Shown piece after piece: positions 1-64,000 of a stretch of 64,000 nucleotides of DNA. The notes beneath the pieces were generated by a model. It ran no database searches. It saw nothing but the letters and a program-made list of their open reading frames with translations, and was not told the origin of the DNA. The translations under genes were made by a program, and so were the position numbers. Positions within the stretch are counted from its first letter, which is position 1. Every line of letters starts with the position of its first letter. Where the stretch lies: the NCBI GenBank assembly GCA_043821115.1, contig JBDRDD010000032.1, positions 16,836 to 80,835 on the forward strand, given 5' to 3'. Source of the DNA: a bacterium (lineage in GTDB: Bacteria > CAYTYR01 > UBA6262 > DAOVJB01).

Positions 1-419
1 CTGTTGCCAAGTTTACCAGAACGCTGGGAACACTTGTGAAGAGTGGTGTGCCCATACTCGAGGCGCTTGAAACTACAGCCAAAACATCCGGCAACAAGGT
101 CATAGAAAAAGCCATTTTGAGTGCCCGCACCAGCATCAAGGAGGGTGAGAGGATATCCGGGCCATTGAAGAAAAGCGACGTGTTTCCACCTATGGTCATA
201 CAGATGATAACGGTAGGAGAGGAAACAGGAGCCCTGGATACCATGCTTACAAAAGTAGCTGATTTTTACGATCAGGAAGTGGATGTCGCCATAGGAGGCC
301 TTACATCCATGATAGAACCTGTTATCATAGTTGTAATGGGTGTCGTGATCGGTGCGATCGTGGTAGCCATGTTTATGCCTATGTTCGAACTTGGAAACCT
401 TGTGTCAGGAGGAGGTTAA
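1..419 (+). CDS. pilC: Type IV pilus / T2SS platform protein PilC (GspF family), C-terminal fragment; 5' end lies outside the window
   Basis: Frame 3 is open from the window edge (VAKFTRTLGTLVKSGVPILEALE...) and continues through ORF 36..419. GspF-like ...ITVGEETGALDTML... and a C-terminal TM segment; stop at 417-419. Confidence 0.85.
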   Translation, partial: VAKFTRTLGTLVKSGVPILEALETTAKTSGNKVIEKAILSARTSIKEGERISGPLKKSDVFPPMVIQMITVGEETGALDTMLTKVADFYDQEVDVAIGGLTSMIEPVIIVVMGVVIGAIVVAMFMPMFELGNLVSGGG

Positions 420-432
420 CCCTATAAAGAGG

Positions 433-462
433 TTGCGTTTTATTTAACCTTTATGGTATAAT
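433..462 (+). promoter_or_regulatory. Candidate sigma70-type promoter with extended -10, ahead of rimP-nusA-infB
   Basis: TTGCGT at 433-438, 18-nt spacer, TG at 454-455 and TATAAT at 457-462; read directly from the sequence. Confidence 0.4.
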
Positions 463-467
463 AAAAC

Positions 468-493
468 AAAGAGTGGGGAAACCCACTCTTTTT
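468..493 (+). terminator. Stem-loop: intrinsic terminator of pilC and/or leader hairpin of the rimP operon
   Basis: Perfect 10-bp stem AAAGAGTGGG (468-477) / CCCACTCTTT (482-491), GAAA loop, T-rich 3' side. Confidence 0.6.
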
Positions 494-509
494 GCTTGAG
501 GTGTTTTAT

Positions 510-1016
510 ATGAGCATAAACAGTACATTGAGAAGTTCTATCGAGAATCTAGTCGCAAGAAAAGCCCTTGAGCTTTTTGATGTCACCCTAGGCAGGGAAA
601 AAGGAAAAATATTTCTTCGTATATTCATAGATAGAAAACAGGGTGAAGTTACGATTGGCGATTGTGAGAGTGTGAGTAGTGCCGTTAGAGAACTCCTTGA
701 GGGCAATGATTATATACAGGACAAGTATTACCTGGAGGTGTCTTCTCCTGGGCTTAACCGTCCTCTGCGCAAACTTGCTGATTTTAAGCGTTTCGCGGGA
801 CGTATAGTTAAGATGACCCTGCGTGAGCCATTGGATATTGTGCCTCTTTCAAGACACATTAAAGGCAGGATCAAGGCAGTTCAGGGGAGTATCGTTATAA
901 TTGAGCAGGATAAAGGAAAAAATCTCAACATAGAATATTTAAGTATAAAAAAATCACATCTTGAGGTAGAATGGGGAGGATGTAGCGGTAGTAGTGAAAG
1001 GAGAGAAGTAATGTGA
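510..1016 (+). CDS. rimP: Ribosome maturation factor RimP
   Basis: ORF 492..1016. ATG at 510 is preceded by GAGGTG (498-503). RimP-like ...YLEVSSPGLNRPL...; conserved rimP-nusA-infB order. Confidence 0.85.
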   Translation: MSINSTLRSSIENLVARKALELFDVTLGREKGKIFLRIFIDRKQGEVTIGDCESVSSAVRELLEGNDYIQDKYYLEVSSPGLNRPLRKLADFKRFAGRIVKMTLREPLDIVPLSRHIKGRIKAVQGSIVIIEQDKGKNLNIEYLSIKKSHLEVEWGGCSGSSERREVM

Positions 1017-2365
1017 ACAACAAGGAATTACTTGAAAGTCTGGGACAGATTGAAAGGGAAAAAGATATAAAGCCGGAAGAGCTAGTGTCTATGCTTGAGC
1101 AGGCACTCATGTCTGCTTTCAGGAAGCACCTTCATACAAACCAGAATGTTGAAGTGCATGTGGACAGGGAGACGGGAGATATAAAAGCTTATCTTCTGAA
1201 GAAGGTTGTAGAGGAAGTAGCCAATCCCAATTTTGAAATTTCCCTCCAGGATGCAAAGAAAATAAAAGCAAAAATAAAATTAGAGGACCAGGTAAAGATA
1301 AGTTTCGATACCAAGGATTTTGGTCGTATCGCCGCACAGACGGCGAAGCAGGTTATTATACAACGCTTAAGAGAAACTGAAAGAAATCATCTCTATGAGG
1401 AATTCAAGCAGAAAGAGGGAGAGGTTCTAAACGGTATTATACAGAGATTTCTCAAAAGAGCCATTGTGGTAGATCTGGGCAAGGTTGAGGCTGTGCTTCC
1501 TTTAAGAGAGCAGGTCAGGACCGAGAAATTTCAGGTAGGTGAGCGTGTGAAGGTTCTGGTTCTTGAGGTTGTCAGGACAACAAAGGGGCCGGAGGTCATA
1601 GTATCAAGGACTCATCCGAATCTCGTGAAGAAACTCTTTGAAATAGAGGTCCCTGAAATTTACGAGCGCATAGTAGAAATAAAACAGGTAATGCGTGAAC
1701 CGGGGGTGCGTTCAAAGATAGCAGTGATATCCAATAAGGACAAAGTTGATCCGGTTGGGGCGTGCGTGGGTGTCAAGGGATCCCGCATACATGGTATAAT
1801 CGATGAGCTGAGAAACGAGAGGATTGATATTATAACCTGGAATGAGGACCCCGCTGTGTTCATTTCGCATGCTCTATCCCCGGCACAGGTAATAAGTGTC
1901 AGCCTGAACGCAGACTCTAAAAAAGCAAGTGTTCTTGTGGCAGATGATAAACTCTCCCTTGCAATAGGAAAGGGAGGGCAGAATGTCCGTCTTGCCGTCA
2001 AGCTTACAGGATGGCACATTGATGTCAAGAGTGAGTCGCAGGTGGCACAGGCAAAAGAAAAGCAGAAAAATGATTACATGGAAATACTCTCAAAACTTCC
2101 GGGTGTTGGGGAAAAAACAGCCCAGGAGTTTATTGATCTTGGCCTTTCAACAATGGAAGCAATCGCAAACGCGAACATAGAGGCTCTGACCAAGATCTCA
2201 GGCATAGGGGAAAAGAAGGCCGAGAAAATAAAGAAGGCCGCTTCCGATATTATGAATACGCCTAAGATCGAGGAAACTGCCAAAACCAAAAAGGAAGAAA
2301 AAAAGCAGGCTCAGGATCAGCGCCAAGAGAAAAAAGAAGAAAATAATCAAGAGGATAATAAATAA
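1013..2365 (+). CDS. nusA: Transcription termination/antitermination factor NusA with a Lys/Glu-rich C-terminal tail
   Basis: S1 region ...GERVKVLVLEV...; KH motifs ...GACVGVKGSRI... and ...LAIGKGGQNVRLA...; HhH ...LPGVGEKTA... / ...ISGIGEKKA...; 4-nt overlap with rimP. Confidence 0.95.
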   Translation: MNNKELLESLGQIEREKDIKPEELVSMLEQALMSAFRKHLHTNQNVEVHVDRETGDIKAYLLKKVVEEVANPNFEISLQDAKKIKAKIKLEDQVKISFDTKDFGRIAAQTAKQVIIQRLRETERNHLYEEFKQKEGEVLNGIIQRFLKRAIVVDLGKVEAVLPLREQVRTEKFQVGERVKVLVLEVVRTTKGPEVIVSRTHPNLVKKLFEIEVPEIYERIVEIKQVMREPGVRSKIAVISNKDKVDPVGACVGVKGSRIHGIIDELRNERIDIITWNEDPAVFISHALSPAQVISVSLNADSKKASVLVADDKLSLAIGKGGQNVRLAVKLTGWHIDVKSESQVAQAKEKQKNDYMEILSKLPGVGEKTAQEFIDLGLSTMEAIANANIEALTKISGIGEKKAEKIKKAASDIMNTPKIEETAKTKKEEKKQAQDQRQEKKEENNQEDNK

Positions 2366-2395
2366 TATGACACAAGGCGAACGTGCCGTTAGGAG

Positions 2396-4603
2396 GTGGT
2401 TGCTGTGGTGAAATCTAAAACTTCCGCAATCAAACCGAAGAAGAAAGTAGCAGCTAAAACAACAGAAAAAGAGACAACAAAAAAGACAGTTAAAAAAGCA
2501 CCGGTAAAGAAGGTAGCTAAGAAAAAAACAGATCAAAAGAAAGTCGTCGAGGCCAAGAAGACGGTTAAAAAGAAAAAAATTACGAAGAAAGCTCCCCTCG
2601 AGGTAACGCAAGAAAAGGTTATCAAAAAGGTGCAGTCTGTAAAAGTGGCCCCGAGCGAAAAAAAAGCTACGGCAACAGAGAAAAAACCTAAAAAAACAGT
2701 TGCAAAGAAGGTCTTAAAAGAGAAGTCTCCTGAAGTAGAAATCACTATACAGAAAGAGCCAGAAGTAATCCAGCAGCCGAAACCTGCAGTAGAAGAGAAG
2801 CCTGTTAAAGTGGTTGTGGAGAAGAAAGAGATTGTAGAGGAAAAACCAACGGTCAAGGAAATAGTCAAGATCAGTGAGTCTATAACTGTTTCCGAACTGG
2901 CTCACAAGTTAAAAACCGAAGCGACCGAGCTAATAAAGGCATTGATGAAACTTGGGATCATGGTCACGATAAACCAGAGACTGGATACCGATACGGCGAC
3001 ACTGGTGGCCGGTGAATGCGGTTTTGATGTTGAGGTTGTGCCTCTCTACGGTGAGGAGATGATAGCCGAAGAAGAGGAATCAGGGGAAGTGGTAGGACGC
3101 TCTCCTGTTGTAACCATAATGGGGCATGTGGATCACGGCAAGACAACTCTTCTTGATGCCATAAGGGAAACTAAAGTAACCGCTACAGAAGCTGGGAGTA
3201 TAACACAGCACATAGGTGCTTACAAGGTTAAATGCGGTAAAGGGGAGATAGTTTTTCTGGATACTCCTGGTCATGAGGCCTTTACGGCCATGAGAGCACG
3301 CGGGGCACAGATCACGGATATAGTGGTTCTGGTAGTGGCGGCTGACGACGGTATAAAGCCGCAGACCGTGGAAGCTATAGATCACGCAAGGGCTGCTAAC
3401 GTTCCCATAATGGTAGTCATAAACAAAGTAGATTTGCCTCAAGGCGATGTTCAAAGAGTGAAGCAGGAGCTTAATAAATATAATCTAACCTCGGAAGACT
3501 GGGGAGGCAAAACAATATGCGTTGAGGTTTCCGCGCTTAAGAAAACGGGCATAGAAACACTGCTGGAGATGATACTGTTGCAGGCGGAGATGCTGGAGTT
3601 AAAGGCAAGCGAGGAAGGGAAGGCATCCGGTATTGTGATAGAGGCCCGTCTTGATAAGAGGAGAGGTCGAATAGCTGCTCTTCTTGTTCAGAAAGGTACT
3701 ATTCGCACATCAGATGTGTTTATATCCGGGTCAACTTACGGAAAAGTAAGGGCAATGTTCGATGACAAAGGTATAAAAATCTCTAAGGCCGGCCCTTCTA
3801 CTCCTGTTGAGATACTGGGATTATTCGGTCTTCCCCACGCGGGAGACAGATTTAGGGTGGTGGATAACGAGATGCAGGCACGTCATATTGTTGGTGTGCG
3901 TGAGCAGATAAAGAAAGAGGAGAAACTCAATAAGGTACAGCGCATAACCCTTGAAGACCTGCATGATGAGATGGTGAAAGGAAAGCTCAAGGAGCTTAAT
4001 ATTATCATAAAGGCGGATGTGCAGGGTTCTGTGGAGGCGCTTAAAGACTCACTCGAGAAACTGAGTAACTCGGAGATAAAGCTGCATGTCATACACAGCG
4101 GTGTTGGGGGTATTAACGAAAACGATGTTACCCTGGCTTCGGCGTCAAATGCAATTATCATAGGCTTCAATGTAAGACCCGAACCTAGTGCACAGGGTCT
4201 GGCAGACAAGGAAGCGATAGATATTCACATATACAGGATAATATATGAAGTGGTCGCCGCGGTCAAGAGCGCGCTAGAGGGCTTGCTTGAGCCTACATAC
4301 AAGGAACAGGGTCTAGGAAGGGCACAGGTTAGAGAAACGTTCAAGCTTCCCAAAGGTGGGGTTATAGCAGGTTCGTTTGTGACCGAAGGAAAGATTGCCC
4401 GCACTGCAAATGCACGCATTACCAGGGACAATGTCATAATATATGAAGGTAAGATAAATTCCCTGAGACGTTTCAAGGATGACGTGAAGGAAGTAACAAA
4501 TAATTATGAGTGCGGGATAGGGCTTGAGAATTTTAATGACATAAAGAAAGACGATATCATAGAAGTTTACACGCTTCAGAAAATAAAAAGAACCCTTGAT
4601 TGA
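2396..4603 (+). CDS. infB: Translation initiation factor IF-2 with a ~150-aa Lys-rich low-complexity N-terminus
   Basis: GTPase motifs [24 protein letters not shown]. Start is uncertain: GTG 2396 is only 1 nt after AGGAGG (2389-2394), and in-frame GTGs at 2405/2408 are better spaced. Confidence 0.95.
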
Positions 4604-4623
4604 GCTATATAGGCAAGGTTTTT

Positions 4624-4905
4624 ATGGTTATAGGTATCTGTGTTGTTAATCTGCATATTCCCGGGAGCCAGTCTCTTAAGAACAAGAGGCAGGCAGTAAA
4701 GAGTATAAAGGACAAGATAAGGGCAAATTTTAATGTTTCTGTTTCGGAGGTTGGAGGTCTTGACACCTGGCAGCGCTCAACTCTTGGTATTTCCTGTATA
4801 AACAATAATAAGAGCTATATTGAAAGAATATTCCATCGGATCATATCCCTCGTCCAAACGCATCGGTTGATAACTCTATTGGATTATACCATCGATATGA
4901 TTTAA
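4624..4905 (+). CDS. DUF503 (YlxP-like) protein
   Basis: ...LHIPGSQSLKNKRQAVKSIKDKIRANFNVSVSEVGGLDTWQR... matches my memory of DUF503. Typical position between infB and rbfA. The ORF opens at TTG 4600; ATG 4624 preferred. Confidence 0.75.
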   Translation: MVIGICVVNLHIPGSQSLKNKRQAVKSIKDKIRANFNVSVSEVGGLDTWQRSTLGISCINNNKSYIERIFHRIISLVQTHRLITLLDYTIDMI

Positions 4906-4933
4906 GAAAACAGAACTATAGAAGGTAATATTA

Positions 4934-5296
4934 ATGGCCTCACATAAACGCACGGACAGAATAAACCGCCTACTGCAGCAGCATATAAGCAGTATCATAC
5001 AAAGGGATGTAAAGAACCCGCGCATAGGTTTCGTCACGGTCACGAAGGTTTCCATATCCCGGGACCTTCGTCACGCAAAAATATTTGTCAGCATTCTGGG
5101 TGAGAAAGATAAAAGGGATCAATCACTTGACGCTTTGACTAAGGCAACTCCGTTTATTAGAAGAGAGATTGCTGCAAGGATAAAGCTGCGTTATACACCG
5201 GAGATACGATTCTATTATGATGAGACCATTGAGAAGGCCGTCAGGATATTCAGTCTGCTGGAGGAAGTTAAGAAGACCGAAGATAAGGGAAAATAG
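4934..5296 (+). CDS. rbfA: Ribosome-binding factor A
   Basis: 120 aa; ...RTDRINRLLQQHISSIIQRDVKNPRIGFVTVTKV...; conserved position downstream of infB. Confidence 0.9.
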   Translation: MASHKRTDRINRLLQQHISSIIQRDVKNPRIGFVTVTKVSISRDLRHAKIFVSILGEKDKRDQSLDALTKATPFIRREIAARIKLRYTPEIRFYYDETIEKAVRIFSLLEEVKKTEDKGK

Positions 5297-6277
5297 ATGA
5301 AATATAAATGCATAGAGAATGACATTTTAAGTCTTATAAGAAAGAACGCTAGTTTTTTTATTACCGGGCATATCCGTCCTGACGGTGATTGTCTTAGTGC
5401 TGAGCTTGCCCTGGCTTTGTTTTTAAGAAGGATGGGAAAGAGGGTTGTTGTAGCAAACAGGGATCCCGTACCCTCAGTTTATGATTTTCTGCCAGGGGTT
5501 AAGACAGTAAAGAAAACCGGAAGCGTAAAGGGGTTATTTGACGTTGGATTCTTTCTGGACAGCAGTAATGCGGATAGAACAGGAGGAGTTGTAGATATTG
5601 AAAAACAAATCTCTGTTTCTGTAACAATCGATCACCACGTGGATGCTCATGAGTTCGGAGACTATAACTATATAGATCCAAAAGCATCATCGACCTGTGA
5701 ACTAATATACCGGATATTGAATAGCTCCCAAAAGAATATAACCTCTAAGGAGGCAATGTGCCTGTATACCGGTATAATGACAGATACAGGTGGGTTCCAG
5801 CAGGCTAACACAACAGCCGAGGTCCACTCTATAATCGCTGATTTGATACAAAAGGGAGTGAACCCCTGTAGTTTGGGGCAGAAAGTGTACTGCAGCAGGA
5901 AACCTTCCCAGATGAAGCTTATAGGTCTTGCATTATCCACTCTCGAAGTTGATTCCTCCGGGCAGGTCCTTTATTTCGATGTTTCCAACTCAATGTATCA
6001 AAAGGCGGGTTCTGCTCCGGAAGAAACAGAGGGGATAATTGATTTTCTTAATTATGTAAAAGGAATCAAGGTTATAATTCTCTTTAAGCAGACAGAAAAA
6101 AAAGATCTTGTTAAGATTAGCCTCAGGTCCCGCAGTAATATAAATGTTAATACAATAGCGAAGCGCTTTGGAGGCGGCGGTCACAAGAAAGCTGCCGGTT
6201 GCACTGTTGTTGGAAAACCAGAGGCTGTAAAAAAGATTATACTTAAGGAAGTAAGAAGGGAACTCAAAAGTGCTTGA
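5297..6277 (+). CDS. nrnA: DHH/DHHA1 phosphoesterase (NrnA-like oligoribonuclease / pAp phosphatase)
   Basis: DHH-family motifs GHIRPDGDCLSAE, IDHH and GGGGHKKAAG (DHHA1). Confidence 0.8.
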   Translation: MKYKCIENDILSLIRKNASFFITGHIRPDGDCLSAELALALFLRRMGKRVVVANRDPVPSVYDFLPGVKTVKKTGSVKGLFDVGFFLDSSNADRTGGVVDIEKQISVSVTIDHHVDAHEFGDYNYIDPKASSTCELIYRILNSSQKNITSKEAMCLYTGIMTDTGGFQQANTTAEVHSIIADLIQKGVNPCSLGQKVYCSRKPSQMKLIGLALSTLEVDSSGQVLYFDVSNSMYQKAGSAPEETEGIIDFLNYVKGIKVIILFKQTEKKDLVKISLRSRSNINVNTIAKRFGGGGHKKAAGCTVVGKPEAVKKIILKEVRRELKSA

Positions 6278-7163
6278 AGGCGTACTTAATATCAATAAAC
6301 CCAAGGGAATAAGTTCCTACGGTGTCGTGGAACACATAAAAAAGACACTCAAGGTTAAAAAAGTTGGGCATGCCGGAACACTTGATCCTGATGCTACCGG
6401 TGTTCTTCTGGTATGTCTGGGCAAGGCCACGAAAATAGTTCAGTTCCTTATGGGAATGGAAAAAGAATACAGAGGACAGATGGTGCTTGGTGTGACTACT
6501 GATACCGAGGATGCCCAGGGAACTGTTATAAGCAGACAAGACAACGTTAATATTCCCGAATCCCGTATTCGAGAGGTGTTTGAGATTTTCCATGGGGAAC
6601 TGAATCAAGTCCCGCCCATGGTTTCTGCCCTCAAGTATAACGGCAGGAGGCTCTACGATCTGGCCCGTGAGGGAAAAACAGTAGAGCGCAAGGCACGCAA
6701 AGTTCAGATTTATAAATTAAACGTGTTGGGTTACAAGGAGAACAGAATAGATTTCAGCATAGTTTGCTCAAAAGGCACTTATATAAGGGCTTTGTGCAGG
6801 GACATAGGGGAAGAACTTGGCTGCGGGGCTCATCTTAGTAGTCTCACCCGAGCCAGGATAGGGGCATTTGATCTAAAAGATGCCCTGCTGCTTGGGGAGC
6901 TTGAGAATAATAAGAAGAATATAGACACCTTTCTCTATTCTATGGATAAAGCACTTGAATACCTGCCGAAAGTTGTGGTGGATAATCAGGGAGCCATGCA
7001 GATACTTGATGGAAAGTTAGCGGATGAAACCCATATAATGAGTTATCCCAGGAAAACGAGCGGTCTAATAAGAATAAATAACGTAAGCAATAAGCTATTG
7101 GCTGTTGCACATGCAGATTCCCGTTCAGAGAAGGTATATAAACTTGTTCGGGTATTAAGTTGA
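6270..7163 (+). CDS. truB: tRNA pseudouridine(55) synthase TruB
   Basis: ...GVLNINKPKGISS... and catalytic-Asp motif GHAGTLDPDATGVLLVCLG. Confidence 0.93.
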   Translation: MLEGVLNINKPKGISSYGVVEHIKKTLKVKKVGHAGTLDPDATGVLLVCLGKATKIVQFLMGMEKEYRGQMVLGVTTDTEDAQGTVISRQDNVNIPESRIREVFEIFHGELNQVPPMVSALKYNGRRLYDLAREGKTVERKARKVQIYKLNVLGYKENRIDFSIVCSKGTYIRALCRDIGEELGCGAHLSSLTRARIGAFDLKDALLLGELENNKKNIDTFLYSMDKALEYLPKVVVDNQGAMQILDGKLADETHIMSYPRKTSGLIRINNVSNKLLAVAHADSRSEKVYKLVRVLS

Positions 7164-7169
7164 CAGGAA

Positions 7170-8144
7170 ATGACAGTGAAGTTATTTCGCGGATTTAAAA
7201 ACATAAGAGGGGTTCTCAGAAATCCCGTGGTTACCATAGGTTCCTTTGACGGTGTCCATAAAGGCCATCAGAAGATTATCAAGACCGCGGTGGACACAGC
7301 AAAGAAAATAGAGGGAACCTCTGTTGTTATAACCTTCGACAGGCGGCCTATTACTGTCTTCTCGCCGGGTATATGTCATGATATGATTATGCCTCTCGAG
7401 GATAAGATTCAGAAACTCTCAGATCTGGGTGTAGATGTCGTAATACTCGTGCGTTTTAACCGTAAGTTTGCCTCTATTGATGCCGAGAGATTCATTGATA
7501 AAATTTTGTGTAGAAAATTGAAAATAATACAACTCGTTGTGGGAAAGAATTTTCGTTTCGGAAAATCCCGCAAAGGGGATGTTTCCCTGTTTCGCCAATT
7601 AAGCAACAGATATGGTTTCAAGGTAAAGGTTGTAAGCGAGGAAAAATACAGGGGAGAAGTAATAAGCAGTACAAAAATCCGCGGTTTTCTAAAATCCGGG
7701 TCAATCACCCTGGCGCAGAGTTTGCTGGGACACACATACAGTATTTTAGGTACAGTAATAAGAGGTTCTGGTAGGGGTAGGGTGCTTGGTATACCAACAG
7801 CCAATGTTGCCTGTGATAACAAGCGTGTTGTCCCAAAAGGAGTCTATGCTGTCAGGTTACAGTTAAAAGACAAGGAATATGAAGGCGTCTGTAATGTGGG
7901 TGACCGGCCCACTTTTGAGCAAAGGGACAGTAAAAATACCACTAAAAGATGTACTTATGTTATAGAAGTACACCTTTTCGGGCTTTCGGGGTATATGTAC
8001 GGCAGGAAAGTACATGTCATATTTATCAAGAAAATACGCGATGAGAAGCGTTTTAAGAATTCGGGGAATCTCGTGCTGCAGATAAGAAAAGACATAGTAC
8101 AATCCCTGAATATATTAAGGACTAAAAGGGCTTTACAAAATTGA
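7170..8144 (+). CDS. ribF: Bifunctional riboflavin kinase / FAD synthetase
   Basis: N-terminal GSFDGVHKGHQ nucleotidyltransferase motif; C-terminal riboflavin-kinase region ...LGIPTANV... Confidence 0.93.
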   Translation: MTVKLFRGFKNIRGVLRNPVVTIGSFDGVHKGHQKIIKTAVDTAKKIEGTSVVITFDRRPITVFSPGICHDMIMPLEDKIQKLSDLGVDVVILVRFNRKFASIDAERFIDKILCRKLKIIQLVVGKNFRFGKSRKGDVSLFRQLSNRYGFKVKVVSEEKYRGEVISSTKIRGFLKSGSITLAQSLLGHTYSILGTVIRGSGRGRVLGIPTANVACDNKRVVPKGVYAVRLQLKDKEYEGVCNVGDRPTFEQRDSKNTTKRCTYVIEVHLFGLSGYMYGRKVHVIFIKKIRDEKRFKNSGNLVLQIRKDIVQSLNILRTKRALQN

Positions 8145-8217
8145 CTATTTATGTTAAAATAAAAGACTCATAAAGTATGTCAATTAATCCATTAAGAGAG
8201 TATATTAAGGAGGAAGT

Positions 8218-8487
8218 ATGGTTTTGGCGAAGCAAGAAAAACAGGGAATTATAGGGAAACACAAAAAACATGAGAAGGATACAGGCTCTCCAGAGGTGCA
8301 GATTGCCCTGATCACAGAGCGCATAAGCTATCTTACGGGACATTTTAAGACCCATAAGAAGGACCATCATTCAAGGCAGGGTCTATTGAAGCTGGTTGGA
8401 AAAAGAAGGAAGTTGCTGAATTATCTAAAGAAGAATGATATTAAAAGATACCGTGAAGTTGTGGAAAAGCTTAACCTCCGCAAATAG
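8218..8487 (+). CDS. rpsO: 30S ribosomal protein S15
   Basis: 89 aa; ...[45 protein letters not shown]...; AAGGAGG precedes the ATG. Confidence 0.95.
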
Positions 8488-8532
8488 CACGTTAGGGTTA
8501 GTTAGGATATATTAAAAAAATATGGAGGTTAT

Positions 8533-10626
8533 ATGACAAATGAAAAAACAGTACAAATGCAGCTTTCAGGGAAGAATCTGATTATACAGAACGGAATATT
8601 GGCCAAGCAGGCATCGGGAGCCGTGACCGTTCAGTATGGTGACACAGTTATATTAGCCACAGTGGTAGCTTCTCCCGGGGTGCGGAAAGATATAGATTTC
8701 TTTCCACTAACAGTAGATTACAGAGAAAAAATGTATGCCGCGGGAAAAATCCCGGGTGGGTTTTTCAAAAGGGAAGGCCGTCCAAGGGAAAAAGAGATAC
8801 TCACATCGCGTATCATTGACCGTCCGCTGCGTCCGCTTTTCCCGAAAGGTTTCAAAAACGAAGTTCAGATAATGGTTTCTGTTCTTTCAACGGATTGTGA
8901 GAATGACGCCGATGTGCTTTCCATTATTGGTAGTTCTTGTGCCCTGGCAATATCGGGTATTCCCTTTAATGGACCTGTCGGAGCCGTCAGGGTAGGAAGG
9001 GTTGATGGTTCTTTTGTTATCAACCCGACATTCCAGCAGCTTGAGAACAGTGATATTGATCTCGTGATTGCAGGAACAAAGGCAGCTATTATTATGGTAG
9101 AGGGTGCTGCCAGGGAGATTGGCGAAGAGGTAATGGGGGAGGCGCTTGATTTAGGATACAAGTCCATACAGGACATAATAAAGCTGCAGGAAGATATGGT
9201 AAAGGAAGTTCTAAAAGATAAAAAAACCAGTGTTGAGTATACAATCGAGAAACCGGATCCCAAAATTGACACAGAAGTTCGTGCTTTTGCGACCGCGAAG
9301 GTAAAGGAAGCCCTCTCTCTTGCAAAGGATGACCGAAAGGTTGCAATGGGAAAACTGCTTGAAGAGGTACTCGCTCAATTCGAAGAAAAGTTCCCGGAGA
9401 GTTCCCTGGCTATTAAAGCTGTTATGGACAGCATCACAAAAGATATTGTCAGACAGACCATCATCAAGACAGGAAAGAGAGTTGACGGACGGGGGCTAGG
9501 AGATATCAGGTCAATTGACTGCAAGGTAGGCGTGCTTCCCAGAACACACGGTTCCGGATTGTTTACGCGCGGAGGTACACAGGCCCTTGTTGCAACAACA
9601 CTGGGAACGCCTGGTGACAAGCAGATCATGGATGAACTGGAGAAGGAATATAAGAAGAGATTCATGCTGCACTATAACTTCCCGCCTTTCAGTACAGGCG
9701 AAGTACGGCCGAACAGGGGAGTGGGAAGAAGAGAGATAGGCCATGGTATACTTGCTGAACGCTCGCTTATGCAGGTGCTGCCTTCAGATGAAGAGTTTCC
9801 TTATACTATTAGACTGGTTTCCGACATCCTGGAGTCCGATGGTTCTTCTTCCATGGCTTCTATATGTGGGAGCACTCTTGCTCTTATGGATGCTGGGGTA
9901 CCAATCAAAACACCTATTGCCGGTATAGCCATGGGTGTTATAGTTGAAGGGGAAAAATCTTTTATTCTTACTGACATCCTTGGATTGGAGGATCACTGCG
10001 GGGATATGGATTTCAAAGTCGCGGGAAGTTCAAGCGGTATAACGGCTTTCCAGATGGATGTAAAAATAGAGGGAGTTACAATTGAGATAGTTAAAAATGC
10101 TCTCGAGGACGCCAAAAAGGCCAGGCTTTTCATATTGGATAAGATGACGCAGTCTATCGGCACTCCAAGGGAGAGTCTGTCTGCATACGCACCTAAGATA
10201 GTGACGATACAGATCAAAACAGATAAGATAAGAGATGTTATAGGACCTGGCGGGAAGATCATAAAGAAGATAATAGAGACAACGGGAGTCGATATAGATA
10301 TAAATGATGACGGAAAGATATATATAGCCGCAGTGGACAGCAGTGCGTGTGAAAAGGCTCAGCAGATGATAGCGGATCTTGTAGCGGATGCTGAGGTAGG
10401 CAAGGTATACAAGGGCAGGGTAACAAGAATAATGAACTTCGGTGCCTTTGTGGAAGTCCTTCCTGGCAAGGAAGGTCTGGTTCACATATCACAGCTGGAT
10501 CATAAGAGAGTGGCAAAAGTGGAAGATGTTGTTCATGAGGGCGATGAGATAACTGTCAAGGTAATAGAGATAGATGACAAGGGCAGAGTCAACCTTAGCC
10601 GCAAAGCTGTTTTGAAAAAGCAGTAA
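8533..10626 (+). CDS. pnp: Polyribonucleotide nucleotidyltransferase (PNPase)
   Basis: 697 aa; two RNase PH domains, KH (GPGGKIIKKI) and S1 (GKVYKGRVTRIMNFGAFVEV); rpsO-pnp synteny. Confidence 0.97.
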   Translation: MTNEKTVQMQLSGKNLIIQNGILAKQASGAVTVQYGDTVILATVVASPGVRKDIDFFPLTVDYREKMYAAGKIPGGFFKREGRPREKEILTSRIIDRPLRPLFPKGFKNEVQIMVSVLSTDCENDADVLSIIGSSCALAISGIPFNGPVGAVRVGRVDGSFVINPTFQQLENSDIDLVIAGTKAAIIMVEGAAREIGEEVMGEALDLGYKSIQDIIKLQEDMVKEVLKDKKTSVEYTIEKPDPKIDTEVRAFATAKVKEALSLAKDDRKVAMGKLLEEVLAQFEEKFPESSLAIKAVMDSITKDIVRQTIIKTGKRVDGRGLGDIRSIDCKVGVLPRTHGSGLFTRGGTQALVATTLGTPGDKQIMDELEKEYKKRFMLHYNFPPFSTGEVRPNRGVGRREIGHGILAERSLMQVLPSDEEFPYTIRLVSDILESDGSSSMASICGSTLALMDAGVPIKTPIAGIAMGVIVEGEKSFILTDILGLEDHCGDMDFKVAGSSSGITAFQMDVKIEGVTIEIVKNALEDAKKARLFILDKMTQSIGTPRESLSAYAPKIVTIQIKTDKIRDVIGPGGKIIKKIIETTGVDIDINDDGKIYIAAVDSSACEKAQQMIADLVADAEVGKVYKGRVTRIMNFGAFVEVLPGKEGLVHISQLDHKRVAKVEDVVHEGDEITVKVIEIDDKGRVNLSRKAVLKKQ

Positions 10627-10664
10627 TTGGTTTTAAGTGATACAGCTTTCTTAGCGGAGCAATC

Positions 10665-11114
10665 ATGAAAGAATTAGCGGAGATTAAAAAATTTTTCAAA
10701 CTTATGGTGCAAGAACATCTATATGAGCTTAATATAGAAAAAGAAAATTTTAAGCTCGCCATAAAAAGAAAAACAAAAAGTGATTTGATAGTAACTGCCC
10801 ATCATGTGAGCGCTGTTTCCAATACCGCAACTCATTTTGATGAGGCTCAGGCACAGGCGGATATTCCTTCTAATTATACTAAGATTGAATCACCTATTAA
10901 TGGTGTGTTCTATCGCGCACCATCTCCTGAGGCTGCATCATTTGTTGACGTGGGAAGTGTTGTGTCCAAGGGCAATACGCTTTGTATTGTTGAAGCCATG
11001 AAACTCATGAATGAAATACAGGCAGAGAAGAATTGTAAAATAATTTCCATAACAGCAGGGACTGGTTCAAGTGTAACAGCCGGGCAGACTTTATTTATTG
11101 TTGAAGAAGTTTAA
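10665..11114 (+). CDS. accB: Biotin carboxyl carrier protein (BCCP)
   Basis: 149 aa; biotinyl-lysine motif CIVEAMKLMNEI in the C-terminal lipoyl/biotinyl fold. Confidence 0.85.
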   Translation: MKELAEIKKFFKLMVQEHLYELNIEKENFKLAIKRKTKSDLIVTAHHVSAVSNTATHFDEAQAQADIPSNYTKIESPINGVFYRAPSPEAASFVDVGSVVSKGNTLCIVEAMKLMNEIQAEKNCKIISITAGTGSSVTAGQTLFIVEEV

Positions 11115-11129
11115 GCTCATTGAAAGTTA

Positions 11130-11159
11130 AATTTAAAAAAATTAAATTTTTTTTAAATT
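11130..11159. repeat. Perfect 12-bp A/T-only inverted repeat directly after the accB stop
   Basis: AATTTAAAAAAA (11130-11141), 6-nt loop, TTTTTTTAAATT (11148-11159). Could be a weak terminator or curved DNA upstream of the next promoter. Confidence 0.6.
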
Positions 11160-11243
11160 AATTATTTTGTTTGATTAAATGAAAAAAGAAAAGATAATGC
11201 AAGAAAAACAAACAAAAACAGCCATAATCATTGTTTTATAGGC

Positions 11244-11272
11244 TTGACAGTACATTCGGAATGTTATATTGT
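11244..11272 (+). promoter_or_regulatory. Candidate sigma70 promoter for the poly-Lys micro-ORF
   Basis: Consensus TTGACA at 11244-11249. TATTGT at 11267-11272 gives a 17-nt spacer; TATATT at 11265-11270 gives 15 nt. Confidence 0.55.
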
Positions 11273-11313
11273 TAAGGTAAAGTTTTTATCCTATAAAGAA
11301 AGAGGGGATGAGA

Positions 11314-11379
11314 ATGGCAGCGAAAAAGAAGGCGAAGAAAAAAGTAGCGAAGAAAAAAGTAGCGAAGAAAAAGAAATAA
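11314..11379 (+). CDS. 21-codon micro-ORF encoding MAAKKKAKKKVAKKKVAKKKK (not in the supplied ORF track)
   Basis: AGAGGGG (11301-11307) lies 6 nt before ATG 11314; TAA at 11377-11379. Consensus -35 promoter upstream and a strong hairpin terminator downstream. Confidence 0.45.
   Translation: MAAKKKAKKKVAKKKVAKKKK
11332..11376 (+). repeat. 15-bp tandem repeat x3 inside the micro-ORF
   Basis: GCGAAGAAAAAAGTA at 11332-11346 and 11347-11361 (identical); third copy GCGAAGAAAAAGAAA at 11362-11376. Confidence 0.95.
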
Positions 11380-11406
11380 GCTCAGGCATTAGATTTTTGG
11401 AGTTTG

Positions 11407-11445
11407 GGGAGTGAACCGGAAGGTTCGCTCCCTTTCTCCTTGTTT
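11407..11445 (+). terminator. Rho-independent terminator after the micro-ORF
   Basis: Stem GGGAGTGAACC (11407-11417) / GGTTCGCTCCC (11422-11432) with one G-U pair, GGAA loop, then TTTCTCCTTGTTT. Confidence 0.7.
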
Positions 11446-11527
11446 GACTTTACATATACAGATAATCTACGGGACCAAATAAATCCATCTTAATAGCTGG
11501 ATTGATTTAATCTGTAGGTTATTTTTT

Positions 11528-11749
11528 GTGGGAGGACTCATGCAGGAGACAATCGGAACGGCAGCTGGAAAGATATGGAAGTTCTTACAGGAAAACGGTG
11601 AGGTTACGGTATTAAAGCTTAAAACAAACCTCAAGCTTTCAAACAGTCTTGTATGTATGGGTATAGGCTGGCTGGCCCGTGAGGATAAGATCTGTATTAA
11701 GAATAGCAAAAAGGATAATAAGGTATCTCTTAAAGGTATAGTAAAGTAA
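11528..11749 (+). CDS. Small winged-helix protein (DUF2582-like)
   Basis: ...IGTAAGKIWKFLQENGEVTVLKLKTNLKLSNSLVCMGIGWLAREDKI... matches my memory of the DUF2582 wHTH family. Start is GTG 11528 or ATG 11540 (GGAGGA at 11531-11536). Confidence 0.7.
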   Translation: MGGLMQETIGTAAGKIWKFLQENGEVTVLKLKTNLKLSNSLVCMGIGWLAREDKICIKNSKKDNKVSLKGIVK

Positions 11750-11798
11750 AACAATAGTATAAATATAATCAAAGATTATAACATTAAAATTCTCTAGC

Positions 11799-11824
11799 AA
11801 TCCCTACACAGGGGTTATTTTTTT
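11799..11824 (+). terminator. Intrinsic terminator after the wHTH gene
   Basis: Stem AATCCCT / AGGGGTT (one G-U pair), ACAC loop, followed by ATTTTTTT. Confidence 0.55.
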
Positions 11825-11846
11825 GCTTGTTTTTTTGCTGTATATA

Positions 11847-11855
11847 TGATATAAT
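11847..11855 (+). promoter_or_regulatory. Extended -10 element (TGaTATAAT) ahead of uppP
   Basis: TG at 11847-11848, TATAAT at 11850-11855, about 28 nt before the uppP ATG; no good -35 seen. Confidence 0.35.
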
Positions 11856-11882
11856 GCAATCCAGATATATAACGAGGAAATA

Positions 11883-12698
11883 ATGGGTTTTATAGAAAGT
11901 GCAATCCTGGGGATAGTTCAGGGTCTTACGGAGTTTCTGCCGGTTTCAAGCTCAGGGCACCTTGTGTTTATGCAGAATGTGCTGGGAGTAGGCGAAATAG
12001 AGATTCTTTTTGATGTATTTCTCCATGTTGGAACCTTGCTGGCGGTATTTGTGTTCTTTCGCAAAGATATTGCAGGCATTTTTTCAAACGTTAAAAACAT
12101 ACGCTCTTTCAGAACAAATGTTCAGGCCAGAACACTTTTATTTATTATTATAGCTTCGGTTCCTACAGCAATTATAGGATTAGCCTTCAAGGATTATTTT
12201 GAGAAGGTGTTTAACAATCTTCTCATAGTTGCCTGCTTTTTATTCGTAACAGGTGTGTTTCTTTTTATTGCGGAACGTGTATCGGTTCCCTCAGACAAAC
12301 AGAAAAGCATGCTAGGTATGAATATCAGTGATGCACTTATAATAGGTTGTATGCAGGGTTTTGCAATAGCACCTGGCATTTCCCGTTCGGGAGCAACGAT
12401 TACAGCGGGAATTTTCAGGGGTATTAACAGGGAACTGGCTGCCAGATTTTCTTTTCTTCTGTCTATTCCTGCTATACTGGGTGCGTTTTTGATGGAACTT
12501 AAGGATTGTGCCCAGATGCTGGGGAGTGTCAGCATACTGTCTATTGTAACTGGCACGTTACTTGCTTTTTTATCCGGTTATTATGCACTCAGGGTTCTTT
12601 TTAGCGTTATCAGGAAGCGCAGGCTTGGGATTTTTGCATACTATTGCTGGGCTGTTGGTCTGGTTATTGTGGTAAGGGCTTTACTCCTCAAGACTTAA
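11883..12698 (+). CDS. uppP: Undecaprenyl-diphosphate phosphatase (BacA/UppP)
   Basis: ...LTEFLPVSSSGHL... and ...PGISRSGATI... BacA motifs; polytopic membrane protein. Confidence 0.92.
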   Translation: MGFIESAILGIVQGLTEFLPVSSSGHLVFMQNVLGVGEIEILFDVFLHVGTLLAVFVFFRKDIAGIFSNVKNIRSFRTNVQARTLLFIIIASVPTAIIGLAFKDYFEKVFNNLLIVACFLFVTGVFLFIAERVSVPSDKQKSMLGMNISDALIIGCMQGFAIAPGISRSGATITAGIFRGINRELAARFSFLLSIPAILGAFLMELKDCAQMLGSVSILSIVTGTLLAFLSGYYALRVLFSVIRKRRLGIFAYYCWAVGLVIVVRALLLKT

Positions 12699-12708
12699 GA
12701 AGGTCTAG

Positions 12709-14862
12709 ATGAAAATTTTCTCCCAGTTCAAAAAAGAAAAGAAGCAAGAAATGTATACCGTTGGGCTTTTCGCTCTTGCTTTGTTCATCTTTCTCTCCCT
12801 TGTATCTTCTTCCTCTCCCCAAAATTATATAGGCATAATAGGTGTTTACGTTGCAGAAGGGCTTATCATAGCCTTTGGTTCTATCGGCGCATATTTGGTG
12901 CCGCTTAGTTTTTCCATGTGGGGATGGCAAAATCTCAAGCAGATAAAAAGGGAAAAAGTATATATCAAGGCGGTTGGTTTTGTTATCTTCCTGATATCCG
13001 TGTGCGGGCTTTTAAGCCTCATAAACAAAGACACTCTCAGAGGCGTAGATAAAATAGGAGGGTATTTAGGAGCTGGACTTACCTATGTGCTTGTTGCCTA
13101 CGTTGGTTTCCTCGGGGCGTATATTGTTCTTATCACGGCCCTCATTCTTTCTTTACTGCTTGCCACGAGATTTTCCATAATACCGTCTATAATTTTCCTG
13201 CAGGATAAAGCAAAACAGTTGTGGGCACAGATAAGTGCCGTGAAAAACAAGGAAAACCCAAAACAGGTTAGGATAAAGAAGCCTCAGATTGCTGTAAAAG
13301 AACCTGTTGAGCAGGAAAAGAAACCCCCTACAATCAAGATGCCCATAACTGCTAAAATAAAGGAATTGCGTGAGAAAGAAGCTGATAGGGCAAAATACAG
13401 GGAAGAGGGAAAGAAGCCTTTACCCGTCCAGCAGGAATTCGCCGGGATTTATAACCTGCCTCCATTGTCTCTGCTTGAAGTACCGCCTCCTGTGAGTACT
13501 GACAAGATGGAAGAGAGTCTAAAGGCGGAAGCGGCAACGCTCGAACGTACCCTTCATGAGTTCTCTATATCTGCAAGTGTGACACAGATCTGTCCAGGTC
13601 CGGTCATAACACGTTATGAGGTTCAGCTCGCCCCTGGCGTAAAAGTCAACAGGATAGTCAATCTATCTGATAATATAGCACTTGCCATGGAAGCTTCGCA
13701 TGTCAGGATCCTTGCTCCTATACCAGGCAAGAAAGTCGTGGGAATAGAAGTTCCGAACAGGTTCGCAAATCTCGTGTATATGAGGGAACTTCTTGAAAGC
13801 GAACAGTACCAGAACACGAAGGCAACAATTCCTCTTGCTCTTGGTAAAACAATAGCGGGAGAGCCGTATGTCGCGGACCTGCAGAAAATGCCACATCTTC
13901 TCATAGCGGGTGCTACCGGAAGCGGGAAAAGCATATGTATCCACGCACTGATTAACAGTATCCTGTTCAACGCGAGTCCTGAGAAGGTAAAATTTCTCAT
14001 GATAGACCAGAAAATGATAGAGCTTCCTATTTATAATGATATACCTCACCTCATAACCCCTGTTATAACAGACGTGCGAAAAGCCGCCCATGCTTTGAAA
14101 TGGGTTGTCGCTGAGATGGAGAACAGGTACAGGAAATTCGCAGATGTGAGGGCCAAGGGTATAGACGGATATAACTCCAACGAGGGTGTTGAGAAACTAC
14201 CGTATCTGGTATTGATAGTGGACGAGCTTGCGGACCTCATGATACTTTCCTCTATTGAAGTGGAGGATGCAATAATCAGGATAGCCCAAATGGCACGAGC
14301 TGTGGGTATCCATATTATTCTTGCCACTCAGAGGCCTTCGGTAGATGTTATAACAGGTGTGATAAAAGCAAACTTTCCGGCACGCATAGCCTTCCAGACA
14401 CTTTCAGCGACCGATTCCAGGATTATACTTGATATGGCCGGGGCAGATGACCTGCTCGGAAGCGGTGATATGCTATTTTTACCGATCGGGGCCCCCAAAC
14501 CTGTTAGGATACAGGGGTCTTTCATAAGGCAGAAGGAAGCGGAAAGCGTGGTAGAATTCATACTCGAACAGAAGAAAGCTAGCTACAGGGATGATGTCTT
14601 CCACACTATCCGGGATGGAAGTCCCGGGGATATACAGAAGGATGTATTGTTCGATGATGCCATAAAAGTTATCATAAATACGGGGCAGGCATCCATTTCT
14701 CTTCTGCAGCGGCGCCTGGGTATAGGGTACAACAGGTCTGCCCGCTTGATAGATTGCCTTGAGTCGAAGGGAATAATAGGACCACCCGATGGAACCAAGC
14801 CAAGGGAAATCCTTGTAAGCGAGGATTACTCCCAGGAAAAAGAAGCTGTGAAGAATCAGTAA
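12709..14862 (+). CDS. ftsK: DNA translocase FtsK
   Basis: N-terminal TM segments; Walker A GATGSGKS; Walker B LVLIVDELADL; C-terminal gamma wHTH ...ASISLLQRRLGIGYNRSARLIDCLE... Confidence 0.95.
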   Translation: MKIFSQFKKEKKQEMYTVGLFALALFIFLSLVSSSSPQNYIGIIGVYVAEGLIIAFGSIGAYLVPLSFSMWGWQNLKQIKREKVYIKAVGFVIFLISVCGLLSLINKDTLRGVDKIGGYLGAGLTYVLVAYVGFLGAYIVLITALILSLLLATRFSIIPSIIFLQDKAKQLWAQISAVKNKENPKQVRIKKPQIAVKEPVEQEKKPPTIKMPITAKIKELREKEADRAKYREEGKKPLPVQQEFAGIYNLPPLSLLEVPPPVSTDKMEESLKAEAATLERTLHEFSISASVTQICPGPVITRYEVQLAPGVKVNRIVNLSDNIALAMEASHVRILAPIPGKKVVGIEVPNRFANLVYMRELLESEQYQNTKATIPLALGKTIAGEPYVADLQKMPHLLIAGATGSGKSICIHALINSILFNASPEKVKFLMIDQKMIELPIYNDIPHLITPVITDVRKAAHALKWVVAEMENRYRKFADVRAKGIDGYNSNEGVEKLPYLVLIVDELADLMILSSIEVEDAIIRIAQMARAVGIHIILATQRPSVDVITGVIKANFPARIAFQTLSATDSRIILDMAGADDLLGSGDMLFLPIGAPKPVRIQGSFIRQKEAESVVEFILEQKKASYRDDVFHTIRDGSPGDIQKDVLFDDAIKVIINTGQASISLLQRRLGIGYNRSARLIDCLESKGIIGPPDGTKPREILVSEDYSQEKEAVKNQ

Positions 14863-14895
14863 TTCATTCTCTGGTAAAACGGAGTAAATCAGACC

Positions 14896-15609
14896 TTGAT
14901 AGGCTCAACCCTTCAAAACAAGAGAAGAGAAAAAAAGATATCTCTTAAGAAAGCCTCTGCAGAAACAAAAGTCAGGATGAAATACCTGATAGCTTTAGAG
15001 GAAGAAAACTATGATATCTTCCCTGCAGATGTGTACCTCAAAGGTTTCCTTAAGGCCTATGCTAATTATCTTGGGCTAAACGGCAGCGAACTCGTTGGGC
15101 TCTATGAACAGAAGCATCCCGGTATAAAGATAAAACCCGAGGTCGGGTTAAAAAGACTTGCTATCGGGAGACTGCGTTTTAGGAGGATGTACCGAAGGAT
15201 CTACCGCAGGAACCTTTTTATTTTCCTAATCGGAATATTGGCAATAACAGCCTTATGGCTTTTGCCGAAAAAATCTTTCAACTATGCTCCTGATATTACG
15301 CAACGGGCTCCCAGCAATACAGCAAAGCTGCATAAGGAAGTCATAAAGACGCTCAAGCTTCAGGCTAATATAAAGGAAATCACCTGGATCAGGGTAATAG
15401 CTGATGGGGCGCTTGTCGCGGAGAGAAACTTCTACCCGGGAGAGTTTCACAGCTGGGAAGCCAGCCGGGATTTCAAAATCCGGATAGGAAACGTCTGGGG
15501 AGCGGACTTAATACTAAACGGCAAGTCTGTAGATATTATTACACCAAGCGAGCAGGCTGTCATTGACCTTGTACTAGATAAAGAGGATGTAAGTGACCTT
15601 ACCGAATAA
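14896..15609 (+). CDS. rodZ: RodZ-like cytoskeleton protein (HTH + TM + DUF4115-like domain)
   Basis: N-terminal XRE-type HTH ...ISLKKASAETKVRMKYLIALEEENYDIFPADVYLKGFLKAYANYLGL..., one TM, C-terminal beta domain; TTG start. Confidence 0.7.
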   Translation: MIGSTLQNKRREKKISLKKASAETKVRMKYLIALEEENYDIFPADVYLKGFLKAYANYLGLNGSELVGLYEQKHPGIKIKPEVGLKRLAIGRLRFRRMYRRIYRRNLFIFLIGILAITALWLLPKKSFNYAPDITQRAPSNTAKLHKEVIKTLKLQANIKEITWIRVIADGALVAERNFYPGEFHSWEASRDFKIRIGNVWGADLILNGKSVDIITPSEQAVIDLVLDKEDVSDLTE

Positions 15610-16219
15610 GCTAACACTTATACGAATATGTCTTGTTCCCGCGTTTGTGGCGTTTATGTTTTTCAACGACGTCTATACGAGGATCATAGCACTTTTGATT
15701 TTCGTGATTGCCTCATTGACAGACCTCTATGACGGAATACTTGCCCGCAGGTACCAGTGCGTTACGGATTTCGGACGTTTTATGGATCCTCTTGCAGACA
15801 AGTTATTGATCTGTTCGGCTTTTATTTCTTTTATATCACTTAAGGAGCTCAATATATTCACTGCTGCTCCTATGGTGACCATTATTATAAGCCGTGAGTT
15901 CATTATAACTGGACTGCGCGGTGTTGCGGCGCGCAAGGGTCAGGTTATAGCGGCCGATAAGACAGGGAAGTTCAAGACCACCTCGCAGATAGTAGTGATC
16001 ATTGTCACCATGCTAATACTAATTACCAATGCCTGGCTTAAGAAGAATTACGGGCTTGTCCATTCAGATCTTCTGTTGAGGGAAGGGTGGCAGTATTACA
16101 TGGGACTCTTCCTTCAGGAAATGCCTTTTTACCTTCTGTTTTTAGCGACAGTGATGACGGTTATATCAGGACTGAATTTTATTTTCAAAAACAAGAGAAT
16201 ACTTATAGAAGGAATATGA
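15593..16219 (+). CDS. pgsA: CDP-diacylglycerol--glycerol-3-phosphate 3-phosphatidyltransferase
   Basis: CDP-alcohol phosphatidyltransferase motif DLYDGILARR...GRFMDPLADK; GTG start overlapping the rodZ-like 3' end. Confidence 0.9.
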   Translation: MTLPNKLTLIRICLVPAFVAFMFFNDVYTRIIALLIFVIASLTDLYDGILARRYQCVTDFGRFMDPLADKLLICSAFISFISLKELNIFTAAPMVTIIISREFIITGLRGVAARKGQVIAADKTGKFKTTSQIVVIIVTMLILITNAWLKKNYGLVHSDLLLREGWQYYMGLFLQEMPFYLLFLATVMTVISGLNFIFKNKRILIEGI

Positions 16220-16707
16220 CAGTGCAACAGAAACTCCGCACTTTGGTTGATTTTTCAGTAAAGCTCCTGTCTTCAGGATTCTATTCGGGATATGTTCCTT
16301 TTATGCCGGGGACCTCTGGCACGGCCGTAGGAGTCGGTGTATATGTACTGTTTATGCCTAGAGGGCTCTATGGTTATCTTGCGGTGACTATGGCCTGTAT
16401 TGTTGCCGGGATATGGATTACCGGTGAGGCTGAGCTTATATACGCTAAAAAAGATGATCAGAGGATAGTTCTGGATGAGGTTGCCGGTTATCTGGTCAGT
16501 ATGTTTATGCTTCCCCGCACGCCGGAAGTCATAACAGCGGGTTTCGTGGTCTTCAGGTTTTTTGACTGGGTAAAGCCGTTTCCGATAAAGAAACTGGAAG
16601 AGATGGGTGGTGGTGCAGGTATAATGGCCGACGATGTAATGGCGGGTGTATATACGTGCCTTTGTCTTCATACAGGCCTTCACATATTAAGGATCAGTGC
16701 ATCATAA
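16216..16707 (+). CDS. pgpA: Phosphatidylglycerophosphatase A
   Basis: ATG 16216 overlaps the pgsA stop (ATGA). ...GFYSGYVPFMPGTSGTAVGV... and ...GIMADDVMAGVY... are PgpA-like. The track ORF (16087) extends upstream inside pgsA. Confidence 0.85.
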   Translation: MTVQQKLRTLVDFSVKLLSSGFYSGYVPFMPGTSGTAVGVGVYVLFMPRGLYGYLAVTMACIVAGIWITGEAELIYAKKDDQRIVLDEVAGYLVSMFMLPRTPEVITAGFVVFRFFDWVKPFPIKKLEEMGGGAGIMADDVMAGVYTCLCLHTGLHILRISAS

Positions 16708-16763
16708 GGAATTAATCCAGTGGTGCTTATTTTACACTATATCATACCAGGAGGGTGAATCAC

Positions 16764-17792
16764 ATGGTAAAGGTAGAAGAAAAAACAAAAGCGTTGGATT
16801 TGGCTATTTCACAGATCGAGAAACAGTTTGGCAAAGGCGCTATTATGAAAATGGGAAAAGAGTCTAGAGTCGCTGTGGAGGCAATACCTACGGGTGCTTT
16901 GTCTCTTGATCTTGCGATAGGCATAGGAGGTGTTCCGCGTGGCAGGGTGGTTGAGATCTTCGGCCCGGAATCCGGGGGAAAGACAACACTAGCGCTGCAC
17001 ATTGTAGCGGAAGCTCAGAAAAAAGGAGGGACAGCAGCGTTTATTGATGCAGAACATGCCCTTGACCCGATTTATGCCGAGAAACTAGGCGTGAATATTG
17101 AAAACCTTCTTATCTCCCAGCCGGACAGCGGTGAGCAGGCACTTGAGATAGTGGAGACACTTGTAAGAAGTGGAGCCATTGATGTTATAGTGGTTGATTC
17201 GGTTGCGGCTCTTGTTCCAAAAGCGGAGATAGATGGGGACATGGGGGATTCTCAGATGGGCCTGCAGGCAAGGCTCATGTCACAGGCTCTTAGAAAGCTT
17301 ACTGCTGTTATCAGCAAATCAAAGACATGCGTCATATTTATCAACCAGCTCCGAATGAAAATCGGTGTCATGTTCGGGAGTCCCGAAACCACCTCAGGTG
17401 GAAGGGCACTCAAGTTTTACGCAAGCGTGCGCTTGGATATACGCAAGGTACAGACTATCAAACAGGGTGATGCCGCCATAGGAAGCAGGGTGAGGATAAA
17501 AGTTGTCAAGAACAAGGTGGCACCTCCGTTTCGGCAGACAGAAGTTGAAATTATTTTCGGTAGAGGTATATCAAAAGAAGGCGATGTACTAGATATGGGG
17601 ATTAATCAGGGCATCATAAACAAGAGTGGTGCGTGGATTACATACAAGAATAACCGTATCGGACAGGGAAGAGAAAATGCCAAGCTCTACCTCGAGCAGA
17701 ATAAGAATGTTCTGAAGGAACTCGAGCAGAAGATAACACAGGCCATTGTGGAAGGACCAAAAAGTGAAACGAAAAAGGGAGATCTAAAATGA
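16764..17792 (+). CDS. recA: Recombinase RecA
   Basis: Walker [13 protein letters not shown]; ...FIDAEHALD...; ...[13 protein letters not shown].... ATG 16764 lies 8 nt after AGGAGGG. Confidence 0.98.
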
Positions 17793-18367
17793 TCCAAACC
17801 ATAACGGTAGGAATGCTCAGCACCAACTGCTACGTTCTAACCGATGAAGAAGTACAGGAAGGGATCATAATTGATCCTGGGGATGAGGCGTACAAGATCA
17901 TAGATTTCCTCAAGGGAAGCCCCATTAAAATCAAATATATTGTCAATACGCACAATCACAGTGATCATATCGGTGCAAACCAGGCTCTAAAGTCTTTTAC
18001 CGGTGCGCAGGTACTTGCACACGAGAAGGATGCAAGGATGATGGGCATGATGTCTGAGGCCCCTGACAAGGTATTGCATGACCAGGATAAGATAAAATTT
18101 GGGACTCTCGTTCTGACGGTTCTGCATACTCCCGGACATACACCGGGTGGTATCTGCCTTTTAGGGGATAGTTTTCTTTTTAGCGGTGACACCCTGTTCG
18201 CCGGTTCTGTCGGAAGGTGGGACTTGCAGGGCGGTTCGGAGGATATTCTGCGCAAATCCATTGTGGAGAAACTGATGCCGATCAAAGAGGATGTCCATGT
18301 TTATCCCGGACACGGGCCTTCAACAACAATGCTTAAGGAAAAAAGAGACAATCCATATCTAAAATAA
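17789..18367 (+). CDS. MBL-fold metallo-hydrolase (glyoxalase II-like)
   Basis: HxHxDH motif HNHSDHIG, ...HTPGHTPG..., ...GDTLF...; ATGA overlap with recA. Confidence 0.85.
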
Positions 18368-18376
18368 GGGAATTTT

Positions 18377-19753
18377 ATGTTCAAGAAGATTCGTCACATT
18401 CATCTTGTCGGCATAGGTGGTACAGGTATGAGCGGGATAGCCGAGGTGCTGATAAATTTGGGTTATAAAGTGAGCGGTTCTGATGTTAAAGAGACTTCCG
18501 TGACGCGCAGGCTCCAGGACATGGGTGGTGTTGTTTACGAGGGGCATGATAATGCAAATATAGCCGGTGCGGATGTTGTCGTTGTCTCCACTGCCATAGA
18601 AGAAGATAACCCGGAAGTAGAAGAGGCCAGGGTAAATACAATACCGGTCATACCGCGGGCTGAAATGCTTGCCGAGCTCATGCGTCTTAAATACAGTGTC
18701 ATCATTACGGGAACGCACGGCAAGACTACCACGACCTCAATGACAGGTCTGCTACTTGCACACAACGGACTCGATCCAACGGTTGTAATAGGAGGCAAAC
18801 TCAAAAATTTCGGAAGTAACGCCAAGCTGGGTAAAGGGGATTTTCTTATTGCTGAGGGTGATGAGAGCGATGGGTCGTTTTTGAAGCTTACCCCGACTAT
18901 AGCCGTTGTAACTAATATTGATTCCGATCACCTAGATCATTACGGGAATATTAATAAAATAAGGAAAGCTTTCCTGGAGTTTGTAAATAAAGTTCCTTTT
19001 TACGGAACCGTTATAGTATGCTCTGATGACGTAGAGACTCGTAAAATTATTCGCAAGATAAAAAGAAAGTATATTACATACGGCATTAAAAAGAAGGCGG
19101 ATATAGTTGCCTGTGATATAGTGACATCATCTTTCGAAACGCAGTTTAATCTCAAATGCAGCGGGAAGAAAATGGGTAGCATTAAATTAAGCGTGCCTGG
19201 TATCCATAATGTGTATAACGCGCTTGCCGCGATTGCTGTAGCTATGGAGCTTGACGTCAGTGTGGATAATATAAGGGAAGGGTTCTCGGACTTTAGTGGT
19301 GTGGAAAGAAGGATAGAAATGAAGGGGGATATAAACGGCGTAATCGTGATTGATGATTATGCGCATCATCCGACAGAGATAAAGGCGACACTTGATGCGC
19401 TTCGGGGAAGCTGTAAAAAGCGTCTTATTGCAGTATTTCAGCCGCACCGTTTCAGCAGGACAAAACTTTTGGCAAAGGACTTCGGGACGGCATTTGATGC
19501 GGCAGACGTTGTGGTGGTTACAGATATATATCCTGCCGGTGAAAAACCCATCCCAGGTGTCAGTGCACAGCTTATAAAAGAGAGTATAGAGGCCCATAAC
19601 CATAAAGAAGTAGAGTTCTTTTCAAGCAGCAATGAAATAGTTGAGTTCATCTCAGGATATACTGAACCTGGAGATGTTGTGTTGACTCTTGGTGCGGGAG
19701 ATGTTTGGAAAATAGGAGAGAGTCTCCTGGAGAACCTGAGGGTAAAAGTCTAA
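18377..19753 (+). CDS. murC: UDP-N-acetylmuramate--L-alanine ligase
   Basis: ...GIGGTGMSGIAEVL... and P-loop GTHGKTTTTSM; Mur ligase length and dcw context. Confidence 0.95.
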   Translation: MFKKIRHIHLVGIGGTGMSGIAEVLINLGYKVSGSDVKETSVTRRLQDMGGVVYEGHDNANIAGADVVVVSTAIEEDNPEVEEARVNTIPVIPRAEMLAELMRLKYSVIITGTHGKTTTTSMTGLLLAHNGLDPTVVIGGKLKNFGSNAKLGKGDFLIAEGDESDGSFLKLTPTIAVVTNIDSDHLDHYGNINKIRKAFLEFVNKVPFYGTVIVCSDDVETRKIIRKIKRKYITYGIKKKADIVACDIVTSSFETQFNLKCSGKKMGSIKLSVPGIHNVYNALAAIAVAMELDVSVDNIREGFSDFSGVERRIEMKGDINGVIVIDDYAHHPTEIKATLDALRGSCKKRLIAVFQPHRFSRTKLLAKDFGTAFDAADVVVVTDIYPAGEKPIPGVSAQLIKESIEAHNHKEVEFFSSSNEIVEFISGYTEPGDVVLTLGAGDVWKIGESLLENLRVKV

Positions 19754-19764
19754 TAGGAGGTCTT

Positions 19765-20685
19765 TTGGTGGGGGTTATGTTAAAAAACACGCTCAATATA
19801 TTTTCTGATATTAAAAAAATGGTACAGAAAACCACAAAGGATGAGCCGCTTAGCAAATACACCTCATTTTGTATAGGGGGAGCGGCGGATGTGTTCGTGG
19901 AAGTAACAACAATTGAGGAACTTCGAAGCATACTTAAGTATGCTGATTCCAGGAATATTTCCATACTGGCTCTTGGAAGAGGAACAAACATTCTCGTCAG
20001 CGACAAGGGTTTCAGGGGGATAGTTCTACAGCTGGGGGAGGCTTTCAGGGGGGTTGATTTCAAGAAAGACTGTGCTGAGGCAGGCTCAGCAGCTGAGCTG
20101 CCTGTTCTGGCCAGCAAATCTTTTGCGCGCGGATTGAGCGGCCTGGAATTTGCGGTAGGCATTCCCGGTTCCGTTGGTGGCGCTGTTGCCTCAAATGCGG
20201 GGGCATACGGAAAATCCATGAAGGATGTAGTGAGTGAGCTAAGTATAGTAGACTTGCAGGGCAAGCTTCACAGGGTACTAAAAAGTGATATAATGTTCTC
20301 TTACAGGAAAGCAGTATTCCCTTTTGATGGTATAATCACGAAAGTAAAAGTGAAATTAATCCCTCGAGATAAAAATGATATAATCGGAGACGTTCAGCTT
20401 TGCATAGAAAAAAGGAAAAGAACCCAGGGGGTTAGTTTTCCAAATGCCGGGTGTGTTTTTAAGAATACAGATTCCTGCAATTCCGGGAAACTGATAGAGG
20501 ATGCCGGGCTCAAGGGATTGCGTGTTGGGGGAGCCCAGGTTTCTGTAAAACATGCAAATTACATTGTTAATATCGGCGGTGCAACGGCGGAGGATGTTCT
20601 CTGTCTGATAGAGCAGGTGCGAACAAAAGTGATGGAAACCTCGGGCGTTAAGCTTGAGCTGGAGATAAAATTGGTGGGAGAATAA
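19765..20685 (+). CDS. murB: UDP-N-acetylenolpyruvoylglucosamine reductase
   Basis: FAD-binding ...TSFCIGGAADVF..., ...GRGTNILVSD..., ...AGCVFKN.... Start is TTG 19765, GTG 19768 or ATG 19777, after AGGAGG (19755-19760). The track start 19705 lies inside murC. Confidence 0.9.
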   Translation: MVGVMLKNTLNIFSDIKKMVQKTTKDEPLSKYTSFCIGGAADVFVEVTTIEELRSILKYADSRNISILALGRGTNILVSDKGFRGIVLQLGEAFRGVDFKKDCAEAGSAAELPVLASKSFARGLSGLEFAVGIPGSVGGAVASNAGAYGKSMKDVVSELSIVDLQGKLHRVLKSDIMFSYRKAVFPFDGIITKVKVKLIPRDKNDIIGDVQLCIEKRKRTQGVSFPNAGCVFKNTDSCNSGKLIEDAGLKGLRVGGAQVSVKHANYIVNIGGATAEDVLCLIEQVRTKVMETSGVKLELEIKLVGE

Positions 20686-20691
20686 GAGGGT

Positions 20692-21642
20692 ATGTCAAAG
20701 CCCGCAAGTAAGAAAAAAGTCATAGGCGTTTTAATGGGGGGATTCTCAAGTGAGCGTAAGATCTCCCTTCAAACCGGAAAGGCAGTTGCACAGGCCTTAC
20801 GGGAGGAAGGATTCAGGGTAAAAGAGATAGACCTGAGAAGGAAAAACATCTCTGATATCCTGACCGGAAAGAATATATACATAGCTTTTATCGCCCTTCA
20901 TGGTGAATATGGCGAGGATGGCACCATTCAGGGATTGTTGGAGATGGCTGGGATACCCTATACCGGCTCAGGTGTGCTTGCAAGCGCACTGGCCATGGAC
21001 AAGGTGAAAGCAAAAGAGATGTTTTCTTTTCACTCTGTTGCGACTCCTGACTGGGTGGTGTTGCACAGGGGTGAAGAGGGCAACAGGGTCAGGGCTGATA
21101 AAGCCATTAAGAAACTCGGGTTTCCTCTTGTGGTCAAGCCTTCACAGCAGGGTTCTACTGTGGGAATAACCATCCTGCGCAGCAGATCCGGCATGTCAAA
21201 AGCACTCAGCGGAGCTTTTAAGTACTCCAAAGATGTGATACTCGAAAAATATATAAGTGGCATGGAAATCACCGTGGGTATATTAGACAATACTCCGCTT
21301 CCGGTCATGGAGATTGTTCCCATGAATTCATTTTACGATTTTTCGGCAAAGTATAAAAAAGGTATATCCGAGCATGTAATTCCTGCGCGTTTACCCGACT
21401 CTCTAAGATTAAATGCACAGAAGACAGCGCTTAAAGCGCACCAGGTGCTAGGGTGCTCCGGTGCAACCAGGGTTGATCTGCGCGTTGAGAAGAAAGGAAC
21501 CCGGTACACGGGATTGTATGTTCTTGAGGTAAACACTATCCCGGGGATGACCAGAATAAGCCTCCTTCCGGAGGCGGCTCTCTCCGTGGGCATGTCTTTT
21601 AATCAGCTGGTTATGGAAATACTCAGGTTAGGGTCGAAATGA
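20692..21642 (+). CDS. ddl: D-alanine--D-alanine ligase
   Basis: ...ALHGEYGEDGTIQGLLE...; ATP-grasp ...LEVNTIPGMT... Confidence 0.95.
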   Translation: MSKPASKKKVIGVLMGGFSSERKISLQTGKAVAQALREEGFRVKEIDLRRKNISDILTGKNIYIAFIALHGEYGEDGTIQGLLEMAGIPYTGSGVLASALAMDKVKAKEMFSFHSVATPDWVVLHRGEEGNRVRADKAIKKLGFPLVVKPSQQGSTVGITILRSRSGMSKALSGAFKYSKDVILEKYISGMEITVGILDNTPLPVMEIVPMNSFYDFSAKYKKGISEHVIPARLPDSLRLNAQKTALKAHQVLGCSGATRVDLRVEKKGTRYTGLYVLEVNTIPGMTRISLLPEAALSVGMSFNQLVMEILRLGSK

Positions 21643-22460
21643 AATATCTTGTTAAAAGAAAAAGTTGGAATAAAAAAGTTAAACGCAGGTTAAAATATAA
21701 GCAGCAAAGGAGAAAGAAAATCGGAATGTACCTGCTAAAGGGTATAGGGTTTGCATTAATTACGGCTGTTCTTTCTTTTGGCGGGACAAAACTCTATAAT
21801 TTCGTGTTTTATTCAGAGCACTTCAAAATAAAGAGTGTCACTGTTATGGGAAATCATTCCCTTGAAGAAAGCAATGTATTGAAACTCTCCGGGCTCAGCG
21901 GAGGGGAAAATATATTCGGGGTGAACAATTCTGCCATAGAATCTTTAATGGAACTTCATCCCTCAATAAAAAAAGTGGATGTAAAAAGAAAGTTTCCTGA
22001 CAGGCTGCTTGTAAGTATTAAAGAGAGGATGCCTCTGGCAGTTCTTAAAAAAAATGATATCTGGTACGGCATGGATGAAGATGCTGTTATATTTAAGTTC
22101 CCAGTTGGTTACAAAACACTACGCCTTCCGGTAATTAAAGGGTTTGAAGAAATCGGTGAAAGTGAACCAGTCAAGCGCAATTCCAGAAAGAGAATAGTGA
22201 TAAAACTCATTAATGAGTTTTTGTCTGCGGGTTTACCAATTGCGGACGAAATCATGAATATCGATGTCTCAGATACTGAGGATGTAACCATTGATACAAA
22301 ATATTACGGGCGGATACGTTTCGGCGATATCAGTACCGGCATGATTAGGGGAAAATTAACTCAAATGGCCTCTATATTTGAGGATATAAAAAGAAGGAAA
22401 ACCAAAGTTGAGTATGTGGATATGCGTTTTAGTAACGCTGTCATAAAGCCTGCTTATTGA
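21639..22460 (+). CDS. ftsQ: Cell division protein FtsQ/DivIB
   Basis: Basic N-terminus, single TM, POTRA-like ...FKIKSVTVMGNHSL...; position between ddl and ftsA. Confidence 0.8.
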   Translation: MKYLVKRKSWNKKVKRRLKYKQQRRKKIGMYLLKGIGFALITAVLSFGGTKLYNFVFYSEHFKIKSVTVMGNHSLEESNVLKLSGLSGGENIFGVNNSAIESLMELHPSIKKVDVKRKFPDRLLVSIKERMPLAVLKKNDIWYGMDEDAVIFKFPVGYKTLRLPVIKGFEEIGESEPVKRNSRKRIVIKLINEFLSAGLPIADEIMNIDVSDTEDVTIDTKYYGRIRFGDISTGMIRGKLTQMASIFEDIKRRKTKVEYVDMRFSNAVIKPAY

Positions 22461-22487
22461 GCACTCTGTATGTGATATGAAAAGGAG

Positions 22488-23735
22488 ATGATAAAAGTGG
22501 GAAGGAATAAATTTATTGCAGGACTTGATATCGGTACAAGCAAGATAGCCGCTATTATCGGAGGGGTGAATGAAAATCTAAGGGTGGAGATAATAGGCTT
22601 TGCTACGGTACCTTCTGAGGGAATAAGAGAAGGCGTAGTGGTCAATCTTGACAGAACGGTCAAATCAATAGAAAAAGCCGTGGAGGAAGCGGAAAAACAG
22701 GCAAACGTCAACGTGGAATCACTTTGTGTTGGCATCGGAGGGGGTTGCATAAGGAGCCAGCCTTCCAAGGGTGTTATTGCTATTTCACGTAGTGACACTG
22801 AGATAACTTCGCGTGATGTCAACCGTGTGATAGAGCAGGCACGTGCTATTCCTCTTCCGCTTGAGCAGGAAGTAATACATGTTTTGCCCCAAAAATTCAT
22901 AATAGATGATCAACATGGTATACTGGACCCACTGGGTATGAACGGCGTCAGGCTGGAGACGGAAGTTTTTATCGTAAGCGGGACAAGTACGTTTTTGCAG
23001 AATATGATAAGATGCGTGAACAAGGCGGGATTCAAGATAGAAAGTCTGGTTTTCGGACCTCTGGCCTCAAGTGAAGCAGTTCTTTTGCCGGATGAAAAGA
23101 GCCTGGGTGTGGTACTTGTTGATATAGGGGCCGGGAAAAGTGATATAACAATTTTTATCGAAAACGGTCTTTCTTATACATCGAGTATCCCTTATGGAGG
23201 CGATTCTATCACAAGGGATATAGCTTACGGGCTCAAGACATCCATTCCTGAAGCGGAAGAGTTAAAGAAAAAAAGCGGTTGTGCATTCGTTGACATGGTG
23301 AAGGAAAAGGAGACCATAGTGGTTTCAAGCGTGAGCAGAAGAAACAGCCGCAAGGTTACACGTCGCTCTCTAAATGAAATCATAGAGCCTAGGATAGAGG
23401 AAATACTGGGGCTCGTCGGTACGGAAATACAGAAAAGCGGCTACGCTGAACTTTTGCCCGCGGGTGTGGTTATGACCGGCGGTACATCCATGATGAATGG
23501 GCTGGAGGATTTAGCGAAAGAAATACTCGGACTTGATGTCAGGGTAGGATTGCCTTGTAACGTAGAAAATCTAAGCGACGAACTAATGGACCCTTCTTAT
23601 GCCCTAGCTATAGGACTTATTCAGAAAGGTTTTAACGATGAGTCTGTCCCATATAAAATTATAAGTCGCAAGTCTCCGGCATGGTTTAAGAGGGTAATGG
23701 GCCCGGTGAGTAAACTTTTTGAAGAGGTTTTTTAA
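22488..23735 (+). CDS. ftsA: Cell division protein FtsA
   Basis: Actin fold ...AGLDIGTSKIAA..., ...VLVDIGAGKSDITIF..., ...GVVMTGGTSMMNGL... Confidence 0.93.
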   Translation: MIKVGRNKFIAGLDIGTSKIAAIIGGVNENLRVEIIGFATVPSEGIREGVVVNLDRTVKSIEKAVEEAEKQANVNVESLCVGIGGGCIRSQPSKGVIAISRSDTEITSRDVNRVIEQARAIPLPLEQEVIHVLPQKFIIDDQHGILDPLGMNGVRLETEVFIVSGTSTFLQNMIRCVNKAGFKIESLVFGPLASSEAVLLPDEKSLGVVLVDIGAGKSDITIFIENGLSYTSSIPYGGDSITRDIAYGLKTSIPEAEELKKKSGCAFVDMVKEKETIVVSSVSRRNSRKVTRRSLNEIIEPRIEEILGLVGTEIQKSGYAELLPAGVVMTGGTSMMNGLEDLAKEILGLDVRVGLPCNVENLSDELMDPSYALAIGLIQKGFNDESVPYKIISRKSPAWFKRVMGPVSKLFEEVF

Positions 23736-23765
23736 TTGGTGATTTTTTTTATACGGAAGGGATAA

Positions 23766-24893
23766 ATGAAACTCAAGATTAACGAGGATTTTAATCAATC
23801 TGCGAATATAAAGGTGATAGGTCTCGGTGGTGGCGGGGGTAACGCCGTCAACAGGATGGTTCTTTCCGGCATTAAAGGTGTTGAGTTTATTGCCATCAAC
23901 ACGGATGTTCAGGCTTTGAAGGCTTCCATTGCCTCTGACAGACTTCAAATAGGGGAAACGCTTACAAGGGGTCTCGGTGTAGGCGGGGATCCTGATGTGG
24001 GAAGACAGGCGGCCGAGGAATCACGTCAGGAAATAAAAGATGCGCTAAAAGGCACGGACATGCTTTTTATAACTGCGGGTCTCGGTGGTGGCACAGGTAC
24101 GGGGGGCTCTTCCGTTATAGCCGAGATATCACAGTCTATGGGTATACTTACCGTGGCTGTTGTAACAAAACCTTTCGTGTTTGAAGGCAAGATTAGGGCA
24201 AGGCAGGCGGAGGAAGGGTTAAAACGACTCAACGGCAAGGTTGATACTCTTATAGCTATCCCGAACCAGAGGTTGTTTTCAGTAATTGACAAGAATACCT
24301 CGATGCTTGATTCTTTTAAGGTCGCAGATGATATACTGCGTCAGGGAGTACAGAGTATAGCGGATATCATAACCCAGCACGGTATAGTGAACGTTGATTT
24401 TGCAGATGTAAAAACTATTATAAAAAGTGCCGGTAATGCTTTTATGGGTGTGGGATTCGCTTCGGGTTCGGATAAGGCCAAGATAGCTGCGCATAAAGCG
24501 GTGAGTTCTCCCCTTCTTGAGGATGCCACCATAGAAGGCGCCACAAGGGTGCTTGTCAATATAACCAGTAAGTCAGATATTAAAATGTATGAGACCGAGC
24601 AGATAATGAAGATCATAACGCATTCGATTTCCCATGAAGCAAACGTGATATTCGGTGCGGTCTTCAATGAAAATATGGAAGAAGATGGGATTAAGGTAAC
24701 AGTTATTACCGCGGGTTTTACTCGTGCTAATGAGCGCAGGAAGAGCGATTTATTACCGCGCAGGCAGGTGGACATGGATTCGGAAAAAGCTTTCACGACA
24801 ACAGTGAGAAGTTCAGGTGATCCCAGGAATAATCTCAGCATACCTGCATATTTGAGAAGGAAAAGGGGGTTGGAAGAAGGCGATGGAACTTAA
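23766..24893 (+). CDS. ftsZ: Cell division protein FtsZ
   Basis: GLGGGGGNAVNRM and tubulin signature GLGGGTGTGGSSVIA. Confidence 0.98.
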   Translation: MKLKINEDFNQSANIKVIGLGGGGGNAVNRMVLSGIKGVEFIAINTDVQALKASIASDRLQIGETLTRGLGVGGDPDVGRQAAEESRQEIKDALKGTDMLFITAGLGGGTGTGGSSVIAEISQSMGILTVAVVTKPFVFEGKIRARQAEEGLKRLNGKVDTLIAIPNQRLFSVIDKNTSMLDSFKVADDILRQGVQSIADIITQHGIVNVDFADVKTIIKSAGNAFMGVGFASGSDKAKIAAHKAVSSPLLEDATIEGATRVLVNITSKSDIKMYETEQIMKIITHSISHEANVIFGAVFNENMEEDGIKVTVITAGFTRANERRKSDLLPRRQVDMDSEKAFTTTVRSSGDPRNNLSIPAYLRRKRGLEEGDGT

Positions 24894-25989
24894 TGAACTA
24901 CTCCGTGATATGGTAAAGAGGAAAGCTTCTGATTTACACCTGAGGGCAGGCAGTCGGCCGACTGTTCGCATAAACGATGAACTCCTTCCTTTGGAAGATT
25001 ATGAGAAACTTACTCCAGATGATGTAAAGACGATAGCTTCGAAGGTTATGACCGAAGAACAAAAAAATATATACGAAAAGGAACATGAGCTTGACATAGG
25101 ACACAGCGTTAGTGATGTCGGGCGTTTCCGTCTTAATATTTTCCAGCAGCGCGGGACGGTTGATATAGTTCTTCGCATGATACCTTTCTCGGTTCCCAAG
25201 TTCGGGGAACTAAACCTGCCGGATGTTCTCTCAAAGATAGCCGAACAGCCCCGAGGCCTGGTCCTTGTTACAGGTACAACGGGGAGCGGCAAGAGCACAA
25301 CACTTGCGGCTATGCTAGATTATATCAATTCCAACCAGAAGAAGCATATTATAACGGTGGAAGATCCGATAGAATTTCTGCACAAAGATAAGATGAGTAT
25401 TATAAGCCAGCGTGAGCTTGGCACGGACACCAAGTCGTTTCCTACAGCGCTTAGATACATCATGAGGCAGGATCCGGATGTCATACTAATAGGTGAGATG
25501 AGGGACCTTGAGACAATGTCAACAGCCCTGACAGCCGCGCAGTTGGGGCATTTGGTTCTGAGCACGCTCCACACTATAGACGCTGTTTCAACGGTTACAA
25601 GGATCATAGATTTATTTCCCCCACATCAGCAGAATCAGATAAGATTGCAGTTGTCCGATACACTAAAAGCCGTTATATCCCAGAGACTGCTGCCGCTTGC
25701 AAATGAAGAGGGATTAATTCCAGCGGTGGAAGTTATGATGGTCACGCCGTATATACGCAAATTAATAGAGGAAAACAAACTCTCGGAAATAAGCAAAGCA
25801 GTCCAGCAAGGGGATTATTACGGTATGCAGAGTTTCAACAAATCCCTGGTGGATCTGTATCAATCGGGTAAGGTCACTATTGATGATGCTAGGGAGAATG
25901 CCACAAGTCCCGAGGAATTCATGCTCAATGTCAAGGGAATATATGCCGGGGATAATACCTCTATGAATTTTGATGAAAACGGAAAATAA
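24883..25989 (+). CDS. pilT: Type IV pilus retraction ATPase PilT
   Basis: Walker A GTTGSGKSTTLA, ...ITVEDPIEF..., ...DVILIGEMRD..., ...GHLVLSTLHT...; 11-nt overlap with ftsZ. Confidence 0.92.
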   Translation: MELNELLRDMVKRKASDLHLRAGSRPTVRINDELLPLEDYEKLTPDDVKTIASKVMTEEQKNIYEKEHELDIGHSVSDVGRFRLNIFQQRGTVDIVLRMIPFSVPKFGELNLPDVLSKIAEQPRGLVLVTGTTGSGKSTTLAAMLDYINSNQKKHIITVEDPIEFLHKDKMSIISQRELGTDTKSFPTALRYIMRQDPDVILIGEMRDLETMSTALTAAQLGHLVLSTLHTIDAVSTVTRIIDLFPPHQQNQIRLQLSDTLKAVISQRLLPLANEEGLIPAVEVMMVTPYIRKLIEENKLSEISKAVQQGDYYGMQSFNKSLVDLYQSGKVTIDDARENATSPEEFMLNVKGIYAGDNTSMNFDENGK

Positions 25990-25990
25990 T

Positions 25991-26983
25991 ATGAAGGTAT
26001 TGATCACCGGAGCTAACGGATTTATAGGAAGTCACCTAACGGAAGCCCTTCTGGATAAGGGATATAGTGTCAGGTGTCTTCTCAGAAAAACAAGTGATCT
26101 TTCTTGGCTGGCGCCCCTTGAGGAAAAATCATCAGGGCGTCTTGAATTTGTTTATGGGGATATTTGTGACAAAGAATCTCTTAGGGCAGTCGTGGGGGAT
26201 GTTGATTACGTATATCATGTGGCTGGGCTTGTCAAGGCACACCGGCCGCAGCGCTATTACGAGGTGAATGTCGAAGGGACAAGGAACCTTGCCGAGGTTA
26301 CAAGAGATATTTCCCCCAACATTAAGAAATTCGTTTTCTTCAGTAGCCTTGCTGCAAGCGGTCCAAGCGATGACGGGCATCTCTTAAAGGAGCTTGAGAC
26401 CTCTCATCCCGTGACAGACTATGGCAAAAGCAAACGTGATGCAGAAGACTTGCTGAAGAATGATTTCTCGTCTAAATTACCGGTGGTTGTAATACGGCCT
26501 CCTATAATTTACGGCCCAAGGGACAGGGGGTTCTATTTTTATTTCAAAATCGTGAAAAAAGGAATAATTCCCGTCACGGGAAAGAAGATAAGCGCCTGTT
26601 TCGTGAGTGACCTTGTGAAGGGAGCTATACTGGCAGCAGAGAGTAAAGCTTCAGACTCTCAGGTGTATTTTATATCCGATCCGGTTCCTTTTTCTCCGGA
26701 AAGCATAGGCAGAACTATAGCTAAGTTTCTCCAGGTTGATGCTAAAAAAATAAAAGTCCCGGCTTTCATTGTCATGGCAGCCGGTTTTTTAAGCCAGTTC
26801 ATAAGTGATTTAAGCGGCAAGATTACAATATTCAATATTCAAAAGGCCAGGGAGATGGTACAGCCATACTGGGTATGCGATGTCTCCAAGGCGCGGGCCG
26901 AACTGGGTTTTAAGGCATCCATTGATATAGAAGAGGGTATTAGAATAACAGTTGACTGGTACAAGAAGCGCGGATGGCTGTAA
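25991..26983 (+). CDS. Extended SDR (NAD-dependent epimerase/dehydratase family); candidate CerR-like ketoreductase
   Basis: Rossmann GANGFIGSHL at the N-terminus when started at ATG 25991 (2 nt after the pilT stop); catalytic YGKSK. The functional assignment is inference from neighbours. Confidence 0.8.
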   Translation: MKVLITGANGFIGSHLTEALLDKGYSVRCLLRKTSDLSWLAPLEEKSSGRLEFVYGDICDKESLRAVVGDVDYVYHVAGLVKAHRPQRYYEVNVEGTRNLAEVTRDISPNIKKFVFFSSLAASGPSDDGHLLKELETSHPVTDYGKSKRDAEDLLKNDFSSKLPVVVIRPPIIYGPRDRGFYFYFKIVKKGIIPVTGKKISACFVSDLVKGAILAAESKASDSQVYFISDPVPFSPESIGRTIAKFLQVDAKKIKVPAFIVMAAGFLSQFISDLSGKITIFNIQKAREMVQPYWVCDVSKARAELGFKASIDIEEGIRITVDWYKKRGWL

Positions 26984-27002
26984 GAGGTTTAGATTAAAAA
27001 AT

Positions 27003-27016
27003 CATAGTATACTATG
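27003..27016. repeat. Perfect 14-bp palindrome CATAGTATACTATG directly upstream of the Spt-like gene
   Basis: Read directly; self-complementary. It contains a TATACT -10-like hexamer and lies 12 nt before the GTG at 27028. Confidence 0.9.
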
Positions 27017-27027
27017 AACAGGGGGTT

Positions 27028-28326
27028 GTGATGGACTTATTTGATAAGTGCAGTAAATTTACTGCTGCCAGGGAGATAATGGCTGCCGGTCTTTATCCAT
27101 ATTTTAACATCGTCAATTCAGCACAGGACCCGGAGGTAATCGTAGGGGGCAAGAGGATGATAATGGTAGGCTCCAATGATTACCTTGGCCTGACCACTCA
27201 TCCTAAGTTGATAAAAGCCGCAGCAAGGGCGCTAAAGCGCTACGGGACAGGATGTACGGGATCACGTTTCTTAAACGGCACATTTGACATTCATGAGGAA
27301 CTCGAGAGCAAACTTGCCAGGTTTGAACAAAAAGGCGCGGCGCTCTTTTTCACAACAGGTGTTCTTGCAAACCTTGGAACTATATCAGCGCTTGTAGGGA
27401 AGGATGATATTGTTATAACAGACAAAGCGGATCACGCCAGCATCATCGATGCCTGTCATCTTTGCTTTGGCGAGACCAAGAGGTTCAGGCACAACAATAT
27501 GGAAGATCTGGGACGTGTACTCGCATCATGTGACAAATCAAAAGGCAAACTGATCGTGGTTGACGGTGTGTTTAGCACAGAAGGTGATATAATAGATCTT
27601 CCAAACGTCGTAAAACTTGCCAAACAGTACAATGCCCGTATAATGGTGGATGATGCTCATTCTGTAGGAGTTCTGGGTGAGGAGGGCAAAGGTACCGCTG
27701 AGCATTACGGGCTGCAGGATGAAGTGGATATAATAATGGGAACATGCAGCAAATCTCTTGCTTCGATTGGGGGTTTTATAACAGCAACCGAAGAAGTGGT
27801 TCATTACCTCAGACACAATTCCAGGGCACTTATTTTCAGCGCGAGTCCGCCTCCGGCGTCGGTTGCAGTAGTATCTGCCGCCCTAGATGTTATAATTGAA
27901 GAACCCCAGAGACGTAAAAGACTTTGGGAGAATACAAGGAAGATGCAGCATGGATTCAAAGAGATGGGATACGATACAGGAGATACACAGACTCCTATAA
28001 TACCCGTTATCATAGGTGATAATTTCAAATGTTTCCAGATGAGGAAAATATTGCTTGAGAAGGGTGTTTTTACAAACCCTTTCGTGAGTCCCGCGGTGCC
28101 TGAAGGAAGGGCGTTGATCAGGACAAGTTATATGGCAACACACACCGAGGAACAGCTTGACCGAGTGCTTGAGGTTTTTGAAAGTGTCGGTAAACAACTA
28201 GGGATAATTCCTGGGGGCAAAATTCGCAGAGCAGCGAAGAAGATCCCCCTGAGAAAACGGATAACGAACCAGATGAAGAACGGGGTCAACACATGGATGC
28301 AAAGGATATACAAGTTCAAGCGGTAG
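27028..28326 (+). CDS. PLP-dependent alpha-oxoamine synthase, serine palmitoyltransferase-like
   Basis: ...VGSNDYLGL..., GSRFLNGT, DDAHSVG, PLP-lysine motif GTCSKSLASIGG; ~45-aa basic C-terminal tail. Start is GTG 27028 or ATG 27031. Confidence 0.85.
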   Translation: MMDLFDKCSKFTAAREIMAAGLYPYFNIVNSAQDPEVIVGGKRMIMVGSNDYLGLTTHPKLIKAAARALKRYGTGCTGSRFLNGTFDIHEELESKLARFEQKGAALFFTTGVLANLGTISALVGKDDIVITDKADHASIIDACHLCFGETKRFRHNNMEDLGRVLASCDKSKGKLIVVDGVFSTEGDIIDLPNVVKLAKQYNARIMVDDAHSVGVLGEEGKGTAEHYGLQDEVDIIMGTCSKSLASIGGFITATEEVVHYLRHNSRALIFSASPPPASVAVVSAALDVIIEEPQRRKRLWENTRKMQHGFKEMGYDTGDTQTPIIPVIIGDNFKCFQMRKILLEKGVFTNPFVSPAVPEGRALIRTSYMATHTEEQLDRVLEVFESVGKQLGIIPGGKIRRAAKKIPLRKRITNQMKNGVNTWMQRIYKFKR

Positions 28327-29417
28327 AAACACGAAGGGATCTTTTGGATTTTATAAAATTTGCGCAGCATGTGTATAAAGATGATCCGCACTGGGTTGCG
28401 CCTCTTGTGGCGGAGAGAAAGGCACTTCTTGGTAGCGGGAATCCTTTCTGGAAGCACAGTGACAGAATACTTTTTCTTGCAAAACGAGGCAAAAGGATAG
28501 TTGGCCGCATCGAAGCCGCAGTTGACCGCAATTATATCGAATTTCAGCGGGAGACTTGCGGTTTTTTTGGTTTTTTCGAGTGTTTTCCTGATTACAGGAT
28601 TGCCCAGAGGCTGCTTGACACAGTACACGGATGGCTTAAAGCAAAAGGTGTGAGTGTTATGAGAGGGCCTTTCAATCCGTCAACAAACGATGAATGCGGC
28701 TTTCTATTGGAAGGGTTTGATTCAGACCCATATGTGATGATGACATATACTAAGAAGTATTATCTTGATTATATGGAGCGTTACGGGCTGAAAAAAGCGA
28801 AGGATCTTTTTGCATATACGATGCCAGTTAATCCTGAGCCACCCGAAAAACTCATACGCGGGACAGAAATAGCGAAAAAGAAGAACCCGGATGTTGTTAT
28901 ACGTCATATCAACATGAAGGAGTACGCGAGCGAAGTAAAAAAAGTCCATACGGTATACAATGCGAGTTGGACGAAGAACTGGGGCTTTGTTCCCTGGACT
29001 GGAGATGAATTCAATTACCTTGCTAAGCAGTTAAAACCCCTTGCCGAACCGGAGCTCGTCTGGTTCGCGGAGGTGGACGAGAAACCCATAGGTTTTCTCA
29101 TGGCGCTCCCGGACTATAACCAGGTGTTAAAAAAATTAGCCGGGCGCATGGGGCCTATTGAGATAATTAAATTTCTCCTAAACAGAAAAAAGATAAGAAA
29201 TCTGCGCCTTATGGCAATGGGGGTTTTACCGCAATACAGGAGGAGGGGGATAGATGCTCTTCTTTACTTAGAATCTTTGAGGGTGGCCTACAGGAAGGGT
29301 TACAAGTACTGCGAGGTGTCGTGGATTTTAGAGGAGAATGTACTTACGCAGAGAGCCACGGAGATGATGGGGGGCAAATTATATAAGAAATACAGAATAT
29401 ATGAAATAGATATATAG
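28293..29417 (+). CDS. Two-lobed GNAT-fold acyltransferase; candidate bacterial ceramide synthase (bCerS-like)
   Basis: 374 aa. C-terminal GNAT motif A ...GVLPQYRRRGIDALL...; N-terminal ...GFFGFFEC... and ...MRGPFNPSTNDECGFLLEGFD...; 34-nt overlap with the Spt-like gene. Confidence 0.6.
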   Translation: MDAKDIQVQAVETRRDLLDFIKFAQHVYKDDPHWVAPLVAERKALLGSGNPFWKHSDRILFLAKRGKRIVGRIEAAVDRNYIEFQRETCGFFGFFECFPDYRIAQRLLDTVHGWLKAKGVSVMRGPFNPSTNDECGFLLEGFDSDPYVMMTYTKKYYLDYMERYGLKKAKDLFAYTMPVNPEPPEKLIRGTEIAKKKNPDVVIRHINMKEYASEVKKVHTVYNASWTKNWGFVPWTGDEFNYLAKQLKPLAEPELVWFAEVDEKPIGFLMALPDYNQVLKKLAGRMGPIEIIKFLLNRKKIRNLRLMAMGVLPQYRRRGIDALLYLESLRVAYRKGYKYCEVSWILEENVLTQRATEMMGGKLYKKYRIYEIDI

Positions 29418-29435
29418 TATATATATAATATATAT

Positions 29436-30338
29436 TTAAGGAAGTAACATGTCTATTGCTTTGGGGCATATCTCAAATTCTGACGGCATTATCTCCAGCG
29501 AATCTCCGTCCACCTGTGCCCACAAGTTTCCCTCGTATTGTAGTTTTACAGCCTTAGTACGCAAATACTCAACATCGTCAAAACTAAGATGTTTACCTAT
29601 AATTATTCCCCAGATGTAGCGCAGAAGATCCCTTCTTCGAGGGCCCTTAAAAAGACATATATGAAGGAGTCCGTCATCAAGGTTGGCATGGGAGGTTATC
29701 CTGAATCTTCCGCCGTAAGATTTTATATTTCCTATAATAGCGAAATAGCCGCTTAGGGGTGGCTGTGTGTTGTCACACACTAATGAGAATTTCGTGGGGT
29801 TGTATTTTAGCAGGACAGGTATCCCCGTCAGGATATGTGCCAGTTTGCCTCCTACTATTTTCTTGAGTTTGGGCTTAAATGATTTTACTACCTGTGCGTC
29901 AAAGCCGATGCCGGCCATCGATATAAAATAGCGCGTGAAAGGGGTGCATATTTTTATAAGATCAGTCTTTTTTGTTTGATAAGATATAAGGGCTCTGCAG
30001 GCTTTTATCGGATCCATGGGAATGTCTGCCTCGAGTGCGAATACATTGCTTACCCCAAGGGGGATAATTCCCAGGACCGTTTTATTTGAAGGGTTTTTAT
30101 TCTTCGCGTGCATTATACCGTTTATACACGCATTCAAGGTTCCGTCCCCTCCGGCGGAAATGATAAGTTCACACCCGTCTGTTGCCAGTTCCGATACCTT
30201 GGATATAGTTTGCTCTATGGTGCCTGTAGGGGTAATTGTTACATGGTTTTTCTCCCGAAGTATGGACATAATCTCTAGAAGGCGGTTTTTGGCGTGGCCC
30301 TTTCCTGAGTCGAAGTTGGTTATGATATGGATATGCAC
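29436..30338 (-). CDS. DAGK-catalytic-domain lipid kinase (YegS/BmrU/LCB5-like)
   Basis: ...ISAGGDGTLN... motif. GTG start at 30338 lies 4 nt after GGAGG on the minus strand; the track ATG at 30371 has no SD. Only minus-strand gene in the window. Confidence 0.8.
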   Translation of the reverse strand: MHIHIITNFDSGKGHAKNRLLEIMSILREKNHVTITPTGTIEQTISKVSELATDGCELIISAGGDGTLNACINGIMHAKNKNPSNKTVLGIIPLGVSNVFALEADIPMDPIKACRALISYQTKKTDLIKICTPFTRYFISMAGIGFDAQVVKSFKPKLKKIVGGKLAHILTGIPVLLKYNPTKFSLVCDNTQPPLSGYFAIIGNIKSYGGRFRITSHANLDDGLLHICLFKGPRRRDLLRYIWGIIIGKHLSFDDVEYLRTKAVKLQYEGNLWAQVDGDSLEIMPSEFEICPKAIDMLLP

Positions 30339-30437
30339 TTTACCTCCTTTTATGATAATATAGTGTATCATAGGAGGAGGCTTTAGGCAAGCGGAAAATA
30401 AAATGCCTTAAACCGTAGAGTTTTCAATATTTTTTGC

Positions 30438-30466
30438 TTGACAAAATTCGTAGTATATGTTATTTA
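30438..30466 (+). promoter_or_regulatory. Candidate sigma70 promoter for pilMNOPQ
   Basis: Consensus TTGACA at 30438-30443, 17-nt spacer ending in TG-n, TATTTA at 30461-30466. Confidence 0.5.
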
Positions 30467-30529
30467 GAAAGTACAAAAGAGCACCCAATTTTATTGACCT
30501 TTATTCCAGAAAAAGGAGTAAATGAATAA

Positions 30530-31618
30530 ATGGGAATAATTCCAAAAATGAACAAGGAAATAGTAGGTTTAGATATAGGGACTCATTCTATTAAGATCAT
30601 CTGCCTTCGGGCAGATTCTTTGCTTAATATAGGGGTTGCCGAGATATCAAACGAGGCTATAAGTGGGCTTTCCGCTGAGGCAAGGGATAATCTGCTTATA
30701 AATACACTCAAAAGGGTTTTGTCGGGGAATAAGGTAACGGCCCAAAATAGCGTTAGCTCTGTAGCCGGTGACGGTGTAATCGTAAGATATATTACCCTGC
30801 CCAAGATGACGGAAAAAGAGCTTTCCGCCACTATTAAATTTGAAGCGGAACCGCATGTTTCTTTTGATATTGAACAGGTGATACTTGACTATCAGATAAT
30901 CGGCGAAAAACTGGAAGAGGACTTGAAAAAGATGGATGTTATTCTGGTTGCGGCCAAAAAGGATACGATAACCAGGCATCTCAGTTTTCTGGAATCTGCA
31001 GGGTTATCTCCCGTTGTTATTGATGTGGATGCCTTTGCCCTTGAAAATGCATATGAATTTAGCCATCCGGAAGATGCAGGCGGGTCAGTTGCTCTTGTCA
31101 ATATAGGGGCTACATTTACAAACGTAAATATTCTTGAAGATGGCATTTCCCGTTTTACCAGGGATATACTTATAGCAGGCAACAACTTTACCAAGGTGAT
31201 CCAAAGAGATATGCGTGTTGACTATCAGAAGGCCGAGGCAATGAAGAGGGAAAAGGCCACTGTCATGCTTGAAGAGGAAAGGGGATCCCTTAGTGTGGAT
31301 GATGAAGATGTTGCCCATGTGTCTGAGGCTATAAGGGGGCCCGTAAATGAGTTGCTTGCCGAACTCCAGCGTTCTTTCGATTACTATCAGGCTCAAACGC
31401 AGGAGCGCTCAATCAAAAAATGTATTCTAAGCGGCGGTAGCGCCAAGTTGAAAAACATAGATAAATTCCTTTCTCATGAATTAAAGGTTTCCGTGGAAAT
31501 AGACAATCCTTTAGCGAGATTAGAAATTGACCCGCAGGTCTATTCGCCTGAATATATTAAAAATGTTGCGCCTTTGTTTTCCGTAGCACTAGGACTAGCC
31601 GTAAGAAGGGGTAAATAA
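30530..31618 (+). CDS. pilM: Type IV pilus assembly protein PilM
   Basis: Actin-like ATPase fold ...VGLDIGTHSIKI..., ...ILSGGSAKL...; heads the pilMNOPQ order. Confidence 0.9.
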   Translation: MGIIPKMNKEIVGLDIGTHSIKIICLRADSLLNIGVAEISNEAISGLSAEARDNLLINTLKRVLSGNKVTAQNSVSSVAGDGVIVRYITLPKMTEKELSATIKFEAEPHVSFDIEQVILDYQIIGEKLEEDLKKMDVILVAAKKDTITRHLSFLESAGLSPVVIDVDAFALENAYEFSHPEDAGGSVALVNIGATFTNVNILEDGISRFTRDILIAGNNFTKVIQRDMRVDYQKAEAMKREKATVMLEEERGSLSVDDEDVAHVSEAIRGPVNELLAELQRSFDYYQAQTQERSIKKCILSGGSAKLKNIDKFLSHELKVSVEIDNPLARLEIDPQVYSPEYIKNVAPLFSVALGLAVRRGK

Positions 31619-31621
31619 AAA

Positions 31622-32173
31622 ATGATAAGAATTAACCTGTTACCTCCGGAAATAGCACAAGAAAAAGCAAAACGGCGTCAGGTTGAGATCGTAGTAGCTA
31701 GCGTTATACTGATAGTAATCCTATTAGTGGGAGCATATGTAGTGAAAACTGCTCAATTGATGGCTATTAAGAGCGAGCTAGGGGAAATTGAGTCAGAATT
31801 GGCAAAGCAGGCGGTCATAGTAAGCCAGGTAGAAGCTTTGAAAGCAAGCAAGGAAGTCTTGAATACAAGGGTGAGCATAATAGACCGGCTGGTAAAGGGC
31901 CAGTTCATCTGGGTGCAACTGCTTGATGAAATAAACTATTGTCTGCCAAAAAATGTATGGTTGGGTTCAATTACCAGCAGCCAAGCTGGTACTGTAGGAG
32001 CAGTTACTTTTTCTGGTATAGCATTTGATAATTTTGCCATAGCTGATTTTATAACTTCGCTAGAGGATTCAAAGTATTTCGGGGATGTAGAACTAACCTA
32101 TATACAGGAAGGTTCAGAGATTGACAAGGTAATGACACTGAATTTTGTGGTTGTTTGCAAGGTACAGATTTAA
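31622..32173 (+). CDS. pilN: Type IV pilus assembly protein PilN
   Basis: MIRINLLPPE N-terminus, single TM, ~180 aa. Confidence 0.85.
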   Translation: MIRINLLPPEIAQEKAKRRQVEIVVASVILIVILLVGAYVVKTAQLMAIKSELGEIESELAKQAVIVSQVEALKASKEVLNTRVSIIDRLVKGQFIWVQLLDEINYCLPKNVWLGSITSSQAGTVGAVTFSGIAFDNFAIADFITSLEDSKYFGDVELTYIQEGSEIDKVMTLNFVVVCKVQI

Positions 32174-32208
32174 TTAAATAGTGAAATTTTATTAAGGAGA
32201 CAGATAAA

Positions 32209-32772
32209 GTGCCTTTACTTGATAAAAATGATAAAAAGACAACGATCATTGCAAGCGGCATATTTGTTGTTACAATAATGATTGTGTTCTATTCGCTGGT
32301 TTATAAGCCCATATCATCAAAGATAGTCGAAACACGCGAGAACAAAAACGCTAAAAATGCGCAACTTCAGGAAGCACTGGCAATCGGCCAACAACTGGGG
32401 CAGCTTGAACGAGACATAAGAAACCTTGAGTATAAACTAAGGGAAAGTTCAAAGCGCCTGCCTCAGGAAAAAGAGATCCCGGATCTCCTGCGTCACATCA
32501 CGACTCTTGGGAACAAGACGAAGGTTGATTTTATTTATTTCAGGCCTCAAAATGTAAACCCAAAAGGATTCTATAACGAGGTTCCAATTCAGGTAAATGT
32601 GCGTGGTACGTATCATAATCTGGGGATGTTCATGGCTGAGGTTGGCAAGCTGGAGAGAATAGTCAATACTTCGGCGGTGCAGGTGCAGCCTCTTTCCGGG
32701 CAAAAAGGTGAGAGCATCACCTCGAGTTTTTTAATTACCACATTTACATTTGCAAAAGGCGGTGGATTCTAA
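32209..32772 (+). CDS. pilO: Type IV pilus assembly protein PilO
   Basis: N-terminal TM, coiled-coil, ~185 aa, position between pilN and pilP; GTG start after AAGGAG. Confidence 0.78.
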   Translation: MPLLDKNDKKTTIIASGIFVVTIMIVFYSLVYKPISSKIVETRENKNAKNAQLQEALAIGQQLGQLERDIRNLEYKLRESSKRLPQEKEIPDLLRHITTLGNKTKVDFIYFRPQNVNPKGFYNEVPIQVNVRGTYHNLGMFMAEVGKLERIVNTSAVQVQPLSGQKGESITSSFLITTFTFAKGGGF

Positions 32773-33294
32773 GTGAGACATAAAACCTTAGCGATCATAG
32801 TTATAATTTCGATATCTTCTTCGGTGCTGTTTGCATGTAAAGGCAAATCAGAGGGGCCGGTGAGCAAGTACGGGGGGCAGTCTAATTCAGCTCCTGTTGC
32901 TAGATCACCTGTTGCGGAGGATGTTATAAAGCCTAAGGAAGAGATGCCTAAGTATTCGTACAGAAGCGGCAGCAGAAGAGATCCTTTTGTCCCTCTTGTG
33001 GGAAGAAGTGATATTATCTCTATGGGTGCGAGTACTGATACTTCAAAGGCACAGGTAAATATGGGCATGTTGGCACTGAAGGGTTTGATATGGGATCAGG
33101 CTAAGCCCGTTGTTCTTTTTAAGGCTTCGGACGGAACTAGTTATGTAGTGTCGAAGCAGCGTCTGGTAGATGACAGAGGTCGTATTGTTGAAGGTATAGC
33201 AGCTGTAGTGAAAGAAGACAAAGTTATTTTGATAGGGAAAGATAATAATATTAAAGAGTTTAAATTTAGCAAACTCAGAGAGGAGAGTGAATAA
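32773..33294 (+). CDS. pilP: PilP-like pilus assembly lipoprotein
   Basis: Signal peptide with lipobox LFAC (Cys22); 173 aa; immediately upstream of the secretin. Confidence 0.65.
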   Translation: MRHKTLAIIVIISISSSVLFACKGKSEGPVSKYGGQSNSAPVARSPVAEDVIKPKEEMPKYSYRSGSRRDPFVPLVGRSDIISMGASTDTSKAQVNMGMLALKGLIWDQAKPVVLFKASDGTSYVVSKQRLVDDRGRIVEGIAAVVKEDKVILIGKDNNIKEFKFSKLREESE

Positions 33295-33298
33295 TTAA

Positions 33299-35149
33299 AT
33301 GAGAAAGCATAAACTTATTATAACAACTATCTTCAGTGTTTTGGCGGTTTTGCTTTGCTTTTCATTTGGATCCGTGATAACAGCCCAAGACGAAGTGCCG
33401 GATGCCCGCCTGACCAATGTAGCTGTTGAAGAAGTGGACTCTGAAAATGTGAAGGTGGTCATAAGCACTGATATGCCTGTTCATTATAAGTATTTTAAGC
33501 TCAATACTCCCCCAGTCGTAGCGGTGGACTTGATTCATACTATTCATGCATGGCCCCAGAAGAGTATTGACACGGGCGAGGGAATAGTATCCGGAGTCCG
33601 CTCAGCACAGAACAGGGTAGAGCCAAGGAAAATAACAAGGGTGGTTATAGAGTTGACAGAAAGTGAGTTGTCATATAAAGTCACTCAAGTAGACAATGAA
33701 ATTATTGTACTTATGGGACCATCTGCGGAAGGTATGGAAGAGGAAATTGTGGAGAAGGTCGAAAAGGCCGCATCAATAGAAAAGATAGTGCAGGAAGAGC
33801 CAATCGAACCACCAGTGCCTCCTGCAGTAGAGGTGGAGGAAGTTGCTGTTCCTGAACTTCCTGTGCATACTCCTTCGGTTCCAATACCTCCTGTTGTTGA
33901 AGTTATAGAGGAAGTTGTTCCTGTAGCGGAAGCACCACCACTGGTCGCTGTGCCGGCTTCGGCAGAGGAAACCGCTGTTGAACAGAGAGAGGATGGAGAG
34001 GAACTCCTAACATTGAATTTTAAGGATGCAGACATCAGGGATGTTCTAAGAGTGATGTCTCTTAAGAGTGGTATTAACATGGTTTACGGTGATGATGTCG
34101 TAGGTGCAGTAACGGTTCATCTTGATAGGGTTACATTTGACGACGCATTTGATATCATTCTGAGTCTCAGGGGACTTACATACGAGAAAGTTACAGACAA
34201 TGTGTACAGGATAGCTACGCCGAATACCATTGCAACTGAAAGAGCGGGTATGATCACATCTACGGAAGTATTCGTGCTTAATTATGCCGAGGGGAGTGAT
34301 ATAAGCGGTTCACTTGGTTCTGTCTTAAGTTCGCAGGGAAAAATACAGGTAGACATAAGAACGAATAGTCTGATTGTGACAGATACTCCCGCCAATTTGA
34401 AAAAAGTGGCAAATATGATAGAGGTTCTTGATGTGGAAACGCCGCAGGTGATGATAGAGGCTCAGATAGTTGAAATAGGAACGACTGATCTGCAGTACCT
34501 GGGTATAAACTGGAATGCTACGAGACAAGTTCCTTATCAGGATACTACCTCTGATGTAACGCTGACTATGCTGCCTGCCGGACCTACATTTACCCCGGGT
34601 GCTGGAGGAACTTTAACGGTTTCAACAATAATGAGCAGTGCACAGCTTAACGCCACCTTGAATGCTCTAGCAACAAAGGGTAAAAGTAAGATCTTGTCTA
34701 ATCCGAAGATTTCCACAGTTAATAACAAGGAAGCAAAGATATTGGTCGGGGATAAGGTTCCTTATACACTAACTACTACTACAACGACAGGAACAACTTC
34801 TTCTACAGCATATATAGATGTGGGTATAAAGCTTCTTGTAACTCCTAACATCAACGCCAATAATATGATAACCCTTAAGGTTCATCCTGAAGTCAGTTTT
34901 GTCAAGGAGTGGAGAGCGGAAGGGCCTGTTATATCAACTCGTGAAGCTGACACGGAGGTATTGATAAAGAGCGGGGAAACAGTTGTCATAGGAGGATTAA
35001 TCAAGGAAGAGGATAAACAGGATGCGTCGAAGGTTCCTTTTCTGGGTGAAATTCCGATTCTGGGTTATCTGTTCAGTCAGAAGTTAAGTGACAAACAAAA
35101 AACGGAGTTGCTGGTCTTCATTACTCCGAGAGTACTGGGTGAAGAGTGA
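33299..35149 (+). CDS. pilQ: Type IV pilus secretin PilQ
   Basis: Signal peptide, AMIN-like N-domain, P/V/E-rich linker, secretin C-domain ...ETVVIGGLI...VPFLGEIPILGYLF... Confidence 0.92.
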   Translation: MRKHKLIITTIFSVLAVLLCFSFGSVITAQDEVPDARLTNVAVEEVDSENVKVVISTDMPVHYKYFKLNTPPVVAVDLIHTIHAWPQKSIDTGEGIVSGVRSAQNRVEPRKITRVVIELTESELSYKVTQVDNEIIVLMGPSAEGMEEEIVEKVEKAASIEKIVQEEPIEPPVPPAVEVEEVAVPELPVHTPSVPIPPVVEVIEEVVPVAEAPPLVAVPASAEETAVEQREDGEELLTLNFKDADIRDVLRVMSLKSGINMVYGDDVVGAVTVHLDRVTFDDAFDIILSLRGLTYEKVTDNVYRIATPNTIATERAGMITSTEVFVLNYAEGSDISGSLGSVLSSQGKIQVDIRTNSLIVTDTPANLKKVANMIEVLDVETPQVMIEAQIVEIGTTDLQYLGINWNATRQVPYQDTTSDVTLTMLPAGPTFTPGAGGTLTVSTIMSSAQLNATLNALATKGKSKILSNPKISTVNNKEAKILVGDKVPYTLTTTTTTGTTSSTAYIDVGIKLLVTPNINANNMITLKVHPEVSFVKEWRAEGPVISTREADTEVLIKSGETVVIGGLIKEEDKQDASKVPFLGEIPILGYLFSQKLSDKQKTELLVFITPRVLGEE

Positions 35150-35191
35150 GAAAGCTATTATAACTGTCAGAAGTTTGTTGAAAACGATAAT

Positions 35192-35230
35192 ACCCCGTTC
35201 GGCTAATGTGCTGTAACGGGGTGTTTTCTT
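35192..35230 (+). terminator. Intrinsic terminator after pilQ
   Basis: 8-bp stem ACCCCGTT (35192-35199) / AACGGGGT (35215-35222), 15-nt loop, then GTTTTCTT. Confidence 0.55.
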
Positions 35231-35262
35231 AAATTACATAATCATTCCGGAGTACCAGACGT

Positions 35263-36915
35263 ATGATAGAAATCCTGCTGGGGATTATTATTATATTCTC
35301 CGCGATAGCAAAAGCGAGTTTGGACTTATGGGCACTGAGTTTCGTGTATATAATAAGTCTTATCATGCTGATCGATTTAGTGGTTAAGTTCAACAGAGGA
35401 ACATACTCCTTCAATAGGACCTCCCTTGATATTCCAATTCTGATTTTTCTTTTTTTTGCTGTCATTTCAGTGTTTTTTTCAGTTAATAAATATCTCTCAA
35501 ATGCTGAGTTTTACAACATTATAATCTATATACTACTTTACTATGTTGTTATAACTTATGCCGTTACGATAAAGAAGAGACTTCTTTTAATTAACTTTAT
35601 AATTCTAGCGGGTTTTATAGTGTCATTGCCGGCTATATATCAGAATGCCGTGGGTATAAAAAATATTTATTCTACACTGGTTAACCCTAATATTCTGGCT
35701 GGATACATGGTGCCCGCTATTATTCTCTCCATTAGTCTCATAATTGAGAGTATTAATGGTATATCCCGCGGAAAAAATAAATCGCGTCTCTTATGGGCCT
35801 CTATATGCGTGTTGCTTATGCTGACAACTCTTATGTTGACAAGGTCTGTAGGCGGGGTTTTGAGCTTATATGTAGGGTTGTTGACCATGCTACTGATATA
35901 CTTAAAGTACAGAAGACCGGAGAAATGGGCTTCGAAATTATTGAATGCAGCAGCATTAGTTGTGGTCGTACTGGGATTTATTCTTATTTTATATAAATCA
36001 AGAGATCCTGAGGTATCAAACAGGTTTTTCTGGTGGCTTGGAGCTCTAAAAATTATAATAGAGAAACCCTTTACAGGGGTCGGCATAGGATGCTTTGGGG
36101 ATATTTACCTCAAATACAAAGCCGGAGGGCTTAATTCCCTATACGCTCATAATCACTTTTTACAGATGGCTGCCGAGATAGGCATAATGGGTATGGGAGC
36201 ATTTTTGTTAATAATTGTAGCAGCATTTAAGAGTTCTCTTAGATGGCTAAAAGAAGAGAGTATGTTTTTTGAAAAAATGGGATTGATTTCGGCAATGGTT
36301 GCGGTTCTGTCATTTAATTTAGTAGATTACAGTCTGTCTATTCCCGCTAACGCTTTTATTTTCTGGATAATTATGGGACTTATGGTAAGACCAGCACCTT
36401 TTTCTGTTAAGATAAACGGGAACCGTATGCGGCTCATGGCGAATTTTATTTTTGTTGTTTTCGTGTTGGTTGCGGGGGGCTTGGTAGCAAGGAATTTCCT
36501 GGCCAGCCAGAAACTCTCGCAAGGGCTGATATTATTGCGAGAGGGTGAGCAGGTCAAGTCAAAAAAGCTTTTACAAAGTTCGATGAGTCTTAATGAGAGC
36601 AATCCGGAAGTTTATATGGCCCTCTCAGATGTTTTTGTGTCTCAAGGCGAAATTGAAGCAGCAATAGAGCAGTTGCGGAAGGGGACATCTCTGGTGCCTC
36701 ATAATGCTTTTTTTCATTACCGTCTTGGTCTATTATATCAGAGGAAGGGGTTGCATCGTGAGGCTGTCTCAGAACTAAAAAAAGCCAGTTCCCTTCATTA
36801 TAACAATATTTTATACCATGTTACTCTTTCCAATGCATATAAAAGGCTGGGGGATATTAACTCCTCACGCGCCCAAGACAGAATTGTAGAATCTCTTCAA
36901 AGGGTAAGTAAATGA
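35263..36915 (+). CDS. Wzy_C (O-antigen ligase-like) polytopic membrane protein fused to C-terminal TPR repeats
   Basis: Multi-TM; ...FTGVGIGCFGDIYLKYKAGGLNSLYAHNHFLQMAAEIGIMG...; C-terminal TPR-like ...YRLGLLYQRKGLHREAVSELKKA... Confidence 0.8.
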   Translation: MIEILLGIIIIFSAIAKASLDLWALSFVYIISLIMLIDLVVKFNRGTYSFNRTSLDIPILIFLFFAVISVFFSVNKYLSNAEFYNIIIYILLYYVVITYAVTIKKRLLLINFIILAGFIVSLPAIYQNAVGIKNIYSTLVNPNILAGYMVPAIILSISLIIESINGISRGKNKSRLLWASICVLLMLTTLMLTRSVGGVLSLYVGLLTMLLIYLKYRRPEKWASKLLNAAALVVVVLGFILILYKSRDPEVSNRFFWWLGALKIIIEKPFTGVGIGCFGDIYLKYKAGGLNSLYAHNHFLQMAAEIGIMGMGAFLLIIVAAFKSSLRWLKEESMFFEKMGLISAMVAVLSFNLVDYSLSIPANAFIFWIIMGLMVRPAPFSVKINGNRMRLMANFIFVVFVLVAGGLVARNFLASQKLSQGLILLREGEQVKSKKLLQSSMSLNESNPEVYMALSDVFVSQGEIEAAIEQLRKGTSLVPHNAFFHYRLGLLYQRKGLHREAVSELKKASSLHYNNILYHVTLSNAYKRLGDINSSRAQDRIVESLQRVSK

Positions 36916-39059
36916 AAAGGCTGATAGCTCCTGCTGTAATGCTACTGCTTGTTCTTTCTGCTCTTTTTACGGGTGGGAAGAACATAGGCCCACCCACGTT
37001 TATCCAGATAGTGATTATTGTGATAGCTATTTTTTATCTTGTTAGTTTGAAAAAACGAAAAGACACTATTGTAGTTCTTGCCGAAACTGCTGTGAGGAAG
37101 ATGTTTTTACTTGATTATCTTATTTGTTCTTTTCTGGTCGTTTTGGCTTTTTCAGCGATACGATCTGTTTACCTGTATGCAAGCTTGAGGGAGATATTCA
37201 AGGGGGTAAGTTATATTATTCTCTATTATGTTGTCTATGATACTATCTCTTCAGACAAGATGAAGAATATGTTGATGCAGACTATAATAGCCACGGGTGT
37301 TCTCCTCTCTGTTATAATAATAGCCCAGTACATAAAAGGGGTGTCTGCAATTGCTACATTCCCTAATGCGAATCTTGCGGCAGGATATATTGTTATAGGC
37401 ATGTTGCTTGCACTGGTAAGCCTGGTAATTAAGGTGCGGCAAGCCGGGAATATTAAAGAAAGTTTTACCGGTATAGTAGTGTCATTGTCTGTTTGTGTTG
37501 TTCTGATCGGTGTTATGCTATGGGCGGTTCTTATTACCCGTTCTCGGGGAGCCATGCTTGGTTTTACTGTGGCATTACTTATTCTGAGCTGGCTACTGTT
37601 TAGGAAAAAAGGCGTCTTGTCGGTTATTGCGGCCATATTGGCAATGCTTTTAATAATTCCTAAAACTTACACTATTAGGTTGTTCAAGCTCATGTCATTG
37701 GATCCCTATGCTTTCAAGCGGCTTGCCATATGGAAGGGCGGATTAAAGGCTATGCTTGACAGGCCTCTGTTAGGATGGGGGCCTGGTGCTTCAGAAAGCA
37801 TATTCTACAGGTACAATTTTCCGGTTGAGGGACCTATTTCCAGGTTCGGCAAGGTGGCTCAGTTTGCCCATAATGAATTCATCCAGCTGGGCTTGGAAGC
37901 CGGAGTTATAGCGCTGGTTCTGATCATTGCTATTATAACAGTAGTTGTCGTAAGAGGCTTTAGGGAAGCATCCTGCGCGATAAAGGAAACTGAATCTAGT
38001 CCTCAGGAAAAACTGGGAATACTAGGTCCCACTGTAGGGCTGTTTGCGATTATAACTCACAGTCTTGTTGATTTTACCCTGCATTTGCCTGCTATATCCA
38101 TCTTGCTCGTCTTATTTGCGGCTATGATAATGAATAGGGAAAAAACTCAGCGGGTCTTTCGGGGCACGCCCTGGATTGGCCCCAAAAACGCTATTGTAGG
38201 TATTATTTTTTTGCTTGGTTTTTGTGTGCTTGTCGGGATGCCTTATATTGCCCATCTCTACGGCACTCACCAGGATTATGAAACTGCTGTGAAATTTAAC
38301 CCTCTCTACAGCCCGTATCATGCTGCCCTGGGGGACATATATGCACATAAGTTTTCTGATGCCAGAGATGAAAAATGGAAAAATATAGCCGTTGGTGAAT
38401 ACGAGAAAGCAATAAGTGCCAATTCTGAAAATCCCTATCATTACCAGCAATCAGCCGATTTTTATTATAATAAGCTAAGAGATATAAACAAATCTTTATC
38501 TCTTTATAAGGAAGCGATCAAGAGAGCTCCTTATGATGCTTCTCTATATTTCTATATGGCCTCTATCTATTTTAACGAGAAGAAATTTGATAAAGCAATA
38601 GAAATTTACAGAGAAGCATTAAATTTGGAGCCGAATTATCTAAATGCCCATTATTATCTTGGCAGATCCTACGAGGCCCTTGGTAAAGAAGAAAAGGCTC
38701 TAACCCAATATATAATTATTATCACAATATCAGAGATGGATCTGCTTGAGAAGGCTGGCTACACGCCCCTGGAATATGACAGGGAGCTACTATCTTTTGA
38801 TGTTTCGCATGTTTATAACAGGCTTGGATTGCTGTCCGCCAGTCATAAACAGACCGACAATGCCATTGATTACTACAAAAAAGCCCTTAAAATCAATCCC
38901 AGCTATGCCGAGGTCTACAGCAATCTGGCAGGGGCATACTATCAAAAGGGTCTTTACGCTCTTGCCGCAAATGAATGTAAAAAGGCACTCAAGATAGAGC
39001 CGAAAAACGAAATGTTTATGAAAAATCTTGAAAAAAGCATTGAAAAACTAGGAAAATGA
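36912..39059 (+). CDS. Wzy_C (O-antigen ligase-like)-TPR fusion protein, long form
   Basis: Multi-TM; ...LLGWGPGASESIFYRY...FAHNEFIQLGLEAGVIA...; ~280-aa C-terminal TPR array; ATGA overlap with the previous paralogue. Confidence 0.8.
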   Translation: MKRLIAPAVMLLLVLSALFTGGKNIGPPTFIQIVIIVIAIFYLVSLKKRKDTIVVLAETAVRKMFLLDYLICSFLVVLAFSAIRSVYLYASLREIFKGVSYIILYYVVYDTISSDKMKNMLMQTIIATGVLLSVIIIAQYIKGVSAIATFPNANLAAGYIVIGMLLALVSLVIKVRQAGNIKESFTGIVVSLSVCVVLIGVMLWAVLITRSRGAMLGFTVALLILSWLLFRKKGVLSVIAAILAMLLIIPKTYTIRLFKLMSLDPYAFKRLAIWKGGLKAMLDRPLLGWGPGASESIFYRYNFPVEGPISRFGKVAQFAHNEFIQLGLEAGVIALVLIIAIITVVVVRGFREASCAIKETESSPQEKLGILGPTVGLFAIITHSLVDFTLHLPAISILLVLFAAMIMNREKTQRVFRGTPWIGPKNAIVGIIFLLGFCVLVGMPYIAHLYGTHQDYETAVKFNPLYSPYHAALGDIYAHKFSDARDEKWKNIAVGEYEKAISANSENPYHYQQSADFYYNKLRDINKSLSLYKEAIKRAPYDASLYFYMASIYFNEKKFDKAIEIYREALNLEPNYLNAHYYLGRSYEALGKEEKALTQYIIIITISEMDLLEKAGYTPLEYDRELLSFDVSHVYNRLGLLSASHKQTDNAIDYYKKALKINPSYAEVYSNLAGAYYQKGLYALAANECKKALKIEPKNEMFMKNLEKSIEKLGK

Positions 39060-39144
39060 GAGCTTTTCTTAAAAGTATATTAAATTCTTTATTTATATAA
39101 AATTTCATGATATACTATAAGAATTAGAAGGAGAAAACACTTAC

Positions 39145-40296
39145 ATGAAGTTCAGGATATGTATGATTATAGCCCGTTTCCACCCATATATAGGTGGGAC
39201 GGAGTTGCAGGCTTTGAGGCTTTCTCAAGCGCTAATGGCCAAGGGGGCCAGTGTTTTCGTAGTCACTCAAAGATTGAAAAAATTGAAGAAATTTGAAGAA
39301 ATCAATGGATTAAAGATATACAGGCTCTTTACTTTTGGAAAGGGTATATTTGCGTCTTTTGTTTTTATGTTTTCATCATTTATATTCTTTCTTAAAAAAG
39401 CTAAAAAATATGATATTATTCATGCTCATTTGGCGTCCTCACATGCTATTACTGCAGTAATAGCGGCTAAGCTTTTTAATAAAAAAGTGGTCTTGAAACT
39501 AGGAGGAGCTGGACCAACAGGAGATATAGGGACCGGCACGGCATCCATTATTGGTAAATATAAATTAAAATTTATCAGAAATAGAGTTAATGCTTTTATC
39601 GTTCCAAGTTCAGAAATCAAGGACGAGTTGATTGCTAACCATTTTCCAGAAAGCAAGATATATCATATTGCTAACGGAGTGAACACAGATTTATTCAGTC
39701 CCGTCAATTTAGAAGAAAAACATATGTTACGCATGCAATTACGTTTGCCTGGTAAATATCTAGTGGTGTATGCGGGACGTATTGAACCGGGAAAGGGTGT
39801 GGGGATTCTACTTGAAAGCTGGGGATCTATTGTTCAACGATTTCCCGAGGCGCATTTATTAATATTAGGAGAAGGCAGCCTAAAGGATGGTTTAATAAGA
39901 GAGCTTAGTAATAAAAGTTATAAGCAGCAGGTCTATTTTTTAGATAATGTCCAAGCTGTAAGTAAGTATTTACAAGCCTCTGATATATTTGTCCTTCCTT
40001 CTTTGGCTGAAGGGCTATCGAATGCTCTCCTGGAGGCAATGTCTTGTGGTTTAGCAATAATTACAACTAAAATAGGTGGGATAGAAGATATTATAATAGA
40101 CAATGAAAATGGGATTTTGTTTGCTCCAGATGATATTGATTCATTGTCTCAGAAGATTCTTTTCCTATTTGATAATCCGGAAAGAGCAGCTAATTTAGGT
40201 ATAACAGCTCGTTTAACAGTAGAACGTAATTATTCGTTATCTGAAATAAGCCAGAGATATTTACAGCTTTATAATAGAATTTTATGTGAGAATTAG
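39145..40296 (+). CDS. Family 4 glycosyltransferase (paralogue 1 of 3)
   Basis: GT-B/GT4 C-terminal motif ...FVLPSLAEGLSNALLEAMSCGLAIITTKIGG... Confidence 0.85.
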   Translation: MKFRICMIIARFHPYIGGTELQALRLSQALMAKGASVFVVTQRLKKLKKFEEINGLKIYRLFTFGKGIFASFVFMFSSFIFFLKKAKKYDIIHAHLASSHAITAVIAAKLFNKKVVLKLGGAGPTGDIGTGTASIIGKYKLKFIRNRVNAFIVPSSEIKDELIANHFPESKIYHIANGVNTDLFSPVNLEEKHMLRMQLRLPGKYLVVYAGRIEPGKGVGILLESWGSIVQRFPEAHLLILGEGSLKDGLIRELSNKSYKQQVYFLDNVQAVSKYLQASDIFVLPSLAEGLSNALLEAMSCGLAIITTKIGGIEDIIIDNENGILFAPDDIDSLSQKILFLFDNPERAANLGITARLTVERNYSLSEISQRYLQLYNRILCEN

Positions 40297-40321
40297 ATTA
40301 AAAGGAAAGGACTAAATTTTT

Positions 40322-41470
40322 GTGAACTTGAATGTATGTATGGTAATTTCTTATTTTTATCCTTTTGTAGGAGGAGCAGAAGGACAGGCTCTGAAATTAG
40401 CCCAGGAATTGAAGAAAAAAGGAATAGATATCTTTATTGTCACTCGCAGGGTTCGCGGATTAAGCAAGTTTGAATCTTTCAAAGGGATTGATCTATATCG
40501 GCTTTGGGGTTTAGGTAAAGATAATCGTATTTCTTCCTTGTTTTTCTCTATAAATTTACTATTTTTTTTAATTAAAAAACGTAGTCAATATCAAATAATA
40601 CATTGTCATCTTCTTTCTACTTTGACGGTTATTTGTATATTAATAGGAAAGTTATTGAATAAGAAGGTGATTGCAAAATTAGGAGGTAGTGGTAGATACG
40701 GTGACCTTTGGGCGATAAAGAACAAAGCTCTTTTAGGTAGAGCAAAATTATGGGTTTTAATTAACTATATTGATTTATTTATATGCCCAAGTAGAGAGAT
40801 TAGACAAGAACTATTAAATACCGGAACATCCCAAGATAAAGTTATGATGATTCCTAATGGTGTAAGTATTAATAATTTTTTTCCTTTGGATTTATTTCTG
40901 AAACAAGAATTAAAACAAAAAATGGGGATGAAAGGTCAACTCATTATTTTCTCAGGGAGATTATCTCCAGAAAAAGATTTAGAGACATTATTATCTGTAT
41001 TTAAAGAAATTGTAAAAGATTATGAAATAGCACTCCTTATATTGGGAGCAGGTCCGTTAGAAAGTAAATATCAAGATTGGGTAGGCCAGAATCAACTTAA
41101 GGAAAAGGTTTATTTTTTAGGTAATATAGAGAAAGTCACTCCTTATTTGCAAATTAGCGATATTTTTGTTTTGCCCTCTTTGTCTGAAGGATTATCCAAT
41201 TCTCTTTTAGAAGCGATGGCTTGTGGTATTCCGGCAGTTGTGACTGATATAGGTGGAAATAGAGATATGATTCATGATGGTATCAATGGATTTTTATTTG
41301 TTCCCCAGAATAAGGCTAGACTTAAAGAGAAATTAGTATTTTTATTGGAGAATCCGACAGAGAAAGAAAGATTAAGAAAAGAGGCAAGAAAAACCATTGA
41401 AGAAAGATATACCTTAGAATTAGTAGCTAAGAGATATATAGATTGCTATAAGGCACTTTTAGGTGGTTAG
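40322..41470 (+). CDS. Family 4 glycosyltransferase (paralogue 2 of 3)
   Basis: ...FVLPSLSEGLSNSLLEAMACGIPAVVTDIGG...; N-terminus is collinear with 39145 and 46835. Confidence 0.85.
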   Translation: MNLNVCMVISYFYPFVGGAEGQALKLAQELKKKGIDIFIVTRRVRGLSKFESFKGIDLYRLWGLGKDNRISSLFFSINLLFFLIKKRSQYQIIHCHLLSTLTVICILIGKLLNKKVIAKLGGSGRYGDLWAIKNKALLGRAKLWVLINYIDLFICPSREIRQELLNTGTSQDKVMMIPNGVSINNFFPLDLFLKQELKQKMGMKGQLIIFSGRLSPEKDLETLLSVFKEIVKDYEIALLILGAGPLESKYQDWVGQNQLKEKVYFLGNIEKVTPYLQISDIFVLPSLSEGLSNSLLEAMACGIPAVVTDIGGNRDMIHDGINGFLFVPQNKARLKEKLVFLLENPTEKERLRKEARKTIEERYTLELVAKRYIDCYKALLGG

Positions 41471-41496
41471 TAGAAATAAAAATTAGGGGAAATTCT

Positions 41497-43050
41497 TTGA
41501 GCACAAATTTAAAAATTGCTAAAGCCTCTTTAATTCTAATAACAGCAAGTATTTTAGGCCATTTATTAAGTCTGGGAAAAGAAATAATCGTTGCTGCAAA
41601 GTTTGGGATTACCAGAGGAATGGATGCTTTTTATGCAGCTATTAGTGTGCCTAATCTAATTAATAGTGTTCTTCTGTCTGCTTTAGGGGCAGTTTTTATC
41701 CCAGTTTTTATTAGATATAAACTTAAAGACAAAGAGGAAGCTAATCGAGTTGCTTCTGTTGTTATGAATTATTTCTTTATCTTTTTTATTTCTGGAGCAG
41801 TAATTATTTTTATTCTTGCTCCCTGGATTATTAAATATGGATTTCACGGATTTGACTTGGAAACGAGTACTTTAGCTATTAATATATTACGTATTGCATC
41901 CTTTACACTTATCTTTTCTGGTTTAATCGGGATAATGACTGGTATCCTCAATGCTCACCATCATTTTACCTGGCCAGCGTTTTCTCAGATGTTTGTTACT
42001 CTAAGCACCATATTTTTTATTCTTCTTTTTATGAGACAATGGGGAATTTTTGTTCTCGTTTGGGGGTTACTTTTCGGTTTAATTATTCAATTTTTCTTTT
42101 TAATTCCAATTACTAAACAGAAAGAATATCACTATTATCCTGATTTCAACTGGAAACATCCAGCAGTAAAGGAAATGCTGAAGTTAGGTGGTGTCTACTT
42201 TGTGGCAATCGTGATGGCAGAGTGTAATCTCGTTGTGGATAAGGTGATGGCTTCTTACTTGGCGCCTGGTAGCATTGCTGCCTTAGGCTATGCTGGAAAG
42301 TTGGTTAATGTTCCATTAATAATTTTTTCCTCATCTATAGCCACAGCAGTTTTTCCATTTTTTTCTCAACAGGTTGCTGAAGGCAAAGTTGAAGAAATGA
42401 AAGATTCACTGAGTAAAAGTATAAGAATGTCTGGGTTTATTTTTATTCCTTTAACTGTAATGTTAATTATTCTTGCCAAACCGATAATCCAACTCTTATT
42501 TCAAAGGGGAGCGTTTACTTCCAAAGCTACAGATTTAACGTCATTAATTTTTATATGTTATTCTTTTCAATTTTTCTTTTATACAGTGGGAATAATTATG
42601 TCAAAAGTATTTCTCGCGCTTCAAGATATTAAAACGTTATTTAAGATAACAGTTATCGCGGTTATAATGAATATAATTCTGAACTTAGTTTTTATAAAAA
42701 TTATATCACCTCCAGCTGCTGGAATTGCTCTTTCAACCTCGTGTATATATTTTATAGCTATGTTTATGTACTATATTATCTTAAAAAGGAAAATAGCTGA
42801 TTTATGTGAGAGATATATACTAACTGGATTTGTTAAAATAGGAATAAGCTGTGTTTTTATGGGTTCAGTTGTTTTTTTAATGCTTAAAATTTATGGTAAG
42901 CTAGATACGTGTACTTTATTTATTTATCAGGTAGTACGCCTGGGAATTATCGGCTTATTGGGGGTGATTGTTTTTATTGGGTGTGCTGCCTTTTTTAGAA
43001 TTGAAGAGTTAAATAAATTGAAGGAAATTATTTATGATAGGATTAAATAA
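41497..43050 (+). CDS. MurJ/MviN-family (MOP superfamily) lipid-linked glycan flippase
   Basis: 517 aa, ~14 TM. The N-terminus ...ILGHLLSLGKEIIVAAKFGITRGMDAFYAAISVPNLI... resembles the MurJ signature. TTG start. Confidence 0.8.
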   Translation: MSTNLKIAKASLILITASILGHLLSLGKEIIVAAKFGITRGMDAFYAAISVPNLINSVLLSALGAVFIPVFIRYKLKDKEEANRVASVVMNYFFIFFISGAVIIFILAPWIIKYGFHGFDLETSTLAINILRIASFTLIFSGLIGIMTGILNAHHHFTWPAFSQMFVTLSTIFFILLFMRQWGIFVLVWGLLFGLIIQFFFLIPITKQKEYHYYPDFNWKHPAVKEMLKLGGVYFVAIVMAECNLVVDKVMASYLAPGSIAALGYAGKLVNVPLIIFSSSIATAVFPFFSQQVAEGKVEEMKDSLSKSIRMSGFIFIPLTVMLIILAKPIIQLLFQRGAFTSKATDLTSLIFICYSFQFFFYTVGIIMSKVFLALQDIKTLFKITVIAVIMNIILNLVFIKIISPPAAGIALSTSCIYFIAMFMYYIILKRKIADLCERYILTGFVKIGISCVFMGSVVFLMLKIYGKLDTCTLFIYQVVRLGIIGLLGVIVFIGCAAFFRIEELNKLKEIIYDRIK

Positions 43051-44281
43051 AATTAAATTTTTTAAGATATGTTCGATATTATTGGCCCTAATGGTAGTTT
43101 TTATTATAGGTGAGAGCATATTAAGAATAAGCATACTGTATAAAAGCTCAATCTTAAAGGGAACAAAGGATGTTTTTAATTTATATCAACATGATGAATT
43201 TTTAGGTTGGAAAGGAAAACCTAAAGTAAAAGAGTGGATGAATAATGGAATCCAGAATTACTTTGTTCAGCACAACTCGGAAGGTTTTAGAGATAGAAAT
43301 TACCAGATGACAAAGAAAATTCCACGAATTGTTATTTTAGGGGATTCTTTCACTTGGGGTTTTGGAGTTGAAGCACATCAAAGATTTAGTAATATTTTGG
43401 AGCGAGATTACTTTAATAACCGTGTTGAAGTAATAAATCTTGGGATTTGTGGATATGGTACAGATCAGGAATATCTTATGTTGAAAAATTATGGATTTAG
43501 CTATAATCCGGATTTGGTAATTTTGATGTTTCAGATTAGTAGTGATTTAATAGAAAATATGTCGTCTGTTCAATATAAGCAGAACAAGCCGTATTATATT
43601 TTTAAAAATGGCAACTTAACCTTAAAAAAGAATTCCCTTTCTAAACAGACTAATAACTCTTGTCAGGATATTACTGAAAGTTCTGCAAAGAATATTGTAG
43701 GATCAATAAAGAGTGTTTTGAGAGGAATGAAATTATATCTTTTAGTTGTTACGAAAATTAGACAAAACTGTCTTTGGCTCTCAGATGTGCTTATTAAAAT
43801 AGGTGTAATGGAACCTTACCCAATTCTTAAACCAGACAATGGATTATATATTTTCAACCAATATTATTCAACTGAATGGGAAGAGGGATGGAATGTTACA
43901 AAGGCTTTAATTAAGAAAATCAAATATGATGCATCCTTAAAAAAGATTAAATTTGTACTCGTTTTAATACCAGATAATTTACAGGTAGATGGGAGTGAGT
44001 TTAATGATTTTATTAAGACATATCGTAGTGAAAAAAGTCTAATTGATATAGATAAACCAAATACTATACTATCTCGTTTTGCCAAAAGAAATAATATTTA
44101 TGTTCTTGATCTACTTCCTGCTTTTAGATATGTAGCAAATGAAGGAGAAAAAACATATTTTCGTATTTATGATCGTCATTGGAATAATAATGGGCATGCT
44201 TTAGCAGCAAAATTTATCTATGATTATATTGTTGAGAAAGACGACATTTTTAACTCTATAAATAAAACGAGGGATGAATAA
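43034..44281 (+). CDS. Membrane-anchored SGNH/GDSL-type hydrolase
   Basis: N-terminal TM; block I ...VILGDSFTWGFG...; C-terminal ...YDRHWNNNGH... (DxxH). Confidence 0.65.
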   Translation: MIGLNKIKFFKICSILLALMVVFIIGESILRISILYKSSILKGTKDVFNLYQHDEFLGWKGKPKVKEWMNNGIQNYFVQHNSEGFRDRNYQMTKKIPRIVILGDSFTWGFGVEAHQRFSNILERDYFNNRVEVINLGICGYGTDQEYLMLKNYGFSYNPDLVILMFQISSDLIENMSSVQYKQNKPYYIFKNGNLTLKKNSLSKQTNNSCQDITESSAKNIVGSIKSVLRGMKLYLLVVTKIRQNCLWLSDVLIKIGVMEPYPILKPDNGLYIFNQYYSTEWEEGWNVTKALIKKIKYDASLKKIKFVLVLIPDNLQVDGSEFNDFIKTYRSEKSLIDIDKPNTILSRFAKRNNIYVLDLLPAFRYVANEGEKTYFRIYDRHWNNNGHALAAKFIYDYIVEKDDIFNSINKTRDE

Positions 44282-44283
44282 AA

Positions 44284-45222
44284 ATGAAAGAAAAATTGTT
44301 AAATTATTTGTGTTGTCCAAAATGTGAATCGGATCTCAAACTGAAAATTAAAGAAATAGAAAATGGAGAAATAAAAACAGGAGAGTTTGTTTGTTCGAAA
44401 TGTTCTAATAATTATAAAATCTTCAATTATGTTCCTCGTTTTGTCGAGACAGATAAGTATACAGGTAGTTATAGTTTAGAATGGAATTTACATAGGAGGA
44501 CACAACTTGATTCTGATTCAGGGACTACAGAGTCGCAAGGTACATTTATTACTAAAACGGGTTTTAATCTTAAAGATTTGAAAGGCAAAGTTGTTTTTGA
44601 AGCAGGCTGTGGCTCAGGTAGATTTTTGGAGATTGCTTCCAATAATGGTGCAGAAGTAATCGGTGTGGATCTTTCTTACGCTGTTGATGCGGCACAAAAA
44701 AACTTTGGACTATTAAAAAATGTGCATATTGTTCAGGCAGATATATTTAATTTGCCTTTTAAAAGAGAGACTTGTGATTATGTCTACTCTATAGGGGTTT
44801 TGATGGCGACACCAGATACAAAACAGGCATTTATGAAACTTCCGCCACTGCTGAAAAAGGGAGGGCAAATAGCGATTTGGGTTTATTCCAAGTGTCACCA
44901 CGAACATCTTCCTGATTTTCATTATAGAAAGATCACGACAAAACTTCCCAAGAAGCTTTTATATTTATTAAGCTACTTAGCTGTACCATTTTACTACTTA
45001 AAAAAAATTCCTGTTCTAAGGAGTTTTGTGTCGATATATATGCGTACATCTAATCATCCTAACTGGAGATGGAGAGTGTTAGAGACTTTTGACTGGTATT
45101 CTTCAGAGTATATATTTACTCATACTTGTTATGAGGTTATAAAGTGGTTTAAAGAGGCAGGGTTAAAGGAAATAGAACTTCTGGAATTTCCGGTTGCAGT
45201 CAGGGGTAAGAAAAATGACTAA
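44284..45222 (+). CDS. Zinc-ribbon (Trm112-like) + class I SAM methyltransferase
   Basis: CCPKC...CSKC N-terminal ribbon; SAM motif I ...FEAGCGSGRF...; paralogue of 45885..46829. Confidence 0.8.
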   Translation: MKEKLLNYLCCPKCESDLKLKIKEIENGEIKTGEFVCSKCSNNYKIFNYVPRFVETDKYTGSYSLEWNLHRRTQLDSDSGTTESQGTFITKTGFNLKDLKGKVVFEAGCGSGRFLEIASNNGAEVIGVDLSYAVDAAQKNFGLLKNVHIVQADIFNLPFKRETCDYVYSIGVLMATPDTKQAFMKLPPLLKKGGQIAIWVYSKCHHEHLPDFHYRKITTKLPKKLLYLLSYLAVPFYYLKKIPVLRSFVSIYMRTSNHPNWRWRVLETFDWYSSEYIFTHTCYEVIKWFKEAGLKEIELLEFPVAVRGKKND

Positions 45223-45895
45223 TAGATGGCTTGAGTTTTTAGAGAAAGAAACTGAAAAATACCACAACCTTTTGGAATATAGTGTTAATCACTGGAATTA
45301 TAACGACCCTCTTTATTTTAAAATCAAGGAACTGTTAAAACCACAAGCAAAGATTTTAGACATAGGTTGTGGTTTTGGACTCTCGGATATATATCTTCAG
45401 GAATGCGGATATAGTGTAATAGGTATCGATAACGATATTAATATTGTTGAACAAGCAAGAAGAAATGCCGAATATTTCAATTCGTCTGTTAAATTTGAGC
45501 AAGGAGACGCTTTTGATTTATCAAAATATTATGATTCTTTTGATTTGGTGTTTTCTGTAGGAGTTGCGGAACATTTTGATAGAGGTATTACAGTTAAATT
45601 GATAAAAGAACAAGCTAAATGTGCTAGTTATGTTATATGTGTTATCCCAACTAAATTTACAAAGTATTCAGGAGAAATTACAGACGAGAGAATTTATACT
45701 ATTTCTCAATTGTCTGGAATATTTAAAGAAGCAGAGTTAAAAGTTATTGGTCGATTTGGTTATGGTAATATTATTTCACCATTTCATAATGGAATACATC
45801 GGTTATTACCACATGGGTTATATCGAATTCTTCAGAATAATTTTTCATACGCTATGGGGATTGTTTGTATAGGAAGGAAAAAAAATGAAGGATAA
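45215..45895 (+). CDS. Class I SAM-dependent methyltransferase
   Basis: ...ILDIGCGFGLS... and ...VFSVGVAEHF.... ATG 45215 overlaps the upstream stop by 8 nt; the track start 45194 is further upstream. Confidence 0.8.
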   Translation: MTNRWLEFLEKETEKYHNLLEYSVNHWNYNDPLYFKIKELLKPQAKILDIGCGFGLSDIYLQECGYSVIGIDNDINIVEQARRNAEYFNSSVKFEQGDAFDLSKYYDSFDLVFSVGVAEHFDRGITVKLIKEQAKCASYVICVIPTKFTKYSGEITDERIYTISQLSGIFKEAELKVIGRFGYGNIISPFHNGIHRLLPHGLYRILQNNFSYAMGIVCIGRKKNEG

Positions 45896-46829
45896 ATTGT
45901 TAAAACTACTTTGTTGTCCTAAGTGTAAAGAGGATTTAGCTATACATAAATCCGAAATTGTATCAGATAAGATTAGAAATGGTGATTTACAGTGTCCCGT
46001 TTGTCAGATAAAATACCCGATTAAAAATTTTATTCCTAGATTTGTAAAAACAGATAAATATGTAAAAAGTTTTAGTTTTGAGTGGCAAATTCATCACAAA
46101 ACGCAGTTAGATAGTACCAGAAGTGTTTCTGAATCTGAAGATACTTTTATAGAAAAAACAGGATTAAAATTAGAAAAGTTAAAAGGAAAACTTATTTTAG
46201 ATGTGGGGTGTGGAGTAGGTAGATACATAGAACCAGTTGCTCGGTGTGCACAGGAAGTTGTAGGGATTGACTTATCTTATGCTGTAGATTCTGCGCAAGA
46301 GAACCTTAAGTATTTTGATAATGTCCATATTATCCAGGCAGATATTTTTAACTTGCCTTTTAAAAAAGAAACTTTCGATTTTATTTATAGTATCGGGGTT
46401 CTCCACCATACACCAGATACAAAAAAAGCTTTTTTAAATCTAATTCCGTTTCTGAAAAAAGGAGGAAGCATAGCTATTTGGCTTTATTCTAATGAAACCC
46501 GTTATGAACGGGTTAGTAATAAATTTACCGATTTCTATCGTTTTTTTACGAGAAGGTTGCCTAAAAGATTATTATGGTATTTATGTCATTTAGCTATTCC
46601 TTTATATACATTAAAAAATATAAAAAAACTTAGGACTGTACTTGATTTGGTTTTACCTATGTCTAATCATCCTGATCCGGAATGGCGAGTTTTAGATACA
46701 TTTGACTGGTATTCACCCATGTTTCAACATAAACATACTTATCGAGAAGTAGTTGCTTGGTTTGAGGAAGCTGGTTTAAGGGATATTGAATTATTGAATT
46801 TTCCTGTATCAGTTAAGGGAAGGAAGTAA
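45885..46829 (+). CDS. Zinc-ribbon (Trm112-like) + class I SAM methyltransferase
   Basis: CCPKC...CPVC ribbon; ...LDVGCGVGRY...; collinear with 44284..45222 over the full length. Confidence 0.8.
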   Translation: MKDKLLKLLCCPKCKEDLAIHKSEIVSDKIRNGDLQCPVCQIKYPIKNFIPRFVKTDKYVKSFSFEWQIHHKTQLDSTRSVSESEDTFIEKTGLKLEKLKGKLILDVGCGVGRYIEPVARCAQEVVGIDLSYAVDSAQENLKYFDNVHIIQADIFNLPFKKETFDFIYSIGVLHHTPDTKKAFLNLIPFLKKGGSIAIWLYSNETRYERVSNKFTDFYRFFTRRLPKRLLWYLCHLAIPLYTLKNIKKLRTVLDLVLPMSNHPDPEWRVLDTFDWYSPMFQHKHTYREVVAWFEEAGLRDIELLNFPVSVKGRK

Positions 46830-46834
46830 TAGTA

Positions 46835-47986
46835 ATGAATCCCAGAATTTGTATGATATGCTCTCAATTTTATCCTGTAGTGGGTGGGACAGAAAGACAA
46901 GCAGAAAATTTAGCTATAGAATTAAAGAAGAAAGGATATTCTGTCTTTATTTTGACTCAGAGGATAAAAGGAATTGAGAATAAGGAAGTAAAAGACGGGA
47001 TAACAATTTATAGGAAGATTGTTGCTCCTCATTTAGGACTGCTTTTTGGGATAAGTTATATAATTTCTGTATTTTTGTTTTTGTGGGGTAAAAGAAAACA
47101 ATATGATATAATTCATTGCCATATTTTTTATTTGCATACGATTTCTGCTGTAATAATAGGTAAATTATTTCAAAAAAAAGTTATTGTTAAATTAGCTTGC
47201 ACGAGTGATTTTGGTGAAATACAAACAATGCAAAAAGAGAAAAAGGCAGATTTTTTGTTAAAGATCTATAGAAAAGCAGATATATTTGTTAGCGTAAGTC
47301 AGGAAGGGATAAAGGAGTTAAAAAATATTGGTATTCCAGAATCAAAGATCATCTATATTCCAAATAGTATCGATACATCGAAATTGTTTCCTGTTTCTGA
47401 TATAGAAAAGATAGAATTAAAAGAGAAATTGTTCCTTGATAAAGAAAAAAAAATTGTTTCTTTTGTCGGTAGACTAAACCTTCAAAAAGGTGTTGAATAT
47501 TTGCTCTACGCTTGGCAGAAAGTGATAAAGGAATATCCACAATCTCTTCTTTTGATTATTGGTGACGGACCAGAAAGAAAGAATTTGGAGCAGCTTTCTA
47601 ATGGTTTAAAGATAAAAGATACCAATATAATATTTATGGGGATAAAAAGAAATATTAGCGACTATTTACAAGCAAGTAATATTTTTGTGCTTCCTTCTCT
47701 TTCTGAAGGATTGTCTGGGGCACTTTTGGAAGCAATGGCTTGCGGGCTTCCTTGTATAGTCACTCGTATAGGAGGTAATATAGATTTAATTGAAGATAGG
47801 GTGAGTGGTTTATTCGTAGAACAAGCCAATGTTGCTGACTTAGCAGAGAAAATAAAATATCTATCTGGAAATCCTCGGCTAGAACCTCTTTTAGGAAAAA
47901 ATGCTCGTCTAAATGTAGAGAAAAAATTTTCACTTCCAATATTTGTAGAAGAATATATTCAATTATATAAGAATCTAATTAAATAA
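46835..47986 (+). CDS. Family 4 glycosyltransferase (paralogue 3 of 3)
   Basis: ...FVLPSLSEGLSGALLEAMACGLPCIVTRIGG...; N-terminus MNPRICMICSQFYPVVGGTERQA parallels the other two. Confidence 0.85.
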   Translation: MNPRICMICSQFYPVVGGTERQAENLAIELKKKGYSVFILTQRIKGIENKEVKDGITIYRKIVAPHLGLLFGISYIISVFLFLWGKRKQYDIIHCHIFYLHTISAVIIGKLFQKKVIVKLACTSDFGEIQTMQKEKKADFLLKIYRKADIFVSVSQEGIKELKNIGIPESKIIYIPNSIDTSKLFPVSDIEKIELKEKLFLDKEKKIVSFVGRLNLQKGVEYLLYAWQKVIKEYPQSLLLIIGDGPERKNLEQLSNGLKIKDTNIIFMGIKRNISDYLQASNIFVLPSLSEGLSGALLEAMACGLPCIVTRIGGNIDLIEDRVSGLFVEQANVADLAEKIKYLSGNPRLEPLLGKNARLNVEKKFSLPIFVEEYIQLYKNLIK

Positions 47987-47998
47987 AGGAAAAGTCCA

Positions 47999-49896
47999 AT
48001 GTGTGGAATTTGTGGTGTTTTTAATTATGGTTCAAAAGAAAGCGTAGACAAAGATCTACTACATAAGATGTGCAATGTAATGATTCATCGTGGTCCTGAT
48101 GAAGAAGGTTATTATGTTAAGGGTGATATAGGTTTAGGAATAAGAAGATTAGCTATTATAGATTTGAAAACAGGGCATCAACCAATTCATAATGAGGACA
48201 AAAGTATTTGGGTGATAGACAACGGGGAAATTTATAATTTTCAAGAATTAAGAGAAAATTTAGAAAAGAAAGGGCATAGGTTTTATACAAAAACTGATAC
48301 TGAAGCTATTGTTCATCTTTATGAAGATTATGGTATAGATTGTGTTAAATATTTGAGAGGGATGTTTGCCTTTGCTTTATGGGATGAAACCAAAAAGAAA
48401 TTATTTTTAGTGAGAGATAGATTAGGAAAGAAACCTTTAAATTATATGATTAAGAACAGAGGCCTTGTTTTTGGTTCAGAAATAAAATGTATTTTAGAAA
48501 ATCCTGAAATTAAAAAAGAAGTTAATCTAGAAGCTTTGCACTATTATCTTACTTACCAGTATATTCCAAGTCCTTTGACTATGTTTGAGGGGATAGAAAA
48601 GTTGCCTCCTGCTAGTATATTAAGTTGCGATGAAAAAGGGAATATAAATATTCGACGTTACTGGAATTTAAACTATAGAAATAAATTAAACTTGGAGGAA
48701 GAAGAGTATATAGAGCAAATCAGAAGCAAATTAAAGGAAGCAACGAAGTTGAGAATGATTAGTGACGTTCCTGTGGGAGCTTTTCTTTCAGGAGGTCTGG
48801 ATTCTTCGGTTATAGTTGGTCTGATGAGTGAAATAAGTTCTGAACCAGTTAAAACTTTTTCTATTGGTTTTGAAGAACAGGATTTTTCGGAGCTACATTA
48901 TGCTCGTATAGTAGCGAAACATTTTGGAACTAATCATACAGAATTCATTGTAAAATCACAGATGGTTGAAATATTACCCAAGTTAATCTGGCATTATGGG
49001 GAACCCTATGCTGATTCTTCTGCCTTACCTTCATACTACGTTGCCAATGAGACGCGAAAACATGTAACAGTAGCATTAAATGGAGATGGAGGAGATGAAA
49101 ATTTTGCGGGATACCTAAGGTATAGAGCCCATAAAATAGCATACTTTGTAGCTAATATTTATAAATACTCAGGTGGAAAAATAGTAAATAGAATTTTAGA
49201 TTTATTTCCTGAGTCTTCAAATCAACGGAATCTGCTACGTAAGGCAAAGAGATTTTCCTCTGCTCTTTTTGAACCTCCTGAATATAGAAATATTCGCTGG
49301 CATTGTTTTTTTAATAACGAGCAAAAAATGAAACTTTATTCTAAAAATATGAGAACTAAATTTTTACAACATAACGCGTATATTATATGGCTGAACTGTT
49401 TCTAAATGCGCCAGCTGATGATTTGTTAGATAGAATACTCTATACAGACATTAGGAGTTATTTGCCAGAAGATTTGCTAGTAAAAATGGATATTGCTACT
49501 ATGGCTAACTCTTTAGAGGTTCGTTCTCCTTTTCTTGACCATGAATTTATGGAATTTGCTGTTCAAATTCCTTCATCTTTAAAACTGAAAGGTTTAAACT
49601 CAAAATATATACTTAAAAAAAGCATGAAAGGATTTTTACCTAAAGAAATCTTAAATAGACCTAAAATGGGATTTGGTATTCCTGTTGCTAAATGGCTTAG
49701 ACAAGATTTAAGAGATTATACAAAAGATATCTTGCTAAACGAAAAAAGTGTAAATAGGGGATATTTTGATAAGAAATATGTGGAGCAGTTGATCGGAGAA
49801 CATATTTCAGGACATAGGGACCATGGATATAGATTGTGGGCACTTTTAATACTTGAGCTTTGGCATAGGGTGTATATTGATGGGGAACGGGTATAG
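47999..49896 (+). pseudogene. asnB: Asparagine synthase (glutamine-hydrolysing) family amidotransferase, split by a frameshift
   Basis: ORF 47999..49405 has the Ntn nucleophile MCGI and PP-loop SGGLDSS. ORF 49387..49896, in another frame, continues the family's C-terminal region (...YLPEDLLVKMDIATMANSLEVRSPFLDH...). The second frame is open only from 49375. Confidence 0.8.
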
Positions 49897-49990
49897 AGTA
49901 ATATTATTCTATATCTTTTAACCTTTATTTTTCAATGGGAGAAGCGTTTGGTTACTAAATACGCTATATCGGATGTATGGAGCTTGCATA

Positions 49991-50992
49991 ATGAAACGTA
50001 AAAGAATAATACAGTTTATCGTAGGAATACTGATAAGTGTTGTTTTTTTGTACATGGTCTTACGCAGTGTGAATTTCTCTGAGGTACTAAAGGCTCTGGG
50101 GCGTGCACGTTATCTTTATGTTTTATATGCCATGCTTTTGACAGTCGCTGCGTTTTACACGAGAAGTATAAGATGGAAGTATCTCTTGCATCAGGAGAAA
50201 AAGTTAAAACAGCAAAACCTGTTTGCCGCAACATGTGTCGGTTTGATGAGCAATAATATCCTTCCCTTCAGGCTGGGGGATTTTGTCCAATCTTATTTTC
50301 TGGGACGCAAGGAAAATATGTCCAGAACATATATTTTCTCAACAGTCATGCTGGAGAGACTGTTCGATTTATTGATGCTGCTTGCGTTTTTCGGAGGGGC
50401 ATCGCTAATTTCCTCTTTTCCTGTAGAAGTAAAAGGTATATTATTCGTAACGATTGCTGGTTTTGTGGGTATTGTTGCTGTCGTGATATTTATGCTCTAC
50501 GGTGAAAAGGTTGAATCAATTATTTCGGCTTTTATAGGATGCTTTTCCGAGAGAATGAAAACCAAAATAAGCGGTTGGATGAATTCTTTTATATCAGGAT
50601 TCCAGGTTATAAAAAGCGCGAAGGCGTTAATAAGAATTATTTCTCTTTCTGTAATAGGCTGGATACTGAACGTTATGATACTATGGTTGGTCTTTATAGC
50701 TTTCGGGATTGACAGGCCGTTTCCTGTTATAACCATTGTGCTTACTATAATACTGATAAGTGTCATGATACCATCTTCTCCCGGATATATAGGTACATGG
50801 GAATACTTCGGGGTTTTTGCGATGGGCCTTTTTGGTATAGATAAAAATCTGGCGTTTAGCTGTGTTCTCGTACACCATATGACGCAGTATATCCCCCTTT
50901 TGGTCCTTGGGTTATTTTTTATAGCAAGGGAAGGGATGAGTCTTAAGGAAGTAAAGAATATATCTGAGTTGGAGAGCCGAAAAGATGGATAA
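49991..50992 (+). CDS. Polytopic membrane protein, UPF0104 / lysyl-PG-synthase-TM-region (flippase-like) family
   Basis: ~8 TM, basic N-terminus MKRKRII...; loop ...RSIRWKYLL... as I remember for this family. ATG 49991 preferred over the track start 49973. Confidence 0.55.
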   Translation: MKRKRIIQFIVGILISVVFLYMVLRSVNFSEVLKALGRARYLYVLYAMLLTVAAFYTRSIRWKYLLHQEKKLKQQNLFAATCVGLMSNNILPFRLGDFVQSYFLGRKENMSRTYIFSTVMLERLFDLLMLLAFFGGASLISSFPVEVKGILFVTIAGFVGIVAVVIFMLYGEKVESIISAFIGCFSERMKTKISGWMNSFISGFQVIKSAKALIRIISLSVIGWILNVMILWLVFIAFGIDRPFPVITIVLTIILISVMIPSSPGYIGTWEYFGVFAMGLFGIDKNLAFSCVLVHHMTQYIPLLVLGLFFIAREGMSLKEVKNISELESRKDG

Positions 50993-52088
50993 GGTCAGAG
51001 TCCTACACCTTATAACAAGCCTTAATATGGGGGGCACAGAAAAATATGTATTGAACCTGACGAAGGCACTTAAAGAGCGTTTTTCTTTTCATGTTGGTTA
51101 CATAAAAGAGGAAGGGCCTATCGCCGAGGCGCTAAGAGAAGAAGGGATTAATGTTATCCGGATAAATAATTTTTTCTCACTCTACAGGTTCCTGGAGCAC
51201 AACGACATTCAGATATTGCACACACACCTTTACAGGGCTAATATCATGGGCAGGCTCATCGGGAAAATATCGAGAGTTCCTGTCATAATATCAAGCCAGA
51301 GAAGCATTGATGCCTGGAAGAGGTGGCACCATGTGATGATAGACAAATGGACAATGCACTTTGCCGATTATATTATCGCAAATTCCGAAGCTACAAAAGA
51401 CCTCCTGACAAGAAGAGAAAAGGTAAGCGCTTCGAAGATAGAGGTCATCTATAACGGAGTTGATACAGCCGCCTATGTGCCAAGTGTTTCTGGCGAAGTT
51501 GTGAGGGAAAGACTTGGGATAAGCCAGGATATTCCGGTAATAGGCTATGTAGGGAGACTTCATCCGGAGAAAGGCGTGGATTTTATCCCACGGATTGCTT
51601 CGGAGTTAAGAAAAACAATCCCCCAGTTTAAGGTGCTTGTAATAGGAGACGGGCCGTTTAAGCAGAGGTTAAAACACGCTATTTCCAAGGAATCTCTGTC
51701 GGAACATATTGTTTTGCTTGGAACAAAGGACGACATATTGAGCTTTATAGATGTAATGGATGTTGTGATACTGCCATCCCGGGAGGAGAGTTTTTCCCAG
51801 GCTGCCCTTGAATCAATGAAAATGGAAAAGCCGGTGATCGCCTCAGATGTCGGTGGGATGGGAGAATTAATAGATAGCGGTAAGAACGGTATTCTTATGC
51901 ATCCAGGCAGGCCAATTGCTTTTGCGCAAGCCATACTTTCTCTGCTTGAAAACAGACCCATGGCTGAGAAAATTGGGGAAGCCGCTAGGAAAAAGGTAAC
52001 AGAGAATTTTGATATTAAGGAAATGATAGAAAAGACAGAAAATATATACATGAAACTTATAAAGAAAAAGCTAAAGTGGAGGAAATAA
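50985..52088 (+). CDS. Family 4 glycosyltransferase
   Basis: ...VLHLITSLNMGGTEK...; ...VILPSREESFSQAALESMKMEKPVIASDVGG... Confidence 0.85.
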   Translation: MDKVRVLHLITSLNMGGTEKYVLNLTKALKERFSFHVGYIKEEGPIAEALREEGINVIRINNFFSLYRFLEHNDIQILHTHLYRANIMGRLIGKISRVPVIISSQRSIDAWKRWHHVMIDKWTMHFADYIIANSEATKDLLTRREKVSASKIEVIYNGVDTAAYVPSVSGEVVRERLGISQDIPVIGYVGRLHPEKGVDFIPRIASELRKTIPQFKVLVIGDGPFKQRLKHAISKESLSEHIVLLGTKDDILSFIDVMDVVILPSREESFSQAALESMKMEKPVIASDVGGMGELIDSGKNGILMHPGRPIAFAQAILSLLENRPMAEKIGEAARKKVTENFDIKEMIEKTENIYMKLIKKKLKWRK

Positions 52089-52089
52089 T

Positions 52090-53031
52090 ATGAATTCATA
52101 CTTGGTTACCGGAGGGGCAGGGTTTATAGGGTCTAACATAGTTGAAGCCCTTGTAAACAAGGGAGAGAAAGTGCGCGTCTTAGACAATTTTTCCACGGGC
52201 AGGAGGAAAAATATAGAGCATTTATTGGACAAAATAGAGCTAGTAGAAGGGGACCTGCGGGATTACGGGCTCATTATGCAGGTTACATCAGGTGTTGATT
52301 ATGTTATACATCAGGCAGCCCTCCCCTCTGTATTTCGCTCTATTCAGGAACCCGTTATTGTAAATGAAGTTAATGTTAACGGGACACTGCATATTCTTAA
52401 TTCAGCCGTGAAGAATAAGGTTAAGAGAGTCGTCTATGCAAGTTCTTCATCTGTATACGGAGATACTCCTGTGCTTCCCAAAAAGGAGGAATTTATTCCC
52501 TCGCCTCTTTCTCCTTACGCTATCACCAAGCTTACGGGTGAATATTATTGCAGGGTATTTCATGGCGTGTACGGTCTCGAAACAGTTTCACTTCGCTACT
52601 TTAACGTTTTCGGGCCTCGTCAGGATCCGACATCTGAATACTCAGCGGTTATCCCAAAATTTATAAGCATAATGATGGGAGGAAAAGCACCAACAGTCTA
52701 TGGAGATGGGAAACAGACTAGGGATTTCACATATATCGATAATGTGGTTTCGGCGAATCTTAAAGCCTGCACAGCTGCTGATGCCGCGGGCTCATTTGTT
52801 AACATAGCGTGCGGGGAGAGGATTTCCCTGCTACAGTTGATAGAACACCTAAATAAAGCGCTGGAGACCAATATAGAGCCTCTTTTAACGGAGTCAAGGA
52901 AAGGGGACGTAAAACATTCACTGGCAGATATCTCCCAGGCTGAAAAATTTATAGGGTATACTCCTCTGGTTTCTACCCAGGAGGGTCTGCTCAAGACAGT
53001 CAAATGGTTTAGCTCTCATTTAGAGAGGTGA
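52090..53031 (+). CDS. NAD-dependent nucleotide-sugar epimerase (WbpP/TviC-like)
   Basis: GGAGFIGSN, ...YASSSSVYG..., YAITK, ...GDGKQTRDFTYIDNVV... Confidence 0.88.
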   Translation: MNSYLVTGGAGFIGSNIVEALVNKGEKVRVLDNFSTGRRKNIEHLLDKIELVEGDLRDYGLIMQVTSGVDYVIHQAALPSVFRSIQEPVIVNEVNVNGTLHILNSAVKNKVKRVVYASSSSVYGDTPVLPKKEEFIPSPLSPYAITKLTGEYYCRVFHGVYGLETVSLRYFNVFGPRQDPTSEYSAVIPKFISIMMGGKAPTVYGDGKQTRDFTYIDNVVSANLKACTAADAAGSFVNIACGERISLLQLIEHLNKALETNIEPLLTESRKGDVKHSLADISQAEKFIGYTPLVSTQEGLLKTVKWFSSHLER

Positions 53032-53060
53032 TTGACAATAAGGCTTTAATATAGTATATT
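53032..53060 (+). promoter_or_regulatory. Candidate sigma70 promoter
   Basis: Consensus TTGACA at 53032-53037, exact 17-nt spacer, TATATT at 53055-53060; about 100 nt upstream of the TPR gene. Confidence 0.55.
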
Positions 53061-53160
53061 ATTATATTAAGCTAGGGGTGCCTCAACATCATATATAATA
53101 TATATATCCAAAAGCATAAAAGCGCAAAGAAAGTATGGGAATGCTCAAAAGGTAACCCAA

Positions 53161-54525
53161 ATGGCAAAAAAGTTCAACCTAAAATCAAGAAGATCAAAAA
53201 TAATATTAATAGCAGTAGTTTCTTGTGTTATTTTATTTGGTTTCATAAGTACTCTTGCGAGGAGACGAGCGACACATAAGTATGAACTGGGAGTAATGTC
53301 TTTAATGCAGGGTGACTACGAATCTGCGATTAAATACTTCAGTCATTCAACAAAGGTCTGGCCTGATGGCTGGTGGTTCGAGGATGCCCGTAGCAAGATG
53401 TTGTATTGCAGGGTAAATACCGGAGAAAACATAGACCTGCTCTTAGGGGAATCAGGCAAGAGGTCAAAGGAGAGTAGCCTGGTGCAAAATTTTATAGTTA
53501 TAATAGTAGCCCTTCTGGTAATAGCCGGGGTAGGATTTATGCTTTCGATTAGGGCAAAGCGTAAGAAAAAAGCCCAGCAGTTCCTCCAGTATATTCAAAA
53601 CATAGGGAAAAGGATAAAATCGAATCTTCCCCCAACCTGTCTTGAGAAGGCTGTTGACGGGATTAGTTCTGTAGAGGATTACAGGGAATATATTAAACAC
53701 TATAAAGACGGAGAATTTGTAAAGCTTGCGGATTGCCTGATAACAGAATACCAGCTCAAAAGCAATCTGGAGTCTGTTGATTCTCTAAATAGTGCAGTTG
53801 AGGCGTATCGTAATCTTTTAAGAGATTATAAGGATTCCGTGTTCGCAGAAGAAGTACTGTATAAACTGGCTAACATATCATTTTTCAGGCTTAATGACTA
53901 CAATAAGGCGGTTTCCTCTTATAAGAGCATTATCGAAAAATTCCCTGAAAGCAAGTGGGTTAAAATAGCCCGTTCCAGAGTAAATCTTGTCCAGGATAAT
54001 TCTGATTATGAACGTCAGCCCTTGACTATGTATATAACTGCGGAGAGGGAGTATGAGAGCAAAAAATATGACAAAGCAATTAACAGTTTTAGAAAAGTGA
54101 TAGAAAAATTTCCTCATGCAAATTTGGCAGATGATGCCCTTTATTCTATAGGAGACATATACATGTATAAGATAAATGATCCTGTACATGCTATCCGGGA
54201 GTACCATCAGATCATAGAAAGCTATCCACAGAGCAGGTATGCGCCTAATGCGCAATATAAGATTGGTGAGTGTTACAGGAGATTAAAGGAATTTGCAAAT
54301 GCTATAGGCGAGTATGAGAAATTTATACAGGATTATCCTGAATGTGACTTCCTGGACTACGGGTATTATTACCTGGCTCAATGTTACGAGCAGGAGAAGG
54401 AATTATTAAAAGCCAAGAATTTATATCAGAAGCTTGTGAATGTGTACCCTGGCAGTATGTGGGTAGTGGTGGCGACATCAAGACTTGAAGTACTAAAAGA
54501 TATCAATGAGGATAAGAAGGAGTAA
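53161..54525 (+). CDS. TPR (YbgF/BamD-like repeat) protein with two TM segments
   Basis: TM near aa 14-33 and aa 111-130. Repeats ...YKLANISFFRLNDYNKAVSSYKSIIEKFPESKW..., ...ALYSIGDIYMYK...IIESYPQSRYAPNAQYKIGECY... Confidence 0.7.
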   Translation: MAKKFNLKSRRSKIILIAVVSCVILFGFISTLARRRATHKYELGVMSLMQGDYESAIKYFSHSTKVWPDGWWFEDARSKMLYCRVNTGENIDLLLGESGKRSKESSLVQNFIVIIVALLVIAGVGFMLSIRAKRKKKAQQFLQYIQNIGKRIKSNLPPTCLEKAVDGISSVEDYREYIKHYKDGEFVKLADCLITEYQLKSNLESVDSLNSAVEAYRNLLRDYKDSVFAEEVLYKLANISFFRLNDYNKAVSSYKSIIEKFPESKWVKIARSRVNLVQDNSDYERQPLTMYITAEREYESKKYDKAINSFRKVIEKFPHANLADDALYSIGDIYMYKINDPVHAIREYHQIIESYPQSRYAPNAQYKIGECYRRLKEFANAIGEYEKFIQDYPECDFLDYGYYYLAQCYEQEKELLKAKNLYQKLVNVYPGSMWVVVATSRLEVLKDINEDKKE

Positions 54526-54536
54526 AACTCTTACCA

Positions 54537-55577
54537 ATGCTGGGTTATCTCGTAACCTTTATTATTGCCCTTATTGCCTCGTATCTACTCACACCCTTGA
54601 TACGCAGGGTTGCAATTGAATTTAAGATAATGGATAAACCCAGCTCTTCCGAAATTAAAACCCACCTGGTAGCTACACCTTATCTGGGTGGGGTTGCCAT
54701 TTATTTTTCTTTTGTCATAGCGTTGTTTCTTGCCACGATATTTCTGCATCTAAGCTGGGAAGATATTTACATAGTTCTTATCAGTGGAACAATTATCATG
54801 TTCATGGGGCTCATCGATGATATCAGCTCACTTAGCGTTTATCTTAGATTCATAATACAAATTGTTATTGCGTTTGTCCTAATTCTATTTAACATTCGCA
54901 TAATGTTCATCTCTCCTTCCTACATAGGAATGTTTTTAACTGTTCTTTGGGTGGTAGGAATTACAAACGCATTTAACATTATAGATATAATGGATGGTCT
55001 TTCTGCCGGAGTTGCGGTCATTGCTTCTATGGCGCTTCTTTTTATAGCGCTTCCCACTGAGCAGATATATGTTAACTTCGCGGCAGCGGCACTTGCTGGG
55101 AGCACATTGGGTTTTCTTAAATACAATTTTTTCCTTCGTAAAGATAAGAAAGCCTTGATTTTTATGGGGGACGCAGGGAGTCTTTTTATAGGGTTTATAC
55201 TGGCAGCGCTCTCGATGGGGACCAGTTATACAAAAATGAATGATATAGCTCTTTTCTCTCCGCTCTTAATACTGGGAATTCCAATATATGATACATTCTT
55301 TGTCATGCTTTTGAGATTTAAGCAGGGAAAACCTATTTTCCACGGTAGCCGTGATCATGTGGCCTTGCGCCTGGAGGTGTTAGGTTTTAATCGCAAGCAG
55401 GTGGTGCTTATTATCTACGGGGTGAGTGCATTGCTGAGTCTGGTTGCTTTATTGCTTACCAATGTCAAGATTAACTGGGCGATATACATATATCTGTTTG
55501 TTGGAGCTGTATCTGTCATAGGTGCCGTTAAACTCGGGAAGATCAAGATGGAAGAAAAAAACAATAACGTGCATTAA
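54537..55577 (+). CDS. MraY/WecA-family polyprenyl-phosphate sugar-1-phosphate transferase (GT4-type initiating enzyme)
   Basis: ~10-11 TM; ...NAFNIIDIMDGLSAG... and ...FMGDAGSLFIGF... motifs. Confidence 0.85.
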   Translation: MLGYLVTFIIALIASYLLTPLIRRVAIEFKIMDKPSSSEIKTHLVATPYLGGVAIYFSFVIALFLATIFLHLSWEDIYIVLISGTIIMFMGLIDDISSLSVYLRFIIQIVIAFVLILFNIRIMFISPSYIGMFLTVLWVVGITNAFNIIDIMDGLSAGVAVIASMALLFIALPTEQIYVNFAAAALAGSTLGFLKYNFFLRKDKKALIFMGDAGSLFIGFILAALSMGTSYTKMNDIALFSPLLILGIPIYDTFFVMLLRFKQGKPIFHGSRDHVALRLEVLGFNRKQVVLIIYGVSALLSLVALLLTNVKINWAIYIYLFVGAVSVIGAVKLGKIKMEEKNNNVH

Positions 55578-55612
55578 TCCCTCTTAATTATTCAAGGAAG
55601 ATCATACGATCA

Positions 55613-56971
55613 ATGTCAAAATCCACAAAAGTTATTATAGCGGGAGCAGGGCTAACAGGACTTAGCACAGCTTATCATCTTCAGCTTGCCGGTCGCGGAA
55701 AAGACAGTCTCTCTTGTGAAGTCTTCGAGGCATCTAAAGTTGCGGGCGGGCTTTGTGCCTCTGTAAAGAAGGATGGGTTCACATTCGATTATACCGGGCA
55801 TATCCTACATTTGCGAAATGACTATACCCGCAAACTAGCAAGAGAGCTTTTGAGAAATAACTATAAGTCCCACAGAAGAAATTCCTGGATATTCTCTAAA
55901 GACACTTACACTCAATACCCTTTTCAGGCTAATACTTACGGGTTGCCCACCAGTGTAATTAAAGAATGTGTTTTGGGTTTTGTACAAGCCATGTGTTCTT
56001 CCCGCAAAAGTACATCTCCGAAGAGAAATTCATTCTACGGGTGGATAATGACAACATTCGGTGCAGGCATAGCCCGGAATTTCATGATACCTTACAACCA
56101 AAAGCTATGGACTGTCCACCCGCGTTTTCTTACCTGTGACTGGATGGGCGGTTTTGTTCCAAGGCCTTCCCTTGAGGAGGTATTAAGGGGAGCTTTGGGT
56201 CACCAGGAAAAATCATTCGGCTATAATGCAGATTTCATATATCCCAAAGAGGAGGGAATAAAAGCATTGCCCGATGCTTTTTTAGAGAGAATTCCACCAG
56301 TCAGATTTAATTCAGAGATAACAAGTATAGATATTAAAAAAAAGCTTATAGAAGTAAATAAAAGAAATATGTATGAGTTTGATAAGTTTGTTTCCACCCT
56401 TCCTCTTCCTGAATTAATAACACGGATTAAAAGAGTTCCTGCCAGAGTAAAAAAAGCAGCGGGGCTCTTGAGATGTAATTCGGTACTCAATATTAACCTG
56501 GGTGTGACAAGAAAAGGTATTTCTGATAAGCACTGGGTCTATTTTCCGGAGAAGGATTACCTGTTCTACCGTGTTGGTTTCCCTATGAATTTTGCACCTA
56601 GCCTGGTACCCAGGGGAGCCAGCTCTCTTTACACGGAGATAGCCTATAATTCGCATGCATCAAAGTTTATTCCGGGTTCTCGCTACAGGTTGCCGGGTGA
56701 TCTGGGGAAGGTTATTAGAAAGGTGAAACAAGACCTGGTAAAGGCCGGGATCCTTAAAAGTTCAGATAAGATAATAACAACGAATGTTCTGGATATAAAG
56801 CATGCTTATGTCCTCTATGATAAGAACAGGAACAAGAGTGTGGATATAATAATGAAATTTCTTAACGATAATGATATTTGCTCGGTGGGTCGTTACGGGG
56901 GGTGGCAGTATCTTACCATGGAGGATGCCATCCTTGAGGGAAGGCGTGTTGCAGGGATGCTTGCTTTATAG
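55613..56971 (+). CDS. FAD-dependent oxidoreductase, UDP-galactopyranose-mutase/amine-oxidase-like
   Basis: Dinucleotide-binding ...VIIAGAGLTGLSTAY...E...; C-terminal ...GRYGGWQYLTMEDAILEG... resembles the Glf-type C-terminus. Confidence 0.6.
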   Translation: MSKSTKVIIAGAGLTGLSTAYHLQLAGRGKDSLSCEVFEASKVAGGLCASVKKDGFTFDYTGHILHLRNDYTRKLARELLRNNYKSHRRNSWIFSKDTYTQYPFQANTYGLPTSVIKECVLGFVQAMCSSRKSTSPKRNSFYGWIMTTFGAGIARNFMIPYNQKLWTVHPRFLTCDWMGGFVPRPSLEEVLRGALGHQEKSFGYNADFIYPKEEGIKALPDAFLERIPPVRFNSEITSIDIKKKLIEVNKRNMYEFDKFVSTLPLPELITRIKRVPARVKKAAGLLRCNSVLNINLGVTRKGISDKHWVYFPEKDYLFYRVGFPMNFAPSLVPRGASSLYTEIAYNSHASKFIPGSRYRLPGDLGKVIRKVKQDLVKAGILKSSDKIITTNVLDIKHAYVLYDKNRNKSVDIIMKFLNDNDICSVGRYGGWQYLTMEDAILEGRRVAGMLAL

Positions 56972-56979
56972 GGGGAATT

Positions 56980-57921
56980 ATGCGATGTGTGGTAACTGGT
57001 TGTGCTGGGTTTATAGGTTCTCATCTTACTGAGCGCCTGCTTCAGGCAGGCCATAGTGTGGTGGGAATAGATGTTTTCTCTGACTATTACGGGATAGAAT
57101 TGAAAAAGCGTAATATGAGCTCTTTTACACATAATAAGGATTTTACATTAATAGACGGGGATATAGTGAAGCTTGATCTTGAGGGTAGTATGCATGATGC
57201 TGAGTTCATTTTTCATGAAGCTGCCCAGCCGGGTGTGAGACAGAGCTGGGGGAGTGATTTTGAAAGATACGTCCATGACAATATAATGGCAACGCAGAAG
57301 ATACTTGAATTCGTCAAGGACAAAAATATCAAGAAGCTTGTTTTTGCATCTTCATCTTCGGTATACGGGGACAGCGAGCTTCCAATGAAAGAACAAAATG
57401 CAGTTAGACCTGTTTCGCCATACGGTGTCAGCAAGTTAGCCGCCGAGCACCTGTGCTACTTATACTGGAAGAATTACAACGTTCCGGTAGTTTCTCTTAG
57501 ATACTTCACCGTGTACGGTCCTCGTCAGAGACCAGATATGGCATTTTATAAATTTATTAAGGCAATGCTTAATGGAAAAGAGGTTGTTGTTTACGGAGAT
57601 GGTAATCAGACCCGTGATTTTACATATGTATCGGATATAGTCGACGCCAATATGAGGGCGATGCAGACCGATGCTCTAGGGGAAGTTTTTAATCTGGGGG
57701 GAGGAGAGCAGGTTTCGGTTAACGAGGTTTTGAAAGTTTTGGAAAAAGTGACAGGGAAGCCAGCTAAAATCAGGTATGTTGAAAAACAGAAGGGTGATGT
57801 AAGGGATACAAAGTCCGACATATCCAAGGCTACCAAGATACTGGGCTATAGCCCTCAAGTGAAACTGTCTAAGGGCTTGGAAGAAGAAGTCAAGTGCATT
57901 AAAGAGGAATTTGACCTTTAA
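56980..57921 (+). CDS. NAD-dependent nucleotide-sugar epimerase/dehydratase
   Basis: GCAGFIGSHL, ...FASSSSVYG..., YGVSK, ...GDGNQTRDFTYVSDIV... Confidence 0.88.
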   Translation: MRCVVTGCAGFIGSHLTERLLQAGHSVVGIDVFSDYYGIELKKRNMSSFTHNKDFTLIDGDIVKLDLEGSMHDAEFIFHEAAQPGVRQSWGSDFERYVHDNIMATQKILEFVKDKNIKKLVFASSSSVYGDSELPMKEQNAVRPVSPYGVSKLAAEHLCYLYWKNYNVPVVSLRYFTVYGPRQRPDMAFYKFIKAMLNGKEVVVYGDGNQTRDFTYVSDIVDANMRAMQTDALGEVFNLGGGEQVSVNEVLKVLEKVTGKPAKIRYVEKQKGDVRDTKSDISKATKILGYSPQVKLSKGLEEEVKCIKEEFDL

Positions 57922-57942
57922 TAAAGAATTTAGCGCTTATCA

Positions 57943-59157
57943 ATGGGGAATAAAGTGGCTCAGGATAAGGTAACTATCGCTCATATTGTTACGACGTTGG
58001 AACTAGGGGGGGCGCAGGAGAACACCCTTTATACGGTTGGACACCTCAATAAGGATAAATACAGAGTTGTACTCATACATGGCCCCGAAGGTATTTTAGA
58101 AAATATTAACAAGATTCCACCTCCTAATCAAGAAGAACATAAGATAGGTTCTCCGTTTATTAAGCATAAAATTGATAGCTTAATTCGTCACATAAATCCT
58201 ATTAAAGATTGGAAAGCATATAGAAAATTAAAGTGTTTATTTGAAGAAGAGAATGTTGACATAGTTCATACTCATTCGTCTAAAGCGGGGATACTGGGGC
58301 GTTGGGCTGCAAAGTTTGCAGGGGTTCCTGTTATTATTCATACTTTTCATGGATTCGGATTTCACGACTATCAGAACTTCTTAGTGAAGAAGTTTTTCAT
58401 TTTTCTGGAGAAAATTACCGCGAGGATTACTGATAAGCTTATAGCTGTATCAGAGGACAATATAAAGAAGGGGCTTAGTTACGGTATAGGAAAAAGAGAG
58501 CAATATAGGCTAATACACAGCGGTATACAAATTGAGAAGTTTTTGGACAAGAATATAGATGCCCAAAAAAAGAAAAAAGAACTAGGCCTTGATATAAACT
58601 CGCATATCGTGGGAATGATAGCCTGTTTTAAGCCGCAGAAAGCTCCCTTAGATTTTATAAAGATGGCGGAAATAGTAAGCACTAAACTTGAAGATGTTCA
58701 ATTCGTGCTTGTCGGTGACGGTGTTCTAAGGCCTGAAATAGAGCGTGCTGTAAATGAAAGAAACTTAAAAAACAAGGTTATTTTGACCGGATGGCGCACG
58801 GATATTCCCCAGATAATGCATACATTTGATGTATTCGCGCTGACTTCGCTATGGGAGGGTCTGCCAAGGGTTATTCCTGAAGCGTTTGTGAGCTCAAAAC
58901 CTGTAGTGGCGACCGCTGTTGACGGCAGCAAGGATATTGTAAGAGATGGAGAAAACGGATATCTTGTGTCTGCCCGAGATATGGAAACTATGGCCCAAAG
59001 AGTGGTCTTTCTTCTAATAAATAAGCAAAAGGCGCAGGAGATGGGGAAAGAGGGAAGGGAGCTTATCCTTAATTCCTCTTTTAACATAGATGGGATGGTT
59101 AAAGACCTGGAAAAACTTTACAGGGGATATGGATCCAAGATAGGGGAGAGGCATTAG
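57943..59157 (+). CDS. Family 4 glycosyltransferase
   Basis: ...IAHIVTTLELGGAQ...; ...FALTSLWEGLPRVIPEAFVSSKPVVATAVDG... Confidence 0.8.
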   Translation: MGNKVAQDKVTIAHIVTTLELGGAQENTLYTVGHLNKDKYRVVLIHGPEGILENINKIPPPNQEEHKIGSPFIKHKIDSLIRHINPIKDWKAYRKLKCLFEEENVDIVHTHSSKAGILGRWAAKFAGVPVIIHTFHGFGFHDYQNFLVKKFFIFLEKITARITDKLIAVSEDNIKKGLSYGIGKREQYRLIHSGIQIEKFLDKNIDAQKKKKELGLDINSHIVGMIACFKPQKAPLDFIKMAEIVSTKLEDVQFVLVGDGVLRPEIERAVNERNLKNKVILTGWRTDIPQIMHTFDVFALTSLWEGLPRVIPEAFVSSKPVVATAVDGSKDIVRDGENGYLVSARDMETMAQRVVFLLINKQKAQEMGKEGRELILNSSFNIDGMVKDLEKLYRGYGSKIGERH

Positions 59158-59163
59158 ATACTT

Positions 59164-60843
59164 ATGAAAATAAAATATCCAACTCTTTTTTTAATTCCAC
59201 TCATTATTTTTGGCTCCGCCCTTATACCAAGGATTCCCCATCTAATGGGTGATACGTTGCTGGTAATCGCGATAGTATCGTGTCTGGTGATAGAAATAAT
59301 TGGGCGTGTAAAGGATGGAGACTACCACCTAAAGTCTACAGAAATAGACCTGCCTGTTCTATTATTTATTCTGCTTACGATAGTGTCACTGGTAAGGTCT
59401 CTTAATTTCTACGGGAGTCTTCTTGAGGCGGTTAAGGTAGTATCGTATGTCATATTATTTTTTATGGTGTTGCAGCACAGAAACCGGGAGGGTCTGGCAA
59501 GAAATATCCTTCATGCTGTTCTGTTTACGGGTCTGTTCGTTGTGCTTTACGGTATATATGAGCACGTTACAGTGGTGAAGGTGCTTTGGTATCCCCGTGG
59601 TATGGTTTACTCGACATTTCCCAATCCCAACCATTTCGGAGGATATGTTGCGCTTACATTGGTACTGGCTGGAGCGCGTCTTTTGTTTGACAAGCCTGCG
59701 GGAAATGAAAGGAAATTTCTGATAGTCCTGACAGCTCTTTGTTTTATTGGTTTGTATTCGTCAAATTCCAAGGGAGCTATCTTTAGTTTTATGGCTGCGC
59801 TTGGTGTCCTGGCGGCTTTTAAGGGGAGGAAGTTATTAATCATTTACTCGTTAGTGGTTCTGTTTTTTATTGGAGCGTTTCTTTTTGCTTTAACTCCTCT
59901 GGGTAAAAAGTATGCCCCTCCCGAGTTCATGAGTGATTCCCACACGTATGAGCGTCTGCCACTATGGAATGAGACACTGAGTTATATAGGCGATTATCCT
60001 CTTTTTGGTACAGGGATAGCAACATTTAAAGATTATTATCCACAATACAAATCTATGGTCGGACTTCGTTCTGCTGAATTCGCACACAATGAATTTCTTA
60101 ACATATGGGCAGAGATGGGAGTATTCACTCTTTTTATATATGTAGGGCTTATATACGTATTTTTCCGAAGGTGCTATGGATATATTAAAAAAGGAGACTG
60201 TGCTTTAGGGCTTTCAAAAGGAACGCTTATTGGTATAATGGCCGCTGTTACCGCAATTATTGCCCACAGTACCGTTGAATTCAACCTTCATACTCCCGCG
60301 ATTGCTGTGGTGCTTGTTTTACTGGGTGCGATTGTCTTTCTCAATGACAGTTCCCAGCAGGTAAAACAAATAGTGCCTTTATCCAAGATAAAGAAATATT
60401 CCATATATGTTGCTCTAATCTTAGGGTTTATCACAACGGTTGTTATTTTAATCGTGCCGCTCAAGGGTGAATACCATTTTAGAAAGGCTAATGATCTGAA
60501 CAAGCATAAGGAATATTTGGATGCTATCGTTCAATACGAGAAGGCAACTCGGTTCAATCCTCTAGCTACAGCCTATCACGAGCGTCTGGGAGACGCATAC
60601 CTTATAGAGGGAAGGCTTCTTAGGGATGGCAACTTCATTTACGGGGCTCATCAAGAATACAAGAAATGTGTAATGATGTACCCAAGAAACGTATTTTACA
60701 GGCTTAAGCTGGCGCGCTTTTACGTTCAGTTTGGCAAACTAGAACAGGCTCTATTGCACTACAGGGCGGTACTTTTTATGGCTCCAAATGTCAAGTCCTT
60801 CAAGATTGAGTATGATGAGCTGATAAGGAAGACCAGGCAGTAG
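59164..60843 (+). CDS. Wzy_C (O-antigen ligase-like)-TPR fusion protein (third paralogue)
   Basis: Multi-TM; ...LFGTGIATFKDYYPQYKSMVGLRSAEFAHNEFLNIWAEMGVF...; C-terminal TPR-like ...YLDAIVQYEKATRFNP... Confidence 0.8.
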   Translation: MKIKYPTLFLIPLIIFGSALIPRIPHLMGDTLLVIAIVSCLVIEIIGRVKDGDYHLKSTEIDLPVLLFILLTIVSLVRSLNFYGSLLEAVKVVSYVILFFMVLQHRNREGLARNILHAVLFTGLFVVLYGIYEHVTVVKVLWYPRGMVYSTFPNPNHFGGYVALTLVLAGARLLFDKPAGNERKFLIVLTALCFIGLYSSNSKGAIFSFMAALGVLAAFKGRKLLIIYSLVVLFFIGAFLFALTPLGKKYAPPEFMSDSHTYERLPLWNETLSYIGDYPLFGTGIATFKDYYPQYKSMVGLRSAEFAHNEFLNIWAEMGVFTLFIYVGLIYVFFRRCYGYIKKGDCALGLSKGTLIGIMAAVTAIIAHSTVEFNLHTPAIAVVLVLLGAIVFLNDSSQQVKQIVPLSKIKKYSIYVALILGFITTVVILIVPLKGEYHFRKANDLNKHKEYLDAIVQYEKATRFNPLATAYHERLGDAYLIEGRLLRDGNFIYGAHQEYKKCVMMYPRNVFYRLKLARFYVQFGKLEQALLHYRAVLFMAPNVKSFKIEYDELIRKTRQ

Positions 60844-60884
60844 CTGGCGTATTTTTGTCATCTTGGGACCATAAAGTGTTTCAC

Positions 60885-60913
60885 TTGACATAATAGTTTC
60901 AATATGATATTCT
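60885..60913 (+). promoter_or_regulatory. Candidate sigma70 promoter for leuCD
   Basis: Consensus TTGACA at 60885-60890, 17-nt spacer ending TG-a, TATTCT at 60908-60913. Confidence 0.55.
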
Positions 60914-60994
60914 TATAAAGATGAATTTTACGCAGGCAATCACAGGTTTTTTTTATAATATATATAATAGAAATGCTAAGGTTAAATATATAAT

Positions 60995-62254
60995 ATGGGT
61001 AAGACTATAAGTGAGAAGATTTTAGAAAAGCATTGCGGTAAAGATGTCACGACAGGCGAGATAGTGGTTGTTGATGTTGACGTGGCGATGGTGCAGGACG
61101 GAACGGGACCCCTTGCTGTTGGGCAGATAGAATCTCTGGGAATAGATAAAATAGCAAAACCTGAGAGTTCTATCTTGTTTATAGACCATGCTGCGCCCAG
61201 TGCCCGCTTTGAGCTTTCTAACTCGCATAATGTATTGAGGAATTTTGCCAAAAAGACGGGAGCGCGTCTTTCAGATGTCGGGGAGGGTGTATGCCATCAG
61301 CGTCTTATAGAGTCATATGTCAAACCCGCTCAGGTAGTGATCGGTGCTGATTCTCACACCTGTACGGCCGGAGCTCTTTGTGCTTTCGCAACAGGGATGG
61401 GTTCTACGGATGTAGCTGTGGCTATGGCTTTCGGTAAGGTCTGGATGAAGGTTCCCCAGACGTTTTTAATCCGCGTAAGCGGTAATTTAGCCAAGGGCGT
61501 ATACCCTAAGGATCTCATGCTGCACATTATAGGTATGATAGGTGCAAATGGGGCAACATATAAGGCGCTGGAGTTTACAGGGGATACTATAAAACGCATG
61601 TCCATGTCGGGACGTTTTACACTATGCAATATGGCTATAGAGGCCGGGGCCAAGACAGGGCTGGTGGCTTCTGATGATAAAACCCGCGCGTATCTGGCCG
61701 CACAGGGAAGAAAGAAAGATTTCAGTGAGCTGTGTGCTGATGAAGACGCTGTGTATGAGCGAGTGATAGATATTGACTGCTCAAAAATTGAACCAACGGT
61801 ATCTTTTCCTCACACAGTGGACAACGTGAGGACTGTCAGTCAGGCTGTCAAGGAAAACGTAAGAATCGATCAGGTAGTTATAGGTACATGTACTAACGGT
61901 AGGATAGAGGACCTGGAGATAGCAGCAAAAATCCTAAAGGGAAAAAAGATCCATTCTGATGTGCGTCTGATAATTATCCCGGCTTCCAGGGAAGTTTATC
62001 TGCAGGCACTTAAAGCTGGACTGCTGGAAGTGCTGGTTCGTTCGGGCGCTTCTGTTATGGGCCCGGGGTGTGGCCCCTGTGTAGGTATACACCAAGGGGC
62101 GCTTGGTGACGGTGAGAGATGTCTCTCTACGCAGAACAGGAATTTTAAGGGCAGGATGGGAAATCCAAATTCCCAAATATATCTCTCTTCTCCGGCAACT
62201 GCTGCGTATTCAGCCTTAGAAGGCAGGATTTCTGATCCAAGAGAAGCCTTATAG
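60995..62254 (+). CDS. leuC: 3-isopropylmalate dehydratase / homoaconitase large subunit (short, archaeal-type)
   Basis: Aconitase family; Fe-S ligand regions ...GADSHTCT..., ...GTCTNGR..., ...GCGPCVG... Confidence 0.85.
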   Translation: MGKTISEKILEKHCGKDVTTGEIVVVDVDVAMVQDGTGPLAVGQIESLGIDKIAKPESSILFIDHAAPSARFELSNSHNVLRNFAKKTGARLSDVGEGVCHQRLIESYVKPAQVVIGADSHTCTAGALCAFATGMGSTDVAVAMAFGKVWMKVPQTFLIRVSGNLAKGVYPKDLMLHIIGMIGANGATYKALEFTGDTIKRMSMSGRFTLCNMAIEAGAKTGLVASDDKTRAYLAAQGRKKDFSELCADEDAVYERVIDIDCSKIEPTVSFPHTVDNVRTVSQAVKENVRIDQVVIGTCTNGRIEDLEIAAKILKGKKIHSDVRLIIIPASREVYLQALKAGLLEVLVRSGASVMGPGCGPCVGIHQGALGDGERCLSTQNRNFKGRMGNPNSQIYLSSPATAAYSALEGRISDPREAL

Positions 62255-62263
62255 GAGAAAATT

Positions 62264-62761
62264 GTGCTAAATGGAAAAGCTCGTAAATTCGGGGATAATA
62301 TCAGCACGGATTTGATTGCCCCTGGAAGATATTTTCACCTGCGCTCAGACTTACCCGAGCTTGCAAAACACACGCTTGAAGATGCCGACAAAGATTTTGC
62401 TTTGAAAGTAAAGCCGGGAGATTTTGTGGTTGCCGGGGAGAATTTTGGTCTTGGATCATCCAGGGAGCATGCGCCGATTATCATAAAACTGTGTAAGGTG
62501 AGCGCGGTTATTGCCAAGTCTTTTTCACGCATTTTTTTCCGCAATGCACTTAATATAGGTTTACCTGTTCTTGAATGTAATACAGACGAAATCGATGATA
62601 TGGATGAATTGGACGTGGATATGTCCAAGGGTGTCATTAAAAACAAAACAAAGGCGAAAGAATTCAGATTTCAGCCTCTTAGCAGTGTTGCCCTAACGCT
62701 TCTTGAAGATGGGGGATTGCTCCAACATATAAAAAAGAATAATGGCTTGAAGTTAAGATAA
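62264..62761 (+). CDS. leuD: 3-isopropylmalate dehydratase / homoaconitase small subunit
   Basis: 165 aa; ...GENFGLGSSREHAP...; GTG start 10 nt after leuC. Confidence 0.85.
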   Translation: MLNGKARKFGDNISTDLIAPGRYFHLRSDLPELAKHTLEDADKDFALKVKPGDFVVAGENFGLGSSREHAPIIIKLCKVSAVIAKSFSRIFFRNALNIGLPVLECNTDEIDDMDELDVDMSKGVIKNKTKAKEFRFQPLSSVALTLLEDGGLLQHIKKNNGLKLR

Positions 62762-62784
62762 ACAGGAATATAGGGGGATTAGGT

Positions 62785-63726
62785 ATGGATAAGGAAAGAA
62801 TCCTTATTGTTGATGATGATCCGTATATTTTAAGCATGGTCAGATTAATACTTGAGAATGAAAATTATGAAATCTCTGAAGCCAAGGACGGCAAGGAAGC
62901 GATTGACATGGTTCACGAGAGAACTCCTCATTTGATAATCCTTGATTATATGATGCCTGTAATGGATGGGCTGGAAGTATGCATTAAGCTCAAAAAAGAC
63001 ACACTTTTCCGGCACATACCCATTATCATGCTTACTGCAAAGGGGGAATTGACGGACAAGGTAAGGGGGCTTGATGCAGGGGTTGATGATTATATCGTAA
63101 AGCCTTTTGAACCACAGGAACTGCTTGCGCGTGTAAAGATGATACTGCAGAGAACGACAAGAAGTCTTGATGCTAACCCGCTTACGAAGCTTCCTGGCAA
63201 CGTCTCGATTACCAACGAGATCCAGCAGAGGATTGATAATAAGGAACTTTTTGCTGTCTGCCATATAGACTTGAGGCAGTTCAAGGCGTTTAACGATAAA
63301 TATGGTTTCGAGCACGGCGACAGGGTTATAAGGGAAACAGGACGTATCATAATCAAAGTAATCCAGGGAATAGGCAATCCGGATGATTTTATAGGGCACA
63401 TAGGCGGTGACGATTTTATAGTTATAACCACACCCAATCTCGTAGATAAGTTATGTAGTAAAATAATAAAGGATTTTGATACAATTATCCCGAATTTTTA
63501 CAATGAGCAGGACAAGCGCAAGGGATATATTGTAAGCCAAGACAGAAAGGGTAATATATACGAATTTTCTATCATGATCATGTGTATAGGCGTTGTGGGT
63601 AACGAGAGCCGTGACATTACGCATCCTATACAGGTAAGTGAAATAGGCGCGGATCTTCAGAGTTTTTCAAAAAGCTTTAAGAAGAGCAATTACGTTAAGG
63701 ACAGACGTATTGACGGGATTGCTTGA
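62785..63726 (+). CDS. Response regulator: REC domain + GGDEF-family domain with a variant GGDDF motif
   Basis: REC: ...ILIVDDDP..., ...IILDYMMP... (Asp54), ...KPF.... GGDEF-like: ...NPLTKLPGN..., ...DLRQFKAFNDKYGFEHGD.... GGDDF is encoded at 63403-63417. Confidence 0.8.
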   Translation: MDKERILIVDDDPYILSMVRLILENENYEISEAKDGKEAIDMVHERTPHLIILDYMMPVMDGLEVCIKLKKDTLFRHIPIIMLTAKGELTDKVRGLDAGVDDYIVKPFEPQELLARVKMILQRTTRSLDANPLTKLPGNVSITNEIQQRIDNKELFAVCHIDLRQFKAFNDKYGFEHGDRVIRETGRIIIKVIQGIGNPDDFIGHIGGDDFIVITTPNLVDKLCSKIIKDFDTIIPNFYNEQDKRKGYIVSQDRKGNIYEFSIMIMCIGVVGNESRDITHPIQVSEIGADLQSFSKSFKKSNYVKDRRIDGIA

Positions 63727-63741
63727 AGGGAAGATAAGGCT

Positions 63742-64000
63742 ATGTCAAAAGGACGTATTCTGGTAGTTGACGATGATGTTTTTATCCGCGATGTGGTAAA
63801 GACGGTCATGGAGCATGAAGGCTATGAAGTAATTGAGGCCTCAAACGGCCGTGAAGCACTGGAGCAGGCATCCAAACATGAGCCAAATCTTATAATCATG
63901 GATTACATGATGCCAGAGGTTGACGGATATCAGGCATGCCTTAGGCTAAAGGAAGATTCAAAGCTAAAATCTATTCCCTTAATAATGCTGACCGCCAAAG
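63742..64000 (+). CDS. Response regulator receiver domain protein, 5' fragment (runs off the window)
   Basis: Hand translation: MSKGRILVVDDDVFIRDVVKTVMEHEGYEVIEASNGREALEQASKHEPNLIIMDYMMPEVDGYQACLRLKEDSKLKSIPLIMLTAK. Not in the ORF track because it lacks a stop. Confidence 0.8.
   Translation, partial: MSKGRILVVDDDVFIRDVVKTVMEHEGYEVIEASNGREALEQASKHEPNLIIMDYMMPEVDGYQACLRLKEDSKLKSIPLIMLTAK

Follow-up and report, generated by a model that had tools for sequence, protein, structure and literature searches.

A predicted ceramide-backbone operon of the Spt/bCerS/CerR type between pilT and pilM in an uncultivated bacterial lineage

RESULTS

Four genes inserted between pilT and pilM

The stretch of DNA analyzed here (64,000 nt, hereafter the window) contains four adjacent open reading frames (ORF) flanked by cell division and pilus genes. 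The upstream flank encodes MurB, Ddl, FtsQ, FtsA, FtsZ, and a PilT-type T2SSE ATPase (24,883-25,989, plus strand; Pfam T2SSE, 6e-50), whose gene shares 11 nt with ftsZ and directly adjoins the first of the four ORFs. The downstream flank encodes PilM (30,530-31,618, plus strand; Pfam PilM_2, 2e-55), PilN, PilO, and the secretin PilQ; the pilMNOPQ string begins with pilM, which is divergent from the last of the four ORFs. Between these flanks, which we treat as context, lie co-directional genes on the plus strand for an extended SDR (NAD-dependent epimerase/dehydratase; 25,991-26,983), an α-oxoamine synthase (AOS; 27,028-28,326), and a GNAT protein (28,293-29,417), followed by a gene on the minus strand for a DAGK/YegS-fold lipid kinase (29,436-30,338). 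A first-pass annotation had described four adjacent genes with diagnostic motifs, wedged between pilT and pilMNOPQ in a division/pilus gene string. All four ORFs, with their coordinates and every motif it quoted, are present in the window translations, and Pfam matches identify the same flanks.

The junctions measure 2 nt (pilT/SDR), 44 nt (SDR/AOS), and −34 nt (AOS/GNAT), the first 34 nt of the GNAT gene overlapping the AOS gene, and no terminator-like site above chance level was found within the module. The window was said to contain no dedicated ACP or acyl-ACP synthetase, and our searches of it found neither: AcpR and AasR of E. coli, used as tblastn queries, returned no homologs in the window, and none of its small ORFs contains a G-x-DS-[LIVM] motif.

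The AOS is a predicted serine palmitoyltransferase

The AOS gene has a GTG start and encodes a 432-aa protein with a Pfam Aminotran_1_2 domain (5e-56). The translation contains GSRFLNGT, DDAHSVG, and GTCSKSLASIGG, three motifs reported in the first-pass annotation, which had placed the protein nearer to Spt than to BioF or Kbl. Profile HMM scores, PDB scores, and a neighbor-joining (NJ) tree all agree with that placement. The top NCBIfam model is NF047600 (Spt, CFB type), which with 546.1 bits outscores every Kbl (407-425 bits) and BioF (392 bits) model by ∼120 bits. This is under the curated equivalog cutoff of 640 bits, so that PGAP would not name the protein Spt automatically, because the sequence is divergent from the Bacteroidota seeds and not because it fits another family better. 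In a PDB search, the best match is the Sphingobacterium SPT (434 bits), compared with at most 318 bits for BioF/Kbl structures, 193 for ALAS, and 129 for CqsA. In the NJ tree (100 bootstraps), computed on Spt-type, Kbl, BioF, and HemA sequences, the AOS falls within the Spt clade, beside the Sphingobacterium enzyme and AOSs from similar gene triads, and ∼90% bootstrap splits this clade from Kbl, BioF, and HemA. Full-length homology to the Spt of the E. coli cluster (39% identity) was also found.

The alignment with the Sphingobacterium multivorum enzyme (SmSPT; PDB 3A2B and 8GUH series) extends over 388 aa without gaps, at 50.5% identity, and the PLP- and serine-binding residues are shared. 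Fourteen of 15 active-site residues of SmSPT are identical in the AOS. The fold-type I PLP features align, with a Schiff-base lysine (Lys242, corresponding to Lys244 in SmSPT) and the His/Asp/His PLP triad (His136, Asp208, and His211, corresponding to His138, Asp210, and His213), and SmSPT Met271 is replaced by Ile. Taken together, sequence comparison identifies the AOS as a predicted serine palmitoyltransferase (Spt) of the Bacteroidota/'delta' acyl-CoA-using type.

Unlike SmSPT, the window Spt ends with a highly basic tail of 38 aa (28,210-28,326, plus strand), the coding region of which overlaps the start-codon region of the GNAT gene. The last 40 residues include 13 Lys/Arg and no Asp/Glu, and the very end is conserved (W-M-x-R-I-Y-x-F-K/R). 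Only the ∼17 nearest protein clusters (429-447 aa) have this tail; Spts of ∼392-410 aa terminate at '...GKxLGII' in the five clusters whose ends were read. The tail may mediate association with the membrane.

Candidate bCerS and CerR proteins are encoded on either side of spt

The GNAT protein (374 aa) has a Pfam Acetyltransf_1 domain (PF00583) on residues 233-349, i.e. on the C-lobe only, and contains the acyl-CoA-binding GNAT motif A (QYRRRGID). Its previous description as two-lobed is borne out by a confident AlphaFold model (pLDDT 91, pTM 0.89), which is a tandem GNAT. The best Foldseek matches of this model in the PDB are the tandem GNATs MAB_4324, GlcN N-acetyltransferase, and MshD (E ∼1e-13), with TM-scores of 0.54-0.62 when normalized to the query and 0.67-0.71 when normalized to the target. 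Sequence comparison points to a more specific family. The protein is 35% identical to E. coli YghO over 98% coverage (2e-76) and 34-36% identical to homologs in Sphingomonas, Sphingobium, and Sphingomicrobium. In PMC9386255 (main text and Table S2), YghO (ECD_02850) is given as the ortholog of Caulobacter CC_1154 (44% identity, 1e-107). These results support assignment of the GNAT to the bCerS (YghO/CC_1154) family, as had been proposed, the link to Caulobacter being transitive via YghO and the literature. We therefore refer to it as a bCerS candidate.

The ATG of the SDR gene is 2 nt past the pilT stop codon, and a longer ORF with a TTG start begins at 25,970. The protein matches Pfam Epimerase (PF01370, 1e-33) and carries the Rossmann GxxGxxG (GANGFIGSHL) and catalytic YxxxK (YGKSK) motifs. 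It is 26% identical, over near full length, to the SDR that E. coli encodes in its spt cluster (8e-32) and 35% identical to that of a Streptomyces AOS-GNAT-SDR triad (3e-55), and scores 180-280 bits against triad SDRs from other phyla. Reciprocally, the best match of the E. coli cluster SDR in the window is this protein (111 bits, versus 48 bits for the other epimerase encoded there). There is no curated CerR model in NCBIfam, whose best model for the SDR is HpnA-like (134 bits, under cutoff). The SDR is a candidate CerR-type reductase, an assignment that is mainly positional; that it matches the reductases found at the CerR position in E. coli and Streptomyces clusters agrees with the first-pass annotation. 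The order ftsZ-pilT-module is also found in two relatives (L080 and L082). In the close relative L082, the order is pilT-AOS-GNAT-kinase, with no SDR gene between pilT and AOS; the SDR is therefore either not needed at this position or encoded at another site.

The gene triad is shared by many phyla

We surveyed related GTDB loci in which the GNAT is at least 40% identical to that of the window, a set that includes Endomicrobiia, Ignavibacteria, Nitrospirota, Gemmatimonadota, and Myxococcota. Synteny of the triad extends across phyla: in 23 of the 29 testable loci the GNAT gene is immediately preceded by an AOS gene, and in 22 of them an SDR gene is next upstream of AOS. An AOS-GNAT-SDR triad is also present on a Streptomyces plasmid. 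Clusters of Spt, bCerS, and CerR genes have been reported in nine, and then in ∼40, phyla. Ding et al. 2024 (PMC11334938) used thresholds of ≤1e-70 with 70% coverage for Spt and ≤1e-30 with 50% coverage for bCerS, relative to its own reference set; the matches of the window Spt to SmSPT and of the GNAT to E. coli YghO, although to other references, are both better than these values. The clusters in environmental MAGs contain the same Spt-like, bCerS, and CerR genes within a few ORFs and are likewise found in uncultivated anaerobe-type lineages (PMC11334938; Stankeviciute et al. 2022). Hence, the triad is a typical bacterial ceramide cluster, of a kind on record for dozens of uncultivated phyla; its occurrence in uncultivated lineages has been described before (PMC11334938). 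The one aspect of the ceramide cluster that is lineage-specific is its position between pilT and pilM: among the lineages sampled, only that of the window has the cluster embedded there, immediately downstream of the dcw genes and flanked by pilT and pilMNOPQ. This lineage is also alone in having a DAGK-fold kinase gene adjacent to the cluster, a looser arrangement being found in Ignavibacteriaceae.

The same three enzyme families are encoded in Caulobacter crescentus and E. coli B by spt (CC_1162), cerS/bcerS (CC_1154 = yghO), and cerR (CC_1164), and the window proteins, which are 39% (Spt), 35% (bCerS), and 26% (CerR) identical to those of the E. coli cluster, have the same predicted chemistry. 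Several features set the window apart from these systems. Its three genes lie side by side as SDR-Spt-bCerS; no AcpR or AasR is encoded in the window, and no LptF2/G2 or cpg genes are found near the triad; and in the NJ tree its Spt belongs to the Sphingobacterium/'delta' subgroup rather than to the Rhodobacteria subgroup.

The convergent gene encodes a lipid kinase of the YegS family

The kinase gene is convergent to the triad, with 18 nt between stop codons. The longest ORF reaches 30,371, and the 300-aa form considered here is of the length called in a public protein collection. The protein has DAGK_cat (1e-23) and YegS_C (4e-23) domains and a GGDGTLN motif, and passes the cutoff of the YegS/Rv2252/BmrU family TIGR00147 (131.6 versus 118.65). 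Its best matches in the PDB are DgkB (80 bits) and YegS (58-61 bits). The DAGK/LCB5 catalytic fold and GGDG motif are shared with CpgB, the ceramide kinase of Caulobacter, and dhSphK1 of P. gingivalis. The best models for the window kinase are those of generic lipid kinases of the YegS/Rv2252/BmrU family, and its nearest relatives outside the lineage are bioW-linked. Whether it belongs to the module is uncertain.

DISCUSSION

The interpretation that we favor, with a probability of about 85%, is that positions 25,991-29,417 are an Spt/bCerS/CerR-type ceramide-backbone operon that is inserted into the ftsZ-pilT string and probably transcribed together with it. The enzymes are identified by homology, and the chemistry proposed for them is that of characterized homologs. 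By analogy, the PLP-dependent Spt would form 3-ketosphinganine by condensing L-serine, via its Schiff-base Lys242, with a long-chain acyl thioester. This thioester would most likely be an acyl-CoA, given the Sphingobacterium type of the enzyme and the absence of AcpR and AasR from the window. The tandem-GNAT bCerS would then use its C-terminal lobe to N-acylate 3-ketosphinganine from acyl-CoA, yielding oxidized ceramide, which the extended SDR would convert into dihydroceramide by NAD(P)H-dependent reduction of the 3-keto group. Placing N-acylation before reduction follows the Caulobacter model. The convergent kinase gene forms a transcription unit apart from the triad. Of the serine-to-ceramide(-phosphate) route originally envisaged, the Spt/bCerS/CerR core is thus retained, and we regard the phosphate step as doubtful.

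Other activities of the AOS fit the data less well. That it mainly uses alanine or glycine, leading to 1-deoxy- or 1-desoxymethyl-(dihydro)ceramides, is improbable. SmSPT itself accepts L-Ala and Gly, albeit inefficiently (PMC10196870), PMC11334938 mentions, for anoxic marine bacteria, a '(1-deoxy)Cer backbone' pathway, and the Ile in place of SmSPT Met271 could point the same way; however, Met271 touches the substrate via its main-chain carbonyl, and the residues of the serine-hydroxyl network (Asn52, Gly80, Ser81, Thr241, and Ser243 in SmSPT) are all identical. We likewise consider the capnine/sulfonolipid pathway, which had been put forward as an alternative and in which the AOS would be a cysteate-C-fatty-acyltransferase (CapB/SulA type), to be very improbable. 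Capnine synthesis involves the same AOS superfamily and also a reductase step, but cysteate acyltransferases of known structure reach 250 and 223 bits, compared with 434 bits for SPT, the active site matches that of SmSPT at all but one of the positions compared, and the partner GNAT is in a family required for ceramide synthesis. Finally, JGI auto-annotation labels homologs of the AOS '8-amino-7-oxononanoate synthase', as if it were a housekeeping BioF or Kbl next to unrelated GNAT and SDR genes. This possibility is close to negligible, since the HMM, PDB, and tree results refute it, there are no adjacent bio or tdh genes, and the gene order that the AOS shares with GNAT and SDR is conserved.

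The role of the kinase is a different matter. We lean slightly toward a three-gene ceramide module next to an unrelated kinase, of a general YegS/DgkB type or a bioW-coupled subfamily, that does not act on sphingolipids. Consistent with this, the kinase gene is convergent and its own transcription unit, no such gene was found within 10 kb of bCerS in 73 of 76 representative loci, and the five closest homologs from outside this lineage (36-43% identity) each overlap bioW at its 3' end, often in the arrangement bioB-bioW-kinase. Moreover, the kinase profile gives weak matches (24-35 bits) to possible CpgB-like genes located near bCerS in Alphaproteobacteria. Within the lineage of the window, the kinase gene adjoins the GNAT gene in all five contigs despite divergence of the kinase to 55-62% identity, which argues for a link to the module; this adjacency has little independent weight, because the whole ftsZ...pilQ region is collinear. 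Also against an unrelated kinase, three Ignavibacteriaceae genomes independently have a DAGK-family kinase gene ∼1 kb from that of a CerR-type SDR, on the same strand, and DAGK/LCB5-fold kinases are proven to act on ceramide in Caulobacter and on dihydrosphingosine in P. gingivalis (PMC10331486). That the window kinase phosphorylates ceramide or a long-chain base, instead of being a lipid kinase that is merely a neighbor in this lineage, is a tentative proposal to which we give the smaller share of belief.

A broader scenario, unlikely when taken as a whole, is that this YegS/DgkB-like enzyme represents a third kind of sphingolipid kinase in bacteria, recruited independently, different from both CpgB and dhSphK1, and producing ceramide-1-phosphate or a long-chain base phosphate, that the lineage-specific basic tail of Spt is a membrane tether, and that sphingolipid supply is coupled to division and the pilus. 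In that scenario, transcription of the triad with ftsZ-pilT would couple the supply of sphingolipids to cell division and to type IV pilus/outer-membrane assembly, and this coupling would operate in an uncultivated diderm lineage.

Organization of the locus

All four ORFs described between pilT and pilM by the first-pass annotation are there, every motif it quoted is found in their translations, and Pfam is consistent with the domain calls. Three of the genes, which form the module, are on the plus strand and encode an SDR (25991–26983), an α-oxoamine synthase (AOS) with a GTG start (27028–28326), and a 374-aa GNAT protein (28293–29417). The fourth, on the minus strand, encodes a DAGK-fold kinase (29436–30338). 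Its longest ORF reaches 30371, and the 300-aa form agrees with the call in the public protein collection and with homologs of 301–304 aa. The upstream flank encodes MurB, Ddl, FtsQ, FtsA, FtsZ, and a PilT-type ATPase, and the downstream flank encodes PilM, PilN, PilO, and the PilQ secretin. There is an 11-nt overlap between ftsZ and pilT, a 2-nt step from pilT to the SDR gene, a gap of 44 nt between the SDR and AOS genes, and a 34-nt overlap between the AOS and GNAT genes, whose stop codon is 18 nt from that of the convergent kinase gene. As assessed by a promoter/terminator scan, which found five terminator-like sites versus 6.8 expected, no site within the module is distinguishable from chance, which makes it plausible that the three plus-strand genes are co-transcribed with ftsZ-pilT. 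An Rfam search of the window returned no match.

GC skew is positive in all 2-kb bins of the window (1–64000). Among the 60 ORFs that reach 150 aa, 53 are on the plus strand. Of those on the minus strand, only the kinase has a domain match, and the other six are all contained in longer ORFs on the plus strand. On this basis, the kinase gene resembles an insertion opposing the local direction of transcription.

Further downstream, there is a low-GC island (40000–50000; 31–33% versus about 42–45% elsewhere) with genes for GT4 glycosyltransferases, a MurJ/Wzx-like flippase, an SGNH/AlgX-like protein, three methyltransferases, and an asparagine synthase. The island, which follows two Wzy_C-TPR proteins, probably represents a surface-polysaccharide locus gained by horizontal transfer. 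Its asparagine synthase gene (47999–49896) is split into two overlapping ORFs (47999–49405 and 49387–49896) jointly spanning the Asn_synthase domain; this frameshift marks either a pseudogene or an assembly error.

The AOS is a predicted serine palmitoyltransferase

Four agreeing lines of evidence identify the AOS as a predicted serine palmitoyltransferase (Spt). In NCBIfam, the Bacteroidota-type Spt equivalog scores highest (546 bits, under the curated cutoff of 640), ahead of Kbl-type models (407–425 bits) and BioF (392 bits). In the PDB, its best match is the SPT of Sphingobacterium multivorum (SmSPT, 434 bits), followed by Thermus BioF/Kbl (318 bits), Sphingomonas SPTs (291–304 bits), Kbl (273–298 bits), cysteate-C-fatty-acyltransferases (223–250 bits), ALAS (about 193 bits), and CqsA (about 129 bits). 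The AOS aligns with SmSPT without gaps across 388 residues (50.5% identity). For SmSPT, 15 residues have been described in the active site: Asn52, Gly80, Ser81, Phe83, Leu84, His138, Ser185, Asp210, Ala212, His213, Thr241, Ser243, Lys244, Met271, and Phe272 (PMC10196870). Fourteen of these are identical in the AOS, the exception being Met271, which is replaced by Ile and works in SmSPT via its main-chain carbonyl (PMC10196870).

The fourth line of evidence is a neighbor-joining tree (100 bootstraps) with PGAP-annotated Kbl adjoining tdh, BioF adjoining bioC/bioD, and HemA as references, in addition to E. coli Spt, the ACP-linked Spt of Roseomonas, and three PDB sequences. The AOS groups with SmSPT and the AOSs of other SDR-AOS-GNAT triads, as the sister group of Rhodobacteria-type Spts, and the Spt clade as a whole is separated from Kbl, BioF, and HemA with ∼90% support. 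The firm clustering with BioF or Kbl that the first-pass annotation had set against an Spt is thus not seen, and on the tree, together with the NCBIfam and PDB scores, we reject the reading of the AOS as one of these enzymes. A capnine/sulfonolipid pathway, which it had considered as an alternative, is rejected in view of the PDB scores and the partner genes.

The predicted Spt has an extremely basic C-terminal tail of 38 aa (28210–28326); its last 40 residues include 13 Lys/Arg and no acidic residue. The tail, whose coding sequence overlaps the start of the GNAT gene, ends in a conserved W-M-x-R-I-Y-x-F-K/R motif and is limited to the closest ∼17 protein clusters (429–447 aa), whereas the shorter Spts inspected terminate at "...GKxLGII". 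Its role may be to tether the enzyme to the membrane or to bind a partner.

An Spt-clade AOS, 52% identical to that of the window, is encoded on a Priestia megaterium plasmid (NZ_CP137804.1, L086:6001–7215). Its neighbors are an "acyltransferase family" gene and a methyltransferase gene, with bCerS and CerR absent nearby, making it an orphan Spt-like gene on a Gram-positive (Bacillota) plasmid.

The GNAT protein and the SDR are putative bCerS and CerR

Profile libraries label the GNAT protein only as "GNAT", in its C-terminal part, and no NCBIfam model matches it. A tblastn search against annotated plasmids and chromids identified E. coli YghO as a homolog along the full length; compared directly, the two share 35% identity across 98% of the GNAT protein (E = 2e-76). 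In turn, yghO (ECD_02850) is listed as orthologous to the Caulobacter N-acyltransferase gene CC_1154, named "aca" (44% identity, 98% coverage, E = 1e-107; Table S2 in PMC9386255), and CC_1154 is cerS/bcerS, which is needed for dihydroceramide formation (PMC11324152). As judged by this homology, the protein belongs to the bCerS family, with which the first-pass annotation had proposed to compare it. A scan of the genome collection identified relatives with 34–36% identity in Sphingomonas, Sphingobium, and Sphingomicrobium, which are classic sphingolipid producers. An AlphaFold model generated with 36 homologs as input was confident (pLDDT 91, pTM 0.89), and its best structural matches are tandem-repeat GNATs, i.e. 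MAB_4324, a Clostridium glucosamine N-acetyltransferase, and the mycothiol synthase MshD (TM-scores about 0.55–0.7, E about 1e-13), which bears out the two-lobed architecture proposed earlier. By analogy with MshD, the motif-A-bearing C-lobe is likely to be the catalytic one.

In E. coli, the neighborhood consists of yghO, an acyl-AMP ligase gene, an NAD-epimerase SDR gene, an ACP gene, and spt, followed by LptF/G paralogs; NZ_AP022222.1 (L003:4519–10122) displays this full cluster. Of 5426 complete E. coli genomes, 4549 carry yghO, and this accounts for legacy misannotations on homologs, such as "dATP pyrophosphohydrolase". It also bears on the choice of a clean heterologous host, as BL21 and other B strains have a native cluster of their own (PMC9386255).

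By Pfam, the SDR belongs to the extended SDRs of NAD-epimerase type. Its alignment to the SDR encoded in the E. coli cluster is nearly end-to-end (26% identity, 8e-32); the E. coli protein scores 111 bits against it versus 48 bits against the other epimerase gene in the window. Identity to the SDR from a Streptomyces AOS-GNAT-SDR triad is 35% (3e-55). As CerR has no curated model and an HpnA-like NCBIfam model scores the protein at 134 bits, we consider the SDR a candidate CerR rather than a proven ortholog, for which position is a stronger argument than sequence. In a close relative (GCA_017973895.1, L082:10141–13717), pilT is directly followed by AOS (447 aa), GNAT, kinase, and pilM genes, with no SDR gene between pilT and AOS. 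In that genome, the CerR-type gene would be elsewhere or dispensable.

Conservation of the three-gene module

Synteny was assessed in 29 GTDB-representative loci with a GNAT identity of at least 40% and sufficient upstream sequence, including Endomicrobiia, Ignavibacteria, Dissulfurispiraceae (Nitrospirota), Gemmatimonadota, Bacteroidota, and Myxococcota. The AOS gene is directly upstream of the GNAT gene on the same strand in 23 loci, and in 22 the SDR gene is next as well (12 co-directional, 10 divergent). In more distant lineages (Planctomycetota, Alphaproteobacteria), spt, bCerS, and CerR genes are dispersed, as already known in sphingomonads and Bacteroidota (PMC9386255, PMC11334938). As previously noted, no ACP or acyl-ACP synthetase homolog is found within the 64-kb window, which fits the Spt subgroup of the AOS since AcpR and AasR characterize Rhodobacteria-type enzymes (PMC9386255). 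Taken together, the Spt tree, the YghO homology, the position of the SDR, and synteny support a ceramide core composed of Spt, a bCerS-type GNAT, and a CerR-type SDR, with a probability of about 0.85.

The nearest named relatives are from Nitrospirota, Zixibacteria, and unclassified "bacterium" MAGs. Among the GTDB representatives listed, the closest Spt and bCerS are 65 and 50% identical, respectively, which supports an uncultivated lineage. In Ignavibacteriaceae (L007:11139–13078, also L026:11137–13070), the bCerS gene is followed by genes for a GT2 glycosyltransferase, weakly matching the ceramide-glucosyltransferase family GT21, and a SAM methyltransferase, which suggests that the cluster there extends to the head group of a glycosphingolipid.

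The convergent kinase

The kinase is a bona fide DAGK_cat + YegS_C protein (Pfam), which exceeds the NCBIfam cutoff solely of the broad YegS/Rv2252/BmrU family and has DgkB and YegS as best solved relatives. The idea that it acts on a sphingolipid is reasonable because ceramide and dihydrosphingosine kinases with this fold have been proven in Caulobacter and P. gingivalis (PMC10331486), and we hold this unproven step to be possible rather than probable. In its own lineage (the window, L080, a JGI contig, L081, and L082), the kinase gene is always convergent to the GNAT gene, whose product is 74 and 70% identical to that of the window in L080 and the JGI contig, respectively. These contigs, however, are collinear throughout the ftsZ-to-pilQ region, so this adjacency reflects inheritance and was rejected as independent evidence. 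One independent, looser association is seen in three Ignavibacteriaceae genomes, where a DAGK-family kinase gene lies about 1 kb beyond the SDR gene on the same strand, separated from it by two small ORFs, with the AOS-GNAT-GT2-methyltransferase genes divergent. Other findings speak against a link to the module, among them the isolated minus-strand position of the kinase gene described above. In the other 73 of 76 representative loci, there is no DAGK-family kinase within 10 kb of bCerS. Kinase identity is 55–62% in the lineage and at most 43% outside, and a metagenome scan with the kinase yielded a single short locus, L081.

Also against a link, each of the five nearest outgroup kinase genes looked up immediately follows bioW and overlaps its 3' end, often in the order bioB-bioW-kinase; a sixth is linked neither to bioW nor to a sphingolipid module. 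The five are on Nitrospirota-type contigs (L083:7223–8873, L084:7223–8873, L085:7199–8909, L096:5253–6873, and L097:5199–6885), encode DAGK/YegS-fold proteins 36–43% identical to the window kinase, and overlap bioW, which encodes pimeloyl-CoA synthetase, by about 23–41 nt. We know of no explanation for translational coupling of a lipid kinase to biotin-precursor synthesis.

Discussion

The Spt/bCerS/CerR pathway was defined in Caulobacter, and co-localization of spt/bcerS/cerR in genomes was already noted in that 2021–2022 work (Olea-Ozuna 2021; Stankeviciute 2022). Ding et al. (2024) reported Spt-like proteins in 1271 MAGs and a total of 40 potential sphingolipid-producing phyla, and marked co-localized CerR and bCerS on Spt-bearing scaffolds (PMC11334938). 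The matches of Spt and bCerS to available references exceed the thresholds of that study, which were set against its own references; the cluster therefore belongs to a kind already catalogued and is ordinary given the 2022–2024 literature. Features specific to the lineage are that the module is inserted between pilT and pilM, where the dcw cluster ends, that a kinase gene adjoins it, and that the Spt has a conserved 38-aa basic tail.

The practical value is chiefly annotation, as public labels on these proteins are "aminotransferase class I/II", "8-amino-7-oxononanoate synthase", "GNAT N-acetyltransferase", "hypothetical", and "dATP pyrophosphohydrolase". With only three genes, and independent of ACP, the compact module would also be a convenient cassette for producing ceramide in heterologous hosts. 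With this cluster, another uncultivated lineage joins the increasing number of bacteria that probably make sphingolipids and, if the kinase link is true, phosphosphingolipids would extend beyond Proteobacteria and Bacteroidota.
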